In this document: positions 1 through 64,000 of the stretch, piece by piece
How positions within the stretch are numbered: position 1 is the stretch's first letter
How the letters are laid out: each line of letters starts with the position of its first letter
Assembly: GCA_963836185.1 (NCBI GenBank)
Contig: CAWIIQ010000001.1
Location: forward strand, 224,001 to 288,000
From: Candidatus Krumholzibacteriia bacterium
GTDB taxonomy: Bacteria; Krumholzibacteriota; Krumholzibacteriia; Krumholzibacteriales; Krumholzibacteriaceae
Length of the DNA: 64,000 nucleotides
Reading direction: 5' to 3'
The notes under the pieces: model-generated
The model's database searches: none
Seen by the model: only the letters and a program-made list of their open reading frames with translations
What the model was told of the DNA's origin: nothing
Position numbers and translations under genes: made by a program

Positions 1-1
1 G

Positions 2-257
2 GGCGTCCTCCCCGAGTGGCTCCGCGACCAGGGAGTAAACCTGATCATAGCCGGCGGGCTGGGCGTAAAGGCGAAACAGCTCTTCGGCGAAATGGGTATC
101 GATGTACTGACGGGCGCGCCGCAGGATGAGCCCGCCTCAGTCGTAAGGTCCCATCTTGACGGGACGTTCAAGTCGGGAGTAAACGTCTGCGGCCAGGACT
201 CAGGCCATCGGACCGGGCGGCTGCGGCGGTGAACAGGGCGGCTGCGGAGGCCATTGA
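2..257 (+). CDS. NifB/NifX (dinitrogenase FeMo-cofactor biosynthesis family) protein, 3' part; probable frameshift near 210
   Basis: Frame 2 reads GVLPEWLRDQGVNLIIAGGLGVKAKQLFGEMGIDVLTGAP...LDGTFKSGVNVC, typical of this family. A shifted frame gives a GGCGGEQGGCGGH tail ending at TGA 255-257. The gene is 5'-truncated by the window edge. Confidence 0.75.
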
Positions 258-279
258 TCTGAAGGAAGGATGCGGAAGC

Positions 280-651
280 ATGGATCTCGTATCGCCTGAA
301 TTTCTCGATCATTTCATGAACCCGCGAAACCACGGGACAGTCGAGGAACCGGACGGAACAGGGATGGGGGGATCTCCCGAGTGCGAGGACTGGCTCCTGC
401 TGACGATAAAGGTCGAGGCGGGAAGGATCGCGGACATCCGGTTCCAGTGCAGGGGCTGTTCGGCGGCGATCGCCACTTCAAGCGCTACGACGGTGCTGGC
501 GAAAGGGATGACACTCGAAGAGGCTGAATTGCTTTCCGCCAACGAGATCGAAAAGGCGGTCGGAGGCTTGTCGGAGGACAAGAGGCACTGCTCGCTGCTC
601 GGCGAGGAGGCCCTCAAGGACGCGATAAACGATTTCATGGGGCGGAAATGA
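280..651 (+). CDS. IscU/NifU N-terminal-type Fe-S cluster assembly scaffold
   Basis: Motifs DHFMNPRNHG, GSPECED, FQCRGCSAAIATSS and KRHCSLLGEEAL give three conserved Cys. ATG at 280 follows a GA-rich RBS. Confidence 0.9.
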   Translation: MDLVSPEFLDHFMNPRNHGTVEEPDGTGMGGSPECEDWLLLTIKVEAGRIADIRFQCRGCSAAIATSSATTVLAKGMTLEEAELLSANEIEKAVGGLSEDKRHCSLLGEEALKDAINDFMGRK

Positions 652-784
652 CCGGACGCGGAGACGAAGGCAGGGAACTGAAGGAAAAGAACGGCGAGCA
701 TCCGATGTTGAGAAGATTTGGAGATGAATATAGAGACTATATGAAAAAACCGGGAAATGGCTGCCCAGACCCGGAAGGGGTTGA
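648..784 (+). pseudogene. Remnant of an isoprenylcysteine carboxylmethyltransferase/phospholipid methyltransferase family gene
   Basis: ATG overlaps the scaffold stop. It reads ...MLRRFGDEYRDYMKK and, after a shift in the A-run, (T)GKWLPRPGRG*, which is the family's C-terminal FGxEYxxY..WLP motif. The transmembrane core is absent. Confidence 0.55.
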
Positions 785-814
785 ACCGAACGTTGTTATG
801 GAAGGAGTCGAGCG

Positions 815-1999
815 GTGGAGGATATCAGGAAGAAATCGAGAGATACGCAGTGTGTCCATGCCAGTTTTCTGGAGGACGAGAAGGGCGCCGTAGTCACGCC
901 TATATATCAGACATCGACATTCAAATTCCGTGACGCGGATCATGGGGCCTCTCTTTTCGCGGGACGCGAGAAGGGATACATCTACACGCGGATGGCCAAT
1001 CCGACGGTAGAAGGAGTAGAGAAAGTCGTTGCCGTTCTCGAGGGCGGGTATGGCGGCGTCGGATGCGCTTCCGGCATGGCGGCTCTTCATCTCGCATTCG
1101 CGTCGATCCTCAAGTCGGGCGACCATGTCGTATGCAGTGAATCGGTCTACGGCCCGGTCGTCGGTCTGCTCAACACACAGTTCGGCAACTTCGGGATCGA
1201 TGTGTCTTTTGTAGATACATCCGACCTCGAGGCGGTAAAGGCCGCCATGACCCCGAAGACGACACTTGTCCACGTCGAGACTCCCGGCAATCCGACGCTG
1301 GTCGTCTCGGACATTGCGGCGGTGGCGGAGATAGCGCATGACGGCGGCGCGAAGGTGACGGTCGATAACACATTCATGAGTCCCATCCTGCAGAGGCCGC
1401 TCGAGCACGGCGCCGATATAGTCATACATTCGATGACGAAGTTCCTCAACGGACACGCCGATGTAGTGGCCGGCATGGTGATAGTGAAAGATGAGGAGGC
1501 CTACGTGCACATGCGCCGAATGTCGAACGCTATCGGCGGTACCATAGATCCGTTCAACTCCTTTCTCGTGGCCAGGGGGATCAAGACTCTGGCCATTCGC
1601 ATGCAGCGCCACTGCGAGAGCGGCCCGAAGGTCGCGGCCTTCCTCGATTCCCATCCGAAGGTTGAGAGGGTCATGTATCCCGGCCTCGAATCGGATCCCG
1701 GACATGATGTCCACGCGAAACAGTCGGACGGCCCCGGTGGCCTGATCAGCTTCGAGCTGAAAGGCGGCGTGGAGGCCGGCAAGGTGCTGATGAATTCGGT
1801 GAAGATGTGCGTGCTCGCCGTCAGCCTCGGTGGTGTCGAGACGCTGATCCAGCACCCCGCATCGATGACACATGCGAGCATGGGCCCCGAGGTCCGCAAG
1901 CAGGCCGGTATCACGGACGGACTCGTAAGGATATCTGTCGGCATCGAGGAAGTGAGCGAGATAATCGCGGACCTCGAGCAGGGACTGGAAAAAGTCTGA
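815..1999 (+). CDS. megL: Cys/Met metabolism PLP-dependent lyase, methionine gamma-lyase-like
   Basis: Motifs PIYQTSTF, YIYTRMANPT, SGMAA, ETPGNPT, VDNTF, HSMTKFLNGHADV (PLP Lys) and LAVSLGGVETLIQHPASMTH; 394 aa. Confidence 0.85.
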   Translation: MEDIRKKSRDTQCVHASFLEDEKGAVVTPIYQTSTFKFRDADHGASLFAGREKGYIYTRMANPTVEGVEKVVAVLEGGYGGVGCASGMAALHLAFASILKSGDHVVCSESVYGPVVGLLNTQFGNFGIDVSFVDTSDLEAVKAAMTPKTTLVHVETPGNPTLVVSDIAAVAEIAHDGGAKVTVDNTFMSPILQRPLEHGADIVIHSMTKFLNGHADVVAGMVIVKDEEAYVHMRRMSNAIGGTIDPFNSFLVARGIKTLAIRMQRHCESGPKVAAFLDSHPKVERVMYPGLESDPGHDVHAKQSDGPGGLISFELKGGVEAGKVLMNSVKMCVLAVSLGGVETLIQHPASMTHASMGPEVRKQAGITDGLVRISVGIEEVSEIIADLEQGLEKV

Positions 2000-2026
2000 A
2001 AGATAGACGATTACTGGAGGATAGAG

Positions 2027-2666
2027 ATGATCTGGAAGGCCGCCGCTCCGAAGCGGAGCGAGCTGGAAGAGAGCAGGGAATACAGGGAGTATGAGGAACG
2101 AGCAGTTTCTCAGCTCACGGCATCGACAGGGACGGTATGACCAGCTTCGTCGTAGATTCGGCTGAGCCGCTGCCCGGCACGGTGCTCGACATAGGTACGG
2201 GCAGGGGATTCACCGCTGTAGAGCTTGCCCGGCGAGGCGCCGGCGTTGCCACGGTCGATATGTCAGAGGAATCTCTGAAATCGGCATGGCTGCACGCTAT
2301 CGATACAGGTATGGCCGACAGGATCGAGTTCCACCTCGCCGACGGAGGCGACCTTCCGTTCGAGGAGGGAAGCTTTGAGGTTGTCACGATGATAAATGTC
2401 CTCCATCATCTCGAGTAATCCGGATGAGGTCCTTCCCGAGATCTCCAGGGTCCTGATGCCGGGAGGCAGGCTCGTCGTAGCGGACTTTACGGACAAGGGA
2501 TTCGATATACTCGAGAAGATCCACGGTGAAGACGGCCACGGCCACGACATGGCACACGGGCGAGACCATGGACGGCTTCGCGGCCCGCCTCGAGCGATGC
2601 GGGATGACCTGTATCGCGAGAGACAGAAGATTCCATCAGCACGTGATGGTAGTCGAGAGGGGCTGA
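2027..2666 (+). CDS. Class I SAM-dependent methyltransferase (frameshifted in this sequence)
   Basis: VLDIGTGRG, DGGDLPFEEGSFEVV, VLHHL and ISRVLMPGGRLVVADF are spread over several frames. GGAGG RBS precedes ATG 2027, and there is a His-rich stretch near the C-terminus. Confidence 0.75.
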
Positions 2667-2691
2667 CTTTTTCGCGAAGGGAGCGCTGGAG

Positions 2692-2859
2692 ATGGAAAAC
2701 GAAAGATGTGATAACCATGCCGCCAAGAGCGCAAGTATGGTCGGGCCGATCTGGTATATCGGCTGGCTGTTTACCGTTGCCTTCACCCACCTTTCGTTCG
2801 GGAAGGCAGTGCTGGCGCTGGTGATCTGGCCGTATTATCTCGGCTCGAAGCTCGGCTAG
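2692..2859 (+). CDS. Small 55-aa membrane protein (not in ORF track)
   Basis: MENERCDNHAAKSASMVGPIWYIGWLFTVAFTHLSFGKAVLALVIWPYYLGSKLG*, with AAGGGAG upstream and two hydrophobic segments. Confidence 0.7.
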   Translation: MENERCDNHAAKSASMVGPIWYIGWLFTVAFTHLSFGKAVLALVIWPYYLGSKLG

Positions 2860-2966
2860 AGACATCGCTGCTCCGGATCAGGCCAAACACCGCTGGAAAA
2901 CCACACTGACAGTGCGGTATATTCTGCATGAGTCCCATTTCTGTACATGCACCCGATGGAGCACAC

Positions 2967-5900
2967 TTGAAATACCACAAAATCATACTCACAGCTCTTA
3001 ATACCGGCCGCCGCGTTATCCATGGCCTTTTCAGGAGCAGGGGCACAGGATGTTCCGCTGACAAAGCGGGTGATCCGCGAAAAGATCAGGGAAGGGATGA
3101 GTGTCCGGACACGGGAACTGGAGCGGGCCCGCGAAATGGGCCTTCCCGTTCGCGGCGACATGCCCGGAGGGGGCCTGTTCGAGCTCAAGACCCTGTCCAC
3201 CAGGGTGCCGACCTACTTTATCACTTTCAATGACGCGGCGGCACGCTCGACGAGGACCGACAGTGTCCAGGCCGTATATGGCGGGGCGCCGGGGTTCACG
3301 CTCGGCCTCTGGGACGGCGGCGCCGCGAGGGTGACCCACCAGGAGCTGAGCGGGAGGGCTGTCTGGGAGGACGATTTCAGTTACAGCACGCATCCCCATT
3401 CGACACATGTCGGTGCGACGATGATCGGAGCGGGGGTGGATCCCCAATCGAAGGGGATGTCATTCGAGGCGAACCTCAAATCGTACGAATGGTCGTTCGA
3501 CGATCTCGAAGCGGAGCTCGAGGCGCGGGACGGCCTTCTTCTATCCAATCACAGCTACGGCCATGCGAGGGGCTGGGTGGTGACCTCGTCGGGCACGATC
3601 TACTGGTACGGCGATGTGACGATCAGCGAGACGGAGGATTATCTCTTCGGATTCTACAGCGATGTCTCCCGAGACTGGGACGAGGTGACCAGCAGGAATC
3701 CTTATTACCTCCCGGTCACTTCTGCGGGCAATGACCGCAACGACCACGTTCCTTCCGGCGCGAGGCACTACGTACTGGAGATCCTCAGAGCGGGGGATGG
3801 GTCTCGGTCACCACTGTTCGCGATAACGATGGAGGTGAGCTCGGGTACGACTGCCTTCCCGACGGCCTGGGCATGGCGAAGAATACCCTCGTGATCGGCG
3901 CGGTCGATGATGTCGAGGAGTACCAGGGGCCGGAGGATATCGAGATGACGACCTTCAGCTCATGGGGACCGACCGACGACGGGCGGATCAAGCCCGATAT
4001 CTGCGGCAACGGCTACAGGCTCTACTCGGCGATCGACGGTTCCGATATCGCGTACGGGATATACAGCGGCACATCGATGGCGTCCCCGAATGTCTGCGGC
4101 TCTCTCGGGCTTCTTCAGGCCCGGTACGCGGAGATCCGCGGCGACTCGATGCTCGCTTCGACGGTCAAGGCGCTGGCGATCCATACGGCAAGGGAAGCGG
4201 GACCGCATCCCGGGCCCGACTACGGCTTCGGATGGGGGCTTCTCGATACCTGGGCCGCGTTCGAGCATATCGGATCCGATCCCGACGGCAGGATGGGAAG
4301 GATCGCGGAGATGACCCTGTACGACGGTATGCCTTTTGAACTCTACTACGAACCTGAAGAGGGCGCCGACAGGATGACGGTGACGATAGCGTGGAACGAC
4401 CCGGCGTCCGATATACCTGTGCCTGCGCTGAACGACAGGACCCCGCTCCTTGTCAATGATATCGATCTGAGGGTCGAAGGGGCCGGCGATGGAGCATACC
4501 CCGTGGATCCTCGATCCCGATGATCCTTCGGCCGCAGCCGGCAGGGGAGACAACTTCCGCGACAATGTCGAGCAGATCGTTATTGACGATCCCGCGCCCG
4601 GCACATATGTCGTGCGGATAAGTCACAAGGGGGTGCTCGAGGGCGGCTCGCAGCGCGTCTCGCTAATTGTGTCAGGCGCGAAACGCACCCGTACATGGCA
4701 TGTATTCGCCGACGGCTCGGGCGATGCCGAGACGATTGGCGAGGCGGTCTCGCTCGCCGATCCGGACGACCAGATATTCGTCTTCCCGGGCACATACTAC
4801 GAACATGACATCGTAATAGACAAGAATCTGAAGATCAGGGGTGTCGAAGGAGCAGGAGCCACCACGGTCGACGCACAGGGAGCGGGCAGATGTTTCTCTA
4901 TCGTCCTGCCGGATGTGACGGGGGCTGGAGAGATGAACACGCTCCGCTCCTTCGGTGCCGTTGAGATAGACGGGATCACGATGATGGGAGGCAGAGCGGG
5001 GGGCTCCGGCATCGAAGGCAGGGGAGGCGCGGTCTACTGCGACGGCGCGCGGACCGTTCTCTCGTCCTGCGTGATGACGGGCAACGGGGCGGCCGAAGGC
5101 GGCGCTGTCTACCTGAGGGAATCCAGGTCGTTCGTTTCAAATTGTGAAATATATGACAATTCGGCCGGAAGAGGGCGGGGGTCTCTTTCTTCTCCGTTCC
5201 GACGCGCTGGTGGAAGGAAGCACGATAGCGGCGAACGCCGCTGTGAGGGGAAGCGGGATGCTCCTCGAAAACTCCTCCCCCGATGTGACGCGCTGTACGC
5301 TGTCGCATAATGCCGTGGGGGCCGGTATATATGTGCGCGGCGGAGGAAGGCCGAGAGTCGCGGCTTCGGTAGTCTCGTTCGGAAGCGGAAGCGGGATATA
5401 CGCCGAAGGGGTGACGTCACATCCGTCGATAGTGTGCTGCGATGTCTACGGAAACGAAGATAGGGACTACGGCGGCTCGTTACACGACCAGACAGGTCTC
5501 CAGGGTAATATCTCGCAGGACCCCCTGTTCTGCGACCCGGAACATCTCGGATTCAGCGTGGGGGACGGATCTCCATGCCTGCCGAACAGGAACCTGTGCG
5601 TGACGCTGATCGGTGCTCATGGTGCGGGGTGCCATACCCTGACCGTTATCCGGGTCACTCCCGAGGGAACGGGCGACGCGGCGACGATCTCTGAAGCTAT
5701 GGAGGCGGCGGTGGCAGGCGACACGATCATGCTCGCCCCCGGTGTCTTCACGGGCCCTGGTAACAGGGACATCCTTTCGAGAGGATTCCCGATAGTCATC
5801 ACCTCCGAGGCAGGAGCGGGAGAGACTGTGATCGACTGCGGAGAGGGAGGCGACGCCTACTACGGATTCTATTTCGGCGGCGGCGAAGATACCTCGACAG

Positions 5901-7469
5901 TGCTCGAGGGAGTGACGATAACAGGAGCGGGCAAGGGGGCGATAGCCTTCAGCAACGGCTCGGATCCGCTCGTCCGGGACTGCCGTTTGACCGGCAACCA
6001 TGCACATGGGGGGCTGGCACGGCGGCGGGATCACCGTCGAGGACGGATCGGCCCCTGTCATCAGGCGATGCGTCATCTCCGGCAATACGGCCAGTCCGAA
6101 CGGCGGCGGGATATTTTGCAAGATATCAACGCCTGTCATCGAGGACTGCGAGATCACCGGCAACACGGCGACCGATTCGGGAGGAGGACTGGCATCGTTC
6201 AACTCATCCCATCCGGTATTGAGGCGGTGCCTGATCTCGGGTAACGCGGCCGGTCGAGGAATCCGGCGGCGGTGTCTACATCATCATGGGCGCCGCGACG
6301 GTACAGGACTGCGCGGTCATCGGACAATACGGCTGATTACGGTGGCGGCGGACTGTTCAGCGGGACCAACGCCACACTGACCGTCACCGGAACGGTCATT
6401 GCCGGAAACAGTTCGGTGAGCATAGGCGGGGGCGTTTACAGCGCTTCCGGTATGATGATGCTCGCGATGCACAGTCGTCGATAATTTCACAGAGTACTAC
6501 GGCGCCGGGATCGAGGTCTTCCAGGGGCCGAACAATCATATATACAACACGATCATCGCGTTCAACAGGCATGCGGAGGGGATCTTCACGATATCGGGCG
6601 ATATCGACATCGTCTGCTCCGACGTCTACGGGAACGAGGGCGGTGATTACGGCGGCGCAACGGCCGACATGACCGGCCCGCTCAATCTCTCGGTCGACCC
6701 TCTCTTCTGCGACGCGGCGGGAGGCGACTATTATCTCAATGCCGACTCGCCCGTTCTGACGCTTCCGGACGTTTCATGCATCGATATGATGGGAGCGCTG
6801 GGCGTCCGGTGCGGCGACTCGGCAGACCTGCTCTTCTCATCGGTGGTGTTCGATACGATGTCTGCCGATGCGGGCCGGACGATACATGTCGCCGCGGTCG
6901 TACGTAACGGCGGCCCGGCGGGAGCGGGTCCGTTCCGCGTCGATTACTACAGTGATCTCGATGATTCCCCGGCACCGGGAACAGAGGGAGATCTCTTCGC
7001 GGCGGTCGATACGCTGGCGTCAGGGGACTCGTCATCGGTAACTTTCGACATCTCGAGCCCTGTGTCGGGGATGTGGCGCTCCTGGCTGATGATAGACCCG
7101 GACGGGCAGGTGCCCGAATACAACCTCGACAACAATACAGCCGGGCCTTACCCGGTCACATGGACGGCTCCGGGAGGGGTCGTGCCCGACCAGTCAAAGC
7201 TCAGCTCGGTAAGTCCCAACCCGTTCAGTGATGAGACGGAGATCGTCTACGACCTCGACCGTTACACGGCCGCTGAACTCTCCATCTTCGATCTCGCCGG
7301 CAGGCGCCTGGCGATATGGAATCTTCCTCCGGCCGGACCGGGACGATTCATAATCACCTGGAAGGGAACAACCGGCGACGGGAGGCAGGTATCCTCCGGG
7401 GTATATTTCCTGAGATTCAAGGTTGACGGGGTTGTAGAGCAGGGCGAGAAGATCATCAGGATCAGGTAA
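2967..7469 (+). CDS. Secreted S8 subtilase + two parallel beta-helix modules + CARDB-like domain + FlgD-Ig/T9SS-like C-terminal domain (several frameshifts)
   Basis: Catalytic motifs GLWDGG, HSTHVGATM and SGTSMASP, plus SSWGPTDDGRIKPD. Repeated GxGDAxTIxEA starts and GGG/NxA beta-helix repeats follow, then DPLFCD, VPEYNLDNN and PNPFS...SSGVYFLRF...KIIRIR. Pieces lie in ORFs 3022, 3873, 4489, 5144, 6000, 6272 and 6669. Confidence 0.8.
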
Positions 7470-7477
7470 GTCTCGAT

Positions 7478-8008
7478 CTACCGGCCGGTCTTTTCCTTCA
7501 TCCTGGCAATCAGTTCCTTGTGCTGGTACTGCACGTACAGCTCTGTATTCGGGTTCTTCGTGATCCGCCTTATCGTGATAGACATCTTGTCGTCGATGTT
7601 GAACCAGTACGTCTTGTAGGCCATCTCCGTCGTTCCATCGGGGGATGTCGGATCTACCAGGTATCTTTGCGTGATCTCTCCGCGGAGTGTTTCGAGATTT
7701 GAGAAGGATGTGCGTTTGTAGTAAAAGACGACCTCCATCAGCCGATCCTCGAAGAATGTCAGACGTGACATCTCGATATCTCTCGACCCGGAGAGAGCCC
7801 CCTTCATCGTCAGGATCTTTCCCCTCTGCTCATGCCTCGAGCCTGCGACCTCGGTCCATTTGACCATCGTCTCCGTTCGATTGCTGAATTCCTTGAAGGT
7901 CTCTCCGAGATAGAATCCCTCGATATCCTCAGGCAGCCTGAGGTCCTCGCCTCCCGAGCAGGAGGCGAGGATTATAAAAACGAGGGATGCGGTGACAGCC
8001 TTTCTCAG
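7478..8008 (-). CDS. Hypothetical lipoprotein, apparent CTG start
   Basis: The frame is open upstream of the track's ATG (7867) to CTG at 8008, giving (M)RKAVTASLVFIILASC with a lipobox. An in-frame TGA lies just upstream, and AGGTGAG precedes the CTG. Confidence 0.65.
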   Translation of the reverse strand: MRKAVTASLVFIILASCSGGEDLRLPEDIEGFYLGETFKEFSNRTETMVKWTEVAGSRHEQRGKILTMKGALSGSRDIEMSRLTFFEDRLMEVVFYYKRTSFSNLETLRGEITQRYLVDPTSPDGTTEMAYKTYWFNIDDKMSITIRRITKNPNTELYVQYQHKELIARMKEKTGR

Positions 8009-8009
8009 G

Positions 8010-9536
8010 TCAGCTCACCTGGCCTTCCTGCTGCTCTTTCGAGCGGAACAGGGTGTAGAGTCCACCGACTCCGACTGCGAGCATGATACCGGACTGTATG
8101 AATGTCTTCGGCGGTATGGCTCCCCTGGTCGATACCACAAATACCGGCATCGCTACAGACAGCCCTATCAGGACGAAGTAGATAATTATCATGACCTTTC
8201 TCGCCTTGGCCCTCGTCTGCTCGGTATCCTCTCCGAACACCTTGTTGTAGAGGATCAGGAGGAACATCGTCAGGACGCCGAGAGCGGCGAAGATGATCCA
8301 GAAGGTCGTGAGCTTTGAGCCTACACCCTCCTGCCCTACAAGGGGCTTGAGGAACGAGTTGTACATCTCGCCTCCGACGTTCGAGCCGACGAGCGACCCG
8401 ATCACCCCGTAGAGGAAAGCGTACCCCATGTAGACTGCCTTCTTGTCAGGCGGAGCGACGAGCCCGATGTATGAGTAGTATTTCGGATGGCAGGTCATCT
8501 CGCCTATGGAGAATACGGCGATTCCGAGAATGAATACCCAGATCTGCTGCGACATGGCGAGGAAGACGAATCCCAGCGCGCCGATCAGGATGCCGCCGAC
8601 CATCGTGGGGAGCGGCTTCCGGTTCTTCACTACCATGTTGACGAAGATCTGCAGGAGCACGATCGTCCCGGCGTTTATCATGGTGACATATTCGGGCCCG
8701 AACCGGATCGTCCATCCGAGCTTGTCGAAGAGATTGTTCATCGGGTCCATGCTGACGAAGTCACGCAGGTACCACAGGACCGTGCCGAAGTTCTGGAAGT
8801 AGAGGATCCAGAAGCACGAGTATACGAATATCAGGAGCATGAAACGAGCGTCGGACAGGACCATCAGGGCTCCCGAGAGGACCTCGCCGAGGCTCTTCGT
8901 GCTTTTCGGCTTCGGGGGATCCTTGTACGCGAATATCGTGGGCAGGAACATCAGCGCACAGTAGATGGCGCTGAAGATGAAGACGAATCTCCATCCAAGG
9001 TTCCATCGGAGCTGGCCCGCCACGAACGGAGCGGCGAGTGCGCCGAGGTTGATCATCCAGTAGTATATCCCGAACCCCATCCCCGAGTTCTTCTCGTTCG
9101 TCGTCCGTGCGATCGTGCCGGAGATGATCGGCTTGAACAGCCCCGAACCCATCGCCATGATGCAGAGGGTAAAGAAGATCACGCCGAAGGATGTCACTCC
9201 TGAAGACAGGAAGTAGCCGGCCGAGAGGAGCGTGAATGCAACAAGCAGCATCCGCCTGTACCCGTACCTGTCCGCAAGTGCTCCGCCGAGGATCGGGACG
9301 ACATAAGTGATCGCATAGACTACTCCGAGGAGAAGCCCGACATTGTCCTCGGTGAATCCGAGGCCGCCGAAACCGAGTCCCTGAGCTCTGTCTGCGACTT
9401 TGCCCGTAAGGTATATCGCCAGGAGAGAGTTGAGACCGTAGTAGGCTCCCCTCTCGAAGAGCTCCATCACGTTGGCTACCCAGAACGACTTAGGGAAAGA
9501 GCCGACTCCTGTCTTCTGCTCGTTTACCTGTTCCAA
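8010..9536 (-). CDS. MFS transporter, POT/peptide transporter-like
   Basis: ELFERGAYYG, GGALADRYGYRR, GLFKPIISG and YYWMINLGA motifs; many transmembrane segments. Confidence 0.85.
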   Translation of the reverse strand: MEQVNEQKTGVGSFPKSFWVANVMELFERGAYYGLNSLLAIYLTGKVADRAQGLGFGGLGFTEDNVGLLLGVVYAITYVVPILGGALADRYGYRRMLLVAFTLLSAGYFLSSGVTSFGVIFFTLCIMAMGSGLFKPIISGTIARTTNEKNSGMGFGIYYWMINLGALAAPFVAGQLRWNLGWRFVFIFSAIYCALMFLPTIFAYKDPPKPKSTKSLGEVLSGALMVLSDARFMLLIFVYSCFWILYFQNFGTVLWYLRDFVSMDPMNNLFDKLGWTIRFGPEYVTMINAGTIVLLQIFVNMVVKNRKPLPTMVGGILIGALGFVFLAMSQQIWVFILGIAVFSIGEMTCHPKYYSYIGLVAPPDKKAVYMGYAFLYGVIGSLVGSNVGGEMYNSFLKPLVGQEGVGSKLTTFWIIFAALGVLTMFLLILYNKVFGEDTEQTRAKARKVMIIIYFVLIGLSVAMPVFVVSTRGAIPPKTFIQSGIMLAVGVGGLYTLFRSKEQQEGQVS

Positions 9537-9740
9537 CTGTGCTACTCCCTTTCAAACAATGAAAGCGGCCGCCGGATGTCTGCCGGCCCGTAAGAGGATA
9601 ATTGATCTGTCACGTAGGGCATGTTATCAGAAAAAGTGGTGCCGCCGAATAAAAAAAAGACATATCGGGTGGGAGAACTGAAGAAGGGACAGAACGGCCC
9701 TACCTTGCCAAGGGTTTCAGTGGAGCGGGTGATTCCGGAG

Positions 9741-10115
9741 TCAGCAGGAGAATCTGAGCTCGAAAGTCCCGATAGTGATCTTGTCGCCGCACTTAAGGGC
9801 GTGCTTGTGGACTTCCTCGCCATTAATACTGGTCCCGTGCCTGCTGTTCAGGTCCTCGATCTCGTACTTTCCATTCGACTTGCGAATTATCGCGTGTTCG
9901 TCGGCGACGAATCCGTGGTCGAGACAGATATCACAGGATACTGCCCTGCCAAGGGACGTATTCTGTTTTTTGATAGAGATTTTAAGACCCGCGAAACAGC
10001 CGTTGGTTATGGTAAGCACTGCGCCATGGTTGCCGGTCCGCCTGTTTCTCTTTCGAGGCCTTGCGTCCATGACCGCGGAATTGCCGCTTTTCCTCGGACT
10101 TCTTTTTCCTGCCAC
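9741..10115 (-). CDS. Single-domain FHA protein
   Basis: LGRAVSCDICLDHGFVADEHA and IEDLNSRHGTSING...LKCGDKITIG. Basic N-terminal tail; GTG start after GGAAGG (start uncertain). Confidence 0.8.
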   Translation of the reverse strand: MAGKRSPRKSGNSAVMDARPRKRNRRTGNHGAVLTITNGCFAGLKISIKKQNTSLGRAVSCDICLDHGFVADEHAIIRKSNGKYEIEDLNSRHGTSINGEEVHKHALKCGDKITIGTFELRFSC

Positions 10116-10199
10116 AACAACACCTTCCATGTAACGGGATCTGCCGCACAGGGCGGATTTGTCCGCCTGTTCCGCCGAAACACGCAATAATCGTACCAC

Positions 10200-11387
10200 T
10201 CAGTTATTTTCGATGAATGTCCACGTCCGGCGGCCGCCGGTCGGATTGAACGATATCAGGGCCTCGCCCCCGCCAAAAGATCGCCTGTAAGTCAATATAC
10301 TGTCGGCTTTTCCTTCGACCACGAGTTGTGACAGCGGTTGCCCCGCGTCTATCTCGATCGACCATCCCCGGAAGGTGTATTCGTCCACGAGCTCAGTATA
10401 GAAACATCCCGTCAGCATGCTGGAAAGCATGCAGAACATGTTGTTGTACTCGATCGAGGCGTTGGTGAGGATGGACCAGGTTCTGCCATGAGCCTCAGTG
10501 AGCCAGCCTTCGGCCTGATTCTCGAGCAGGATCTCGAATCCGGCGCGGTCGGTGATGCCCCAGCACATATTGGGAAAGAGCTCGTAGAAGATCCCGTTGA
10601 GGTATCCGGCGAGTTCAGCGTCTTCCTGCGGCACTCTGCCGTTCGCGATCTGAATGAACCTGGGGCCGAGTCTCGACCTGATAGCGGCTACATAGTCTTT
10701 CTGCCACTGGAGATATACTTCCCGTTCGTTATCGTCGTCACCGATCAATATTCCGTTATCGTCGAGGTCGAGTTCCCCTTCAACGTTGTCGTTATAGGGG
10801 CTGATATAAGGCTGATACATGATGTAGTCATGCATCACTCCATCGATCGCTCCCGGCCAGGCGTCGGTGTATTTCTCGAGCATGTCGACGATATCGTTCA
10901 TCAGCCGCGTGTCGCCTTCCCCGGACTCGGTAATCGGATCGAGCAGTATGAGCCCCGGCCATACATGAAACGTGTCGCCCGTGGTCGACCATGCCCAGTT
11001 GTCTTCGAGGGTCCTGTAGTATTCGAGCTCCCACGGGAGCGTACTCGCGAGGTAAGCGGTATCGGGGTAGAGCTCCTTCACCTGTAGAACTGTGAGATAT
11101 CCGAGTATCTTGATGTCGGGATTGAGCTCCCGGAGCCGCGAGATGATATCGGTCGCATCAGGAGAGAAGCACCGCTCGATAGGAAAGATCAGCAGGCCCG
11201 CCCTGGCTGCCTCTGCGACAGTTGTCTCGTCCCACTCGAAGAAGTTGCTCCAGTGGGTTATCCCGCGCATCGGGTACTGCTCGAAAGGGTAGGATGATCT
11301 CTGGAGCTCTTCAGGGTCCGAGGGCGACGAAGAGCAGGCGAGAGAAAACGCCGCGGCTGCTACGACTATGATCAGGAACGAACGCAT
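10200..11387 (-). CDS. Lipoprotein with putative glycoside hydrolase-like TIM-barrel domain
   Basis: Lipobox FSLAC. RELNPDIKILGY, IDGVMHD, IQIANG and LNGIFYELF resemble hypothetical GH15-like (GHL15) proteins. Confidence 0.6.
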   Translation of the reverse strand: MRSFLIIVVAAAAFSLACSSSPSDPEELQRSSYPFEQYPMRGITHWSNFFEWDETTVAEAARAGLLIFPIERCFSPDATDIISRLRELNPDIKILGYLTVLQVKELYPDTAYLASTLPWELEYYRTLEDNWAWSTTGDTFHVWPGLILLDPITESGEGDTRLMNDIVDMLEKYTDAWPGAIDGVMHDYIMYQPYISPYNDNVEGELDLDDNGILIGDDDNEREVYLQWQKDYVAAIRSRLGPRFIQIANGRVPQEDAELAGYLNGIFYELFPNMCWGITDRAGFEILLENQAEGWLTEAHGRTWSILTNASIEYNNMFCMLSSMLTGCFYTELVDEYTFRGWSIEIDAGQPLSQLVVEGKADSILTYRRSFGGGEALISFNPTGGRRTWTFIENN

Positions 11388-11506
11388 ATTGCGATACCTT
11401 GTCTGTTTCCGGGAGTAAATATGGTCCACTACAGGGCATTACCGGATATCATCGGGAATACCCTGCGGTCGCCGTTCCCGGCCGGCGGCTGTCGCTGAGG
11501 GAAGAT

Positions 11507-11521
11507 GCAATGGAGGTGCCG
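11507..11521 (-). promoter_or_regulatory. Sigma-54 -24/-12 promoter for the GH-like lipoprotein
   Basis: Minus strand CGGCAC-CTCCA-TTGC, intergenic and pointing into the gene. Confidence 0.65.
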
Positions 11522-11641
11522 TAACCTGTCCCGCGCCGATTATAACGGTTCTATTTGAGACCCTGCTGATGTAAAATCACCTCCAGCTGACGTTCAGAAG
11601 AAGATAATACCCGGGGAATGCACCCGAAAGGAGAACCGAGG

Positions 11642-12541
11642 ATGGAAGATATTCTTGATCTCGCGTGGAAATGGCTGACGACAGGCGGCCTGAAGATACT
11701 GGTGATCTTGATCATCTCTTTTATCGTTATCCGTATCGTTTCGGTTGTGACTAAAAGGACCAAGGCACGGATGGACAGGAAGGTCGATAGCGATATCGAG
11801 TTGATGAAGCGCACGGAGACCCTCTCGAAGCTGGTCAGGAAGACCGTGAAGGCGCTGGTTCTGATCGCAGCCGCGCTGATGATCCTTCAGAATCTGGGGA
11901 TAAACATCGGCCCGCTGCTCGCCGGCGCGGGGATAGTCGGGCTGGCCGTCGGGTTCGGGGCCCAGAGCCTCGTAAAGGACGTCATAAGCGGATTTTTCAT
12001 ACTTCTCGAGAATCACATGAATGTAGGCGATGTCGTGGATATCGCAGGCAAGGGGGGGTTGGTCGAATCGATCAACCTGCGGGTCACGAGGCTGAGGGAC
12101 TGGGAAGGGAACGTTCATGTCATCCCCAACGGTGAGATCGCTGTCCTGACAAACCTTACGAAGGGATTCTCGCGGGCGGTGTTCGAGATAGGCGTCGCCT
12201 ACAAGGAGAACGTCGACGAGGTGATGCGGGTGATGAAGGATGTCGCCGACGAGATGGTGAAGGATCCGGATTGGAGCCGCCGCATCCTCGAGCCGATGGA
12301 GGTGGCCGGTCTCGACAGCTTCGGGAACTCCTCGGTCAATATCAAGGCCAGGATGGCTACGAAACCACTCGAGCAATGGAACGTGATGAGGGAGTACAGG
12401 CGCAGGCTGAAGAATGTCTTCGATGAGAAGGGTATCGAGATCCCGTTCCCGCATGTGACTCTTTACATGGGAGAAGGGGAGAACAAGGGTGTGCTGAAGA
12501 TCAACAAGACAGCAGATGCGGTGAAAGATACTTCGGTGTGA
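11642..12541 (+). CDS. mscS: Small-conductance mechanosensitive channel (MscS family)
   Basis: LLAGAGIVGLAVGFGAQSLVKDVISGFFI, VGDVV, HVIPNGEI and GIEIPFP motifs. Confidence 0.92.
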   Translation: MEDILDLAWKWLTTGGLKILVILIISFIVIRIVSVVTKRTKARMDRKVDSDIELMKRTETLSKLVRKTVKALVLIAAALMILQNLGINIGPLLAGAGIVGLAVGFGAQSLVKDVISGFFILLENHMNVGDVVDIAGKGGLVESINLRVTRLRDWEGNVHVIPNGEIAVLTNLTKGFSRAVFEIGVAYKENVDEVMRVMKDVADEMVKDPDWSRRILEPMEVAGLDSFGNSSVNIKARMATKPLEQWNVMREYRRRLKNVFDEKGIEIPFPHVTLYMGEGENKGVLKINKTADAVKDTSV

Positions 12542-12599
12542 ATACCGGCGGCAGGCCGGGTCGGACCTTCTTCCGGGAACCCCGGAAGTATCAGGAGCC

Positions 12600-13343
12600 T
12601 CAGCCGCCCTTGATAGTTATATACCGGACGATGAGCTCGGGCCTCAGCCCGACGGCGGCGGTTTCTCTCATATATACGTGCAGGAACGCGGCCTCTCCCC
12701 CTGTCCGTGGTGTCAGAAGCACTCCGTGGTTTCTCGGCGGTATCTTTATCCAGTTCTCGACCCTGGCCGGATCGAGCTCGAATGTGACAGAGGTGTCGGC
12801 TTTTATTTCTTTCGAATCCATCAGGTCGAGGTGGTCTCCACCTTCGGCCGTCCATTGAGAGACCCCGTCATCGACGTAGAGCCAGGATACACCTTCGCCT
12901 AAGTACCCTTCTTCCCATGAGCCGGTGTAAGTTGCGGGAACCGTCGCTTCCCAGGCGTCGAGCCAGATCGTGCGGTTGGTATCCTCGGGTTCGAAGTGCA
13001 GCGTCATGTGGGCGCTGGCTACACTCCCGCAGTCCGTTATGGAGGTGAGATCGAACCTGACGAGCAGCCTGCGCTCGTAAAGCGAGCCCCCGATCTCAGC
13101 CACGCCGAGTGTATCTAAAGAGGCCGTCCCGTTGTTGCTCTCCCTCATGGTCCAGCTTGCGCCGTCTCTTATTACGGCGTCCCGTGTGCCGAGATAGGAG
13201 GGAAGCGGCTCCGCGCCGTCCCTGAATATCACTGTTGTCGTGTCTGAATCTCCCGGAGGTCCTGTATTGCTGCTGCATCCGATCCCCGCCAGGACAACGG
13301 CGGCTACGGCGGCGAAAAGTATGATACGGGTCCTTGTCTTCAT
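12600..13343 (-). CDS. DNRLRE-domain lipoprotein
   Basis: Lipobox GIGC. RDAVIRD, NNG, RRLLVRFDLTSI, NHGVLL and RPELIVRY match the DNRLRE pattern. Start uncertain (13343-13352). Confidence 0.7.
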   Translation of the reverse strand: MKTRTRIILFAAVAAVVLAGIGCSSNTGPPGDSDTTTVIFRDGAEPLPSYLGTRDAVIRDGASWTMRESNNGTASLDTLGVAEIGGSLYERRLLVRFDLTSITDCGSVASAHMTLHFEPEDTNRTIWLDAWEATVPATYTGSWEEGYLGEGVSWLYVDDGVSQWTAEGGDHLDLMDSKEIKADTSVTFELDPARVENWIKIPPRNHGVLLTPRTGGEAAFLHVYMRETAAVGLRPELIVRYITIKGG

Positions 13344-13389
13344 TATCATCATGTTATGAATATTAGAGGAAATCCACGGAACACAATAG

Positions 13390-14802
13390 CTATTTGTCTC
13401 GCGGGGCCCGAAAATCACCAGCGTCGATGCCGTGCTTCTTCATCAGGTCATGCAGAGTGGGGCGGCTCACACCCAGCTCGCCGGCCGATGCCGATACGTT
13501 TCCGGATGTGCGAAGAAGGGTGGCGATCACCATTCCCTTTTCGAGCCTCTCTTTTGCCTCTTTGAGTGACATCTCGCCCGCGATGTCTATTGGAGGGCTC
13601 TCGGCGGGCGTATTTTCTCCAGCCTCATCCTCGAACGGGATATCGAGGTCGGAGGGCTGGATCAGGTTGGCGGCGGCCATTATGACGCCGCGCTTGACCC
13701 TGTTGTCCAGTTCCCTGACATTGCCCGGCCAGCGGTACGAGTGGATCGCCTCGATGGCGGACCTGCTGTAGCCTTTCAGGCCGCGTGAGAACTCCGAGCT
13801 GTAACGGTGCAGGAGTCTCGTGGCCAGCAGAAGGATGTCGTCGCCCCTGTCGCGCAGGGGAGGCATCGAGATCCTGACTGTGTTGATACGGTAAAAGAGG
13901 TCCTCGCGGAATTTCTTCTCCGCGATCATTTCCTCGAGATCGCTGTTTGTCGCCGCGATGACGCGAACATCGACCTGGATCGGCGCTCCGCCTCCGACCC
14001 TCTCGACGACCTGGTCCTGGAGGAATCTCAGAAGCTTTACCTGCAGGGCCTGCGGGAGCTCGCCGATCTCATCGAGGAAGAGGGTGCCTCCATCGGCGGT
14101 TTCGAACTTCCCGGCCTTTGTCGCGTGCGCCCCCGTGAAACTTCCCTTTTCATGGCCGAAAAGTTCGCTCTCGAGAAGGTTCTCCGGGATCGCCCCGCAG
14201 TTGATCGGGATGAAGGGGCCGCCATTGCGGGTCGACTTGTTGTGGAGAGCCCGGGCGATCAGTTCCTTTCCCGTACCGCTCTCACCCGTTATAAGGACCG
14301 AGACGCCGGTCGGCGCGATGCGGCGTACCGACTCGAAGATGCCGAGCATCGGTTCTGACATCCCGATGACTCCCTCGAACTCGTGACCCCGGGCATATCC
14401 TTCCTTCAGTTTCGCGAGTTCTCTCTCGAGGGACCGTATATAGAAAGCCCTTTGAAGGATCACCCTGAGCTCCTCGACATCTACCGGCTTGGCGTAGAAA
14501 TCGAGCGCTCCGGTCTCGATCGACTTCAGTGCATTCTCCATATCGTCGTGCCCGGTGATCATAACGACCTTGATCTGCGGGTCTATGCTCAGCGCTGACT
14601 CGAGCACGTCGAATCCCTCGAGTTCGGACGCGTCGTCTGTCAGGGAGAGGTCGAGGATCATGACCGAAGGTGAATGCTGCCTGACAGCGGACAATGCCTC
14701 ATCGGCGGACACGGCAGTAATGATGTCATAGTCGTTTTTGAAGGCCCACCTGAGCTGCTTGAGGATCGTCTCTTCATCATCGACTATTAGAAGTCTGTCC
14801 AT
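13390..14802 (-). CDS. prsR: PEP-CTERM-box sigma-54-dependent response regulator
   Basis: Receiver domain (LDLSL, ITGHDD), AAA+ (GESGTGKE, ESELFGHEKGSFTGA, WPGNVREL) and HTH GVSRPTLHDLMKK; lies in the exosortase locus. Confidence 0.9.
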   Translation of the reverse strand: MDRLLIVDDEETILKQLRWAFKNDYDIITAVSADEALSAVRQHSPSVMILDLSLTDDASELEGFDVLESALSIDPQIKVVMITGHDDMENALKSIETGALDFYAKPVDVEELRVILQRAFYIRSLERELAKLKEGYARGHEFEGVIGMSEPMLGIFESVRRIAPTGVSVLITGESGTGKELIARALHNKSTRNGGPFIPINCGAIPENLLESELFGHEKGSFTGAHATKAGKFETADGGTLFLDEIGELPQALQVKLLRFLQDQVVERVGGGAPIQVDVRVIAATNSDLEEMIAEKKFREDLFYRINTVRISMPPLRDRGDDILLLATRLLHRYSSEFSRGLKGYSRSAIEAIHSYRWPGNVRELDNRVKRGVIMAAANLIQPSDLDIPFEDEAGENTPAESPPIDIAGEMSLKEAKERLEKGMVIATLLRTSGNVSASAGELGVSRPTLHDLMKKHGIDAGDFRAPRDK

Positions 14803-14832
14803 ATTCAAACCTGACCGTACCTTTCCGGGCAG

Positions 14833-16932
14833 CTATTCGCCGGCTGGCATCTCTGCCTTTACTGTCGCTCCTCCTCCGGGGAGGCTGGAGACCGAGATAG
14901 CTCCGCCATGTGCCTCGGCAAGCGATTTACACAGGACCAGTCCTACTCCCAGGCCGTTTTTCTTCGTGCTCATGAACGGCCGGAACAGGCCGTTCTCCAG
15001 GAACTCCCTGTCGAACCCGGGCCCGTCGTCGCTGACGATGACCGTCAGCGTATCTCTGTGGCGGGCGATCCTGACTTCGATCGTCCCGCCTTCGGCCACA
15101 GCCTCGATCGAGTTGATCACCAGGTTCTCCAGGATGCGGGACAGGGCCGCCGGATCGATAAAAACCGGCACGGAGCCTTCCGATTCGAGGCTGATCTCGA
15201 CGTCCTTTCTCGATGCCATCTGCCTGAGAGAGGCTATCTTTTCTTTTGCCGTTGAAGCTGCATCGATCGACGTCCGCGAGATCGAGGTGGGAGCCTTGTG
15301 CGCGTTAAGCGAAGCGATCAGCCGCCGCATCTTCTGCACCGACCTCTCGACCGTATCGATCGCGTCTTCCTGAAATTCCCTGTCGTGGATATTATCCCTG
15401 GCGTTTTCGGCAGTCAAGGAGAGCATGCCGACGGTATTTTTAAGGTCGTGGATCACGAAGGAGGCGAACCTGTTGAAAGATTCGAGCTGTTTTGATTCGA
15501 GGTGCCGTTCCTCCATCAGAAGGTTCTCAAGGGCGAGCGCGCCCTGGTCTGTTATCGTGGTGAGAAAATCACGGTCTTCTTCCGACCAGGGCCTTCCGAA
15601 ATCTTTTCGCCCGAGAGCGATGAATCCCCTCGCCTCTCCTCCTATGGTCAGGAATGATACGGTCCTTACCCAGGGGTGAAGCTCCATAGTCCGGGTGGTT
15701 ACTTTCGCATTCCGGTCCGGCCCGTGAGCGAGCCGCCTGGGCCCCGGTATCATGATCAGGGGCGAGCCGGCGTAAAGTTCCATCATGCCTCCCGAAGCGG
15801 CGGCTGCGAGCTCTTCCTTCTCCAGTCCGTAATCGGCCAATTTGTTCCCGCTGATGCCGACGTAGATAAAGCCTTTCTTGACCATCATCGTCTCGCAGAG
15901 AGAGCTTATCGTGTTGGATAGAAGATCCTCGATCGTCGAGCTGGAAGTCATCATGCGCGCGTAATGGCGCCACTCACGCCTGTAGTTGTAGAGGCCCGGC
16001 CTGAAGTTCTCGTTGATGAATACCCGCAGATGGCGTCTTGCCTTCCCCGATATCAGGATGGCGAGGAGGATGAATATCGCAAAGACCGATGCGACCATCG
16101 TGCCGAACCTCTCATACGGCATCCCGATAAGATCAGAGGCCCATGTTATCAGCGCGAAGGCGAGAAGATAGAGGCCCGCGATGACGACACTGACGACCGA
16201 AGAGGCTTTCCCTTTCTCGGGCATCGTCCTTATCTCGAATATGGGGTATCTCCATCCCGTGTAGAAGATCGTGATGCAGAAGATGATCACGCCGAGAGCT
16301 CCTATCGAAATGAAGTAGTCGTCCACTTCGGAGAGCATCACCAGCCTGCTCATGATTATGAAGTTCATGGTCGAGGCAAGGATCGTCCCGAGCAGCGGAT
16401 ATTTCAGGGTTACCTTCGCCGGGACATTGGCGGCCCTGTACGTGTTTTCAAAAGAATGAAGAAGCAGCACGTTGACGGCGAGAGCCAGCAGCGCGAGGAG
16501 CTGGCCGGTGGATGTGACCCCGATCCTCCAGAGTCCGCCTCCCTCGGCGAGCTGGAACCGGTTGACGATCAACTCGACAGGAAGGAGCAGCGCCGTCGCT
16601 GCGAGCAGCGTTCCGAGCGTGATCATGCCGGGGAGCCAGCGTCTCAGCCTGTTTGCCGCGTCGTTCCGGCCGAAAAACGCGAAGAACGGGATTGCGAGAG
16701 CTGGAGAGAAGATGATCAGGGCGAGATGGATCTGGAGCCGGCTCATTACCTCTTCCGCCGACCTGGAAACGAGGGCGAATGTCAGGGCTGCCATCGAGGC
16801 AAAGATGCTCAGAGCCCAGAGGATGAAGAGCGTCTTCTGCGTGTTCCTCTTCCCGGACGCGATGTGTATCACCGCGAGCAGCAGCATCAGGGCGGATGAT
16901 GCCCCGGCCAGGATGGCTGTTATGGTGATCAT
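14833..16932 (-). CDS. prsK: PEP-CTERM system histidine kinase
   Basis: Multi-TM N-terminus, YNYRREW, GAF-like region, FNRFASFVIHDLKN H-box, NLVINS, DDGPG and LFRPFMSTKKNGLGVGL. ATG 16932 overlaps the TPR gene stop (ATGA). Confidence 0.9.
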   Translation of the reverse strand: MITITAILAGASSALMLLLAVIHIASGKRNTQKTLFILWALSIFASMAALTFALVSRSAEEVMSRLQIHLALIIFSPALAIPFFAFFGRNDAANRLRRWLPGMITLGTLLAATALLLPVELIVNRFQLAEGGGLWRIGVTSTGQLLALLALAVNVLLLHSFENTYRAANVPAKVTLKYPLLGTILASTMNFIIMSRLVMLSEVDDYFISIGALGVIIFCITIFYTGWRYPIFEIRTMPEKGKASSVVSVVIAGLYLLAFALITWASDLIGMPYERFGTMVASVFAIFILLAILISGKARRHLRVFINENFRPGLYNYRREWRHYARMMTSSSTIEDLLSNTISSLCETMMVKKGFIYVGISGNKLADYGLEKEELAAAASGGMMELYAGSPLIMIPGPRRLAHGPDRNAKVTTRTMELHPWVRTVSFLTIGGEARGFIALGRKDFGRPWSEEDRDFLTTITDQGALALENLLMEERHLESKQLESFNRFASFVIHDLKNTVGMLSLTAENARDNIHDREFQEDAIDTVERSVQKMRRLIASLNAHKAPTSISRTSIDAASTAKEKIASLRQMASRKDVEISLESEGSVPVFIDPAALSRILENLVINSIEAVAEGGTIEVRIARHRDTLTVIVSDDGPGFDREFLENGLFRPFMSTKKNGLGVGLVLCKSLAEAHGGAISVSSLPGGGATVKAEMPAGE

Positions 16933-18431
16933 CTCGTGCCTCTGATCCTCTCGACCTGTTTCAGGGCTTCCGCAGCCAGGGCCGTGCCTGGATACTTCGA
17001 TGCGCAGCTCTGGAGTATTTCTGCGGCCCGTTCCGGGTCGTCGAGCTCGGTCTCGTATATCGCCGCCGCCATCAAGGCAGTTTTCCTTGAACTTGTGGTA
17101 CTGAGGGTACCTGCCCGGCAGCGCGAGAAGGCGAGAGGCGGCTTCTTCCCAGCGTTCCTGCTCGACGAGGGTCCGTACATGGTATTCTTCAGCGACTATA
17201 CGGATCATCTCGGAGTATTGCGTCGACGAGAGATGGTCATAATGCTCTGCCGCTCTTTCATACGCCGCCTCGAGCGCCTCCGCTTCACCTGTCGTCCTGT
17301 AGTGCGCCGCGATGCGAAGCGGCGCCTCCATTCCCTGTATCGTTGTCGGGAAGCTGGTGTATACCGATTTGTAGTGAAGGGATGCCTCGACCCAGTTGCC
17401 CCTGCTCTCCTCGAGAATAGCGAGCTGCCAACGGGCCTCGACCGCTTCCGGGCCTGGACCTCCGTATTCCTCCAGTACCCTGTTGTACGCCGCCGCCGCG
17501 GCGTCGTATTTTTTATCTTCGAGGAGGATGTTTCCCTTCATCAGAAGGGCCGTAGGAGCTTCCTTCGACCGGGGATGCGCGGTGACGATCTTGTCGAAGA
17601 CCGATATGGCTCTTTCCCGGTCCCCGAATCCGTCGAGCTCGATGCGGGCTTCGAGGAACAGAAGGCTCGGGATGTCGGCCTGGTCACCGTAGATCTTCCT
17701 CATATCCCGGATCGTTTCTCTCGCTTCTGTCCATTTCTCGGAAAGAAGGTATGTGCTGACGAGGTTGTACCTTGCTTCCTTCTTTAAATCATCCGGCGCG
17801 TTCGAGCAGGATTATATGACTGTAGATCTTTTCGGCCTCGCCGAGCCATTTATTCGCGCAGCCGGAGTCGGCCGTGCTCTGCAGATCTCCGCGATGCGGA
17901 TCGGCGTCAGAAGATATCGCCTGTTGAGCGGGCAGTATCGACGATCCGGTCGCCGGAGAGATATTCTTCGTGAAATTTGGTGAAGAGTCCAGGGCCCGTC
18001 GGTGTCGCCGCTCTCGCGCGAGATGAACGATGCCGACCACAGGGCGTTCGCCCTGGCCGCCGGCACGGTTCCCGCGATCTCGTACGCGTAAAGGAAATCT
18101 TTCCGCGCGTCTTCGAACATCGATGCCCTGAACTCGAGTTCCGCCAGTTCCATCTGCGCCGTGACGACGATGAGATTCATTCCCTCGATGCTTTTCGATG
18201 TCGCCGGAGTAATCGCTCGATTATCTTCCTGTACGCTGCCAGTGTCCTGTCGAGAAAATCCATGTTGAGGGTCGGGAAGGTGAGCTCCGAGGCATGTCTT
18301 CGTGCGTCGAAGAGGGCCTTTTCCGCCTCGTACGTCGGTGATTTGTCATCTCCGCCGCATCCGGAACAGATTATCAGGCCGGCGGCCAGCAGTGACAGTG
18401 GCAGCGATCGTCAGGATGGAATGATCTTCAT
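16929..18431 (-). CDS. TPR-repeat lipoprotein (PrsT-like position; frameshifted)
   Basis: GGAG RBS + ATG 18431, signal ending LIICSGC, and TPR-like helices (ALLMKGNILL...AAAAYNRVLEEY; AEILQSCASKYPGT) split over several frames. Confidence 0.7.
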
Positions 18432-18448
18432 CTTTGCTCCTTCCGGCG

Positions 18449-19362
18449 TCATCCCGCGCCGCCAAGATCGAGGCTTGTGCCGGCCGGCCGGTCGACCTTT
18501 CTCGCGAGGAAGATCACCGTTGACGAGGCGGTTATCAGGTATGTCGAGACAGTTCCATCACTCTCGACGCGATATGGTTGTGGATCATGAAATCAGGGGA
18601 GAGTTGAAGCGCTATCATCTCGGCTTTCATGTCGAGCAGGATGATCGGGACGGTCAGCAGAAATGGCACGGCTACGATGAGCAGCGTCTTGGTGAATGTC
18701 CGCAGCGAGAGGGATATCCCCGAGGCCAGCGCGGCGGCGGCAGAAAAACCGTCGATCATGATGAAAGGGATGGCGTAGACGAACAGTGACTGGATCATCA
18801 GGCCCAGCGCTATCCCGCCTCCGAGGGCCGCGTACCTCGCCGGTCCATCCATGCCGGCGGAGAGCCAGGAGCCGAGAAGGACCACGCCGTAAACGGCTGC
18901 CGATGAGATGATCGAGACACCCAGCAGGTGTGGATAGCGTGCGGCCGGCAGCGGAGAAGGCGCGTGGAATGGAAAGTCTGCCCTTCCGCATCGCTCTCGC
19001 TACGAGGTATACAGTCGCGCCGTGAAACAGCGACTTGAGGAAGACCTCGAGGACCATCTCGATCCGTCCAAGTATGGGCTGGAGCAGCAGCAGGTGCGCC
19101 GGATAGTGGCCCAGTGTCTCTGGGGTGACGCCGCCTACGGGCAGCGCCCAGAGGCGGGCGAGCGGCCCTGAGTTTCCGACAAGATAAATCGTCAGCAGGA
19201 GCATCTGCAGAAGGAAGTAGACCAGGTAGGGAGCGGCGACCCCCGGCGATCGATCAGAAGGGTCAGCGAGGCATGGAACGCCTGAAATGCGGATGAGATG
19301 CTTCTCGCCAGGCTCCGCCGTTCCGCGGCGTCGGCGCTGCCCTTGATTATTACTTTTGACAT
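18449..19362 (-). CDS. Polytopic membrane protein of unknown function (frameshifted)
   Basis: Hydrophobic segments in ORFs 18593..19204 and 18535..18885 (HYPAHLLLL, YAIPFIMIDG). ATG 19362 follows GGAG. Confidence 0.6.
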
Positions 19363-20039
19363 GCCTGTATCAGCTCCCGTCGTCGTTTTTCCGTGGCTGT
19401 AAGCGCCTCGATGCACGTGCGGCGAGATATCTTCTATGAATCCGACGAGGCCGGCCCTGACGGCCTCATCCCCACCAGCCGGGATCAGGGTCGAAAATCT
19501 GATGAACGAGGCCGCCTGGGACCGGGCAAGCAGCGCGCTCGTCATCTGGTGCCATTTCAGCGCGAACTCGTTCGGTATCGTCATGCCCCGCATGCTGAAC
19601 CAGTAGATGACGAGCTGCCTGTTGTCGCCGTCGGATATGATCAGCTTCCGGGCCGGCTGAGTCCGTTCCCCCGATATCGAGGTCGATCGATCCCTCGGAG
19701 AGTATATCCCAGCCCGCTCCGGGGTAACAATGTTTCGGTGAGTGAATCTGCGAATTCTCCTGCTGGTCGGCGAAGTACCCGATAAAGACATCTATCGAGT
19801 TGCCTCCCAGGTCGACATACGAACGGGCGAGGGTCATGATCGGCGCCCAGGACCCTCAGGGATTCGGGAGAGATATATTCATCCCGGGCCGTGTATCCGC
19901 TGAGGGTGCGCGGTATCGATTCCAGGTCGGGCGGTTCCGGCTGCGGCACGGTCCTCAGTCTCAGCGACCAGGTATACGCGCAGAGCACGGCCAGGATGAC
20001 GACGACCGTTATGATTTTTTTCGTCGATACTGAGTCCAT
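19360..20039 (-). CDS. epsI: EpsI family exosortase-associated protein (frameshifted; 3' end approximate)
   Basis: N-terminal TM, IPRTLSGY, FIGYFADQ, IHSPKHCYPGAGW, LVIYWF and FIRFS motifs. Confidence 0.8.
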
Positions 20040-20885
20040 CTCAATATTCCCGCGCAAAGGAGCAGCATCAGAAAACCGGCCATGAATACTATGATCCCCG
20101 ATGCTTCGTGCAGCGGGCCGTCCGCGAATCCCGGGCCGATAAAGAACGCGCCCAGGGCGGTGACGACCAGCCTGACGGTGTTTGCCGCGATGGCGGCGGG
20201 CACCGAGAGGAGGACGAGGATAAATTTCCTTGCCTTTCGACATATCGGAGAAGAACGCGAATACAACGGCAAGTGTGAACATCGTCATCAGGGAGCGAAG
20301 TCCGCTGCAGGCGGCTACCACCTCGAGGGTGTAGCCGGGGAGCAGCAGGATATTCCCTTTGCGGATCACGCTTACCCTCATGGCTGTCAGACATCGCTGC
20401 GCTGAGTTTCGCGCTCAGCATCTGCATGGGAAAAGTGATCTTGAAGTAGATGATATATGGAAGGGGGACCATCAGGAGAAGGAGCAGCAGGGGAGGTCCG
20501 GCGACCCTGGTGAAGTCCCAGGCCCATGAGGAAGAGGACCGCTCCGAGGATCATCAGGGGCAGCGAGATCCTCATCGCGAAATTCTCGGCCGCCGCGGTT
20601 CCCGTGATCAGCAGGCCTGCCGCGGCGAAGATCAGCAGGAGCCCCGGGGCATCTCTCCGCCTCCGCTGCCTGTCTCCCGGAGTGCGTCGCGCCTTTTCCA
20701 GAGCAACAGGGCCGACACGAGCGGGATGAGGATGCCGTGGCGGTAGTTCGAGTCATCGAGCCATTGCCGTACCAGAGAGGAGACGACAGGCGCATACAGC
20801 AGCCAGCGAGCAGGACGAGCGCTGCGATCGTCAATATCGTGTTGGTCCGGGCCGTACGGCCCTGTTTTTCGGGCGGCACCGGCAA
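20009..20885 (-). CDS. epsH: Exosortase (EpsH/XrtA-like; frameshifted)
   Basis: HGILIP, MVPLP, catalytic VVAACSGLRS, ANTVR and LHEASG in successive frames. GGAGGA RBS precedes TTG/GTG. Confidence 0.85.
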
Positions 20886-20943
20886 AAGGGCTCCTCCCAG
20901 TGATTCCAGGATGAAACCTTTATATATCTTCAAGCGGATTATA

Positions 20944-20958
20944 ACAAGAGTTATGCCA
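20944..20958 (-). promoter_or_regulatory. Sigma-54-like promoter for the exosortase operon
   Basis: Minus strand TGGCAT-AACTC-TTGT, about 60 nt upstream of the exosortase start. Confidence 0.6.
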
Positions 20959-21018
20959 CTTGGCGGGATGTGAAAGGACGGGCAAGGGATGTCAGTGGCA
21001 GGTGCTGGGAGAGGAGAT

Positions 21019-21057
21019 AAAAAAAGGGCGGGTGCCCGATGGATCACACCCGCCTTT
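21019..21057 (-). terminator. Intrinsic terminator after the PEP-CTERM gene
   Basis: AAAGGCGGGTG...CACCCGCCCTTTTTTT on the minus strand. Confidence 0.8.
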
Positions 21058-21078
21058 GAACAAGGGTTATACCCCTGA

Positions 21079-21798
21079 CTATCGCTTTTTTCTTCTCAGA
21101 AGAGGCGCGATCCCGAGCAGGCCGAGGCCGAGGAGACTCAGCGTGGAAGGCTCGGGAGTAGCGTAGTAGGACGAGTCATGAAACTGTGAGTTAGTAATGG
21201 TGTTGCCCTGGCGTCGACTCCGATGGCGTCGAAATGTGCCCAGTCGAAGCCGCGGACGACGACATTCATCGTGAGTCTCGTCGCCCCAGCCGGGAGTGCC
21301 GATCTGGCCGAATCCGTAGTGCATCGCACCGGTCTGGTCATTGTCGATCCGTCCGATATTGAGGAAGCTGTAACTTTCTGCCAGGGAGGGACCGTTGAAA
21401 AGAATCGCCGGGCTGGGGCTTGTGCCGGTCGGGATCGAGTTCATCCACTTCTCGAACGCGGAGATCTCGACGCCGTTGATATAGACCGATCCCATCTGGT
21501 CCCTGGGGACGCTCATCGCGAGGTAGCAGTCCATGTAGTCGTATGAAGGAGTAGCGTACGTAGGGCGGTCCGAAGTGAATGCAGTGGTGCTGTTCACTTC
21601 CTCACCCCAGTAGCCGACGACCTTGAGGTCGAAGTTGTTCGAGCTCGATACCCAGGTCATATAATCCAGCCCCGAATGGTAGACCGAGTACTGTGAGTCC
21701 ACGATGTACGTCTGGAGCCTTGGAACCGCTGCCGCAGGAACCGAAAGCGCGAGAGCCATCAGGACCGCCAGGCTTATGAATATCGATCTCTTCATCAT
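21079..21798 (-). CDS. PEP-CTERM sorted surface protein, choice-of-anchor N-like domain (two compensating frameshifts near 21210-21275)
   Basis: Signal peptide; VPRLQTYI...WVSSS; the alternative frame supplies FDWAHFDAIG. C-terminus HDSSYYATPEPSTLSLLGLGLLGIAPLLRRKKR. Confidence 0.9.
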   Translation of the reverse strand: MMKRSIFISLAVLMALALSVPAAAVPRLQTYIVDSQYSVYHSGLDYMTWVSSSNNFDLKVVGYWGEEVNSTTAFTSDRPTYATPSYDYMDCYLAMSVPRDQMGSVYINGVEISAFEKWMNSIPTGTSPSPAILFNGPSLAESYSFLNIGRIDNDQTGAMHYGFGQIGTPGWGDETHDECRRPRLRLGTFRRHRSRRQGNTITNSQFHDSSYYATPEPSTLSLLGLGLLGIAPLLRRKKR

Positions 21799-21868
21799 CT
21801 TGCTCCTTCTGCAAGTGTCGGAATTCTTTATAATCCCGTAATTATTCGTATCTTCACCGGTATTATCC

Positions 21869-21883
21869 GCAAGCGCCGTGCCA
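21869..21883 (-). promoter_or_regulatory. Sigma-54 promoter of the PEP-CTERM gene
   Basis: Perfect TGGCAC-GGCGC-TTGC on the minus strand. Confidence 0.85.
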
Positions 21884-21963
21884 TTTCATCTCATTATGCA
21901 ACTTGGTATATTGCAATATGTTATGAGTTGAAAATACTGGGTGAAATCCCCCTGCCCAAATGG

Positions 21964-21979
21964 TGTAAGATATTCCGAC
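21964..21979. promoter_or_regulatory. Candidate PrsR enhancer (PEP-CTERM box)
   Basis: TGTAAGATATTCCGAC lies about 80 bp upstream of the -24 element with an AT-rich IHF-like spacer. It resembles the TGTAA-N-CCGACA-type box recalled for PEP-CTERM genes. Confidence 0.6.
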
Positions 21980-22037
21980 GGTCGTTTCCTGCGCTGTGCT
22001 GTTCAAGGTGTTGCCGATTGAGGAGATATACATGCAG

Positions 22038-22070
22038 AAAAAACGGAGGCGGGGAGTGAGCCCCGCCTCC
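22038..22070 (-). terminator. Intrinsic terminator
   Basis: GGAGGCGGGG-ctcact-CCCCGCCTCC-GTTTTTT on the minus strand. Confidence 0.85.
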
Positions 22071-22130
22071 TGCCGGTGCCGGCCGTCTTCCGGGAAGGTT
22101 CCGGCCGGACCGTATCTGAGGTCATTCTGC

Positions 22131-22748
22131 TCAGCGGCCGGTTCTCGCGCTCCTGCGCGACCTGGTGGATCCCCTGGTATAGGACGAGGCGGAGCTTCTT
22201 CTGCGGATGCTGTGGCCTGAGGTAGTCGATATCCTTGTCCCCATCTTGCCGCTCTTTCGCCATGCGCCTGCCCTGCTGTACCCGGAATTCCGTCTGAATG
22301 TCGATTCACTGCTGATGGGCAGCCGGCGTTTCGCGCTGCTGGCCCGCACGGCCTGCGCGGGATTGTTGAGCTTGCTGACCCCGCGGGTCGGGCCGTTTCT
22401 GTTCCGGGTGGACTGCCGGAGAAAGTCCAGGCTGCCGCGCTGGGTGAACCTTGAACCGTCGATCCCGGTCGAATTTGCCGAGGTGTGGTTCGAAGGCCTT
22501 CCTGTATTCATGGACGGCCTGACGCCTCTCATGGTCGTGGAACGGCGAGCGACAGTTCTTGTCCCGTCGGGGGCGCTCACTGCGGACGGCCCCGCTTCTC
22601 TTCTCGATGCCTTTATCCAGCGCCCGTCGATCTCTCCGGCTCTCTTAATCGCCCATCCATCGAAATCTTCCGAGGCTGAGGCGGGAAGAGCTGCCGTCAG
22701 CAGCAGGAGCAGAAACAACGGCACGATCGATACCTTGATGTAACGCAT
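22131..22748 (-). CDS. Secreted Arg/Ser/Thr/Gly-rich low-complexity protein
   Basis: Signal peptide MRYIKVSIVPLFLLLLLTAALPASA, GAAGGA RBS, its own promoter and terminator, and GC-rich third codon positions in this frame. Confidence 0.6.
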   Translation of the reverse strand: MRYIKVSIVPLFLLLLLTAALPASASEDFDGWAIKRAGEIDGRWIKASRREAGPSAVSAPDGTRTVARRSTTMRGVRPSMNTGRPSNHTSANSTGIDGSRFTQRGSLDFLRQSTRNRNGPTRGVSKLNNPAQAVRASSAKRRLPISSESTFRRNSGYSRAGAWRKSGKMGTRISTTSGHSIRRRSSASSYTRGSTRSRRSARTGR

Positions 22749-22862
22749 GCTGGTTTCCTTCTATCTATATTTATCGGAAAATAGAAAACGGATTTACACA
22801 TCTACATCGTTACGCAGGGAATAGAAGAGGAGGAGAGAGGTTCCTGTCCTAACACTGAAAAA

Positions 22863-22892
22863 AGTCTAGCATAATCAGCGAACCGGTGTCAA
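22863..22892 (-). promoter_or_regulatory. Sigma-70 promoter with extended -10
   Basis: TTGACA-N18 (ending TGC)-TAGACT on the minus strand. Confidence 0.6.
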
Positions 22893-22971
22893 ACGGGCCG
22901 ACCCCCTGAACTGTCGCGAAATGCTGTCCGGAGGCCGTCAGGGGCACCCATTCAGAATATAAAAAATCCTG

Positions 22972-25641
22972 TTACAGGCTGAACCACTTGTTGACCTTTA
23001 TGAGAAACGTGTTGTCTCCGGGGGCGGAGAAGAGGTTTCCCAGGTCGCGCCCCGTGCTGAATTTCCCGTACTCCTCCTCGAATTGAGAGGCACCCCTCGA
23101 CCATACGAGAAAGAAAGTCGAGCCGGGGCTGTACTCCCATCGGAAGACGAGGTTGGAGTTGAATTCCTTGAAGTTGAAGTCGAGGTTGTCGCTGTAGTCG
23201 TACGGAGTGAACCTGTCGTCGTACTTGGAAGCGTGGGGATCCGTGACCTCGCGGTAGTCAGTGTATTCGCCAGCCGTCACGTACGGCATTCCGTAGAACT
23301 GCAAGGTCATGTTCGGAGTGAGAGTGAAGTTGAAACGGGCCGTAATAAAGAGCGTTTCGCGCTTCAGGTTGGCGAGGATGTAGTCCCCGTCGATCTCGTC
23401 GACGTACTGCCTGTCATTCTCGCTGATGTAATATTCCGGGCTTAGCGTGATGTCGAACCTGCTCGAAGGGCGGATAGTCACCCTCGGCTCGAATCCACTG
23501 GAGGAGAACCCCTCGTCGTCGACGTTGTAGTTGCCCCAAAACCCGAAGACGAGGAACTTGCGGTGGTCGGTGCTGATTCCGTACCAGGTCGATGTCCGTC
23601 CCGGCACGAGCACCGAGGGCCCGCCCCGCAGGAGACCGTTGTCCTGCCTCGACATATTTCTGTTAATCCCGCCGTTTATCGACCAGTAGTTTTTAAACTG
23701 TCCCCAGCCGTTTATATTTCCGCCTATCCGGCCGAGGTTCTCCCAGCCGAAGTTCGTTCCGTTCCAGATATTGCCGTTTAGGCTGTACTCCCTGAATATC
23801 GTCTGCTCCTCGAACTTCCTGTATCCGACCCACACGACGGGGAAGAACTCGTCGGCATCGTGAGAGAACCCGATGTCGTTGATTTCGAAGCCGGGGCTGC
23901 GAACGTGTACGCCGGCACCCCAGCGCCACGGCTGGCCGCCGAACTTGCCGCCCCAGAGGGTCGAGCTCCATCCGGCCATGCTCGTAAGGGTCGAGTCGAC
24001 GCCGAGATGTTCCGCATCGGGCCGCTGGAAGTACCTGATCGATGAAGTCTGGGCCTCAACGAGCGCTTCCTCACTTCCCCGGATATAACTGCCGTACAGC
24101 TTCCCGGTGAGCTGGTAATCTTCGTTGCTGAAGCGGTGGTTGAAACGCATGCCTCCGCTGTACGCCGAGTTGACGAGGTAATTGAAATCGATCTCCGGCA
24201 GGTCCCTGTGGACGCCGGTCCCGATGCCGCCGATATTGGTGCGCCCCTCGTTGTAGTCTTTCTGCAGGCTGACGACAGCGTAGTTGGTCATCGGCTCGAC
24301 GGCGATCCCGTACTCGTTGCCCAGCGGGTCCATCACCAGAGCCTCTTCCTTGTCGGTGATCGCGTCGAGGATTCCGATCGACCACCCGCCGGATGTCTTG
24401 CCGGTCACCTTTGCCGCGGCGAGGATCGTAGTGAACTCGGTGCCGTCGGTCCAGTAATCGTCGGTCTCTTCGGGGAACCTCTGTGAGTCGAGGGCGTAGC
24501 CGTGGGGCCGCCGCCCGATGCGCCTCGAATAGAAAAGCCTCTCGCTGTCCATGTCTCCCAGGCTTAACGAAGAGGAGAAGATGTTGGCCCCTTCGACGAA
24601 GAAGGGCCGTCTCTCATGGAAGTATGTCTCGTATGCGGTGAGGTTGAACTCCGACGGGTCCTGTTCCACCTGTCCGAAATCGGGATTGACCGTGAGGTTC
24701 AGCGTGATGTCGCTCGTCAGCCCGTACATCAGGTCGCCGCCGATCCGTCCGTCCTTGATAGTATTCTGAAGGTATGGGTCTCCCTCCGGGGCACCGTATG
24801 ACTGGAGGGATCCGACGACGTAGGGCAGTACCTCGAGGTTTCTCGTCACGGGCAGGTCCTCCATCCCCTCGAGCCGGCCGAAGACGGAGACTATCTGGCT
24901 CGCTTCACGGGGACAGCGGTTCCAGTAGGAGGACTCGTTGAGCCGGCTGATCTCCCTGTATACCTGTATGCCCCACGACTTCGTGTGACCGTTCCCCGAG
25001 TAGCGCAACTGGTTGAACGGGATGCGGAACTCGGCCGTCCAGCCATTCTCGTCGATACTGGTCCCGACGTGCCAGACGGCGTTCCAGTTCTCGTCGTAAT
25101 CGTTGTCGTCGAACCAGAACCGGTCCCTCTTTACGCCGGCCGGATTGACCTGGAAATCGAACGCGGTCCGCTTGTCGTCATAACTGTCGAACGCCACTCC
25201 GAGCCAGTCGGAGGGGGTGTAGTCATCGCGCCTCGCCAGGCGGCCGACGATCTCGTCGGGCCGGGAATCGAGGGCGGTGATCCCTATATAGATGTACTCG
25301 TCATCGTAGAGGACCCTGAAGAATGTCTTTTCGGCGGAAGGCTCTCCATCGTTCGGTTCGCGCTGTATGAACCCGGTAGATACGGGGGCTAGTCCCCAGT
25401 CCGATTCATCCAGTATCCCGTCGATCTCGATGCCGCCGTTGATCCTCCGGCTTGCGACGCATGTCTGCAGCTGCGCCGTTGCCGTTTTCAGCGCGTCATC
25501 GTATTCCTGTTTCGTCGGGATATAGAGGCTCGTTCCGGGAGGGGCCGCCGCCGCTACAAACGATATGGTGATAAATGTGAGAGCGAGCGAGGCTGCTGCC
25601 TGCGCCCGCCACGGATATCGACCCGATTTCAGGGGCTTCAT
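22972..25641 (-). CDS. CBM9-like + DUF5916 outer-membrane protein
   Basis: Signal peptide; IDGILDESDW, GWTAEFRIPFNQLRY, LTVNPDFGQVEQD, ERRPFFVEG, LFYSRRIG and NLVFRWEYSPGS motifs; barrel-like C-terminus. Confidence 0.88.
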   Translation of the reverse strand: MKPLKSGRYPWRAQAAASLALTFITISFVAAAAPPGTSLYIPTKQEYDDALKTATAQLQTCVASRRINGGIEIDGILDESDWGLAPVSTGFIQREPNDGEPSAEKTFFRVLYDDEYIYIGITALDSRPDEIVGRLARRDDYTPSDWLGVAFDSYDDKRTAFDFQVNPAGVKRDRFWFDDNDYDENWNAVWHVGTSIDENGWTAEFRIPFNQLRYSGNGHTKSWGIQVYREISRLNESSYWNRCPREASQIVSVFGRLEGMEDLPVTRNLEVLPYVVGSLQSYGAPEGDPYLQNTIKDGRIGGDLMYGLTSDITLNLTVNPDFGQVEQDPSEFNLTAYETYFHERRPFFVEGANIFSSSLSLGDMDSERLFYSRRIGRRPHGYALDSQRFPEETDDYWTDGTEFTTILAAAKVTGKTSGGWSIGILDAITDKEEALVMDPLGNEYGIAVEPMTNYAVVSLQKDYNEGRTNIGGIGTGVHRDLPEIDFNYLVNSAYSGGMRFNHRFSNEDYQLTGKLYGSYIRGSEEALVEAQTSSIRYFQRPDAEHLGVDSTLTSMAGWSSTLWGGKFGGQPWRWGAGVHVRSPGFEINDIGFSHDADEFFPVVWVGYRKFEEQTIFREYSLNGNIWNGTNFGWENLGRIGGNINGWGQFKNYWSINGGINRNMSRQDNGLLRGGPSVLVPGRTSTWYGISTDHRKFLVFGFWGNYNVDDEGFSSSGFEPRVTIRPSSRFDITLSPEYYISENDRQYVDEIDGDYILANLKRETLFITARFNFTLTPNMTLQFYGMPYVTAGEYTDYREVTDPHASKYDDRFTPYDYSDNLDFNFKEFNSNLVFRWEYSPGSTFFLVWSRGASQFEEEYGKFSTGRDLGNLFSAPGDNTFLIKVNKWFSL

Positions 25642-25813
25642 CTTCCTCTTCTTCCTACCCGGAACATGTGAGTGGGATCTCACCGTATATTTCTGTAACG
25701 AACGGGGCCGGGGGTAAGTTTCAGAAAAACCGCCCCGGCCCCGAAAAAATGTTAACTTTTTAACAGTCACTCAGGCGGATCCGTTGCCCGCCTGCGCCTG
25801 ATCCGTTGAGGGA

Positions 25814-27142
25814 TCAGCACTTATCGATATATCGCTCTATCTCCCAGTCTGTAACAGCGATCTTGTACTCTTCCGCCTCGAGCGCCTTGGTCTCGGCATA
25901 CTTGCGCTGCAGGTCCTCGCCGAGAAGCTCCTTCATCAGGGAGCTTTCCCTGAAGAGGTAGACGGCTGCCTCGAGCGACTGCGGCAGCAGGTCGATCCCC
26001 TGGCTCTTCAGTTCGTCGGGCGGGAGGGTGTAGACGCTGTCCTCGATTTCCGGCATCAGCTCGTACCCCTTCTTTATCCCCTCCAGGCCGGCCTTTAGTA
26101 TCGCGGCGAAGAGGAGGTAGGGGGAGGCGGCAGGATCGGGGCAGCGCAGCTCGGCCCTGATCGAGGACTCGTGGTCCTTTCTCGACTGCGGGATCCTGAT
26201 CAGCGAAGAGCGGTTCTTGCTTCCCCAGCATATATAGACAGGCGCTTCGTATCCCGAGACGAGTCGCTTGTACGAGTTGACCGTCGGGTTGGTGATCGCG
26301 CACATCTCCTTTATATGGGCGAGCAGTCCTGCGATGAACTGCTTGGCGATGGGGGAGAGGCGGTGCGGGTCACTGCCGTCGAAGAAGACCGGCTTGCCGT
26401 CGGTCGTAAAGAGACTGGCATGTGTGTGCATCCCGTTCCCTGCCTTCCCGAAGATGGGCTTGGGCATGAACGAGGCGATCAGCCCGTACCTGTGGGCGAT
26501 CGACTTGATGATCTTCTTGAGCACTATGACATTGTCGGCGGTAGTCAGCGCGCCGCTGTAGCGGAAGCCGACCTCGTGCTGGCCGACGCCTACCTCGTGA
26601 TGGGCGCGTTCGGAGTCGATCCCGAATCCCTTGAGGGCGACCATGATCTCCTTGCGGATATCGCTGCCGATATCCTTGGCAGAGCTGTCGAAGTACGAAC
26701 CGGTATCGAACTCGGGTGTATGGAAGGAGCCGTCCTCGTGCCGCTTGAAGAGGTAGAACTCGACCTCGGGGCCGACGAAGAACTCGTACCCCATTTCTGT
26801 CGCCTCCGCGATGACCTTCTTCAGGACCGCCCGCGGATCGCCCTCGAAGAGATTGCCGTCGGGGGTGTAGACATCGCACATGAACCGTGCCGTCTTCCTG
26901 CTCTCTTCGTCGCCGGGAAGCAGTGCGTATGTCGCCGGGTCGGGCATCAGGTACATGTCGCTCTCCATGATCCTGGCGAATCCGCGGATCGATGAGCCGT
27001 CGAACCAGACGCCGCGCTCGAGGGCGTCTCCGAGCATCCCGACCGGGACCTCTATCGATTTAAGCACACCGAATATGTCGGTGAACTCGAGCTCGACGAA
27101 CATGACGCCGTCTTCCTGTACTTTTTTCATGATGTCGCTCAT
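25814..27142 (-). CDS. glnA: Glutamine synthetase type I (GSI-alpha size)
   Basis: FDGSSIRGF, ESDM, GPEVEFYLF, HHEVGVGQHE, FMPKP..GNGMHTH, NSYKRLV, NRSSLIRIP and ELRCPDP motifs. Confidence 0.95.
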   Translation of the reverse strand: MSDIMKKVQEDGVMFVELEFTDIFGVLKSIEVPVGMLGDALERGVWFDGSSIRGFARIMESDMYLMPDPATYALLPGDEESRKTARFMCDVYTPDGNLFEGDPRAVLKKVIAEATEMGYEFFVGPEVEFYLFKRHEDGSFHTPEFDTGSYFDSSAKDIGSDIRKEIMVALKGFGIDSERAHHEVGVGQHEVGFRYSGALTTADNVIVLKKIIKSIAHRYGLIASFMPKPIFGKAGNGMHTHASLFTTDGKPVFFDGSDPHRLSPIAKQFIAGLLAHIKEMCAITNPTVNSYKRLVSGYEAPVYICWGSKNRSSLIRIPQSRKDHESSIRAELRCPDPAASPYLLFAAILKAGLEGIKKGYELMPEIEDSVYTLPPDELKSQGIDLLPQSLEAAVYLFRESSLMKELLGEDLQRKYAETKALEAEEYKIAVTDWEIERYIDKC

Positions 27143-27271
27143 TGTCTCGGCCTCCCGGTCCTGGAAACGAAGATCCGGCCCGGCCGCCCACGTTCGGGGC
27201 AGTCGGCAACGTATTCAACTTCAATGGGTTAGATCGATAACGATCCTGTGCCGGCAGATCGGGGATCTCAT
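27139..27271 (-). CDS. Candidate glnA leader ORF (16 aa as read; 43 aa if one C is removed)
   Basis: AAGGAGGG RBS + ATG 27271 gives MRSPICRHRIVIDLTH*. With a -1 correction the ORF ends in an ATGA overlap with glnA. Confidence 0.45.
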
Positions 27272-27376
27272 GCGGACACCCTCCTTTTTACAGCAGGAAG
27301 ATGCGCCCTGTCTATAAAAAATGATTCCGGACAGAGCGGGGAGAAAGGCATTTTACATTTTTTTTGAAACTCAGCC

Positions 27377-27427
27377 TTGACATGTGCGTATATACTCTAT
27401 ATACTGTGTATGTACGATATGCACAGT
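27377..27427 (+). promoter_or_regulatory. Sigma-70 promoter with overlapping YtrA-type GntR operator
   Basis: TTGACA-N17-TATACT (27377-27405) and an inverted repeat ACTGTGTAT-N7-ATGCACAGT (27403-27427). Confidence 0.85.
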
Positions 27428-27443
27428 TGAAAGGAAACTGACC

Positions 27444-27824
27444 TTGTTTATAGTTATCTCGCAATCAGATCCCGACCCGATGCACAAGCAGGTGACCGAC
27501 CAGGTCAAGGATGCCATCGCGAAGGGGGCCGTCAAGGCGGGGGAGAAGATCCCGTCGATCAGGGAGATGTCAAAAGAACTCGGCATCAGCCCGATCACTA
27601 TAAAGCGTTCGTACCGCGATCTCGAGCAGGAGGGATATATAATCACCCGCGCCGGCCTGGGCAGTTTTGTCGCCGATGTCGATTTCGGCAGGCTCAGGAG
27701 CGAGAAGGTCGACGAGATCGCCGGTGAACTGGAGCGGATCCTGAAGATGGCCGCGGGGTACGGAATATCTGCCGCTGAACTCGGAAAGATAATCAAAAGA
27801 CTGCAGGAGGAAGAGAATGGATAA
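27444..27824 (+). CDS. GntR family (YtrA subfamily) regulator
   Basis: PMHKQV...GEKIPSIREMSKELGISPITIKRSYRDLEQEGYI..RAGLGSFV with a short C-terminal helix; TTG start after AAGGA. Confidence 0.92.
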   Translation: MFIVISQSDPDPMHKQVTDQVKDAIAKGAVKAGEKIPSIREMSKELGISPITIKRSYRDLEQEGYIITRAGLGSFVADVDFGRLRSEKVDEIAGELERILKMAAGYGISAAELGKIIKRLQEEENG

Positions 27825-28752
27825 GGTGCTGGAAGTTGAGGGACTGACAAAACATTACAGGACGTTCATGCTCGACGGCGTGTCAATCGAGATTCCGAAG
27901 GGGACGATCCTCGGGCTGATCGGTCCCAACGGTTCGGGTAAAACGACGACGATCAGGGCCCTGATGAAGATGACCAGGCCCGACAGCGGTTCCATACGGA
28001 TGTTCGGCCTCGGACTTGACGCTCACGAGAAGGAGATCAAGAACCGGATCGGCTACGTGGGCGAGGAGCAGTTCTACTATATGAACAAGAAGGTCTCATG
28101 GACGGGAAAGTTCGTATCCGGGTACTTCGAGAAATGGGACCAGGATCTGTTCGATTCCCTGCTCAGGGAGTTCAGGCTCGACCCTTCGCAGAAGGTCGGG
28201 AAGCTCTCGAAGGGGATGAAGGTAAAGCTCTCTTTCGCGATCGCCTTCGCCCACCATCCCGAGCTGATGATACTCGATGAGCCTACGTCCGGTCTCGATC
28301 CCGTTATAAGGCGCGAGATGCTCGACAGGCTCCTCGAGTTCCGCGACGAACAAGACGGCTCGGTCTTCATATCGTCTCATATCACGGACGATATAGTGCG
28401 GATAGCCGATCACGTCGCCTTCATAGTAGACGGGCGCGTGGCGATTCATGCCGAGAAGGACGAGATCCTCTCCGACTGGAAGAGGCTGCATTTCAAGCCG
28501 GGCGCTATCGATGGTGAGATCGTCACCGGCCTTCGCTGCGTCGAGGCTCATGCCTTCGGCAGCACCGGGGTCACCAACAGGTATCGTGAACTCGAAGGCA
28601 GGATCGCCGGCGCTGTAAGCGCGGGCGACGTCAAGGTGGAGAACGTCAGTCTCGACGACGTCCTGATCGCCTTCGTGAAAGGCGGGAGGCATGACAGGGA
28701 TACTGAAGAAGAACGCCGGGTTCTATCTCCTCTACGGCGTCATTCTTTCTGA
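27817..28752 (+). CDS. ABC transporter ATP-binding protein (YtrB-like)
   Basis: GPNGSGKTT, LSKGM, ILDEPTSGLDP and SSH motifs. Confidence 0.92.
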   Translation: MDKVLEVEGLTKHYRTFMLDGVSIEIPKGTILGLIGPNGSGKTTTIRALMKMTRPDSGSIRMFGLGLDAHEKEIKNRIGYVGEEQFYYMNKKVSWTGKFVSGYFEKWDQDLFDSLLREFRLDPSQKVGKLSKGMKVKLSFAIAFAHHPELMILDEPTSGLDPVIRREMLDRLLEFRDEQDGSVFISSHITDDIVRIADHVAFIVDGRVAIHAEKDEILSDWKRLHFKPGAIDGEIVTGLRCVEAHAFGSTGVTNRYRELEGRIAGAVSAGDVKVENVSLDDVLIAFVKGGRHDRDTEEERRVLSPLRRHSF

Positions 28753-29348
28753 CCATGTCGGTAGTGATGTGGTACAGCGCGTTCGACAGGCTCCGGACCC
28801 CGATCGCCGTGATCAACTCGTTCTTCATGTTCTTCGTAGTGGTCGTTCCCGCCCTCAGCGCCGAGGCGCTCGAGGAGAAACACAGGGGGTATCCTTTCCT
28901 GATGACCCTGCCGCTGAAGCTCGAGACGGTCGTAAGGGCAAAGATGGCTCTTCCCGCTCATGGCTGTCAGCAGTGACGGTCGTATTCAATCTCGTCCTCT
29001 TCCAGCTTCTTCGAGAGCACTCCATCAGTTCTTGCCGACTGCGTCAAGATCATCCTGCTGAACGCGTCGGTCGCGATCATGCTCGCGGGCGCCGTCTTCA
29101 TGCTGATGTACAGGTACAACGTCAGGATGCTGATGATGGTCCTCGTATTCGCCGGGGTCTTCTTCAACCTCCTCGGCCTGATCGCGGTCAGGAGCAGCGG
29201 GATCGGGAACATATTCGAGTGGCCCGAGATCATCGTGTCGGGAAAGCCGACGTGGATATTCATAGCACTGATATTCGTGAGCCTCGGAGTTTATCACCTG
29301 ATCTTCCGCCGTGCGCTCAGGCTCAAGGAAGAGAGACTCTTCGATTAG
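28691..29348 (+). CDS. ABC-2 type permease (frameshifted)
   Basis: TM segments over three frames; EEKHRGYPFLMTLPL..ETVVRAK is paralogous to the next gene. Confidence 0.7.
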
Positions 29349-29358
29349 GAGAAATTGC

Positions 29359-30006
29359 ATGTTCGGGCTGATAAAGAAAGACTGGTACTTTTACCTCGGA
29401 TACCTGGCTATCATTCCGCTGCAGATGGCATACTGGATGACGACGAGGATGCAGCTTGACTCTACGGTCGTCTTTCTGATGACGGGATGGCTTTACATAG
29501 TCGTCATCGGTTCGATCTTCGGCGTCGAGATGAACGAGTCGAAGAACAGGGGGTACGCATTCCTCTCGACCCTTCCAGTTACGGCGCGCGAGATCGTGGG
29601 CGCCAAATTGATTCCGATCTTCGTGATAACCGCGGTATATGTCCTTGTCACATATCTCTCTTTCTCCAGTCTCGAGGTCGAGCCCGTTTACCTGGCGCTG
29701 TCGAGAAAATGGCTTCTGTTCAACGCCGGATTCGCGCTCGGGACCGCGGGGCTGGTTTACTGGCTCATTTTCAGATACGGGCTCGAAAAGGCCATATATC
29801 TGCAGGGCGTCCTGTTTCTGTTCGCCTTTATCATCCCTATCGGGCTTAACGAGCTCGTCATCCGGGGATATCTCGACGATTCCTCGGCGATCTTCCGGCT
29901 CGCCGGGGCGACCGGCAACTGGGTCCTGCTCATGGCTGGAGCGATAGTCTTTTTCATTTTCTACCATATCTCGGTGCTGGCGCTCGAACGAGAGGTGCCG
30001 GCGTGA
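29359..30006 (+). CDS. ABC-2 type permease
   Basis: MFGLIKKDW and ESKNRGYAFLSTLPVTAREIVGAK; about six TM segments. Confidence 0.8.
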   Translation: MFGLIKKDWYFYLGYLAIIPLQMAYWMTTRMQLDSTVVFLMTGWLYIVVIGSIFGVEMNESKNRGYAFLSTLPVTAREIVGAKLIPIFVITAVYVLVTYLSFSSLEVEPVYLALSRKWLLFNAGFALGTAGLVYWLIFRYGLEKAIYLQGVLFLFAFIIPIGLNELVIRGYLDDSSAIFRLAGATGNWVLLMAGAIVFFIFYHISVLALEREVPA

Positions 30007-30027
30007 CAGGTATCAAAAGGAGATGTC

Positions 30028-31455
30028 ATGTCTAAAGAAATCAAACTGACACTGGCAGCCGTCATAACGCTCGCGCTGGTCGCGCTTCTGGTCCTCCTTA
30101 TCTCGGGCTGCGGAGCGGTCTCGGTCGGCGGCTCGGGCATGAGCGTGGGGATGGCTGTCGGGCCGAACGAGACAAAGGCCGAAAAGGAAGAGCTTCCCGA
30201 AGAGGACCGGCGGCTGACGAAGCAGGACAAAAAGCTGAATCTGAAGTCGTTCGACTACGTATGGGCACAGATACACGAGAGCCTCTGGCCCGAGATCCTC
30301 GCCGAAGCCGGCTGGGACGAGGCTTACGGCGAGTTCCTGCCGAGGATCGAGGAAGCGTCGACGATGGGCGAGTGGCGCGGCGCGATGAGAGAGATGCTCG
30401 ACCGTCTGCAGATCTCTCATACCCAGATAATCCCCCGGGAGGCTTACGAGAAACATCTCTCCGGCGGTTCGTCCGGCCGGCGAAGCGACGGCGAGACGGG
30501 GATCTCCGTAAGAGTGCTCGATGGGCAGGCGGTCGTGACCGAAGTCCGCGAAGAATCGGCCGCGTGGTCAGACGGCGTAAGGCCGGGATGGATACTCGAA
30601 AGTCTCAGCGGGAGAGATATCGAGGAGGCCCTCGACGAACTGGCCGAGGTCTACGAAGGGCATCACCTCAAGGACCTTACCCTCGCATCCGTCACGCAGT
30701 TCAATCTGTATGGCGATACAGGCGAAGATATCGAGGCGGTATTTCTCGACGGCAGTGACGAGACGATCGGGATGGATCTGATCCTGGAAGAGAAGCGCGG
30801 CCATGAGTTCGAGTACGCCAACCTTCCCGTGATGTATGTCTGGATAGACACGATGACGGTGGCCGATGATATCGAGTATCTGAAATTCAACATGTTCATG
30901 GACCCGATATACCTGATGCCGGTCTTTGAGCGGGCGGTCGGGCGCGCCGCCGAGGGCAGGGGGCTTGTGATCGACATCCGCGGGAACATGGGCGGCATGG
31001 GTGCGATGGCCGGATGGCTGGCCGGGTTCCTCTATGACGAGAAGGGGTTTGATTTCGGGACATTCAAGATGAAGGGCGTCGAGCTGAAACTTGTTATAAT
31101 ACCCCGCCAGAACGCTTACACCGGCCCGGTGGCGGTCCTCATAGACGGGCTATCGCTGTCGGCCGCCGAGTTCTTTGCCGACGGCCTGCAGAAGACAGGG
31201 AGAGCGAAAGTGTTCGGGCAGAGGACGACCGGGTTCGCCCTGCCGTCGGCGATCGAGAAACTGCCGAACGGCGACGCGATCCAGTACGTCCACGCTGACT
31301 ATGTGAATTACGAAGGGGAGAGGCTCGAGGGCAGGGGCGTAACGCCTGATTACCAGGTCATCCCCGCCCGCAGCCAGCTTCTCGAGGGAAGGGACCCTGT
31401 CCTAGAGGCTGCGATCGAATGGATCAGGGCTCAGGCGGGTAGTAGTATCAAGTAA
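30028..31455 (+). CDS. S41 family peptidase lipoprotein with PDZ-like domain
   Basis: Lipobox LISGC; SHT, GVRPG, VIDIRGNMGG, SLSAAEFF, FGQRTTG and LEGRGVTPD motifs. Confidence 0.88.
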   Translation: MSKEIKLTLAAVITLALVALLVLLISGCGAVSVGGSGMSVGMAVGPNETKAEKEELPEEDRRLTKQDKKLNLKSFDYVWAQIHESLWPEILAEAGWDEAYGEFLPRIEEASTMGEWRGAMREMLDRLQISHTQIIPREAYEKHLSGGSSGRRSDGETGISVRVLDGQAVVTEVREESAAWSDGVRPGWILESLSGRDIEEALDELAEVYEGHHLKDLTLASVTQFNLYGDTGEDIEAVFLDGSDETIGMDLILEEKRGHEFEYANLPVMYVWIDTMTVADDIEYLKFNMFMDPIYLMPVFERAVGRAAEGRGLVIDIRGNMGGMGAMAGWLAGFLYDEKGFDFGTFKMKGVELKLVIIPRQNAYTGPVAVLIDGLSLSAAEFFADGLQKTGRAKVFGQRTTGFALPSAIEKLPNGDAIQYVHADYVNYEGERLEGRGVTPDYQVIPARSQLLEGRDPVLEAAIEWIRAQAGSSIK

Positions 31456-31506
31456 CCATTGTCCTGCCGCGCTGTCACAGACGCGGCTGAAAGAAGGGGG
31501 AATCCG

Positions 31507-32298
31507 ATGAAACATCTCTCCAGCAGAAGGGTCGCGTGGATCGTTATCGCGCTGCCGGCGATATTCATCGTCCTGTCGGCGTTGATCGTCGCCGCTGTTC
31601 ACGGCGAGGCGCTGGCGCAGAAGGCGCCGACGGCGGAAAAGGTGCTCGACCGGTTTGTCGAGGTCACGGGCGGGCAGAAGGCTTACGACGCCATCGAGAA
31701 CCGCAAATCATCCGCTTCCATGAATATACCGGCGCAGGGGATGACCTTCACCATTACGATGTGGTCGGCCAGGCCGAACCAGGTCTACTCGGTTATCGAG
31801 AACGCCATGATCGGAAAGATCGAAAAGGGAGTAAGCGGAGATGTAGTCTGGGAAAAATCGATGATGACCGGACCGATCATCAAGGAAGGTACGGAGCGGG
31901 AGAATACCCTCAGGGACTCGGTCTTCGAAAGATATATCTACTGGAGAGATTCATTCGAGAATGTGGAGCTCGAAGGGGAAGAGACGGTCGGAGGTGTCGA
32001 CTGCTGGAAAGTGGTCCTGACCCCGGCAGCCGGTGAGGTCTACACGATGTTCTTCGAGAAGGAATCGGGCCTTCTCACCAGGGTCGACACGACAGCCGAA
32101 ACTGAGATGGGGCGGATCCCTGTCGAGGCGCACCTGAGCGACTACAGGGAAGTGGACGGGATAAAGCTCGCGTTCAAGACCGTTATCAAGGTCATCGGAC
32201 AGGAGAGGATCTTCACGACGACAAGCATCGAGCAGAATATCGATATGCCGGAGGGCATCTTCGATCTGCCCGAAGAGATAAAGGCGCTGCAGGAATAA
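31507..32298 (+). CDS. Exported protein, LolA-like/outer-membrane lipoprotein-sorting-like fold (tentative)
   Basis: Signal peptide; VLDRFVEVTGG..AY, FFEKESGLL, SDYREVDGIKLAF and IFDLP motifs. Confidence 0.6.
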   Translation: MKHLSSRRVAWIVIALPAIFIVLSALIVAAVHGEALAQKAPTAEKVLDRFVEVTGGQKAYDAIENRKSSASMNIPAQGMTFTITMWSARPNQVYSVIENAMIGKIEKGVSGDVVWEKSMMTGPIIKEGTERENTLRDSVFERYIYWRDSFENVELEGEETVGGVDCWKVVLTPAAGEVYTMFFEKESGLLTRVDTTAETEMGRIPVEAHLSDYREVDGIKLAFKTVIKVIGQERIFTTTSIEQNIDMPEGIFDLPEEIKALQE

Positions 32299-32321
32299 TT
32301 CCTCCGGCAGGAGGGATCCTC

Positions 32322-32362
32322 AGGGCGCGGCTGCCGGAAAAGGGCGGCTGCGCCCTTTTTTT
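32322..32362 (+). terminator. Intrinsic terminator of the GntR-ABC operon
   Basis: AGGGCGCGGCTGCC...GGCGGCTGCGCCCTTTTTTT. Confidence 0.8.
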
Positions 32363-32363
32363 A

Positions 32364-33203
32364 TCAGAGATAGAAATCGAGGCCGAGGAGCCAGCGGTCG
32401 CCTGACGGCTTGATGTCCTGGTTGTCCCAGCGCGGCCCGGTAAAGAGGCATACCGTCCCGCTGGTTCCGTACCACGAGAGATAGAGGAAGAGGTCGTTCT
32501 TCCACTTCCACTCTCCGCTGTGGTCAAGGAAGTAGAGGAGGTTCGGCCTGAGCTCGAAGGCGAGCGCCTTCCTGTGGGCGAAAGCGACCTTGAGGCCCCC
32601 GCCGATGGCCAGGGAGAAGTCGTGCTGGTGCTGGACGTAGTCGTGCAGGTCGGAACGGGGGAAGTACCAGAATGTACCCATCCATGCCGCGTCGAGGATC
32701 AATCCCGAATCTTCCCTGACGGACCATGCTTCCCTGCGGTAGCGAGGGTACCAGTCGCGAGAGTAGAAACCGACCCTGGCGACGTTCCATATCTCGCTCG
32801 AGTCGTCCTCACGGTCTACATCGTGGAAGCAGTCGTGAAGGTATTCGAGATCTGCCATCCATCGGCCCCATTCGAAACGCGCCCCGAGTATGATCGAGTA
32901 GTGGGAGTCGTACGGGTCGAACACTACGCCGCCGTTCTCCTGGTATCCCATGCCGACGTAGAGCCCCGCGCCGGCGTATATGCTCCAGTCGAGTCTCTCT
33001 CCGTCCGCGGTAAACGCGTCGACGGTGGCGACGATCCCGCCGTCGAGGTAGAACTGCTGATCGTGGGGGAAAAACTGGAGCATCCAGCCGTGCGCGTTCC
33101 ACCTGATCGGGAACGAATATTCCGCCGCAGTGAGGGATGAAGCGAATATCAGCAGCGCGGCGAGGCCGAGCAAGCATCCGCGGAATCTCCTGCAAATCTC
33201 CAT
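32364..33203 (-). CDS. Putative outer-membrane beta-barrel protein
   Basis: GAGGA RBS + ATG 33203, signal peptide, aromatic-rich alternating strands and C-terminal WLLGLDFYL. Confidence 0.6.
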   Translation of the reverse strand: MEICRRFRGCLLGLAALLIFASSLTAAEYSFPIRWNAHGWMLQFFPHDQQFYLDGGIVATVDAFTADGERLDWSIYAGAGLYVGMGYQENGGVVFDPYDSHYSIILGARFEWGRWMADLEYLHDCFHDVDREDDSSEIWNVARVGFYSRDWYPRYRREAWSVREDSGLILDAAWMGTFWYFPRSDLHDYVQHQHDFSLAIGGGLKVAFAHRKALAFELRPNLLYFLDHSGEWKWKNDLFLYLSWYGTSGTVCLFTGPRWDNQDIKPSGDRWLLGLDFYL

Positions 33204-33211
33204 TATATTCC

Positions 33212-33799
33212 TCACGATCTGACGAATTCGATCAGGGGGCCGTAGTCGTTCGATCTGTCGACAGCTCTTATCGCCTCGATGTAATGGCTGCGTATCGTTT
33301 CGTCCCTCGAGACGTTGCCGCCTCCCCATGAGAAGATCTCCGCTCCGAGTTTCTTCTGCATCAGCAGGTCGGTCATCAGGCGCCCGTGCCTGCCGTTTCC
33401 GTTGGGGAAGGGATGGATCAGTTCTATACGATAATGAAATCTCGCCCCGATCTCGTCGTCCGGCATCGTCTTTTCATCGATCCAGTAACGGGTATCGCCG
33501 AGCAGCTTCGCGATCTCCTCCGGTATCGTTTCCCACGCGACGCCGATATTCTTGTCGCTGTGCCGATAGGTGCCGGCCCATTTCCAGACCCTGTCGAACA
33601 TCCTTCGGTGCAGCTTCCTTACAAAATCCTCTGAGAGGATCTCCCCTATCCACCCGGTCTCTGTCCATTCGACAGCCGCGAGGATATTCTCCTGTTCCCA
33701 GCGGTCCAGTTCGGGACGCGTCGTTATTGACTGGATCTTCAGCCCTGCCATCTCGTCCGGATCGAGGGGGGTCGCGCCATCGGGGAAAATGAGTCTCAT
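33212..33799 (-). CDS. Mobile mystery protein B (Fic domain)
   Basis: DGATPLDPDE, LDRWEQENI, LHRRMF..VWKWAG.YR and the Fic motif HPFPNGNGRHGR. Confidence 0.92.
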   Translation of the reverse strand: MRLIFPDGATPLDPDEMAGLKIQSITTRPELDRWEQENILAAVEWTETGWIGEILSEDFVRKLHRRMFDRVWKWAGTYRHSDKNIGVAWETIPEEIAKLLGDTRYWIDEKTMPDDEIGARFHYRIELIHPFPNGNGRHGRLMTDLLMQKKLGAEIFSWGGGNVSRDETIRSHYIEAIRAVDRSNDYGPLIEFVRS

Positions 33800-34296
33800 C
33801 TATCCCTCTTCTGCCGGATCGTCATGTTCCAGAGGGTCCTCGGCGTCTGGTCGACCAGATTCTCGACTTCTCTGCGCCAGACCTTCCCCGCTTCCTCCTC
33901 GGGCAGCTCCTGGCCCTCGAGCATCATCGTCCGGTTGATCCTGTCGATCCTTTCACGTGCGACGATCTCCGCCTGGTGCCTGACGATATCGTCGAATGAT
34001 TTGTTCGGCAGAAATCCGTAGAAGAATGTGCAGTCCATTGCCTCGGCTACCCGCAGCATCATCTGGATAGTCACGGAGCCATCCTGCTCCCTCTTTTCGA
34101 TAGCGCTGATACTGCTTCTTGTGATCCCCATCCTCTCGGCCAGCTGCCTGCCGCTCATCCCGAGGGCAAACCTGATCGCCCTGATCCATCCGTGCACCGG
34201 CTTTTTCATCAGTGCCGCCCTGGCCTTCGGAAACCTCGATACATGCCAGGAATCGAGCTGTTCCCTGGCAATTTTCTGTTCATAACCCATGGTCAA
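33796..34296 (-). CDS. Mobile mystery protein A (XRE-type HTH)
   Basis: GWIRAIRFALGMSGRQLAERMG...EKREQDGSVT...TMMLEGQ...LW; ATGA overlap with protein B. Confidence 0.92.
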   Translation of the reverse strand: MTMGYEQKIAREQLDSWHVSRFPKARAALMKKPVHGWIRAIRFALGMSGRQLAERMGITRSSISAIEKREQDGSVTIQMMLRVAEAMDCTFFYGFLPNKSFDDIVRHQAEIVARERIDRINRTMMLEGQELPEEEAGKVWRREVENLVDQTPRTLWNMTIRQKRDR

Positions 34297-34322
34297 CTCC
34301 TGAATTGCGTAACCTGTTATAA

Positions 34323-34350
34323 ATAATACTTATTATTGTAGAACTGTCAA
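34323..34350 (-). promoter_or_regulatory. Sigma-70 promoter of the mobile mystery cassette
   Basis: TTGACA-N16-TATTAT on the minus strand, within an AT-rich segment. Confidence 0.65.
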
Positions 34351-34408
34351 TATATATATGGCCAATATCCAATCAAATGACTATGTATAGTAATACATTA
34401 TCAAGAAC

Positions 34409-34432
34409 TATGTCATAGTATACTATGACATA
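34409..34432. repeat. Perfect 24-bp palindrome (candidate operator)
   Basis: TATGTCATAGTA|TACTATGACATA. Confidence 0.85.
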
Positions 34433-34477
34433 TAATCAAGATAAAGACTTTTCTAAGGAATAAGATGACGGCCGCGG

Positions 34478-36832
34478 CTACCTGAGGAGTACGGCCTTCC
34501 TGCTGACCATCCTGCCCTCGGCCCGCAGCAGGTAGAAGTAGACCCCGCTCGCGAGGCCCGATGCGTTCCATGCGATCTTGTGCGTGCCGGCTTCCATTCT
34601 GCCCGATGCCAGCACGGCGACCTCGCGGCCGGCGATATCGTAGGCTCGCAGATCTACATGGCCCTCGCTGCCGAGTGTGAAGCGGATCGTCGTCGAAGGA
34701 TTGAATGGATTGGGGGAGTTCTGGAAGAGGGCGAGGCCGGGAGCGCGGTCCCCGCTGCCGGAATAATCGGTCACCGCGATCCTTGACCTGTAGACCGACT
34801 TGTCGTGTCCGGTGATCGTGAGGTCAAGCGAATCGATCATCCCCGGAATAGTGTCGGCGAGGCGTATCGTCATAAACCCGTCGGTCAGTGCGGTCCCCGT
34901 GCCGAAGCACGTGCCGTCCCCGTAAAGGGAACCGATGGAGCCGGGTGTGTCGGTCTCGACCGTAAAACCGAGGGCGCCGCGGTCAATCCCAGGTTCATGG
35001 TCCGCCGCGATCAGGGATGGCTGACCGGTCCATACGTCCATCGCGGGATCGCCGAGAACGTTCAGCGCATAGAAGCACCAGCGGTGGGCTCCCGGTTCGT
35101 ATTCGTCGGGAAGGTCGATGAAAGGAACGGTCTCGTCTTTCGAGCGCGCGTGAGCGTCGCCGATGGTCGTGATCCCCTCGGTGAATATCGCGTCGAAGAA
35201 CTCCCGCTGAAAATGATGCGACGGGCCATTGGTCGTTCCCTCGGTGAACCATCCGTAGCGAGAGTTGCCGACATAAGCCGAGGCGCATGTCGAGATGGAT
35301 ACCATCTCCTCGGCTATGCAGTCGTTGAAGTCGAATCCGCCCGCATTGCACCCGTACGAGTTCACCACGGGGAAGTTCGCCGAGATGCCGTCATTGGTCA
35401 GGTTCGCTGTCGTGACATTGCTGACATTCATCAGCATCACGTAGCCGTAACTCGAGTGCCCCGCGTGGCAGACGAGACTGGGGCCGTCGCTGATACCGGC
35501 ATAGACGTCGTCGACCGTGTACGAGATGTCCCGCTCGTAGAGCTTGACGATATCGAACGCCGGCGGTATCCCGGTCGTCTCGAATCCGTGGATGTCCCAG
35601 GTTCCGATCAGCTGGTCGATCTCGTTTCCTCCATATGTAAGCGGAACGCTGTAGAGGTGCTCGCCAAGCATCAGGGCGTCGTCGCACCGGGTCACTACGG
35701 GGGATTCCTGGTACATCACGATCTTGTTAATTATCGCCGCCGCTTCACCGGCGCCATCGAAGGAGATCCTGCCGACAGCGACCTCGGAATAGAAATCCTC
35801 TTCGCCCGGTTCGCCCCACAGGGTATCGCCGTCCGCGTTCCAGTCGCCGTCGAGCGCCGCGTAGTACAGGTCGGCCGGGATGCCTTCGTCCTCGTAGAGG
35901 GTGGATGAATGAACGGCGCAGTAGAGCCCGCGATGAGGGAGGTCGTACGGCCCGTTGTCGCTGTCGCCGGCCAGCAGTACGTGTGTGACTCCCTCTTCTA
36001 TATAGGCGTCGAGGATCGCCATGCGTATCTCGTCGGGCAGATCGAGCCCTGCGTAGGCGAGGTCGATGCTCTCGACGGTCATGATCTCCGTGCGCATGCC
36101 CCGCCTGTTGTAGAAGTCCCTGAGCGGAGCCATGTCGGTCACGTAATGTTCGCGGGTTATGATGAGGTATTCATACCCTTCACCTGCCGCGGGGAACTCT
36201 TCGGCGGCGGGCAGGGCGCCTGGATTATCGATAAGGGATGCGAGCCTCCCGATAGTCGCCGCATCGCGGCGCAGCATCCTGGACGCGTCCGCCGGTCCGG
36301 CCTGGACCCTGGTCTCGACAGTGATCTCGATCTCGGACCAGTATCCCGCCTCTCCGGTAGCCGGGTTGTGCCCGACCGGAGAGAAGGCCCCGGTAGCGAT
36401 CGCGTGCCCCCGCAGATATCTCGTCCTCAGACGCGGGGAAGGGGGGTGGATCCAGCTGTCCCGGGCGTATACGTCCGCCTTGTAGAGGAAGCGTTTTTCC
36501 GGGCGTTCGCTTCCCGGCACGGGATCCTGCCTCGGGTGCAGTCGCACTGCCTGCGGTATGACCTTCCAGCCTCGTCTCTCGATCCGGAGCGAAACAGCTT
36601 CTTCACCGGGCGGCAGGAGCACAGCGGCTCCCCTGAACGGGAAGCTCGGCTCGCCCGCTTTTCCTGCCTGCACGGTGGATGGAAATACGATCCGGGAAAA
36701 TCCGCCATCGAGACTTTCGACCGAGGGGGCGTCGAAAATATACTTGACTGATATATCGGCAGAAGACGATCCGGTGGGGAAAGCGATAAGAACGGCTGCC
36801 AGGAGCAGAAGGATGCAAAATCGGTCATACAT
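34478..36832 (-). CDS. C25 (gingipain-like) cysteine peptidase with propeptide and FlgD-Ig/T9SS-like CTD
   Basis: YLIIT, HVLLAGD, DLYYAALDGDWN, EVAVGRI, His-Cys dyad CHAGHS / SYGCNAG and LNVLGDP; C-terminal QNSPNPFNP...SGVYF...RKAVLLR. Confidence 0.9.
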   Translation of the reverse strand: MYDRFCILLLLAAVLIAFPTGSSSADISVKYIFDAPSVESLDGGFSRIVFPSTVQAGKAGEPSFPFRGAAVLLPPGEEAVSLRIERRGWKVIPQAVRLHPRQDPVPGSERPEKRFLYKADVYARDSWIHPPSPRLRTRYLRGHAIATGAFSPVGHNPATGEAGYWSEIEITVETRVQAGPADASRMLRRDAATIGRLASLIDNPGALPAAEEFPAAGEGYEYLIITREHYVTDMAPLRDFYNRRGMRTEIMTVESIDLAYAGLDLPDEIRMAILDAYIEEGVTHVLLAGDSDNGPYDLPHRGLYCAVHSSTLYEDEGIPADLYYAALDGDWNADGDTLWGEPGEEDFYSEVAVGRISFDGAGEAAAIINKIVMYQESPVVTRCDDALMLGEHLYSVPLTYGGNEIDQLIGTWDIHGFETTGIPPAFDIVKLYERDISYTVDDVYAGISDGPSLVCHAGHSSYGYVMLMNVSNVTTANLTNDGISANFPVVNSYGCNAGGFDFNDCIAEEMVSISTCASAYVGNSRYGWFTEGTTNGPSHHFQREFFDAIFTEGITTIGDAHARSKDETVPFIDLPDEYEPGAHRWCFYALNVLGDPAMDVWTGQPSLIAADHEPGIDRGALGFTVETDTPGSIGSLYGDGTCFGTGTALTDGFMTIRLADTIPGMIDSLDLTITGHDKSVYRSRIAVTDYSGSGDRAPGLALFQNSPNPFNPSTTIRFTLGSEGHVDLRAYDIAGREVAVLASGRMEAGTHKIAWNASGLASGVYFYLLRAEGRMVSRKAVLLR

Positions 36833-37005
36833 GCAACTCATTATAACATAGTGTGGTACCGGGCGAAAGAACAGAAAAGCACTTTACAGACAGCAATATC
36901 TCTCTATATATTTATACAGCGGATGAGCAAAACTCCACCGGCATCCACAATCTGACATCCATGGGGCTGCACCTCTGCTGAAACTCGAATTGGGGGGGAA
37001 TCGCG

Positions 37006-38418
37006 ATGTATCGATCCATTCTTGTCATCTTTCTGGTATTACTTATCTCTTCCGGCGCGTATGCGCACGAGGGGATGATAGCGCTTGTCGCCGACCCGGC
37101 GATGCTCGACTGCGACGACGGCATCGAGACAGGCACCCTGGTAAACCTCTATCTCTATTATATGCGAGGTGACGGGCCTTACAACATAGGCACTGCCCAG
37201 TTCAAGCTCCTGTGCTCATCGAGCGAGGTACTTGTCCTTGATCCCGACTGGACTCCCGGCATGTTGGGTTTTGGGGATGTGACCGAAGGCATCGCCGTGT
37301 TCGATACAGATAACAGGGTAGAGGAGTACTGCGGGGCCGATCAGGTCTTCTACGGGACCGTTCCGATATTCAATCTCTCGGACGACGATACATTTACAGT
37401 CAGCGTTACCAGCCCGTGCTTCGATGGTATTACTCCGCTCGACATCGCTATAGCGGCATGCGATGAATCCCGTACGGAAATCGCGGTGGGGGGAAACAGC
37501 TACACCTTCAACGGAAAGTGCAAAAAGAAGGATGACTCGCCGATAGTCCTGGGCGCCGACGCGGCAGATCAGCGGGTCGTCACCGTCCTGTTCGATGAGG
37601 AGATCGACTATGTTTCAGCCGGCGAGGTATCACGTTATCTGCTGATCAGGTCGGGCGAGCCGGAAGCGGCTATCGAGCTGAGTGGAGCGGACCTGATGGA
37701 TGACAATCGCACGGTACAGCTGCAGCTCGGAGAGGACCTTGTCGAGCTGGGGGATTACTCGATCTTCATCGACGGTGTGGCCGATCTCGACGGGAACCCG
37801 GTGATACCCGGAGAGCCGTACAGCTACGCCCTGTTCACCGCTCCGCAGGTAGCGACGCTGCTGCAGTGTTTCTCCTCATCGGTGGAGGGCCGCGCGATCA
37901 GCGTCAGATGGGAGCTTTCCGAATATGAAACGGACGACCGGTTCATCGTGACCCGCAGCGTCGCGGCGACCGGCACTTCGCGTGAGCTGCGCGATATCGA
38001 GATCGCCCGCGAGGAGCTTTCGTTCCGGTTTGTCGACGTGGATGTCATGGCGGGCGAGGAATATATCTACCGCGTGGATGTCGTCTCAGCTGGTGAAAGG
38101 AAGACCCTGTTCGCTACGGGGGCCGTAGTCGTACCGCTCTCGCCGGCCGCCCTCTATCAGAACACGCCCAATCCGTTCAACCCGAACACGACTATCAGGT
38201 TCTACCTGCCGGAAGCGGGGGACGTGAAGGTCCAGGTGTTTGATGTGGCGGGCCGGTCGATCAAGACGCTGGTAGACGGTGCGCGCGCGGGAGGGGAGCA
38301 TTCGGTCGACTGGAACGGGTCGACTGACATCGGCACGCAGGCCGCGACAGGCATCTATTTCTACGTGCTCGAATATGAAAAGAATTCGATAACGAGGAAG
38401 ATGGTTCTTCTGAGATAG
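37006..38418 (+). CDS. Exported Ig-like domain protein with FlgD-Ig/T9SS-like CTD
   Basis: Signal peptide, Cys-containing N-domain, VTVLFDEEID..GVADLDGN Ig-like domain, linker domain VATLLQ..YIYRVD and QNTPNPFNP...RKMVLLR. Confidence 0.8.
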   Translation: MYRSILVIFLVLLISSGAYAHEGMIALVADPAMLDCDDGIETGTLVNLYLYYMRGDGPYNIGTAQFKLLCSSSEVLVLDPDWTPGMLGFGDVTEGIAVFDTDNRVEEYCGADQVFYGTVPIFNLSDDDTFTVSVTSPCFDGITPLDIAIAACDESRTEIAVGGNSYTFNGKCKKKDDSPIVLGADAADQRVVTVLFDEEIDYVSAGEVSRYLLIRSGEPEAAIELSGADLMDDNRTVQLQLGEDLVELGDYSIFIDGVADLDGNPVIPGEPYSYALFTAPQVATLLQCFSSSVEGRAISVRWELSEYETDDRFIVTRSVAATGTSRELRDIEIAREELSFRFVDVDVMAGEEYIYRVDVVSAGERKTLFATGAVVVPLSPAALYQNTPNPFNPNTTIRFYLPEAGDVKVQVFDVAGRSIKTLVDGARAGGEHSVDWNGSTDIGTQAATGIYFYVLEYEKNSITRKMVLLR

Positions 38419-38460
38419 GAAAATATCAGAGAAGGATGACGGTCGCTGCGACTGTCAATA

Positions 38461-38505
38461 GGAGGGAACGGGCACTGGCTCTCGCCGGGTGTCCGTTTCC
38501 TTTTT
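38461..38505 (+). terminator. Intrinsic terminator
   Basis: GGGAACGGGCACTGG...CCGGGTGTCCGTTTCCTTTTT. Confidence 0.7.
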
Positions 38506-38512
38506 CAGGGCG

Positions 38513-38607
38513 GAATAAAGCGGGGAGGCGAGTCCTGCGCACGCCTCCCCTATCCTTTGAGGTTACCCGGAAGGTCCCAACCTTCACCTCTCAGGATTTC
38601 CGTTACT
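38513..38607 (-). ncRNA. Candidate ~95-nt small RNA of unknown family
   Basis: TTGAGC-N17-TATAAT promoter (38641-38613), a long hairpin ATCCT/GAGGT/GAAGG...CCTTC/ACCTC/AGGAT, then a GGGGAGGCG/CGCCTCCCC hairpin + GCTTTATT. No ORF with an RBS. Confidence 0.5.
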
Positions 38608-38735
38608 ACCTGATTATATTACCCGCATATCCGGCGCTCAATATATTTAATAGCTGAACCCCGATATAAGCGATATTACCCATATCCCAGCGAACATCGT
38701 ATCTGCTTGAGCAGCAAGGTCATTGCCGCCTGCCG

Positions 38736-41219
38736 CTAGCGCAGCAGGACCATTTTCCGCGTCTGTTTATCGCCGTCCTGGCTGAGGACGCAGAAGTATA
38801 TTCCCGATACGGCGTTATGGCCCGAGTCATCCCTGCCGTCCCACGTGACACTGTGCGGGCCCTCGCTCATCCACTTCTCTCGGAGTGTCTTGACCAGAGC
38901 GCCCCTGACGTCGTAGATCCTGATCGAAGCCTGCCCGCTTTTCGGCAGGTAGAAGGGGATCCACGTGCTCGGGTTGAACGGGTTCGGATAGTTCTGGTCG
39001 AGAAGGAGCGCCGGCGCCAGCCTGCCGTCGGCCATATCCTCGACACTGGAGGCGACTCCGATCGCTCCGAGTATACGCAGCTTCCCGTATCCCCAGGTAT
39101 CGTTGTAGACGGTCCCGGTGAACCCGTCTTCAAGAGCATGAGATGCGAGCAGCAGCTCTACCTCGGGCATCGTCGCGGAGGGCCATGCCTGCTGCACGAG
39201 GGCCGCCGCCGCGGCGACATGGGGCCCCGCCGCGCTCGTCCCGCTGAACTGGCGGTAAGAGCCGTTGGGGTACCCGTTGCTCGTCGTGTGTGACAGAGTC
39301 GAGTAGACGTCGTAGTTGCCGGGCGAGGTGATATCGAGAAGATGTTTCCCGTCTATTCTCCTTCCGCGCCCGCTGAACGCGCTGATCTCGCCGACAGGGA
39401 TCGACCCTCCGCCGACCCCGCCGTATCCCTCGAAGCCGCGGGTCGAGTACGATCCGTTGCAGAAGGCGCTGTCGCAGGTCGCCGGCCAGGTGACGTTTTC
39501 TTCGCTCGAGTTGTAGTTCGTGAACTCGGCTCCGCCGGCCCACGAAGAAAGATTGTCGGCTATATTGGATATGATCCTGTAATTATCACCGACCATGTTC
39601 AGGACGCTCACGGTAAGCTCCCACACACCCATGGCGTCCGGATGGGTGTTGTGATCGATGTAGAGGTCCATCTTGTTCGTGCCGCGGACGCTTGTCGAGA
39701 AATCCGTCCAGATATAGTAGTTATCGATGAGCTGCCATCCGCCGGTGAGCTCTTCCTCCGTGCCGTCAGGGGTGCGCAGCCTGAAGGACAGGCCCGTCAG
39801 GTCCCCCAGCCACAGCGTCGATCCGTAGACGTACTGGATTGCGTTGCCTCCATAAGTCGGCACGATCATCTCCAGCGTCCGGCTGCTCGCCGAGGGGATA
39901 TTCACTATCGCGTGCTTTCCGCCGCGGCCGAGATTGCCCGACGGCGTTATCTGTATGATCGTCTCGTTCTCGATCGAGATGATCTCCTCATCGAGGGTCG
40001 ACCCGTCGAGGAACTCCCATATGAATCCGCCGAACTCGTAGAGCATCACGTCCGCGCCGCGGGATCTCGCCCACGGGACGAGGTATGAGATCGGCACTCC
40101 GGAGAAGTAGTAACCGGCGAGCAGCTCTGCGTCGGGAGCGATGCCGCAGAACTTGTGGAGTCCGCGCGTTCCGCCGGCGACGATGCCCATCACGGCCGTG
40201 CCGTGCCCGTTGGTGTCGTCGTCGGAGAGCATCAGGTCGGTGCCGCGCACCCTCTCGGTCGAGTCGGCGTTCATCGTCGCGAATATCTTGGAGGTCCCCA
40301 GCTGGACGAGCTTTTCGCCGACGTCGAGCTCGCCGTCACCGTTGTCATCGAGGGCTACGAATATCGGTTCCCCGAATCCGGGCGTGCTCTCGGTGAATCC
40401 CCACACGGGCCCGAATTCCCTGCTGCCGCTGTAGTTCTGGTCGGCGTATATCCAGTCCCAGTAAGTCTGGTAGACATAGTCGTTGTTCGCCGGCGGCCCT
40501 CCGCCCCAGACATTGGCGTAGTCGAGGATATGCCCGTCCTGCAGCCTCAGTATCTCCCCGAAATCGAAAGAACCGTTGTCGTTGAGATCCACAAAGTCGT
40601 AATTCGGGTCGAAGGTGTTGTTCTCGTTGTCATCGATCCAGTTGAATGTGTCTCCGTCCGCGAAGAAGAAGGATGGATGGAAAACGTCTATGCCGGTGTC
40701 GAAATCGGCGACCCGCATCCCTTTTCCCGTGATGGGGAATCCCAGCGGGTCATCGACCGCCCACGCCGAGTCCGCCTCGATCTCCGGGACGCTGACATCG
40801 AGCGTAGGGTAGACTGCCGGCTTCCAGTTTGATTCGAGCCGGAGGACCTCACGGCGAGAACCGAGGCCGTCTATCTCGTCCCAGGGGATCTTGACAGGGT
40901 ATATCGCTCTCGTCCTCGCGATCTGCCCGTCGATGCGATAGAACTCGATCCCGTTCGATTCGAGATCGGAGATCTCCGCCCCGTTGAGGACGTGATCGAA
41001 TTTCACGGTCGCGACAGCTTTGTCGCCGCCCGCTGCCCCGAGCATCTCCCGCCGGGGATCGTGCGTCCTGATCGGTGAATTGCGCATGGAGCGCTGGAAC
41101 CTCATCTGGGCGTTCATCTTGCCGTCCGCCGAGGCGGGTCCGGAGTCGATCGAAGGGGCGAAAGCTATGCTGGATACAAAAGCGGCGAGTATGAAAAGAA
41201 CAGGGGTATGTCTTCTCAC
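38736..41219 (-). CDS. Secreted S8 peptidase with Ca-binding-like insertion and FlgD-Ig/T9SS-like CTD
   Basis: VADFDTGID, NGHGTAV, FSGRG, FSGTSAAGPHV and WGYGKL; QNYPNPFNP...RKMVLLR; GTG start after AAGGAG. Confidence 0.88.
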   Translation of the reverse strand: MRRHTPVLFILAAFVSSIAFAPSIDSGPASADGKMNAQMRFQRSMRNSPIRTHDPRREMLGAAGGDKAVATVKFDHVLNGAEISDLESNGIEFYRIDGQIARTRAIYPVKIPWDEIDGLGSRREVLRLESNWKPAVYPTLDVSVPEIEADSAWAVDDPLGFPITGKGMRVADFDTGIDVFHPSFFFADGDTFNWIDDNENNTFDPNYDFVDLNDNGSFDFGEILRLQDGHILDYANVWGGGPPANNDYVYQTYWDWIYADQNYSGSREFGPVWGFTESTPGFGEPIFVALDDNGDGELDVGEKLVQLGTSKIFATMNADSTERVRGTDLMLSDDDTNGHGTAVMGIVAGGTRGLHKFCGIAPDAELLAGYYFSGVPISYLVPWARSRGADVMLYEFGGFIWEFLDGSTLDEEIISIENETIIQITPSGNLGRGGKHAIVNIPSASSRTLEMIVPTYGGNAIQYVYGSTLWLGDLTGLSFRLRTPDGTEEELTGGWQLIDNYYIWTDFSTSVRGTNKMDLYIDHNTHPDAMGVWELTVSVLNMVGDNYRIISNIADNLSSWAGGAEFTNYNSSEENVTWPATCDSAFCNGSYSTRGFEGYGGVGGGSIPVGEISAFSGRGRRIDGKHLLDITSPGNYDVYSTLSHTTSNGYPNGSYRQFSGTSAAGPHVAAAAALVQQAWPSATMPEVELLLASHALEDGFTGTVYNDTWGYGKLRILGAIGVASSVEDMADGRLAPALLLDQNYPNPFNPSTWIPFYLPKSGQASIRIYDVRGALVKTLREKWMSEGPHSVTWDGRDDSGHNAVSGIYFCVLSQDGDKQTRKMVLLR

Positions 41220-41382
41220 GGTGTGCTCCTTCCGGTACAGTGCCCGGTGTGCGCGGGACAGGCGGGGAGTCCGAGTCGACATAAGTAAAATAATACATTT
41301 TTATGGCAGGGAAAAACGAAATTCATATATAGTCTGGTTGCAAAAGGGATTACGGCAACACGGCCGTCCCGGAAGGAGCAGG

Positions 41383-42777
41383 ATGCCCGTTAAAGCAATG
41401 AACGATATATCAGCCGCTTCGCTGCGGCGCCTTTTAATGATCCTTGTCGCTCTCATCGCTTTCACTGTCGGCGCCGCGTACGCGGGGGAGATCCCGTCGT
41501 CCGCTCTCTCGCTGTCGGGGGCCGATACTGTCTCCGCTATTACGTCCACATCCGTCACGGAGAAGGTGACTCACTGGGACTGGGGATTCCGTTTCAGGCT
41601 CAGGGAGACATATATCGTCAACCCGTTCGACCTGACGTACGACAATTTCGACGACCTGCATTTCTTCAGGTTCAGGACGCAGCTCTGGGGGGCGTACATC
41701 CCGAATGAATCGTGGAAGATCCACACTATGCTCAATAATGAGCACCGCCGATGGTTCAAGCCGGAGGGGGTGGATTTCACCTGGAACGAGGTGATATTCG
41801 AGAGCCTCTACATCGAGGGTAAAAAGATCGGCGATACCCCGTACGGGTTCAAGATCGGCCGGCAGAACATCTTCTACGGCGAAGGGCTGATCTGCTGGGA
41901 CGGCGGGCCTCTCGACGGTTCGAGGACCGCCTACTTCAACGCGGCCCTTCTACAGGGAGACTGGGGGAAGAGGCGGCTCGACGCCCACTTCATATCTGAT
42001 CCGGAGAAGGACGAGTACCTCCCCGTGATAAACAGCCAGGACCGGTACCTGATCGAGTGGGACGAGACGGGCGCCGGGCTATACTATACGGACGAATCAT
42101 TCGATGACGCGAAGTTTGAGGCATACTACTTCTTCAAGAACGAGGACGATCCCGACGGCGTCTTCCCTGAGAGCGACATCCATACGGTAGGAGGGAGGGC
42201 CACGGGGAGGTCGCTGGAAGCCTTTGACTACGCCCTTGAGTTCGCCGGACAGATCGGGGACCGCGGCGATGCGAAACGCCTCGCGTGGGGAGGATACCTC
42301 TGGGGAAAATACGATGATCCCGGGGATGCCTTTCCTCTCGGAGTGGGGATCGGGGGATTCATCCTTTCGGGTGACAAGCCCGGGACCGATGACTACGAGG
42401 GGTGGAACCCGGTCTACGCGCGCTGGCCGAAGTGGAGCGAGCTCTACATATACACACTCGTCAACGAGCGAGGCGTCGCTTACTGGGAGAACATCTCTTC
42501 GGGATGGCTGAACGTCTCATGGAACACCAATCCGCGAGTCCAGGTAGACTGCAGGCTCTACTGTATGTGGGCCCTCGAGCAGGCGCCGGATCCTGACCGC
42601 CCGGTCTTCGGCGAAGGCGATTTTCGCGGGATGCTCTCCGAGATCAAGCTTAAGTGGAACTGGACCGAGTACCTCAGCGGGCATTTTCTCTGGGAAGCCC
42701 TGATGCCGGGCGATTATTACGCCGAGGGGAGCGACTACTCCCATTTTCTCCGATGGGAGTTGTACTTCAGGTACTAG
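41383..42777 (+). CDS. Alginate export (AlgE-like) family outer-membrane porin
   Basis: FRFRLRE, RFRTQL, KIGRQNIFYGEG, HTVGGR, EFAGQIG and LSGD motifs; C-terminal WELYFRY. Confidence 0.78.
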   Translation: MPVKAMNDISAASLRRLLMILVALIAFTVGAAYAGEIPSSALSLSGADTVSAITSTSVTEKVTHWDWGFRFRLRETYIVNPFDLTYDNFDDLHFFRFRTQLWGAYIPNESWKIHTMLNNEHRRWFKPEGVDFTWNEVIFESLYIEGKKIGDTPYGFKIGRQNIFYGEGLICWDGGPLDGSRTAYFNAALLQGDWGKRRLDAHFISDPEKDEYLPVINSQDRYLIEWDETGAGLYYTDESFDDAKFEAYYFFKNEDDPDGVFPESDIHTVGGRATGRSLEAFDYALEFAGQIGDRGDAKRLAWGGYLWGKYDDPGDAFPLGVGIGGFILSGDKPGTDDYEGWNPVYARWPKWSELYIYTLVNERGVAYWENISSGWLNVSWNTNPRVQVDCRLYCMWALEQAPDPDRPVFGEGDFRGMLSEIKLKWNWTEYLSGHFLWEALMPGDYYAEGSDYSHFLRWELYFRY

Positions 42778-42875
42778 GAGAGTTGTACTTCAAATACCAC
42801 GCCGCGTGTGCTACCATTGCGGCGACTTCACCAGGGGATGATTCACAACTTAATACGGCTGGCAAGGAGGTTGTC

Positions 42876-43136
42876 ATGTCGGAGATAGAGGTGGGCAGGG
42901 TAGAGGATTACTTTGCCCATATCGGCGTCGTCGCTATCGAGGTGACCGCCGAAGGGATCAATGTTGGTGATACCCTGCACTTCAAGGGACACACTACCGA
43001 CTTTATGGAGAAGGTCACTTCCATGCAGGTCGATCACGAGTCGGTCTTGGAGGCGCCTGTCGGCTCGCAGGTCGGTATCAAGGTCGATGACCGTGTCAGG
43101 ATCCATGACATGGTCCTGAAGGTCATGGAAGACTGA
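42876..43136 (+). CDS. Small translation elongation factor-like beta-barrel protein (U32 C-terminal-like)
   Basis: VGRVEDYFAHIGVVAI..VGDTLHFKGHTTDF..V.SMQVDH..VGIKV..RVR; AAGGAGG RBS. Confidence 0.85.
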   Translation: MSEIEVGRVEDYFAHIGVVAIEVTAEGINVGDTLHFKGHTTDFMEKVTSMQVDHESVLEAPVGSQVGIKVDDRVRIHDMVLKVMED

Positions 43137-43203
43137 AAGGCCACAGGGGACCAGGACGGCCTGTCAGTACCAGGTCATGTAGTCGTTCAGAGTGGCGGAT
43201 AAG

Positions 43204-43238
43204 TGAGTAAAATTACCCATAATGGTAATGGACTACCA
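43204..43238. promoter_or_regulatory. Tandem palindromic enhancer sites for a sigma-54 activator
   Basis: TGAGTAAAATTACCCA and TGGTAATGGACTACCA, about 150-180 bp upstream of a sigma-54 motif. Confidence 0.6.
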
Positions 43239-43386
43239 TTATTGATGTTAGGCCGACGAATGTGACCCTGATGGAGCACTGTCTCTACCCTGATTGCACC
43301 TGACGGTACACTTATCCTCCTGTCACAATATCTGACTTTTTCCATAACTCGTTATCATCCCGCACGTTCGTTCGTTCCATCGGAAG

Positions 43387-43401
43387 GGGCACGGGGATTG
43401 C
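43387..43401 (+). promoter_or_regulatory. Sigma-54 promoter
   Basis: GGGCAC-GGGGA-TTGC upstream of the gene at 43476. Confidence 0.7.
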
Positions 43402-43475
43402 CTTAACACGAGATGAATGGGCGCCCACAGCAGTCAGTACAGACAAGACTCGAAACCGATGGAGGAAGCATTAAC

Positions 43476-43853
43476 ATGCTGAGGAAAAGTATCATAGTGC
43501 TCGCACTGGGCCTGCTTCTCGCGGCCCCGGCGACAGCAAGGATGTATTTCGACGGAACGATGCTCGTATCACCGCAGGTATTCGTCCTCGATCACCAGGG
43601 ATCAGAAGTTTCCATTCACACGGAAGTGCCATACAGCGGTATCATACGTTCCAGTGTCGTGCTTCGCGGCGCGAACGGCGTAACGATAACGCCCAAGTAC
43701 CTCGCAAGTGACCTGAGGGGGAATCTTGTAGCGAAGTTCACGTCCGATGATATGAGGAAGATCGTCGAGACCCCGAGAACGGATCTCATGCTTACAGGGA
43801 CCTATTCGGACAACGGGACCATTTCCCTTCACGCGACGATCACCGTCAAGTGA
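43476..43853 (+). CDS. Small secreted beta-sandwich protein of unknown function
   Basis: GGAGG RBS, signal peptide ending APATA, 125 aa; DLRGNLVAKF and LMLTG motifs. Confidence 0.75.
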   Translation: MLRKSIIVLALGLLLAAPATARMYFDGTMLVSPQVFVLDHQGSEVSIHTEVPYSGIIRSSVVLRGANGVTITPKYLASDLRGNLVAKFTSDDMRKIVETPRTDLMLTGTYSDNGTISLHATITVK

Positions 43854-43907
43854 CACAGGGTGTTCACACTCACTGATCGATCCTGATCGATCAGGCTCCT
43901 TGTAGAG

Positions 43908-43941
43908 AAAGAGCCGCCCCCGACGGGGCGGCTCTTCTTTT
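43908..43941. terminator. Bidirectional intrinsic terminator
   Basis: AAAGAGCCGCCCC-cgac-GGGGCGGCTCTTCTTTT between convergent genes. Confidence 0.85.
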
Positions 43942-43962
43942 CATCACGTATGCGGCAGCGGA

Positions 43963-45441
43963 CTACTGGCCGGAGGGCCTCTCCAGTCCGTAATTCTGCC
44001 TCTTGTCCGCTTTCTTGAGCAGGAACGCGAGGTAGATCGAGACCACGCCGAGCCCTACAAGCATCAGGATCGGGATCGTGTAGTTGTACGTCGCGATCTC
44101 CCCCGACGCCTTCATCAAGTCGATCTCTGTCGAGATCTCCTCGGGACTCAGTCCCGCGGCAGTAAATTTATCGCGGGCGGCCGCCATCTGGCTGACCGTG
44201 GTCGGGTTGACCATGTCGAGGACCTTGCCGATCCCGTAGTAGAATGCCGCAAGCCCGTAGTTCTGGATCGTGAACATAGTCGCGTACGCCGTTCCGAGCC
44301 TGTTCTCGGCTACGATCTTCGCGACCGACGGCCACATCGCCGCAGGTACGAGAGAGAAGGCCACGCCCAGAGCGAAGAGGCCGGTATATCCGAGGAACTT
44401 GACGTCCAGCACCGAAAGAGTAAGGTGCGCGTAGATCAGAAGTATCGAACCGAGGATCATCAGCGAGGCGGCCTTGCCCTTGGCGTCGACGAGGCGGCCG
44501 AATATCGGTGTGAAGATGATCGTTCCGAGCGGGATAAGTCCGCTCACCTTCGGTCCGTTGTTGAGGTACGCCCCGATCTTCTGAAAGAACGACATTCCCG
44601 CCAGGTCGGGAAGTACGTATGTGAACCCGAACTTGTTCACCAGCAGATCCGGCGCGTACTGGAGGAACGGGAAGACAGCGGAGTAGAACGCCACGCAGAG
44701 AAGCGAGATGTATATGAACGAATGGTCCGTGATCAGCTTCACGAGATCGCTGAACTTGAACTCATCTTCATGTACTACCTCGCCGCTTTCAGCCGCCTGT
44801 TCCGCCAGCTGGCGGTCGAGCTTCTTGTCGAGGCCGAGATAGGCGATAAAGAAGAGCGTGCCGAGCATGATGATCGAAGCGGAGATGACCAGAGCGTTGC
44901 TCAGGTTCCCGCCGCCGAGATCGAGGGAGAACGATATGGCCATGAAGCTTCCGAGCCTTCCGACCACGATGTTCATCCCCATTGCGAACGCGAGCTCTTT
45001 CCCCTTGAACCATTTGACGATCGTACGGCTTATAAGCACGCACGTCGTCTCCAGTCCTATTCCGAAGAGTATTCGTCCCACGACCATCGACCAGAGCATC
45101 TGGTTCTTGCTCTTGCCGAAGTAACCCATGCTGCCGGCCCATACGACGAAGGCGCCGATCGTCGCGATGACGGCGAGGATCACTCCGACTTTGCGGATCC
45201 CCCACTTGTCCAGGGCGATTCCACCGAGGATGATCATCAGGGCCAGGTTGGCCCATGTAGTAGAACTGATGAGGAGTCCGAACTGGGAGCTTGTGAATCC
45301 CAGCTGGCTCTCGAACAGGCCCTTCAGGGGTCCGAGACCGTCCTGAAACCAGTACGTTCCGAACATCAGAACGCTGATCATGAACAGCACGGAGAACCTC
45401 ATGGCCTTCGAGTCCTTCAGAAGCTTAACAGCCTGGTTCAT
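43963..45441 (-). CDS. MFS transporter
   Basis: GGIALDKWGIR, GRILFGIGLE, VKWFKGKELAFAMG and LVPAAMWPSVAKIV..LGTAY motifs. Confidence 0.88.
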   Translation of the reverse strand: MNQAVKLLKDSKAMRFSVLFMISVLMFGTYWFQDGLGPLKGLFESQLGFTSSQFGLLISSTTWANLALMIILGGIALDKWGIRKVGVILAVIATIGAFVVWAGSMGYFGKSKNQMLWSMVVGRILFGIGLETTCVLISRTIVKWFKGKELAFAMGMNIVVGRLGSFMAISFSLDLGGGNLSNALVISASIIMLGTLFFIAYLGLDKKLDRQLAEQAAESGEVVHEDEFKFSDLVKLITDHSFIYISLLCVAFYSAVFPFLQYAPDLLVNKFGFTYVLPDLAGMSFFQKIGAYLNNGPKVSGLIPLGTIIFTPIFGRLVDAKGKAASLMILGSILLIYAHLTLSVLDVKFLGYTGLFALGVAFSLVPAAMWPSVAKIVAENRLGTAYATMFTIQNYGLAAFYYGIGKVLDMVNPTTVSQMAAARDKFTAAGLSPEEISTEIDLMKASGEIATYNYTIPILMLVGLGVVSIYLAFLLKKADKRQNYGLERPSGQ

Positions 45442-45644
45442 AGATCCTCTCCGTCAAGGGGTTGAGTGACGATGCAGCGGCACTTTTCCGGCCGCCGACG
45501 GATGGAATAATATACTACAGACCCGCGGCTGGCCCCAAGTGTTTTATGACGGTCTCTGTATCCGGAAAAGTGCTTCAAAAGGGTTATTAGCGGGTCTATG
45601 CATGAGACGGTGCTGCGGGGCCTGATATATGATATCATCCGGGC

Positions 45645-47174
45645 GTGATTATAGATAATGACAATGAGAAAGCGATGATCGGCCATCCCGAGAGCGATAC
45701 CCCGTTCTGCGCCGATCTGCCGACCTCGCCGCGCCGCGACATCGGAACCGTACTCGTGACCGGCGCTTCGGGTTATATCGGGGGCCGACTGGTGCCCGAG
45801 CTGATGCTTAGAGGATACCGCGTCAGGGCGATGGTAAGGGGCGGAGCAGCGGAGATCACCCGACGCTGGCCGGGAGTCGAGGTCGTGGTAGCCGACGCGC
45901 TCGACAGGCCAAGCCTCGTCGCCGCGCTCGAGGGAGTCGACACGGCGTACTACCTGATCCACTCGATGCTGCTCGGGCCTGGCGAATTCGCGGGAGCTGA
46001 CGCGAAAGCAGCGGAAAATTTCGCCGAAGTCGCGGCTGAATGCGGGGTGAGGAGGATCATCTACCTCGGCGGCCTCGGCGATGTTCGTAGCGATCTCTCA
46101 ACGCATCTCCGCAGCCGGATGGAAGTGGCGAAGCGGCTGCGGGACGGGCCGGTTCCGGTCACGATCCTCCGTGCGGCTATCATAATCGGTTCGGGAAGCG
46201 CTTCATACGAGATACTCAGCAGCCTTGCAGCCAGGCTCCCCCTGATATTAACGCCCCGCGAGGCCGGGACCCTCTGCCAGCCGATCGCGATCCGCGATGT
46301 CGTCAAGTACCTCGTAGGGTCGCTCGAATCGGAGGAGACGGCCGGGGGCAGCTTCGACATCGGCGGCGACGAGGTGATGTCGTACAGGGAGATGATGAAG
46401 ATCATCGCGCAGGTCCTCGACAGGCGGCGCCTGCTGATAACGATGCCGCTGTTCAGCCTGAAGACATTCGGATATGCCGCCGGCCTGCTGACGCCGGTGC
46501 CGGGTCCCATCACCATAAGCCTGATGGAAGGTATGAAGAACGATGTGATCTGCGAGGACAGTTCGATCAGGAGGATAATCCCGTTCGATCCGCTCCCATA
46601 CAGGACCGCGCTGGTCAGAGCGATGACCAGGGAGGAGCAGGACCGCGTTCATACGAGATGGTCCGATGCCTATCCGCCTGCCCATGAGCTGGCGATCAAG
46701 CTCGAAGAGGTCCACGACCGCCCGATGTACACCGGTTCGAGTTCAATGGAGACGGCGAAGACTGCCGACGCTCTTTTTGACTCTATCTGCCGCATCGGCG
46801 GGCGCGAGGGATGGTTCCACGGCAACTGGCTGTGGAGGGTCCGGGGAGCGTTCGACCGCATCATAATGGGGGTCGGAACGCGCAGGGGCAGAAAGAAAGC
46901 GAGCGGCCTTGCCGAAGGGGACGTCGTCGACTTCTGGCGGGTCGAGGATATAATCCCCGCGAGGCGGCTTCTGCTGCGGGCCGAGATGAAGATGCCGGGA
47001 AAGGCATGGCTCGAGTTTCACATCGGTGATCACGGCGACCGCAGGGAACTGTCGCTTACTGCCCGCTACATGACCGCTACTCTGTTCGGCCGCGCCTACT
47101 GGTACTTCTTCCTCCCCTTTCACCGGTTCATCTTCAAGGGGCTGATCAGGCAGATAGAGGAGAGAAGCCGGTAA
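45645..47174 (+). CDS. SDR-like NAD(P)-binding protein with DUF2867 domain (YbjT-like)
   Basis: VTGASGYIGGRL, AYYLIHSM, HLRSR.EV, IIGSGSASYE, IGGREGW, DFWRVE and LRAEMKMPGKAWL. Start uncertain. Confidence 0.88.
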   Translation: MIIDNDNEKAMIGHPESDTPFCADLPTSPRRDIGTVLVTGASGYIGGRLVPELMLRGYRVRAMVRGGAAEITRRWPGVEVVVADALDRPSLVAALEGVDTAYYLIHSMLLGPGEFAGADAKAAENFAEVAAECGVRRIIYLGGLGDVRSDLSTHLRSRMEVAKRLRDGPVPVTILRAAIIIGSGSASYEILSSLAARLPLILTPREAGTLCQPIAIRDVVKYLVGSLESEETAGGSFDIGGDEVMSYREMMKIIAQVLDRRRLLITMPLFSLKTFGYAAGLLTPVPGPITISLMEGMKNDVICEDSSIRRIIPFDPLPYRTALVRAMTREEQDRVHTRWSDAYPPAHELAIKLEEVHDRPMYTGSSSMETAKTADALFDSICRIGGREGWFHGNWLWRVRGAFDRIIMGVGTRRGRKKASGLAEGDVVDFWRVEDIIPARRLLLRAEMKMPGKAWLEFHIGDHGDRRELSLTARYMTATLFGRAYWYFFLPFHRFIFKGLIRQIEERSR

Positions 47175-47318
47175 CTAGAGCCTGGACGCGCGAGCACACT
47201 GCCGTTCCTGTCCAAAAGACACACTTGACTGTAAAACGTTCCTCGCTGAATATTGCTGTCGCAATAAGATTCTGTTCAGAGAAGAATCGAGATCCAATAC
47301 ATAAACAAAGGAGACCAG

Positions 47319-48632
47319 ATGATCCGCCTACTCATTATCGCCGGCCTGCTGTTCGGAACGGCACTTTCATCGTGCGGGGGCTCTGACCCGAAGGCGCAGC
47401 GCGCCGCCGTCGACAAAGTCGCAGAATCTTACGTGAAGCTCAGCCTCGTTCTGGGGCAGTACGATTCCGACTATGTCGACGCATACACCGGACCCGAAGA
47501 GTGGAAGCCCGCGCCGCTCCCTGAGGGTGAGGACCATTCGATCCCGTCGGCGGAGATCGCGGCGAAGGCCGATGCCCTGGTCGCAGAGCTCGACGGGGTA
47601 GATGTATGTGTGCTGAGCGACCTGGAACAGCGCCGTGTGAAGTTCCTTCGCAGGCACATCATCTCGCTGAAGGCGCGCGCCGAGCTGGTCGGCGGAAAGA
47701 AGATGACATTCGACGAGGAATCGAAGGCCCTCTACGATGCTGTCGCCGAGCCGGCAGACATTGCGGCGCTCGATGCTGCGCTTGCCGACCTGGAAGTCCT
47801 CGTTCCAGGCGACGGAGATCTCTCATCGCGGGTCGAGGCGTACAGGGCGGATTTCACGATCCCGAAGGACAAGGTGGATGCGGTCTTCACGAGGGCGATC
47901 GAGGAGGCACGCTCCCGGACACTTCCGTATATCCCGCTTCCCGAGGGAGAGAGCTTCGACAAGGAGTATGTCACTGGCGTTTCGTGGGGCGCCTACAACT
48001 GGTACAAGGGCGACTACAGGTCCCTAATCCAGGTGAACATCGAGCTGCCGGTGCGGATCAGTTCGCCGCTCGGGCTCGCCGTGCACGAGGGGTACCCGGG
48101 GCATCACGTCCAGAACGTCCTTGTCGAGAAGAACATGCTGGGTGACAACGGCTGGATGGAATACACGGTGCAGCCCCTTTACTGTCCGCAGGCGACACTG
48201 AACGAGGGAGGGGCGAACCTCGGCGTGAAGATAGCTTTCACCGAGGAAGAACGCGTCGCCTTTATCCGCGACGTCCTCTTTCCGATGGCTGGGCTCGATC
48301 CCGCGAGGGCCGAGGAGTACCTGAAGTTCGAGACGCTTACGAGGAACCTGCGCGGGGGGAGGACCGAGGCCGTCCGCAAGTATCTCGATGGCGACTGGAC
48401 GAGGGAAGAGGCTAACAAGTTCCTGCAGAAGTACGCGCTGATGACCGAGGCGAGGGCCGACATGTACCTGCGCTTCGGCGAGAAGTACCGCAGCTATGTC
48501 GTCACATACGTCGTCGGCCTGCAGATGGTAAGGGATTATATCGAGCGTGAGGCGGGCGATGACACCGCGCGGCGATGGGAACTGATGAGGGAGATATATG
48601 CGGTTCCGCACCTCCCGTCGGATCTTCAGTAG
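47319..48632 (+). CDS. Lipoprotein with DUF885-like HEGYPGHH putative metallopeptidase motif
   Basis: Lipobox LSSC; VDAYTGP, WGAYNWY.G, HEGYPGHH, NEGGAN and YRSYVVTY motifs. Confidence 0.78.
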   Translation: MIRLLIIAGLLFGTALSSCGGSDPKAQRAAVDKVAESYVKLSLVLGQYDSDYVDAYTGPEEWKPAPLPEGEDHSIPSAEIAAKADALVAELDGVDVCVLSDLEQRRVKFLRRHIISLKARAELVGGKKMTFDEESKALYDAVAEPADIAALDAALADLEVLVPGDGDLSSRVEAYRADFTIPKDKVDAVFTRAIEEARSRTLPYIPLPEGESFDKEYVTGVSWGAYNWYKGDYRSLIQVNIELPVRISSPLGLAVHEGYPGHHVQNVLVEKNMLGDNGWMEYTVQPLYCPQATLNEGGANLGVKIAFTEEERVAFIRDVLFPMAGLDPARAEEYLKFETLTRNLRGGRTEAVRKYLDGDWTREEANKFLQKYALMTEARADMYLRFGEKYRSYVVTYVVGLQMVRDYIEREAGDDTARRWELMREIYAVPHLPSDLQ

Positions 48633-48745
48633 CCGGACCTCCAGCAGTCTTCTCTGGAGCTGTCCATCCTGGAACGTAAGGTACTTCCGCCGGGATCAAA
48701 TTCCCGCGATGATTCGCAAATATCCTGCATCAATCAGGAAATACG

Positions 48746-48778
48746 AAAACCACTCCCGGCGCCGGGAGTGGTTTTTTT
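48746..48778 (+). terminator. Intrinsic terminator
   Basis: AAAACCACTCCCGG-cg-CCGGGAGTGGTTTTTTT. Confidence 0.85.
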
Positions 48779-48903
48779 GTAGCGAACTTCGCTTCGAAAA
48801 AGTGGCAGATTTTCCACCGCCACCTGTGGCGGTAAAAATCCTGTCATGGCGCAATAGTCCTGTTGTCAGAGGTATTTGCGCAATCTGAAATTCCTGCCAG
48901 ATA

Positions 48904-51336
48904 TCATTTCAGCAGGATCATCTTCCTGGTCTTCGCAAACTCCTCCGTCTCGAGTTTATAGAAGTATACTCCGGAGGCTGCCGGTGAACCGTTTTGGGCT
49001 TTTCCGTTCCATACGGTGGCGTACTGTCCGGCCGGCCTCGATTCGTCGATCAACTCCGCGACGAGCCGTCCCGCGGCATTATAGACGCTGAGGTTCACAT
49101 ACCCGCCCGACTTCAGCCCGAACGCGATCGTCGTGTTCGGGTTGAACGGGTTGGGATAGTTCTGCGAAAGATATGTCGCGTCGGGCAGAGGCATCGGGTC
49201 GTCGCCGGTGATCATGTCGGGGCCGAATACAGCATACGGGCTTTCGTTGCCATGGATATCGACCGCCGCGACCTTGTACCAGAAGCCGGAGGCCCAGGAC
49301 CATTCTTCATCGACAGTGGCGGTATCGGGAGTCGAGGTGAGCAGGCTGCCAGGTCCGGGGATGAATCCGCTGTCTGTATCGCGGTAGACCCTGTATCCGG
49401 CAAGGTCGCTCTCGATGTTCGGATCCCATGTCAGTTGAAGGGCGTTCGGAGAGAATATCTGCTCGCCGGCAAGGCCGAGAGGAGCCGCAGGGGCGAGGTT
49501 GTCGACCGAGTACCCGCTGTCGACGGGAGATATCCAGTATATCTCCGGATCGGCAGTGTGAGCGATCACCTGGAAATAAGTGAATTCATTTATCAGGTCG
49601 GTCGAATCGAAAAGGGTGGGAACCGTCACCGAGTAACTTTCCAGCTCGAACGCGCCGACCGTAGCGAGCAGTTCCCAGTAGTACTGTCCCGCGGCAGTCT
49701 CGGATATCATCAGTGCCGGCCGATCAGTTTCGGGCAGTTCGATGGCCCCGGCCTGCAGTAACGACGCTCCGCTCTTCCGCATCGACAGGGCGGCAGGCTC
49801 GCTGATTGCTCTCCACGCCGTATAATTCTCGATCTCCCCCGCCGGCCAGGGATCGAGCCTGCTCGCGTCCCACGCGAGGTTGACCCAGCCGCCCTGGTCA
49901 AGGGGAACATCACGGACATGCGATACGACGCCTGATGGATATCCCCAGTATCCGTTTCGCTCTATTCTCTGTATGTAAACATTGTAATCGACCGTGGTCC
50001 TGTAATCCTGCCAGGTCAGGATCGCACCTCCCGCTCCATCTGAAGTGATGCTGATATTTTCAGAATAGTGCCTGGCCTCCCGGACGGGAGTTCCATAAGG
50101 CTCCCAATGGTGCCCCCCCTCGCTGTCTATCCGGTCTATATAGATGTTGGGTTCCATGCCTGAGCGCATATCCTCCCAGGCGACGATCGCGCCTCCGTTT
50201 CCGTCAGGTATCATCTCGTGATCGCCCTTGTCGCTTCCCGTCAGCCCTGAGACAAATGTGCCGCCGCTGGTCCATGACGTGTTTCCGCTCCCGTTGATCT
50301 TCTGGGCGAGGATCTCAAGAGGAAAGGTTCTCTGGTCCTCCCACGAGATGATCGCTCCCCATGAACCGTCGGTGACGATCCGGGGATCGATCTGATCGCC
50401 GCCTTCATCACAGATGGCGACGCCGTCGGCTGTCCATTGGGCGGTGCCGTAAATGTTGATCTTCTGCGCATAGATGTCCCAGTTCAAATCTCGGGAATCC
50501 ATCCATGTGATGATGAATCCGATGGAGATATCCTGCGTGATCCGAGGGGAGGTCTGATCGATGGCTTCCGTACAGATCGGTATCCCATTCACCGCGAAGG
50601 AGACAGAGCCATCAGGCTCAAGGCGCTGGGCGTAGATGTCCGAGTAGGTCCCGGAACGATAGTCGGACCATACGATCATAGCTCCGCCGAGGCCGTCAGA
50701 CACAATATCGGTGCGATACTGAGAGAAGGCTGCAGTACAGACAGGAACGCCGTCGACCGTCCATAGAGCTGTGCCAGCTCCGTCGAGGCGCTGGGCATAG
50801 ATGTCCGCCAGGCCGCTCCTCGAGTCTTCCCAGGTCAGAATGGCACCGCCCTCTCCGTCAGGGACCATATGAGGATACATCTGATATTCGTCGGCCGTGC
50901 ATACGGGGATCCCGTCGGTCGTCCAGACCGGGATCCCGTCGCCGCTGATGCGCTGCGCGTATATATCTTCTCCCGAAGTCAGGTAGTCCCTCTCGTCATG
51001 CCAGGCGATGATGACACCACCGGAGCCGTCTAGGGAGAGTACCGGATGGCGTTGCTGCCAGATACCTGTACATACAGGGATCCCGCCGGTTCCCCACAAC
51101 ACGTTTCCATATGCGTCAAGCCGCTGCGCAAAGATGTCATAATCTCCGTTTTCAAAACTTTCCCAGGCTGTAAATGCTCCGCCAGACCCGTCTGCCAGCA
51201 CGACTGGATCGATCTGGTCGAACTCATTTGTCCTTATGCCTGTGCCGTTTTCCACCCACATCGCGTGAGTGGAAGAAGCGGAAACGAGTAGAAGCACGAG
51301 CGCAAGACAGATCGTGCCCGCAACGCCTGACTTCAT
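48904..51336 (-). CDS. Exported 8-repeat (beta-propeller-like) protein + Fn3-like domains + FlgD-Ig/T9SS-like CTD
   Basis: Eight ~55-aa repeats DGxGGAIxxWxDxR..DIYAQR...G...W..G..C; DVPLDQGG and SVDNLAPAAP; QNYPNPFNP...RKMILLK. Confidence 0.85.
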   Translation of the reverse strand: MKSGVAGTICLALVLLLVSASSTHAMWVENGTGIRTNEFDQIDPVVLADGSGGAFTAWESFENGDYDIFAQRLDAYGNVLWGTGGIPVCTGIWQQRHPVLSLDGSGGVIIAWHDERDYLTSGEDIYAQRISGDGIPVWTTDGIPVCTADEYQMYPHMVPDGEGGAILTWEDSRSGLADIYAQRLDGAGTALWTVDGVPVCTAAFSQYRTDIVSDGLGGAMIVWSDYRSGTYSDIYAQRLEPDGSVSFAVNGIPICTEAIDQTSPRITQDISIGFIITWMDSRDLNWDIYAQKINIYGTAQWTADGVAICDEGGDQIDPRIVTDGSWGAIISWEDQRTFPLEILAQKINGSGNTSWTSGGTFVSGLTGSDKGDHEMIPDGNGGAIVAWEDMRSGMEPNIYIDRIDSEGGHHWEPYGTPVREARHYSENISITSDGAGGAILTWQDYRTTVDYNVYIQRIERNGYWGYPSGVVSHVRDVPLDQGGWVNLAWDASRLDPWPAGEIENYTAWRAISEPAALSMRKSGASLLQAGAIELPETDRPALMISETAAGQYYWELLATVGAFELESYSVTVPTLFDSTDLINEFTYFQVIAHTADPEIYWISPVDSGYSVDNLAPAAPLGLAGEQIFSPNALQLTWDPNIESDLAGYRVYRDTDSGFIPGPGSLLTSTPDTATVDEEWSWASGFWYKVAAVDIHGNESPYAVFGPDMITGDDPMPLPDATYLSQNYPNPFNPNTTIAFGLKSGGYVNLSVYNAAGRLVAELIDESRPAGQYATVWNGKAQNGSPAASGVYFYKLETEEFAKTRKMILLK

Positions 51337-51593
51337 GGAAATCCCCCCTGTTTTTAGTTTCAATGAGTAGAGTCCCTGGCTGCAGAGATACTATACCATA
51401 TACCACAAATAGAGACGAGATAGGCAGGAAATAAATGCATATATCTCACGAGCATTTTTTATAATACGGCACATCCTTCAATGTGATACAATATCGACGG
51501 TAGATTCAAATGTAGAACGCTTCACGGCAACGGACGGTGCCCCCGCGGGTATCCGGCCCGGTGTCAGTAAACGCATCAAGGAGGGGGTATCCA

Positions 51594-54155
51594 ATGCGTA
51601 AATCAGCCGTACTTATGGTAACCGTGGTCCTCATCGTGGCGATCGGCAGTTCTGTCTGCGCGAAACCATCCGGCACGATCTTTCGCTACCTTTCCCCGAC
51701 GCCCGGCGCCCGGCAGGTCATGCCGCAGAGCACTCTGATATTCAGGCCTGGCGATGATCTGCAGAGATCCGGGACCGTGTGGACCTCATCGACGGTGGTC
51801 ACAGGCTCGGTGAGCGGAGTGCACGAGGGAAGATGGACGAATGCCGATGATTCGCGCACGGTAATATTCAGGCCCGACCGGCCATTTGAATCGGGTGAGA
51901 TCGTGACAGTCTCCTGTGCGTTCGAAGTGGGCGGCGAGAGAGCCGTATATACTCATGATTTCAGGATCGCGCCGAGGATCGTCACGTACACGCCCGATAC
52001 CTTCGATAAGACGGGATCAGGCACGGATGAGATGCCGGCCGAGGCATACAGCGGGGGTTCGCCTCCACTGGATATGTGCAGGAAGAAAGATGGCGATAAA
52101 AAGAAACGCCGGGACTGTCCCGGCACGTACAGCCTTCCCCCTGATTTCCCCACCCCCGAAATAACTGTTTATGACGAGCCGGAAGACGGAAAGCTGTTCC
52201 TGGCCAACATCACTCCGAGGATGTCCGCGCCGGTCGCGTGTTACATGATGATCCTCGAGAAGGACGGCACCCCCTGCTTCTTCAGGAAGATGCCCGGGCG
52301 GATTGTCGATTTCAAGAAACAGCCGTGCGGACTTCTTTCGTACGCCTGGACCAAGCCGGGAGATAACTATTTCCATACGATGGACAACACCTATTCGGCT
52401 GTCGACAGCTATACGACAGTGGACGGTTACGATCTCGACTCACACGATTTTTTGATGCTGCCGAACGGCCATGTAATGCTGATCGGCGATGATCCCGAGA
52501 TCATGGACATGAGCCAGATCGTAGAGGGGGGAGATACGGCCGCTCTCGTGATCGGAAGCGTGATCCAGGAACTCGACGCTGCAAAGAATCTCGTCTTCCA
52601 GTGGCGCACGAGGGATCATTACGACATCCTCGACACGAACACGGACCTGACGGCAGGCCGGATACGCTACTCGCATGTAAATGCGATCGAAGTCGATCAT
52701 GACGGCAACATCATGATATCGAGCAGGCATATGAGCGAGGTCACCAAGATCGACCGGGATACCGGACAGATCATCTGGAGGATGGGAGGGAACAAGAACG
52801 AGTTTACCCTCGAAGGTGATACCCAGTGGTTCTCCCGCCAGCATGATATTCGCCGCCTCGATAACGGGCATGTGACGGTCTATGACAACGGAAACCTGAA
52901 CGATCCCCAGGAGTCGAGGGCCGTCGAGTACGCACTGGACGAGGAGAACATGATCGCGACACGGGTCTGGGAGTTCCGGAACGATCCTCCCATTTACGCC
53001 GGTGCCCAGGGCAGCGCCCGGAGATTGCCGGGAGGGAACACATTGATCGGCTGGGGAAACTGCCGCGAAGTCGACATAACCGAGGTGCGTCCCGACGGTA
53101 CAATTGCCTTCGAATTGATACTGCCCCCGGGATTGAATACCTACAGGGCATTCAAGTACCAGTGGGAGGGAGTCGCCGCAGAGCCTTACGCCTGGGCGGA
53201 TACGACAGGCGGAGAGCTGTGGCTTGACTTCACGAAGTTCGGCGACAGTGAAGTAAACAGGTATTTCGTGTATCGCGGGACATCGCCTTCTCCGGACTGG
53301 AAAGCATACGTGACGTGCGGAAATTCGGTCAGGATCAGGGACTTTGAAGCGGACGAGCCCCTTTACTTCAGGGTGACGGCCGTCGACCGCTGCGGCAATG
53401 TGAGCCCGTACTCCAACGAAGTCGTGATCACTCCCGGATTCGCCGACGACCCGGAAGTAAAGGACGCCATCGTAAAGGTCACACCCTCCACTCTCAATCT
53501 CCTGTCCGAGGGGCGCTGGGTGACCGCGCAGATCGAGTTCCCCTGTGAGAGCGGATTACACGTATCCGATATAGACAGGACATGCATCCTCTTCAACGAT
53601 ACGATCCTCGTCGACCACACAGGCGGGAATGGAAACATAAAGAAATCGGCGAAGAAGAAACTGATGGTCAAGTTTCCCAGGGATGAGATAACAGCGATCC
53701 TTCCAGCCGGCTGCGTTACTGTAAAGGTCAGCGGTTATGTCGGCGAGCTTGCTTTCGAGGCCTTCGACAGTATCATGGTGATCAGCGCTGACAGCTCGTG
53801 TGCCGGAGACGGTGACGAGGACAATGAAGAGGATGTCGCAGAAGGAGAGAAGGAGCGCGGGGAGAGACCCGTCTCTGAAAAGGTCGCGTTGTTCAGAAAC
53901 TTCCCCAACCCGTTCAATCCGATGACGACGATATCGTTCACCCTTTCCGCGTCCTCGCATGTGAACCTCAGCATCTATGACGTCTCAGGAAGGCTCGTCA
54001 GGACCCTCGCGGACCGTACGATCGATGAGGGAACGCACGAGATGACTTGGGACGGCAGAGGCCTTAACGGGGAACAGGCCGCTTCGGGGATCTACTTCTA
54101 CAAGCTCAGGACGGACAGGGAGGTCCTGACGAGGAAGATGGTCCTCTTGAGATGA
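51594..54155 (+). CDS. Arylsulfotransferase (ASST-like) with Ig-like domains and FlgD-Ig/T9SS-like CTD
   Basis: DSHDF, IQELD, HVNAIE, ISSRH, IIWRMGG, RQHDIR, YDNGN, QGSARRLPGGNTLIGWG and YRAFK motifs; NFPNPFNP...RKMVLLR. Confidence 0.88.
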   Translation: MRKSAVLMVTVVLIVAIGSSVCAKPSGTIFRYLSPTPGARQVMPQSTLIFRPGDDLQRSGTVWTSSTVVTGSVSGVHEGRWTNADDSRTVIFRPDRPFESGEIVTVSCAFEVGGERAVYTHDFRIAPRIVTYTPDTFDKTGSGTDEMPAEAYSGGSPPLDMCRKKDGDKKKRRDCPGTYSLPPDFPTPEITVYDEPEDGKLFLANITPRMSAPVACYMMILEKDGTPCFFRKMPGRIVDFKKQPCGLLSYAWTKPGDNYFHTMDNTYSAVDSYTTVDGYDLDSHDFLMLPNGHVMLIGDDPEIMDMSQIVEGGDTAALVIGSVIQELDAAKNLVFQWRTRDHYDILDTNTDLTAGRIRYSHVNAIEVDHDGNIMISSRHMSEVTKIDRDTGQIIWRMGGNKNEFTLEGDTQWFSRQHDIRRLDNGHVTVYDNGNLNDPQESRAVEYALDEENMIATRVWEFRNDPPIYAGAQGSARRLPGGNTLIGWGNCREVDITEVRPDGTIAFELILPPGLNTYRAFKYQWEGVAAEPYAWADTTGGELWLDFTKFGDSEVNRYFVYRGTSPSPDWKAYVTCGNSVRIRDFEADEPLYFRVTAVDRCGNVSPYSNEVVITPGFADDPEVKDAIVKVTPSTLNLLSEGRWVTAQIEFPCESGLHVSDIDRTCILFNDTILVDHTGGNGNIKKSAKKKLMVKFPRDEITAILPAGCVTVKVSGYVGELAFEAFDSIMVISADSSCAGDGDEDNEEDVAEGEKERGERPVSEKVALFRNFPNPFNPMTTISFTLSASSHVNLSIYDVSGRLVRTLADRTIDEGTHEMTWDGRGLNGEQAASGIYFYKLRTDREVLTRKMVLLR

Positions 54156-54213
54156 TGACAGTCCTCAAGACAGCGGAATAAGTTTGAGAGTTTCGCTATC
54201 GCGCTTTGGAGAG

Positions 54214-54239
54214 AGAGGCGGGCCGCATGGCCCGCCTCT
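54214..54239. terminator. Hairpin between convergent genes
   Basis: AGAGGCGGGCC-gcat-GGCCCGCCTCT. Confidence 0.7.
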
Positions 54240-54260
54240 ACCAGTTAAGCGCGGATGTGT

Positions 54261-54464
54261 CTATTCTGCGGGTGTTTCACTCTCGGAGCAGCATGAATCA
54301 TCCTTGCCCTTGCGGCAGCAGCATTTGTTGTAGAAGAAGCTCATTATGGTCAGAAGCGCTGCCAGGATGATTATTACGATCTTCGCCCAGCCGTGAGCAT
54401 AGAAGAAGAGCGACAGGACGAGGATTCCGGCCGCCATCAGAAAGCGGCAGAAACAGAGTTTCAT
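54261..54464 (-). CDS. Small two-TM Cys-rich membrane protein
   Basis: AGGAGGT RBS; MKLCFCRF, two TM segments, then NKCCCRKGKDDSCCSE. Confidence 0.75.
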   Translation of the reverse strand: MKLCFCRFLMAAGILVLSLFFYAHGWAKIVIIILAALLTIMSFFYNKCCCRKGKDDSCCSESETPAE

Positions 54465-54614
54465 ATCGGTCACCTCCTGGTTAATGCCATTGTGGATATT
54501 GAAAACCTCTTATCCTGACCTTTCAAGTAAAAAATGGAGATATCACATGGAGTTGAAAACAGATTGAAACATATCCATATGAGGGTAGTATTCAGTTGAG
54601 TGCGGGGGGAAGTA

Positions 54615-56153
54615 ATGAAAGGATTTCGATTTATGAAGGTACCTGGTGCAATCTCTTGTCGATCATTAATGATGGCTGTAATTATCGCTGTCACTCTATT
54701 GTCAATATCCGGGTGCAACGGAGGCGATTCAGGTTCCGGTGGAGGCAGAATACAGTTCCAGATAACATATGCTGATTCCGTCTGCAATGGTCCGCTCGAC
54801 GGCAGGCTCTTCGTGCTGCTCGACTCGAACCTGAAGGGCAATCCGCTCTTCGGTCCGAACCCCGCCGATCCGGAGCCGATCCTCGCGGCCGATTTCAGAA
54901 ACTGGAAGCCGGGCGAGGATATCGTGCTGGGAGACGGTGCGGATGCGTATCCTTTCAGGGCCTCTGACATTCCTGCCGGAAAGTATGTCATCCGTGTAGT
55001 CGCCGACGTCAACACCGTCGAGCGAAGTTTCGCCCTGGCAAAGGGGAATCTGCTCAATGCTGCTGATACGATCGAGATCCCCGGACATGGAAGCGCGGTC
55101 TTCGAGATCGACCTGGTCCGCGGCTTTGACGGATTCAAGATTGAAGAAACAGAGGATGTGAAGGAAGTCAGGCTCGAAAGCGCCCTTCTAAGCAATTTCT
55201 ACGGGAAGCCGGCGTATATAGAAGCGGCGATCGTTCTTCCGCCGTCATATCAGGAAAGTCCAGCGAAACGGTATGCGGCTGTCTATGTGCTGCCCGGCTG
55301 GGGATCGACGCATCATTCGATTCAGTGGGGAGATTTTCAGAGAAAACGTTACGGGATGAACACCGCGGGTGAGGAGAAGATCTTTATCTTCCTCAACCAG
55401 GAATGCGTCAACGGATATCACGGATTTGCCGACTCGGACAACAACGGTCCGCGAGGGGCATCGCTGGTCGAAGAATTCATCCCGTATATCGAAGAGAAGT
55501 TCCGCGTGATCCCGTCGCCGGCGGGCCGTTTCCTCGTGGGGCAGTCCTCGGGTGCCTGGGCGGCGCTCTGGCTGCAGATCAGCTACCCGGGAGTCTTTGC
55601 GGGCGCCTTTGCCGCATCACCCGACCCGGTCGATTTCCGTGATTTCGGCGGTATCAATATCTATGAGCCCGGCGCGAACTATTTCTATGACAAGGATGGC
55701 GAACTGATCGGGTCGAATGAGATCTCGTCCGACCTGGAGGAAGTGACCGGGCCGGGCGGACAGCTCTACTCCTTCGAGGCCGTTTTCGGCGGCAGGAGGG
55801 AGGATGGCAGGCCAGAGATGCTCTGGGACAGGGAGACGGGAGCGGTCGATTCTGCGGTAGTCGAGCAGTGGAGACGTTACGATATCCGGCTCGTACTGAA
55901 GGACGCGTGGCCGCAGGTCGGTGATCTGCTCGCCGGAAAGATCCATATCTATGTCGCCGCTGATGACGATTACGGGCTGGACGGCCCCGTAAGGCTGCTC
56001 GAAGAAGCCGCAAAGACCGGGAACTGGGATATCGACATGACTTTCTTCGAGGAGGGCGGTCACAATATCTGGAACGACGCGCTGCGGGAACGGATTCATT
56101 CCGCGATAGACAGCACAGTCGAGACAGAGCATCAGGAAATAAAGGAGAGATGA
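54615..56153 (+). CDS. Alpha/beta-hydrolase esterase lipoprotein (Fes/putative esterase family)
   Basis: Lipobox ISGC; LPPSY, FADSDNNGP, EFIPYIE, GQSSGAW nucleophile elbow, SPDPVDF and GGH. Start uncertain. Confidence 0.85.
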   Translation: MKGFRFMKVPGAISCRSLMMAVIIAVTLLSISGCNGGDSGSGGGRIQFQITYADSVCNGPLDGRLFVLLDSNLKGNPLFGPNPADPEPILAADFRNWKPGEDIVLGDGADAYPFRASDIPAGKYVIRVVADVNTVERSFALAKGNLLNAADTIEIPGHGSAVFEIDLVRGFDGFKIEETEDVKEVRLESALLSNFYGKPAYIEAAIVLPPSYQESPAKRYAAVYVLPGWGSTHHSIQWGDFQRKRYGMNTAGEEKIFIFLNQECVNGYHGFADSDNNGPRGASLVEEFIPYIEEKFRVIPSPAGRFLVGQSSGAWAALWLQISYPGVFAGAFAASPDPVDFRDFGGINIYEPGANYFYDKDGELIGSNEISSDLEEVTGPGGQLYSFEAVFGGRREDGRPEMLWDRETGAVDSAVVEQWRRYDIRLVLKDAWPQVGDLLAGKIHIYVAADDDYGLDGPVRLLEEAAKTGNWDIDMTFFEEGGHNIWNDALRERIHSAIDSTVETEHQEIKER

Positions 56154-56950
56154 TGGAAAGAGTATTGCGCCGGATATGCCTGCTGTCGGCAACGGCAGCG
56201 CTGCTGGTGACGGTTTCTTTTTCGGATTCGTCAGCAGAGAAGCCTGTGCTGACCGAAGAACAGCGGGCACGGGTCGAGAAGGCTATCGAAAAGGCGAAAG
56301 CTTCTCTCGGAGATAAGCTGCTCACGACAGCCGACGAAGTTATCACCATGCACGTTGATGCTATCGGCGGGAGAGAAGCGATAGAGTCGGTCCGTACGAT
56401 GATGTACCGCGGCAGGAACATTGTGCTGCTCAGCGAGGAGAGGCCGATCGAGCGGTACTTCAGCACCCCGGACCTGTTGCGCCAGCAGAGGCCGGGCGGA
56501 GATAGTTACACATTATCAAATGGTGAAAAAGTTTACGGAGTAAGCTCCCGGGGCAGTATGGAGATGACGCAGGCCTGGGTGCCCGAGCTCAAGCACGCCC
56601 GGATCGACGGCAATTTCCTCGATTATTCCGAACGTGGGATAACATACGAGTATCTCGGTCTTCACGCCGTCTATACCGAGCCGACCGTCTTCTATCACCT
56701 GCGCAGGGATTTCGGGGACGGGCATGTAGATGAGCTGTACTTCGACGTAGAGACAGGCCTGCTGCGGATGACATACGTGCCGGCAACGGAATCATTCCGC
56801 GCGTACTACGATTTCAGGGAGGCTGGAGGGATGCTGTTCCCGCACATGTGGATGCGTCTCTTCGGCGAACAGACACCTCCGCACCTTTTCATCATCGACG
56901 AGGTGAGGGTCAACGAGGAATATGACGATTCATTCTTCGCGGTGCCATAA
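56150..56950 (+). CDS. Exported protein, paralog-like of 31507..32298
   Basis: Signal peptide; HVDAIGGREAI, YFDVETGLL, DFREAGGMLFPH and DSFFAVP; ATGA coupling to the esterase. Confidence 0.65.
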   Translation: MMERVLRRICLLSATAALLVTVSFSDSSAEKPVLTEEQRARVEKAIEKAKASLGDKLLTTADEVITMHVDAIGGREAIESVRTMMYRGRNIVLLSEERPIERYFSTPDLLRQQRPGGDSYTLSNGEKVYGVSSRGSMEMTQAWVPELKHARIDGNFLDYSERGITYEYLGLHAVYTEPTVFYHLRRDFGDGHVDELYFDVETGLLRMTYVPATESFRAYYDFREAGGMLFPHMWMRLFGEQTPPHLFIIDEVRVNEEYDDSFFAVP

Positions 56951-56961
56951 GGCTATACGTT

Positions 56962-57843
56962 TCAACGCTCAGGTTTCGGCGCGTCCGGGTTCATCACCCA
57001 CAGGACATTGACGATCTTCCACTCGCCGTTGATCTTAGCGAGCTGGAGATAATCGTAGAACATCGCCGACAGCACCTCGACCACCGCGATGTCGTCGCCG
57101 TAGTCGAAAACGGTCATCGAGATATTCCTCTTGCCTTCGTCGACCTTGCCGTTGCCTGTAGCGGTCGCCTCTATCAGGTAGCTGGCCCCGATCTTGTCGA
57201 GATACATCTTGCCGGTCTTCTGCATCGTCTTCGGCCAGACCTTGTTCAGTTCCGGATGGATAGCCTTCGCCATCCGTTCGGCGTCGCCGGTGTAATAACC
57301 CTCGAGGTAGTTCAACGCCGCCGCCTCGATCGCCCTCTTCTCGGCGATGGCGTCGAAAGGTTCCTTTCCCTCAAGCATTTCGGGCCTGTTCTTCTCGACC
57401 CACTCGGGATTCATCTTCCACATGACATTGATGATCTTCCACTGACCGTCGATATCGGCGAGCAGGAGATAATCGTAAAACATGCTCGAAGTGATTTTGA
57501 CCGCGGCGATTCCGTCGCGTACTGCGAAGATCTCATGCTTGATGTCCCTTTCGGCCTCGGGCAGCGGGGCGGCGTTCGCCCGGATCAATTCGATGAGTCT
57601 TGTGGCTCCGGCCTTCTGGATTATGTCCTTGCCGCTCGGCATCCGCCTGACGGTGACTTTGGTCAGCTCGGGGTGGACCGCCCGCTCCATTCTCGCCGCG
57701 TCACCGGCATGCGCGCCGTCCATGTAGTCCATCGCTGCCTGTGTGACAGCTTTCTTTGTCGCATCATCGATCTCGGCACGGGCCGGAACGGCAAACTGGA
57801 AAGAGATCGATAATACCAGTAAAACGAATGCGATCCTCTTCAT
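56962..57843 (-). CDS. Secreted protein with tandem NTF2/SnoaL-like (lumazine-binding-2-like) domains
   Basis: Two copies of AA.(D/N)Y..G...GDA.RM..A.HPEL.KV...MFYDYL.LA.I.G.WKI.NV.W.MNP. Confidence 0.82.
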   Translation of the reverse strand: MKRIAFVLLVLSISFQFAVPARAEIDDATKKAVTQAAMDYMDGAHAGDAARMERAVHPELTKVTVRRMPSGKDIIQKAGATRLIELIRANAAPLPEAERDIKHEIFAVRDGIAAVKITSSMFYDYLLLADIDGQWKIINVMWKMNPEWVEKNRPEMLEGKEPFDAIAEKRAIEAAALNYLEGYYTGDAERMAKAIHPELNKVWPKTMQKTGKMYLDKIGASYLIEATATGNGKVDEGKRNISMTVFDYGDDIAVVEVLSAMFYDYLQLAKINGEWKIVNVLWVMNPDAPKPER

Positions 57844-58065
57844 CTGAACGCTCCTTTCGCGACAAGTCGCGCAATTGTGAAATGTACATGTTTGAAATCC
57901 CTACGCTGTTTTCTGATTATACGTTGAAAAAGGCGCAAAGTTTTAGGCAATACTGCCAGAAATTTATTGAAATATTCCCTGATCCGGGTAAGAATGCGCT
58001 CTTTGTGGGTCTATAAGCGGTTTTTTACAGTTTCCAGTTCCGAAAAACACATCCAGGGAGGGTTT

Positions 58066-58965
58066 ATGCACCAGGCAGAGACTGCAGCGTTCCTTAATCA
58101 GAAGGGCGGAGTAGGCAAGACCACGTCGGTCGTCAATGTCGGCGCGGGATTGTCCATCCTCGGCAAAAAGGTCCTTATCATCGATCTCGACCCGCAGGGC
58201 CACCTGACGAGTTTTCTCGGGATCGGTCCGGATGAGGTCGACTATACGATATACGATGTGATGAGGGGGAGGGTCCATCCGCGCGATGCTATCATCTCAA
58301 GGCCCCTGCGTGCGCGTATCTATATAGGTGATGATGAGACGCAGCTTTCGATATCGGTGATCCCGGCAGCGCTCGACCTGTCGGATGCGGACACGGCTTT
58401 TGCGAACACATTTGAACGCGAACACCTGCTCAAAAGGGCCATTGCGAGGATCAACAGCGATTACGACTACATCATCTTCGACTGCCCGCCGAGCCTCGGG
58501 CTGATCACGGTCAACGCTCTCGTTGCTTCGAAGAAGGTTTTTATCCCTATCCAGACCGAGTATCTCGCGCTTAAGAGTCTCGAAAGCCTTATGGAAAAGA
58601 TCGAGTCTGTGATGACAGAGCTGAATCCCGACCTGACGATCGGCGGCATCATCGCGACACGCTACGACGGCAGGAAGGTGCTGAGCCGCACGGTCGTCGA
58701 AGCTTTGAAGGAACAGTACGGCGCACTTCTTCTCGATACGGTGATCAGGGAGAACATCGTTCTCGCCGAGTCGCCGAGGTTCGGGAAGGACGTCTTCAGC
58801 TACCGTCCGAGGAGCTATGGGATGGAAGATTATCTCAACCTCTCGCTCGAGATCATGGGCAGGATAGCGGCGGCGAACACACTCTTCTCCGTTGAGCGCG
58901 GCGTGATCAGAAGCAAGGTCGACGATGCCGTCTCCGGCATAGAAGGTGTCATCAGCAATAATTGA
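58066..58965 (+). CDS. parA: ParA/Soj family ATPase (orphan)
   Basis: NQKGGVGKTT, DLDPQG, DCPPSLG..T.NAL, PIQTEYLA and IRENI.LAESP motifs. Confidence 0.92.
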   Translation: MHQAETAAFLNQKGGVGKTTSVVNVGAGLSILGKKVLIIDLDPQGHLTSFLGIGPDEVDYTIYDVMRGRVHPRDAIISRPLRARIYIGDDETQLSISVIPAALDLSDADTAFANTFEREHLLKRAIARINSDYDYIIFDCPPSLGLITVNALVASKKVFIPIQTEYLALKSLESLMEKIESVMTELNPDLTIGGIIATRYDGRKVLSRTVVEALKEQYGALLLDTVIRENIVLAESPRFGKDVFSYRPRSYGMEDYLNLSLEIMGRIAAANTLFSVERGVIRSKVDDAVSGIEGVISNN

Positions 58966-58991
58966 TCGGAATCGTTCCTGCAGATTCCGCG

Positions 58992-59026
58992 AAAAGGGGC
59001 ATGCGTTCAACGCATGCCCCTTCTTT
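58992..59026. terminator. Bidirectional intrinsic terminator
   Basis: AAAAGGGGCATGCG-ttcaa-CGCATGCCCCTTCTTT. Confidence 0.85.
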
Positions 59027-59049
59027 ATGGGTCGTATTGTGAGGCGGGG

Positions 59050-59933
59050 TCAGTCGATGCAGTCGACATCGTGCTGCGTGCCGTTCCAGCAGGAGCGCTC
59101 TCCGCCGCGGTAATCCGGCCATTCGATGTATCCCGAGCCGTCGAAGCGCCAGAGGATCGTGCCCGTGTTCTCCTTCTCCGCGTCATAGAAGACGACAGAT
59201 GAGTATTCGGGGAGCTCCTCGAAGGTCAGCGTGCTTCCTTCCGCGGGATCGCCGGCTTTGTTGACGAGCAGGATCAGGCTGTTCCCGTTCATGCCGCCGT
59301 CGGCCCAGTCGATTCTGATGCTCTTAATGCCGGGAGTGGCGAGGGCCATCGCCTCAGTCTCTTCTTCAACCGGCTCGTAGAACTGCCAGTATCCTCCACT
59401 GTCATCACTTTCGATCTCACCGGCGAACCAGGTGAAGTGGTCCAGGGGCATTTCCGGGTCGTTCGATGAGACATCGAGGTGCCAGCTCGAATATGTCCCC
59501 TCGTCCTTGCCGTACAGATATATCGCGTACTCGTTGGCACCCTCGACGACTATGTATGTCCAGAGCCACGAGCCGTCGTCCTGCGGCTGCGGAACGGAAC
59601 GTATCGCGAGCTGGAAGGCGACGACCGGCTCGACGAGAGCCGAGTAGACTACGACGTCGAGAAAGAGGACCCGTACCGCGGCGTTGAGGAAGTTGAGGTG
59701 CGTTCCATCCATCGCAACGGCGTCGAGCGCGTCGAGTTTGCCGGCCTCTATCGTCTGGGGGGGAGATCCGCCGACTCGAAGAAGCCGACATCGAGCTTCA
59801 TCGTCTCGATCGAAGGAAGGTCCGGGGCCTGCTGCTCATCCATGGCGACCGGGTTGTCGTCGGTCGAGCATCCTGCGAGCACCAGGGCGGCGAGCAGGAC
59901 CGTAAGGCTGATGATGTTCAGTCGCTTTCTCAT
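59050..59933 (-). CDS. Hypothetical lipoprotein (frameshift(s) near 59720-59765)
   Basis: AAGGAGG RBS and MRKRLNIISLTVLLAALVLAGC lipobox; continues into ORF 59050..59712. Confidence 0.7.
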
Positions 59934-59989
59934 CTTGTGTCCTCCTTTGAAGGGCGGGTAATCTTTTGCGACTCTCAATATAAGCAATC

Positions 59990-60004
59990 GCAGGGAGCGT
60001 GCCA
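59990..60004 (-). promoter_or_regulatory. Sigma-54 promoter
   Basis: TGGCAC-GCTCC-CTGC on the minus strand, with an AT-rich IHF-like tract upstream. Confidence 0.7.
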
Positions 60005-60093
60005 GTATGCGATTCTGTAACACGTTGTGATATAAGGTTATATGAAGTGCCGCAAAAACGGGGATGAGTGGCGGAAATTCACGGGTGTTGCTG

Positions 60094-60125
60094 AAAAACA
60101 ACGATGCCGGCTGTGCCGGCATCGT
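60094..60125 (-). terminator. Intrinsic terminator
   Basis: ACGATGCCGGC-aca-GCCGGCATCGT-TGTTTTT on the minus strand. Confidence 0.75.
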
Positions 60126-60160
60126 CAGGACAAGGTTCTGCTGAATGTTTCAGGAATCAT

Positions 60161-60817
60161 CTAGAAGTTATACGAGAACGAGAGTCCCAGCGTCGTCAGG
60201 GAGCCTTCCTCGTCGACCTCGAAGGAGTATTCATCGCTTCCGAGGGCGATCGTCGCCGTGTCGTACTGGATGATATTGGTCGTCAGGTCGAGCCCGATAG
60301 CGAAGTGCGAGGTGAAGAAGTAATTGAATCCGGCACCGATCGCGACACCGCCTCCATTGAGACGAGCCGCCGCGTCGCCGTAAGCGACCTCGAGGCTGTG
60401 GCCGCCGAGCCCGAACTTTATGAAGGGCCGGAAGGCGCTGTGAGGTGAGAACCTGTAGTACCCCAGGAGCCAGAGCGAGTAGATGTTGGCGTCGATTTCC
60501 TGTACAGATGTTTCGTGGTTCGAGGTGCCGATGGCGAATTCGAGGGAGAAGGCCCTGTTGAAACGGTAGCCGATATCGAACTGTACGCCTCCGCCATCGT
60601 CCTTGATGAAGAAAGAATCTTCACCCTTGTCCTCTGCATGAAGCGAGGATCCCACGAACTTCAGCCCGAGATAAATCCCGCTCTTGTCCTCGACGTACTT
60701 CGCGCTCGTAGAATCTGCCGGATCGTGCGCCGATGCCCCCGCCGTGAGCAGAGCCGTCATGACAAATGTAAGGGTCGTCGCTTTTACCGTTTTTCTTATT
60801 CTTTCCATCGTATTCAT
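60161..60817 (-). CDS. Outer-membrane 8-stranded beta-barrel (OmpA-TM/porin family)
   Basis: Signal peptide; GYRFN..FSLE, RPFIKFGLG and GAGFNYFF motifs; terminal SFSYNF. Confidence 0.85.
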   Translation of the reverse strand: MNTMERIRKTVKATTLTFVMTALLTAGASAHDPADSTSAKYVEDKSGIYLGLKFVGSSLHAEDKGEDSFFIKDDGGGVQFDIGYRFNRAFSLEFAIGTSNHETSVQEIDANIYSLWLLGYYRFSPHSAFRPFIKFGLGGHSLEVAYGDAAARLNGGGVAIGAGFNYFFTSHFAIGLDLTTNIIQYDTATIALGSDEYSFEVDEEGSLTTLGLSFSYNF

Positions 60818-60874
60818 CCTCGTTCCTTTCGCTGTCGTATCCGGACCGGTTTATAAGTTCCGGTGACAGTTACT

Positions 60875-60889
60875 ACAAGAGGAGTGCCA
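60875..60889 (-). promoter_or_regulatory. Sigma-54-like promoter
   Basis: TGGCAC-TCCTC-TTGT on the minus strand, about 60 nt upstream of the barrel gene. Confidence 0.65.
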
Positions 60890-61030
60890 TAATCCGCTCT
60901 TAGTGTAAAAACTGAAGCGTCTGTGTAAGGTCCTATAATTATTCATCTTATCTTTCTCTGCCAGGGGCTGTGTCATCCAGTGTTTCAGCACGGAACCTGT
61001 TGCCTCTTATCACACTGTGTTCTCACGGTA

Positions 61031-62428
61031 TCACTGCCCGTCCTTGGCAAGGCCGTATGCCTTTATCTTCTTATGGAGGTTCGTCCGCTCGAGGCCGAGC
61101 TCCTCGGCCGCCCTCGTTACGTTCCATCCGTTCCGTTCAAGGGTCCTGCGGATCATTGTCTCCTCGAGTTGCTTCTTCGCCTCCTGGATCGGCATCCCCT
61201 CGAATATCACAGTGTCATTATCCACGGGCTCGTCACCAGTCTCCGAAGCCTGGATGGCAGGGCCGCCCCGCCGGATCTCCTCGCTTACATCTCCGATCGT
61301 TATCGTCCTGCCCTGCGACATGATCACCATCCGCTCGATCTGGTTTCGAAGTTCGCGTACGTTGCCCGGCCAGCTGTATGAGGCGAGTACCTCCGAGACG
61401 CGCGGATCTATCTTCTTCAGCGGGATATCGTTCTCCACGCAGTATTCCTCGAGAAAGGCCTTCGCGAGCACCGGGATATCACCGGGATGCGAGCGCAGGG
61501 GGGGAGCGGTTACAGGTACGACGTTGAGGCGAAAGAAGAGGTCCTCCCTGAATCGCCCTGCCGCAACCTCCGCCTTAAGGTCCTTGTTTGTCGCAGCGAT
61601 GGTGCGTACATCGACCGTGATGATCCGGTCGCTTCCGACTCTCTCGACCTCGCCCTCCTGGAGGACTCGCAGCACCTTCGTCTGCACCTTGAGCGACATG
61701 TCCCCGACCTCGTCGAGAAAGATTGTTCCCCCATCGGCAGCCCTGAACTTGCCCTCTCTCGTCTTGACCGAACCGGTGTAGGCCCCTTTGACGCTTCCGA
61801 ACAGCTCCGCCTCGATCAGCTCCTCGGGGATTGCGGCACAGTTGACCTTTATGAATGCAGCGCCGGAGCGTTTGCTCCTGCGGTGGATCTCGCGGGCTAT
61901 AAGTTCCTTGCCGGTGCCTGATTCGCCAAGTATTAGAACGCGTGTCGATGTCGGGGCGACCTTCGCTACCTGTTCGAGCACGCCGGCTATATCTTTACTC
62001 GCTCCGAGCAGTTTTCTGTCCCCGAGCACACGGGATCGAAGCTTCTCGTTCTCCCTCTCGAGGGAACTCATCTCCCATGCATGCGACGATGTGAGAAGTA
62101 TCTTCTCCTTGCCGACTTCCTTCTCGAGGAAATCGAAGGCGCCGAGCTTGATCGCCTCGACGGCAAGCTCGATCGTACCCTGGCCGGTGAGTATTACGAC
62201 GGGCAGCTGGGGACGGAGGAGTTTTATCTCTTTCAGGATATCGATACCCGACATTCCCGGCATCGACATGTCGAGATACACGAGGTCGTAATCGTCGGAG
62301 CGGATCTTCGCGAGCCCGGCCTCGCCATGCTCCGCCGAATCGGGCTCCCACCCGGCTCCCTTGTGGATCATCTCCATAGTCTTGCGGATATTGGGCTCGT
62401 CATCGATGATCAGGATCTTCCCCGGCAT
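61031..62428 (-). CDS. Sigma-54-dependent response regulator, NtrX/NtrC-like
   Basis: Receiver domain; GESGTGKE, ELFGSVKGAYTGS, FREDLFFRLNV and WPGNVREL; HTH LERTNLHKKIK. Confidence 0.92.
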   Translation of the reverse strand: MPGKILIIDDEPNIRKTMEMIHKGAGWEPDSAEHGEAGLAKIRSDDYDLVYLDMSMPGMSGIDILKEIKLLRPQLPVVILTGQGTIELAVEAIKLGAFDFLEKEVGKEKILLTSSHAWEMSSLERENEKLRSRVLGDRKLLGASKDIAGVLEQVAKVAPTSTRVLILGESGTGKELIAREIHRRSKRSGAAFIKVNCAAIPEELIEAELFGSVKGAYTGSVKTREGKFRAADGGTIFLDEVGDMSLKVQTKVLRVLQEGEVERVGSDRIITVDVRTIAATNKDLKAEVAAGRFREDLFFRLNVVPVTAPPLRSHPGDIPVLAKAFLEEYCVENDIPLKKIDPRVSEVLASYSWPGNVRELRNQIERMVIMSQGRTITIGDVSEEIRRGGPAIQASETGDEPVDNDTVIFEGMPIQEAKKQLEETMIRRTLERNGWNVTRAAEELGLERTNLHKKIKAYGLAKDGQ

Positions 62429-62430
62429 CG

Positions 62431-64000
62431 CTACACTTCCTCCGTGTTATTCGTTACGGCGGGCCCGGAAAGGGGCAGCGTTATAGTGAACTTCGCGCCT
62501 CCCCGGTTCTCCGCCTTTATCGTTCCTCCGTGAAGGAGGATTATATTCTTTACCATTGCCAGTCCCAGTCCCGTGCCGCCGCGCCTCTTCGAGAACCAGG
62601 GCTCAAATACGCTGTCGAGATCCTCTTCAGGGATCCCCTGCCCGTTGTCCGCCACCGTAAGTACTGCGTTCTCTCCGACGCGCACTACACCGACCGTTAT
62701 CTCCGGCTTTGTTCCTTCGGGCATCATCCCGATCGCATTCTCGAACAGGTTTACGATGACGCGTCTCACCTGGTCGGCATCGAAGGGGAATGGGGGCGGC
62801 GCGCCGGCAGCATCGATGTCGATATCGGCCTGCGAATAAAGTGCGGCTACATCGGCGGCGAGTTTTTCGAGCGGCTGTTCCGTCGGCGTCAGTCCCGGCA
62901 TCTTCGCGAATGCCGAGAACTCGCGGACCAGCCTCTGCAGGTGGTCGAGCTCCTCGTCGACGACTCTTCCCGATTCAGACAGCAAGGCGCCGTACTCCTC
63001 ATCGCTGCCGTCGTAGCGGTCACGCATCTCCTGCACCGTCAGCCTGATCGGGAGGAGGGGGTTCTTTATCTCGTGGGCAAGATGCCTGGCGAACTCTCTC
63101 CATGCGGCCATCTTCTCGAGGTCGGTCAGCCTGCGCTGCTGCGAGTCGAGAGTTTCTACCATCTCGTTGAATCCATCGACGAGGCTGCCGATCTCTCCGC
63201 CGGTCCTGTCCGAAACGCGGACATCCCAGTTTCCGGCAGCGACCTCGGAAGTAGCGGCGGCGAGATGCTTGACCGGAGAGGCGAAACGTTCCGATATGAG
63301 CAGGGCCGCGAAGAAAGTCAGCGCAGCCACTGCGGCATATATGATCAGGAATGAAAGAAGAAAACTTTTTGTCAGCCTGTTCTCGACTGCTCGAAGCCCG
63401 GCGAATCCCTGGCCCGTCTCGACGAGTTTCTGAGCGGCAGCAATAAACGCAGGGTCCGTCCTGCCATATATGAGAAGAGTCGTATCTGTCTCAGGGTCGT
63501 TCGAGTAAAGGGCGATCATAACCGCCCTGTCTTCTGTCTCGAAGTAACGTATGCCGCCGGCATCCCTGGTAACCGGGTTGCGTTCGATGATGTTGCGGCC
63601 GGCGACAAGGGCGTTGTACTCTTCGATCGATGAGAAGCGTTCAAGGCCTTCCTGCGATCCGTCTCCTGTCAGAACGATCATGAATCCGCGTGCCCCGGGC
63701 GGATACCCGCCCGTTACTACTTCACTGATAAACGCCGTGTCTATTACTGCGGGTGAACCTGCAAGTCCGGGGCGTCTCATCCCCAGTACCTCAAGGACCT
63801 GCGACTCTTCCTCGAAATCCTCACGCAGCCTTTCGAGATATTTCCGCGAGATCGCCATTCCCCCTCCAAGAGCGTCCGACACGGAGCCGCTGAGGCCGAC
63901 ATCGAACGACCGGTCTATCATGTCGCTCACGACGAGCGAGACCGGTATCGCGGGAAGAAGGGCAAGCGTGAGGCATAAAAGGACCAGCCTTGTCCGTATC
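62431..64000 (-). CDS. HAMP-containing sensor histidine kinase, NtrY-like (start at or beyond the window edge)
   Basis: AAWREFARHLAHEIKNPLLPI, EFSAFAKMP, DNGQG and FEPWFSKRRGGTGLGL. The frame is open to the window end through an N-terminal TM. Confidence 0.9.
   Translation of the reverse strand, partial: IRTRLVLLCLTLALLPAIPVSLVVSDMIDRSFDVGLSGSVSDALGGGMAISRKYLERLREDFEEESQVLEVLGMRRPGLAGSPAVIDTAFISEVVTGGYPPGARGFMIVLTGDGSQEGLERFSSIEEYNALVAGRNIIERNPVTRDAGGIRYFETEDRAVMIALYSNDPETDTTLLIYGRTDPAFIAAAQKLVETGQGFAGLRAVENRLTKSFLLSFLIIYAAVAALTFFAALLISERFASPVKHLAAATSEVAAGNWDVRVSDRTGGEIGSLVDGFNEMVETLDSQQRRLTDLEKMAAWREFARHLAHEIKNPLLPIRLTVQEMRDRYDGSDEEYGALLSESGRVVDEELDHLQRLVREFSAFAKMPGLTPTEQPLEKLAADVAALYSQADIDIDAAGAPPPFPFDADQVRRVIVNLFENAIGMMPEGTKPEITVGVVRVGENAVLTVADNGQGIPEEDLDSVFEPWFSKRRGGTGLGLAMVKNIILLHGGTIKAENRGGAKFTITLPLSGPAVTNNTEEV

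Follow-up and report, generated by a model that had tools for sequence, protein, structure and literature searches.

A compact, single-cargo variant of the XrtA/PrsKR exosortase system in a Krumholzibacteriota genome

The analyzed sequence (the window) was a stretch of 64,000 nucleotides from a Candidatus Krumholzibacteriia bacterium (assembly GCA_963836185.1, contig CAWIIQ010000001.1). A PEP-CTERM/exosortase cassette of 9.4 kb spans 12600-21979 on its minus strand. The first-pass annotation of the window had described a co-oriented run from a PEP-CTERM substrate to a DNRLRE lipoprotein, and all eight genes were present and co-oriented on that strand. From 5' to 3', the front part contains a PEP-CTERM box, a sigma-54 promoter, the cargo gene, a terminator, a second sigma-54 promoter, and the exosortase gene, which is followed by the genes for EpsI, a membrane protein, a TPR lipoprotein, PrsK, PrsR, and a DNRLRE-like lipoprotein. 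The features are listed in this order.

22045..22070, minus strand: terminator-like hairpin of the preceding gene, with a 10-pair stem (9 G-C pairs) and then a T run
21963..21979, minus strand: 17-nt box GTCGGAATATCTTACAC ('PEP-CTERM box', motif 1), a likely PrsR enhancer site, from core conservation
21869..21883, minus strand: sigma-54 -24/-12 promoter TGGCACGGCGCTTGC, from a pattern match, with the cargo ATG 70 nt further
21815..21824, minus strand: 5'-UTR element ATTCCGACAC, conserved; it is the box's left half in reverse complement
21079..21798, minus strand: cargo with signal peptide, choice-of-anchor N domain, and PEP-CTERM tail (TPEPSTLSLLGLGLLGIAPLLRRKKR), with out-of-frame patches
21020..21054, minus strand: terminator-like hairpin followed by U7, 3' of the cargo gene (-18.1 kcal/mol, z -2.46)
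20944..20958, minus strand: second sigma-54-like promoter TGGCATAACTCTTGT, 59 nt ahead of the exosortase start
20012..20885, minus strand: XrtA-like exosortase of about 290 aa in six frame pieces, with Cys, Arg, and His motifs present
19375..20039 (approximate), minus strand: EpsI as a separate gene, with a 28-nt overlap with the exosortase end
18449..19362, minus strand: polytopic membrane protein of about 300 aa and no named family, with three frame changes
16929..18431 (approximate), minus strand: TPR lipoprotein of about 500 aa, its 3' end overlapping the PrsK start
14833..16932, minus strand: PrsK sensor histidine kinase (TIGR02916), 699 aa, intact
13390..14808, minus strand: PrsR sigma-54-dependent response regulator (TIGR02915), 472 aa, intact, with receiver, Sigma54_activat, and HTH_8 domains
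12600..13349, minus strand: probable lipoprotein, intact, with a DNRLRE domain (NF033679) below the cut-off

The hairpin at 22045..22070 is the 5' border of the cassette. The sigma-54 promoters proposed earlier ahead of the substrate and the exosortase were both recovered by a pattern search: TGGCAY-N5-TTGY occurred at three sites in the window against 0.12 expected, and two of the three precede the cargo (21883-21869) and the exosortase (20958-20944). Among the relatives, the pattern lay approximately 87 nt upstream of the cargo in 22 of 36 and upstream of the exosortase in 13 of 22; the strict pattern was missing in 14 of 36 and 9 of 22, respectively. The core of the 17-nt box was invariant across 17 aligned upstream regions, in which the CGACA of ATTCCGACAC was also invariant or nearly so. 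The pairing of box and sigma-54 site occurred once in the 3.5 Mb genome, which contains rpoN. The hairpin at 21020..21054 was matched in folding by 2 of 200 shuffles.

According to the accessible portions of Haft 2006 (PMC1569441), motif 1 of Proteobacteria has 17 nt, ends in TTTACA, and lies about 63 nt (62.8 +/- 10.6 nt) ahead of a sigma-54 site, which in turn is 71 nt from the start. Compared with the published text rather than the logo, a 17-nt motif ending in TTTACA and a -24/-12 site were likewise found upstream of the cargo, with a box-to-(-24) spacer of 79 nt and 70 nt from the sigma-54 site to the cargo start. The cassette keeps the proteobacterial 'PEP-CTERM box' layout.

The cargo scored 42.4 bits on the choice-of-anchor N model (NF038141, cut-off 40), on which its same-genus ortholog scored 62.3 and an Omnitrophota member 141.9. 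The PEP-CTERM tail passed TIGR02595 (20.1 versus 16) and PF07589 (26.8 versus 20.7), with a further score of 24.4 bits. On floc_PepA, the cargo scored 29.7 against a cut-off of 80, and this match came from the tail only. The first-pass annotation had called for a genome-wide PEP-CTERM count; this gave one match above the cut-off among 41 candidates scored, and the whole genome also holds one exosortase. In 34 relatives, the number of PEP-CTERM matches per genome was one in 22, two in 3, three in 1, and none in 8. The cassette likely sorts its single PEP-CTERM protein to the cell surface.

The predicted cargo model was an Ig-like sandwich with a mean pLDDT of 72.8, and its best Foldseek matches were sortase-assembled pilins (E 4e-4 to 1e-2), at weak TM-scores of 0.2-0.3. 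Together with the dedication of one cargo to one enzyme, these matches would fit exosortase-driven assembly of the cargo into a fibre of pilin-like subunits, comparable to what sortases do with the pilins of Gram-positive bacteria. We regard this as very improbable, given such TM-scores and model confidence, the match of Ig-like folds to many unrelated proteins, and the lack of an invariant Lys in the mature domain, where K58 varies and only K237 in the tail is invariant.

The genome further contained 106 Por_Secre_tail matches, 105 of them above the cut-off, 111 FlgD_ig matches, and one SprA. Two C-terminal sorting systems stand together in this organism, as had been proposed, with one PEP-CTERM protein versus about 105 T9SS tails. 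Within the FCB group, it is not unusual to find both a PEP-CTERM system and T9SS, as seen with XrtF in Bacteroidota. The proposed lack of adjacent EPS genes also held, with none found within about 10 kb on either side of the cassette; the nearest priming sugar transferases lie about 1.5 Mb away, at C1:1.70-1.77 Mb.

Because of frame changes, the exosortase pieces in the window scored at most 44.4 bits each on 8TM_EpsH (TIGR02602). The intact same-genus ortholog scored 178.9 on this model (cut-off 105.55), the only one that it passed. On XrtA (TIGR03109), the ortholog scored 187.3, and intact relatives ranged from 168 to 196; the cut-off of 208 was reached in none of 14. On XrtW (NF038142), the ortholog's exosortase gave 195.8 and its EpsI 80.5, summed to 276 against a cut-off of 425, and on XrtD (TIGR04152) the values were 196 and 107.6, summed to 304 against 400. 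XrtW was above the cut-off in 0 of 41 genomes. The subtype models suggested by the first-pass annotation therefore placed the exosortase in no described subtype (0/14, the same-genus ortholog and 13 further relatives), a placement by HMM scores standing in for a tree. C191, R236, and H257 were invariant in 13 sequences; Cys, Arg, and His are named as the conserved triad in the portions of Haft 2006 (PMC1569441) at hand.

EpsI was expected to be a separate gene, and it is one, overlapping the exosortase end. Its pieces scored 53.9 and 45.0 on TIGR02914 (cut-off 42.8), and the same-genus ortholog scored 105.6. A fusion of exosortase and EpsI through a poly-A frameshift was rejected, because the exosortase ends where its orthologs end and EpsI begins at its own ATG at 20039.

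The membrane protein gene was confirmed exactly at 18449-19362, as first annotated. Its product matched no Pfam (E <= 0.1) or NCBIfam family, and Foldseek of its model against the PDB returned nothing at E <= 0.001, with CysZ at a TM-score of 0.51 only. An identity as DUF7847 or GPDPase_memb was rejected for want of a Pfam match at E <= 0.1; the likeness to these families came from the ESM Atlas only (feature score 0.95, TM 0.57/0.75). The family comprises about 300 clusters in 1.8 billion representatives. Among 41 related genomes, the protein occurred in the same 33 as the exosortase and was absent from the same 8. Among 81 genomes of the Omnitrophota phylum, it was found in 10, all of them among the 20 exosortase-positive genomes, and in none of the 61 without an exosortase; nine of the 10 had its gene and the exosortase gene on one contig, within about 13 kb. 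The hhalign comparison of membrane protein A1 with the Omnitrophota protein gave a probability of 99.3 (E 2e-20). This distribution suggests that the membrane protein is an exosortase-linked accessory.

The short TPR protein that had been proposed instead of a long PrsT was found, at about 500 aa. Its ortholog scored 29.2 on PrsT (TIGR02917), far under the cut-off of 312.2, and a profile search found no PrsT above the cut-off in the genome (best match 114.1). The TPR lipoprotein takes the position that PrsT has elsewhere but, by these scores, is no PrsT equivalog. PrsK and PrsR, for which profile searches had also been advised, were both above their NCBIfam cut-offs. PrsK passed TIGR02916 narrowly (about 308 versus 300) with 79% identity to its same-genus ortholog, and in several relatives it scored 272-296 bits, below this cut-off. 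PrsR scored 571.2 on TIGR02915 (cut-off 502.6). For the last gene, the earlier description stood in part: it is present, co-oriented, and a probable lipoprotein, but its DNRLRE match (NF033679) was sub-threshold, with 23.9 here and 29.9 in the same-genus ortholog, neither of which reached the cut-off of 34. Among related loci, 10 of 12 in one set and 16 of 27 in another had a DNRLRE-like gene; of the 11 of 27 without it, at least 5 were cut off by contig ends.

Gene order was analyzed in two sets of related loci. The seven-gene order from cargo to PrsR was kept in all 12 loci sampled from the genus, family, and order. In a second set, collected by a search with the cargo alignment, it was kept in 27 of 27 loci reaching prsR, and the exosortase adjoined the cargo in 36 of 39 cargo loci. 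The cargo domain was found in 0 of 5 exosortase-negative genomes versus 4 of 4 positive controls, and the whole cassette was absent from 8 of 41 related genomes. Of 40 close-relative loci, 18 carried the names Krumholzibacteriota, -ia, -ales, or -aceae, 4 carried Latescibacter- names, and none was proteobacterial. The synteny test proposed in the first-pass annotation thus showed the order kept across Krumholzibacteriota, and its non-proteobacterial host was upheld; a described subtype, a proteobacterial taxon, and lost synteny, the three outcomes that it had named as speaking against its reading, were not found.

A related cassette occurred in Omnitrophota (loci L076 and L078). It shares PrsK, PrsR, a choice-of-anchor N cargo, a homologous membrane protein, a TPR protein of about 500 aa, a separate EpsI, and an exosortase below all subtype cut-offs. 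It differs in gene order, in a second PEP-CTERM gene, and in a short priming sugar transferase within the block. In Omnitrophota, the membrane protein and TPR genes adjoin the exosortase and EpsI, with the cargo between this group and PrsK/PrsR.

This arrangement bears on whether the TPR lipoprotein and the membrane protein serve the exosortase or instead form a sensory complex with PrsK on the signal-input side. The portions of Haft 2006 (PMC1569441) available state that the phyletic profile of PrsT matches PrsK, PrsR, and the DNA motif rather than EpsH. The TPR gene here overlaps the PrsK start, and in one genome (G035) the membrane protein gene lies 2 kb from PrsK, on another contig than the exosortase. 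However, the Omnitrophota arrangement places both genes beside the enzyme, and in another genome (G036) an exosortase and a weak membrane-protein match occur without PrsK. A role of the two proteins in signal input in place of sorting is therefore rather unlikely.

We tentatively propose, against somewhat unfavorable odds, that Krumholzibacteriota and Omnitrophota share an undescribed exosortase subtype with fixed membrane-protein and short-TPR partners, one Ig-fold cargo, and a switch made of the PEP-CTERM box and PrsK/PrsR. If this is true, the PrsK/PrsR switch would have a far greater age and a far wider distribution than its description in Proteobacteria implies. The literature search found no paper linking an exosortase with Krumholzibacteriota, and PEP-CTERM was paired with Latescibacter, Omnitrophota, or Krumholzibacter in none among the matches listed.

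The frameshifts noted in the first-pass annotation were present, with the correction that the whole stretch from cargo to TPR gene is heavily frameshifted. The interval of 16.9-21.4 kb contains about 15 single-base frame changes, and PrsK, PrsR, and the DNRLRE-like gene (4.3 kb) are free of them. In the cargo, residues 176-197 or so are out of frame relative to 12 relatives, with indels at 21371 and 21380/1. The exosortase has five frame changes, and EpsI two and probably a third near its end. The TPR gene has two frame changes, an N-terminal pair of compensating shifts, and, in its start frame, a TGA as the seventh codon. As written, the locus would be non-functional, since each of five genes (cargo, exosortase, EpsI, membrane protein, and TPR) is out of frame in part.

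These changes could be real mutations, so that the sorting half (cargo to TPR) has truly decayed in this strain and PrsK, PrsR, and the DNRLRE-like gene have stayed intact. Their confinement to one stretch, the TGA in the TPR start frame, and indel sites that are not homopolymers all point this way. The genome is not riddled with short ORFs overall, as 4-kb windows equally poor in long ORFs numbered 15 of 3481 genome-wide, in 11 regions, and loss of the cassette does occur in relatives (8/41). On the other side, the identity of the frame pieces to same-genus orthologs is 54-86%, similar to that of the intact neighbours; no large deletions were present, and several shifts are compensated by another one at a distance of 10-70 nt. 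Frame changes form a second cluster at 2956-6460, within another surface-protein gene, which fits a consensus that is poor where strains vary.

Contigs of two other runs, which hold 0.09 and 0.05 of the sampled words and cover the stretch in patches, lacked the extra base at seven junction regions. They differed from the window by 95 substitutions, of which 40 were listed and 34 of those scored; 19 of the 34 were synonymous and 15 not, and 20 fell at codon position 3, a sign of constraint that also argues against decay. True decay is therefore unlikely; errors of the consensus in a strain-variable stretch are the most likely source of the frame changes.

On this evidence, the cassette is probably a self-contained switch-plus-sorting unit for one cargo, with frame changes that are most likely consensus errors, a reading to which we give a probability of about 0.7. 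By analogy with the known families, PrsK would sense an envelope signal and phosphorylate PrsR, which would bind the 17-nt box, located 79 nt ahead of the -24 element, and switch on the two sigma-54 promoters for RpoN-dependent transcription. The cargo would cross by Sec and be held by its C-terminal helix and RRKKR tail, and the invariant Cys, Arg, and His of the exosortase would then cleave at or near the PEP motif. The enzyme would cut off the C-terminal anchor of the cargo and hand the cargo to a putative envelope acceptor. For the membrane protein and the TPR lipoprotein, an obligatory helper role is predicted, on either the sorting or the signal-input side, and the DNRLRE-like lipoprotein would be a frequent but dispensable rider. 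As with Aquincola PepA, the cargo would keep surface polysaccharide attached to the cell or bring about aggregation.

The attachment partner of exosortase cargoes has been an open question since 2006. Most known exosortase systems serve dozens of cargoes and are accompanied by large EPS clusters. Here, one cargo, one enzyme, four candidate helpers, and their own switch lie within 9.4 kb. If the proposed exosortase subtype is real, its combination of a single cargo with a single enzyme and a single switch would make it the smallest natural exosortase system for finding the acceptor. The cassette is intact in many relatives and could thus be transferred and studied as a whole. It extends the logic of PrsK/PrsR and the PEP-CTERM box outside Proteobacteria and points to a new exosortase-linked membrane protein family.

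Among known systems, the exosortase domain obtained its highest subtype scores, of about 196 bits each, on XrtW (NF038142) and XrtD (TIGR04152). Both are EpsI fusions, whereas EpsI is separate and overlapping here and in the relatives. XrtD serves VPLPA-CTERM cargo, unlike the PEP-CTERM tail found here. The accession of the choice-of-anchor N model (NF038141) adjoins that of XrtW, and the two models were presumably built together.

The pepA-prsT region of Aquincola tertiaricarbonis, as far as described in the accessible text of PMC9850573, likewise has an RpoN-dependent PEP-CTERM gene, a stem-loop terminator, and then a TPR gene, prsT; PepA keeps the EPS cell-bound. It differs from the cassette in its cargo family, its many PEP-CTERM genes, and its large EPS cluster.

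The XrtA/PrsK-PrsR-PrsT system, in the available portions of Haft 2006 (PMC1569441), shares the PEP-CTERM cargo, an EpsH-family exosortase with invariant Cys/Arg/His, and EpsI. PrsK and PrsR above equivalog cut-offs, a cargo that forms a single-gene unit, and a 17-nt motif ending in TT(T)ACA followed by a sigma-54 site at the published spacings are further common points. According to the same portions, Rhodospirillum rubrum also has a single PEP-CTERM gene. In contrast to the XrtA system, which is hosted by Proteobacteria, the cassette belongs to Krumholzibacteriota, reaches the XrtA cut-off in none of 14 sequences, and forms a single 9.4-kb block. It has a TPR lipoprotein of about 500 aa instead of PrsT, an extra membrane protein of an unnamed family, and no adjacent EPS genes, so the first-pass reading of a variant subsystem was borne out on each of these last three points. 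Therefore, the cassette is a compact variant of the XrtA/PrsKR system dedicated to one cargo, rather than a new kind of system.

The genome of the Candidatus Krumholzibacteriia bacterium (G000; 3.5 Mb, 6 contigs) carries a cassette of eight genes, all on the minus strand of the window (G000:C1:224001-288000). The first-pass annotation had described one co-oriented run of substrate, exosortase, separate EpsI, membrane protein, TPR protein, PrsK and PrsR, and this run was confirmed. A DNRLRE lipoprotein had also been named; the gene is present and probably encodes a lipoprotein, but its DNRLRE match was below the cut-off.

Features of the cassette (window positions; scores are bits obtained/family cut-off)
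22070-22045, minus strand: terminator of the upstream gene (hairpin)
21979-21963, minus strand: 17-nt box GTCGGAATATCTTACAC, from the alignment of upstream regions
21883-21869, minus strand: sigma-54 site TGGCACGGCGCTTGC, from the pattern search
21798-21079, minus strand: cargo gene (choice_anch_N 42.4/40; PEP-CTERM 20.1/16 and 26.8/20.7)
21054-21020, minus strand: hairpin with U7 (-18.1 kcal/mol, z -2.46)
20958-20944, minus strand: second sigma-54-like site, from the pattern search
20885-20012, minus strand: exosortase, in frame pieces
20039 to about 19375, minus strand: EpsI (pieces 53.9 and 45.0/42.8)
19362-18449, minus strand: membrane protein without Pfam or NCBIfam match
18431 to about 16929, minus strand: TPR protein, from the domain search
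16932-14833, minus strand: PrsK (308/300)
14808-13390, minus strand: PrsR (571.2/502.6)
13349-12600, minus strand: probable lipoprotein, DNRLRE sub-threshold (23.9/34)

Repeated reading-frame changes were detected in this stretch by blastx against intact same-genus orthologs. The exosortase gene had five, EpsI two and probably one more close to its end, the membrane gene three, and the TPR gene two plus a compensated pair at the N-terminus; the cargo gene had patches out of frame, and none were found in PrsK, PrsR or the DNRLRE gene. When 56 ORFs from 70 kb of one same-genus genome were compared across the window, one other cluster (2956-6460) and a lone frame shift near 59.8 kb were found, and each remaining matched gene aligned in one frame. 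This cluster falls in the gene of a secreted protein of about 1528 aa at 2956-7466 (plus strand), with S8 subtilase, beta-helix and CARDB domains and a T9SS tail at 7209-7457, which was broken across at least four frames.

Contigs from two other public runs spanned the cassette stretch in patches. They lacked one base at 17073, 18937/18940, 19249 and 19251, 20233/20238, 20390, and 21371 and had one additional base at 21380/1, places that coincide with the frame junctions of the window. Of 40 listed substitutions (95 in total), 34 were scored, 19 as synonymous and 15 as not. Three observations speak against plain error: no homopolymers occurred at the indel sites, only 15 of 3481 4-kb genome windows were equally poor in long ORFs, and codon 7 in the start frame of the TPR gene was a TGA (18411-18413, minus strand). 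Relatives read through this region in a shifted frame, with the TGA inside the compensated pair. Poor consensus in a strain-variable stretch is probably the cause, and is favored over real decay of the genes. For this reason, the functional argument was built on intact orthologs. A SprA match at G000:C2:331131-335548 is also divided between open frames of 1275 and 751 aa, which may be another frame change in the assembly.

The 288-aa exosortase of L018, an intact locus from the same genus, passed the general 8TM_EpsH model (178.9/105.55) and remained under the cut-offs of XrtW (195.8/425), XrtD (196/400), and XrtA (187.3/208). Thirteen further relatives scored 168.5-195.9 for XrtA, 168.7-207.9 for XrtW, and 175-201.3 for XrtD. 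Thus, 0/14 exosortases reached any named subtype, and the proposed variant stood this comparison. Cys191, Arg236, and His257 were invariant across 13 exosortase sequences; Cys, Arg, and His are the conserved EpsH residues in the sections of Haft 2006 (PMC1569441) considered here. EpsI was a gene of its own, overlapping the exosortase end (L018 ortholog, 105.6/42.8). The L018 TPR protein (514 aa, lipobox-like ...MICPGCG) scored 29.2/312.2 against the PrsT model, in agreement with the earlier view of a variant with a short TPR protein. No PrsT exceeded the cut-off genome-wide (best match 114.1).

The exosortase was present in 33 of 41 related genomes. Fifteen loci were fetched, three of them partial class-level loci, and the order from cargo to PrsR was kept in all 12 genus, family, and order loci. 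A cargo-alignment search yielded 79 loci, 40 of them close (18 with Krumholzibacter- names, 4 Latescibacter-, 2 UBP1, 1 'Patescibacteria group', the rest without taxon). The exosortase adjoined the cargo in 36 of 39 cargo loci (L036-L074); two exceptions end less than 1 kb from the cargo gene, and the third holds an additional cargo copy from a MAG in which the cassette is present as well. The order was kept wherever a cargo locus reached prsR (27/27), so that the expected synteny was borne out. It extended only in part to the DNRLRE gene, present in 10/12 and 16/27 loci. The cargo domain was found in 0/5 exosortase-negative relatives versus 4/4 positive controls.

The membrane protein and the exosortase were present together in 33 of 41 relatives and absent together from the other eight. 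Its model was all-helical and confident (pLDDT 83, pTM 0.81); Foldseek against PDB gave nothing significant, and its ESM Atlas neighbors were DUF7847 and GPDPase_memb-like proteins. When 1.84 billion representatives were searched with a profile, 614 proteins matched at E <= 0.001; 303 of them reached E <= 1e-10 and 29 reached E <= 1e-30. Among the 150 matches listed, most were about 265-310 aa and a few shorter. Two Omnitrophota loci (L076 and L078) carry a homologue (hhalign probability 99.3, E 2e-20) together with PrsK (368/300), PrsR (569/503), a choice-of-anchor N cargo (141.9/40), a 503-aa TPR protein, a separate EpsI, and an exosortase likewise under every subtype cut-off. A short priming sugar transferase (298-300 aa) lies between their cargo and membrane genes (L076:11028-11921, L078:8435-9334); its match to TIGR03025 is confined to the C-terminal half of the model (283 and 281 bits versus 295.55). 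Among 81 Omnitrophota-phylum genomes sampled, 20 had the exosortase and 10 the membrane protein, all 10 among those 20 (0/61 exosortase-negative genomes), and in 9/10 both genes lay on one contig within about 13 kb. Because relatives are non-independent samples, these co-occurrence counts overstate the statistical weight.

The sigma-54 pattern occurred three times in the window versus 0.12 expected, a number reached by no shuffle. Promoters had been proposed before the substrate and the exosortase, and sites were found at 21883-21869 and 20958-20944. The third belongs to a second sigma-54 unit at 60164-63999 (minus strand).

Features of the second sigma-54 unit (window positions)
62434-63999, minus strand: HAMP histidine kinase
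61034-62446, minus strand: NtrC-type regulator
60889-60875, minus strand: third site of the window, TGGCAC-N5-TTGT, after the NtrC-type regulator
60164-60850, minus strand: outer-membrane beta-barrel gene, after this site

In 17 aligned cargo upstream regions, the core GTCG..A....T.ACA of the 17-nt box was invariant, and after a spacer came TGGCAY-N5-TTGC, about 70-87 nt upstream of the cargo ATG. The element ATTCCGACAC (21815-21824, minus strand), the reverse complement of the box's left half, was nearly invariant in the 5'-UTR between promoter and cargo start. Across G000, the degenerate box occurred 3 times, the sigma-54 pattern 39 times, and a box with a sigma-54 site downstream once.

All five exosortase matches of the genome lie inside the cassette locus, and one of 41 PEP-CTERM candidates exceeded the cut-off (second best only 13.4 bits). 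Among 34 genus-to-class genomes, 22 had one PEP-CTERM match, 3 had two, 1 had three, and 8 had none. A second PEP-CTERM or cargo copy apart from the cassette was seen in L063, G014, G016, and G017. The suggested coexistence with T9SS-like tails is evident, as 105 of 106 Por_Secre_tail matches exceeded the cut-off; G000 also has 111 FlgD_ig matches, SprA, and rpoN. Tailed genes are crowded at 34481-54152.

T9SS/FlgD_ig-tailed cargo genes at 34481-54152 (window positions)
34481-36883: C25 peptidase
36982-38415: tailed gene
38739-41300: S8 subtilase
51516-54152: arylsulfotransferase

The cassette flanks (MscS, MFS transporter, DUF5916, glutamine synthetase, ABC transporters, peptidases) contained no EPS genes, as first reported, and about 1.5 Mb separates the cassette from the priming sugar transferases. 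The cargo model was an Ig-like sandwich (pLDDT 72.8) whose best Foldseek matches were sortase-assembled pilins (TM-scores only 0.2-0.3), and no invariant Lys was found in the mature domain of aligned relatives. Its Atlas neighbors were PEP-CTERM proteins of about 235 aa from Krumholzibacteriota, Planctomycetota, and Thermodesulfobacteriota.

Both the first-pass observation and its interpretation as a variant subsystem hold. The cassette is a variant of the XrtA/PrsKR system, compact and with one cargo; it is conserved across Krumholzibacteriota and, rearranged, is shared with Omnitrophota. Its membrane protein is new and exosortase-linked. Compared to the XrtA/PrsKR system, its exosortase is of an unnamed subtype and a short TPR protein replaces PrsT. 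In the sections of Haft 2006 (PMC1569441) considered here, the 17-nt motif 1, with TTTACA as its 3' end, is described for Proteobacteria only, its spacer to sigma-54 is 62.8 +/- 10.6 nt (range 32-92), and the mean distance from the end of the sigma-54 motif to the start is 71 nt; the corresponding distances in the cassette are 79 and 70 nt. The nearest tested analogue of the cargo is Aquincola PepA. In the sections of the pepA paper (PMC9850573) considered here, pepA depends on RpoN, a terminator and next prsT come after it, and PepA holds EPS at the cell.
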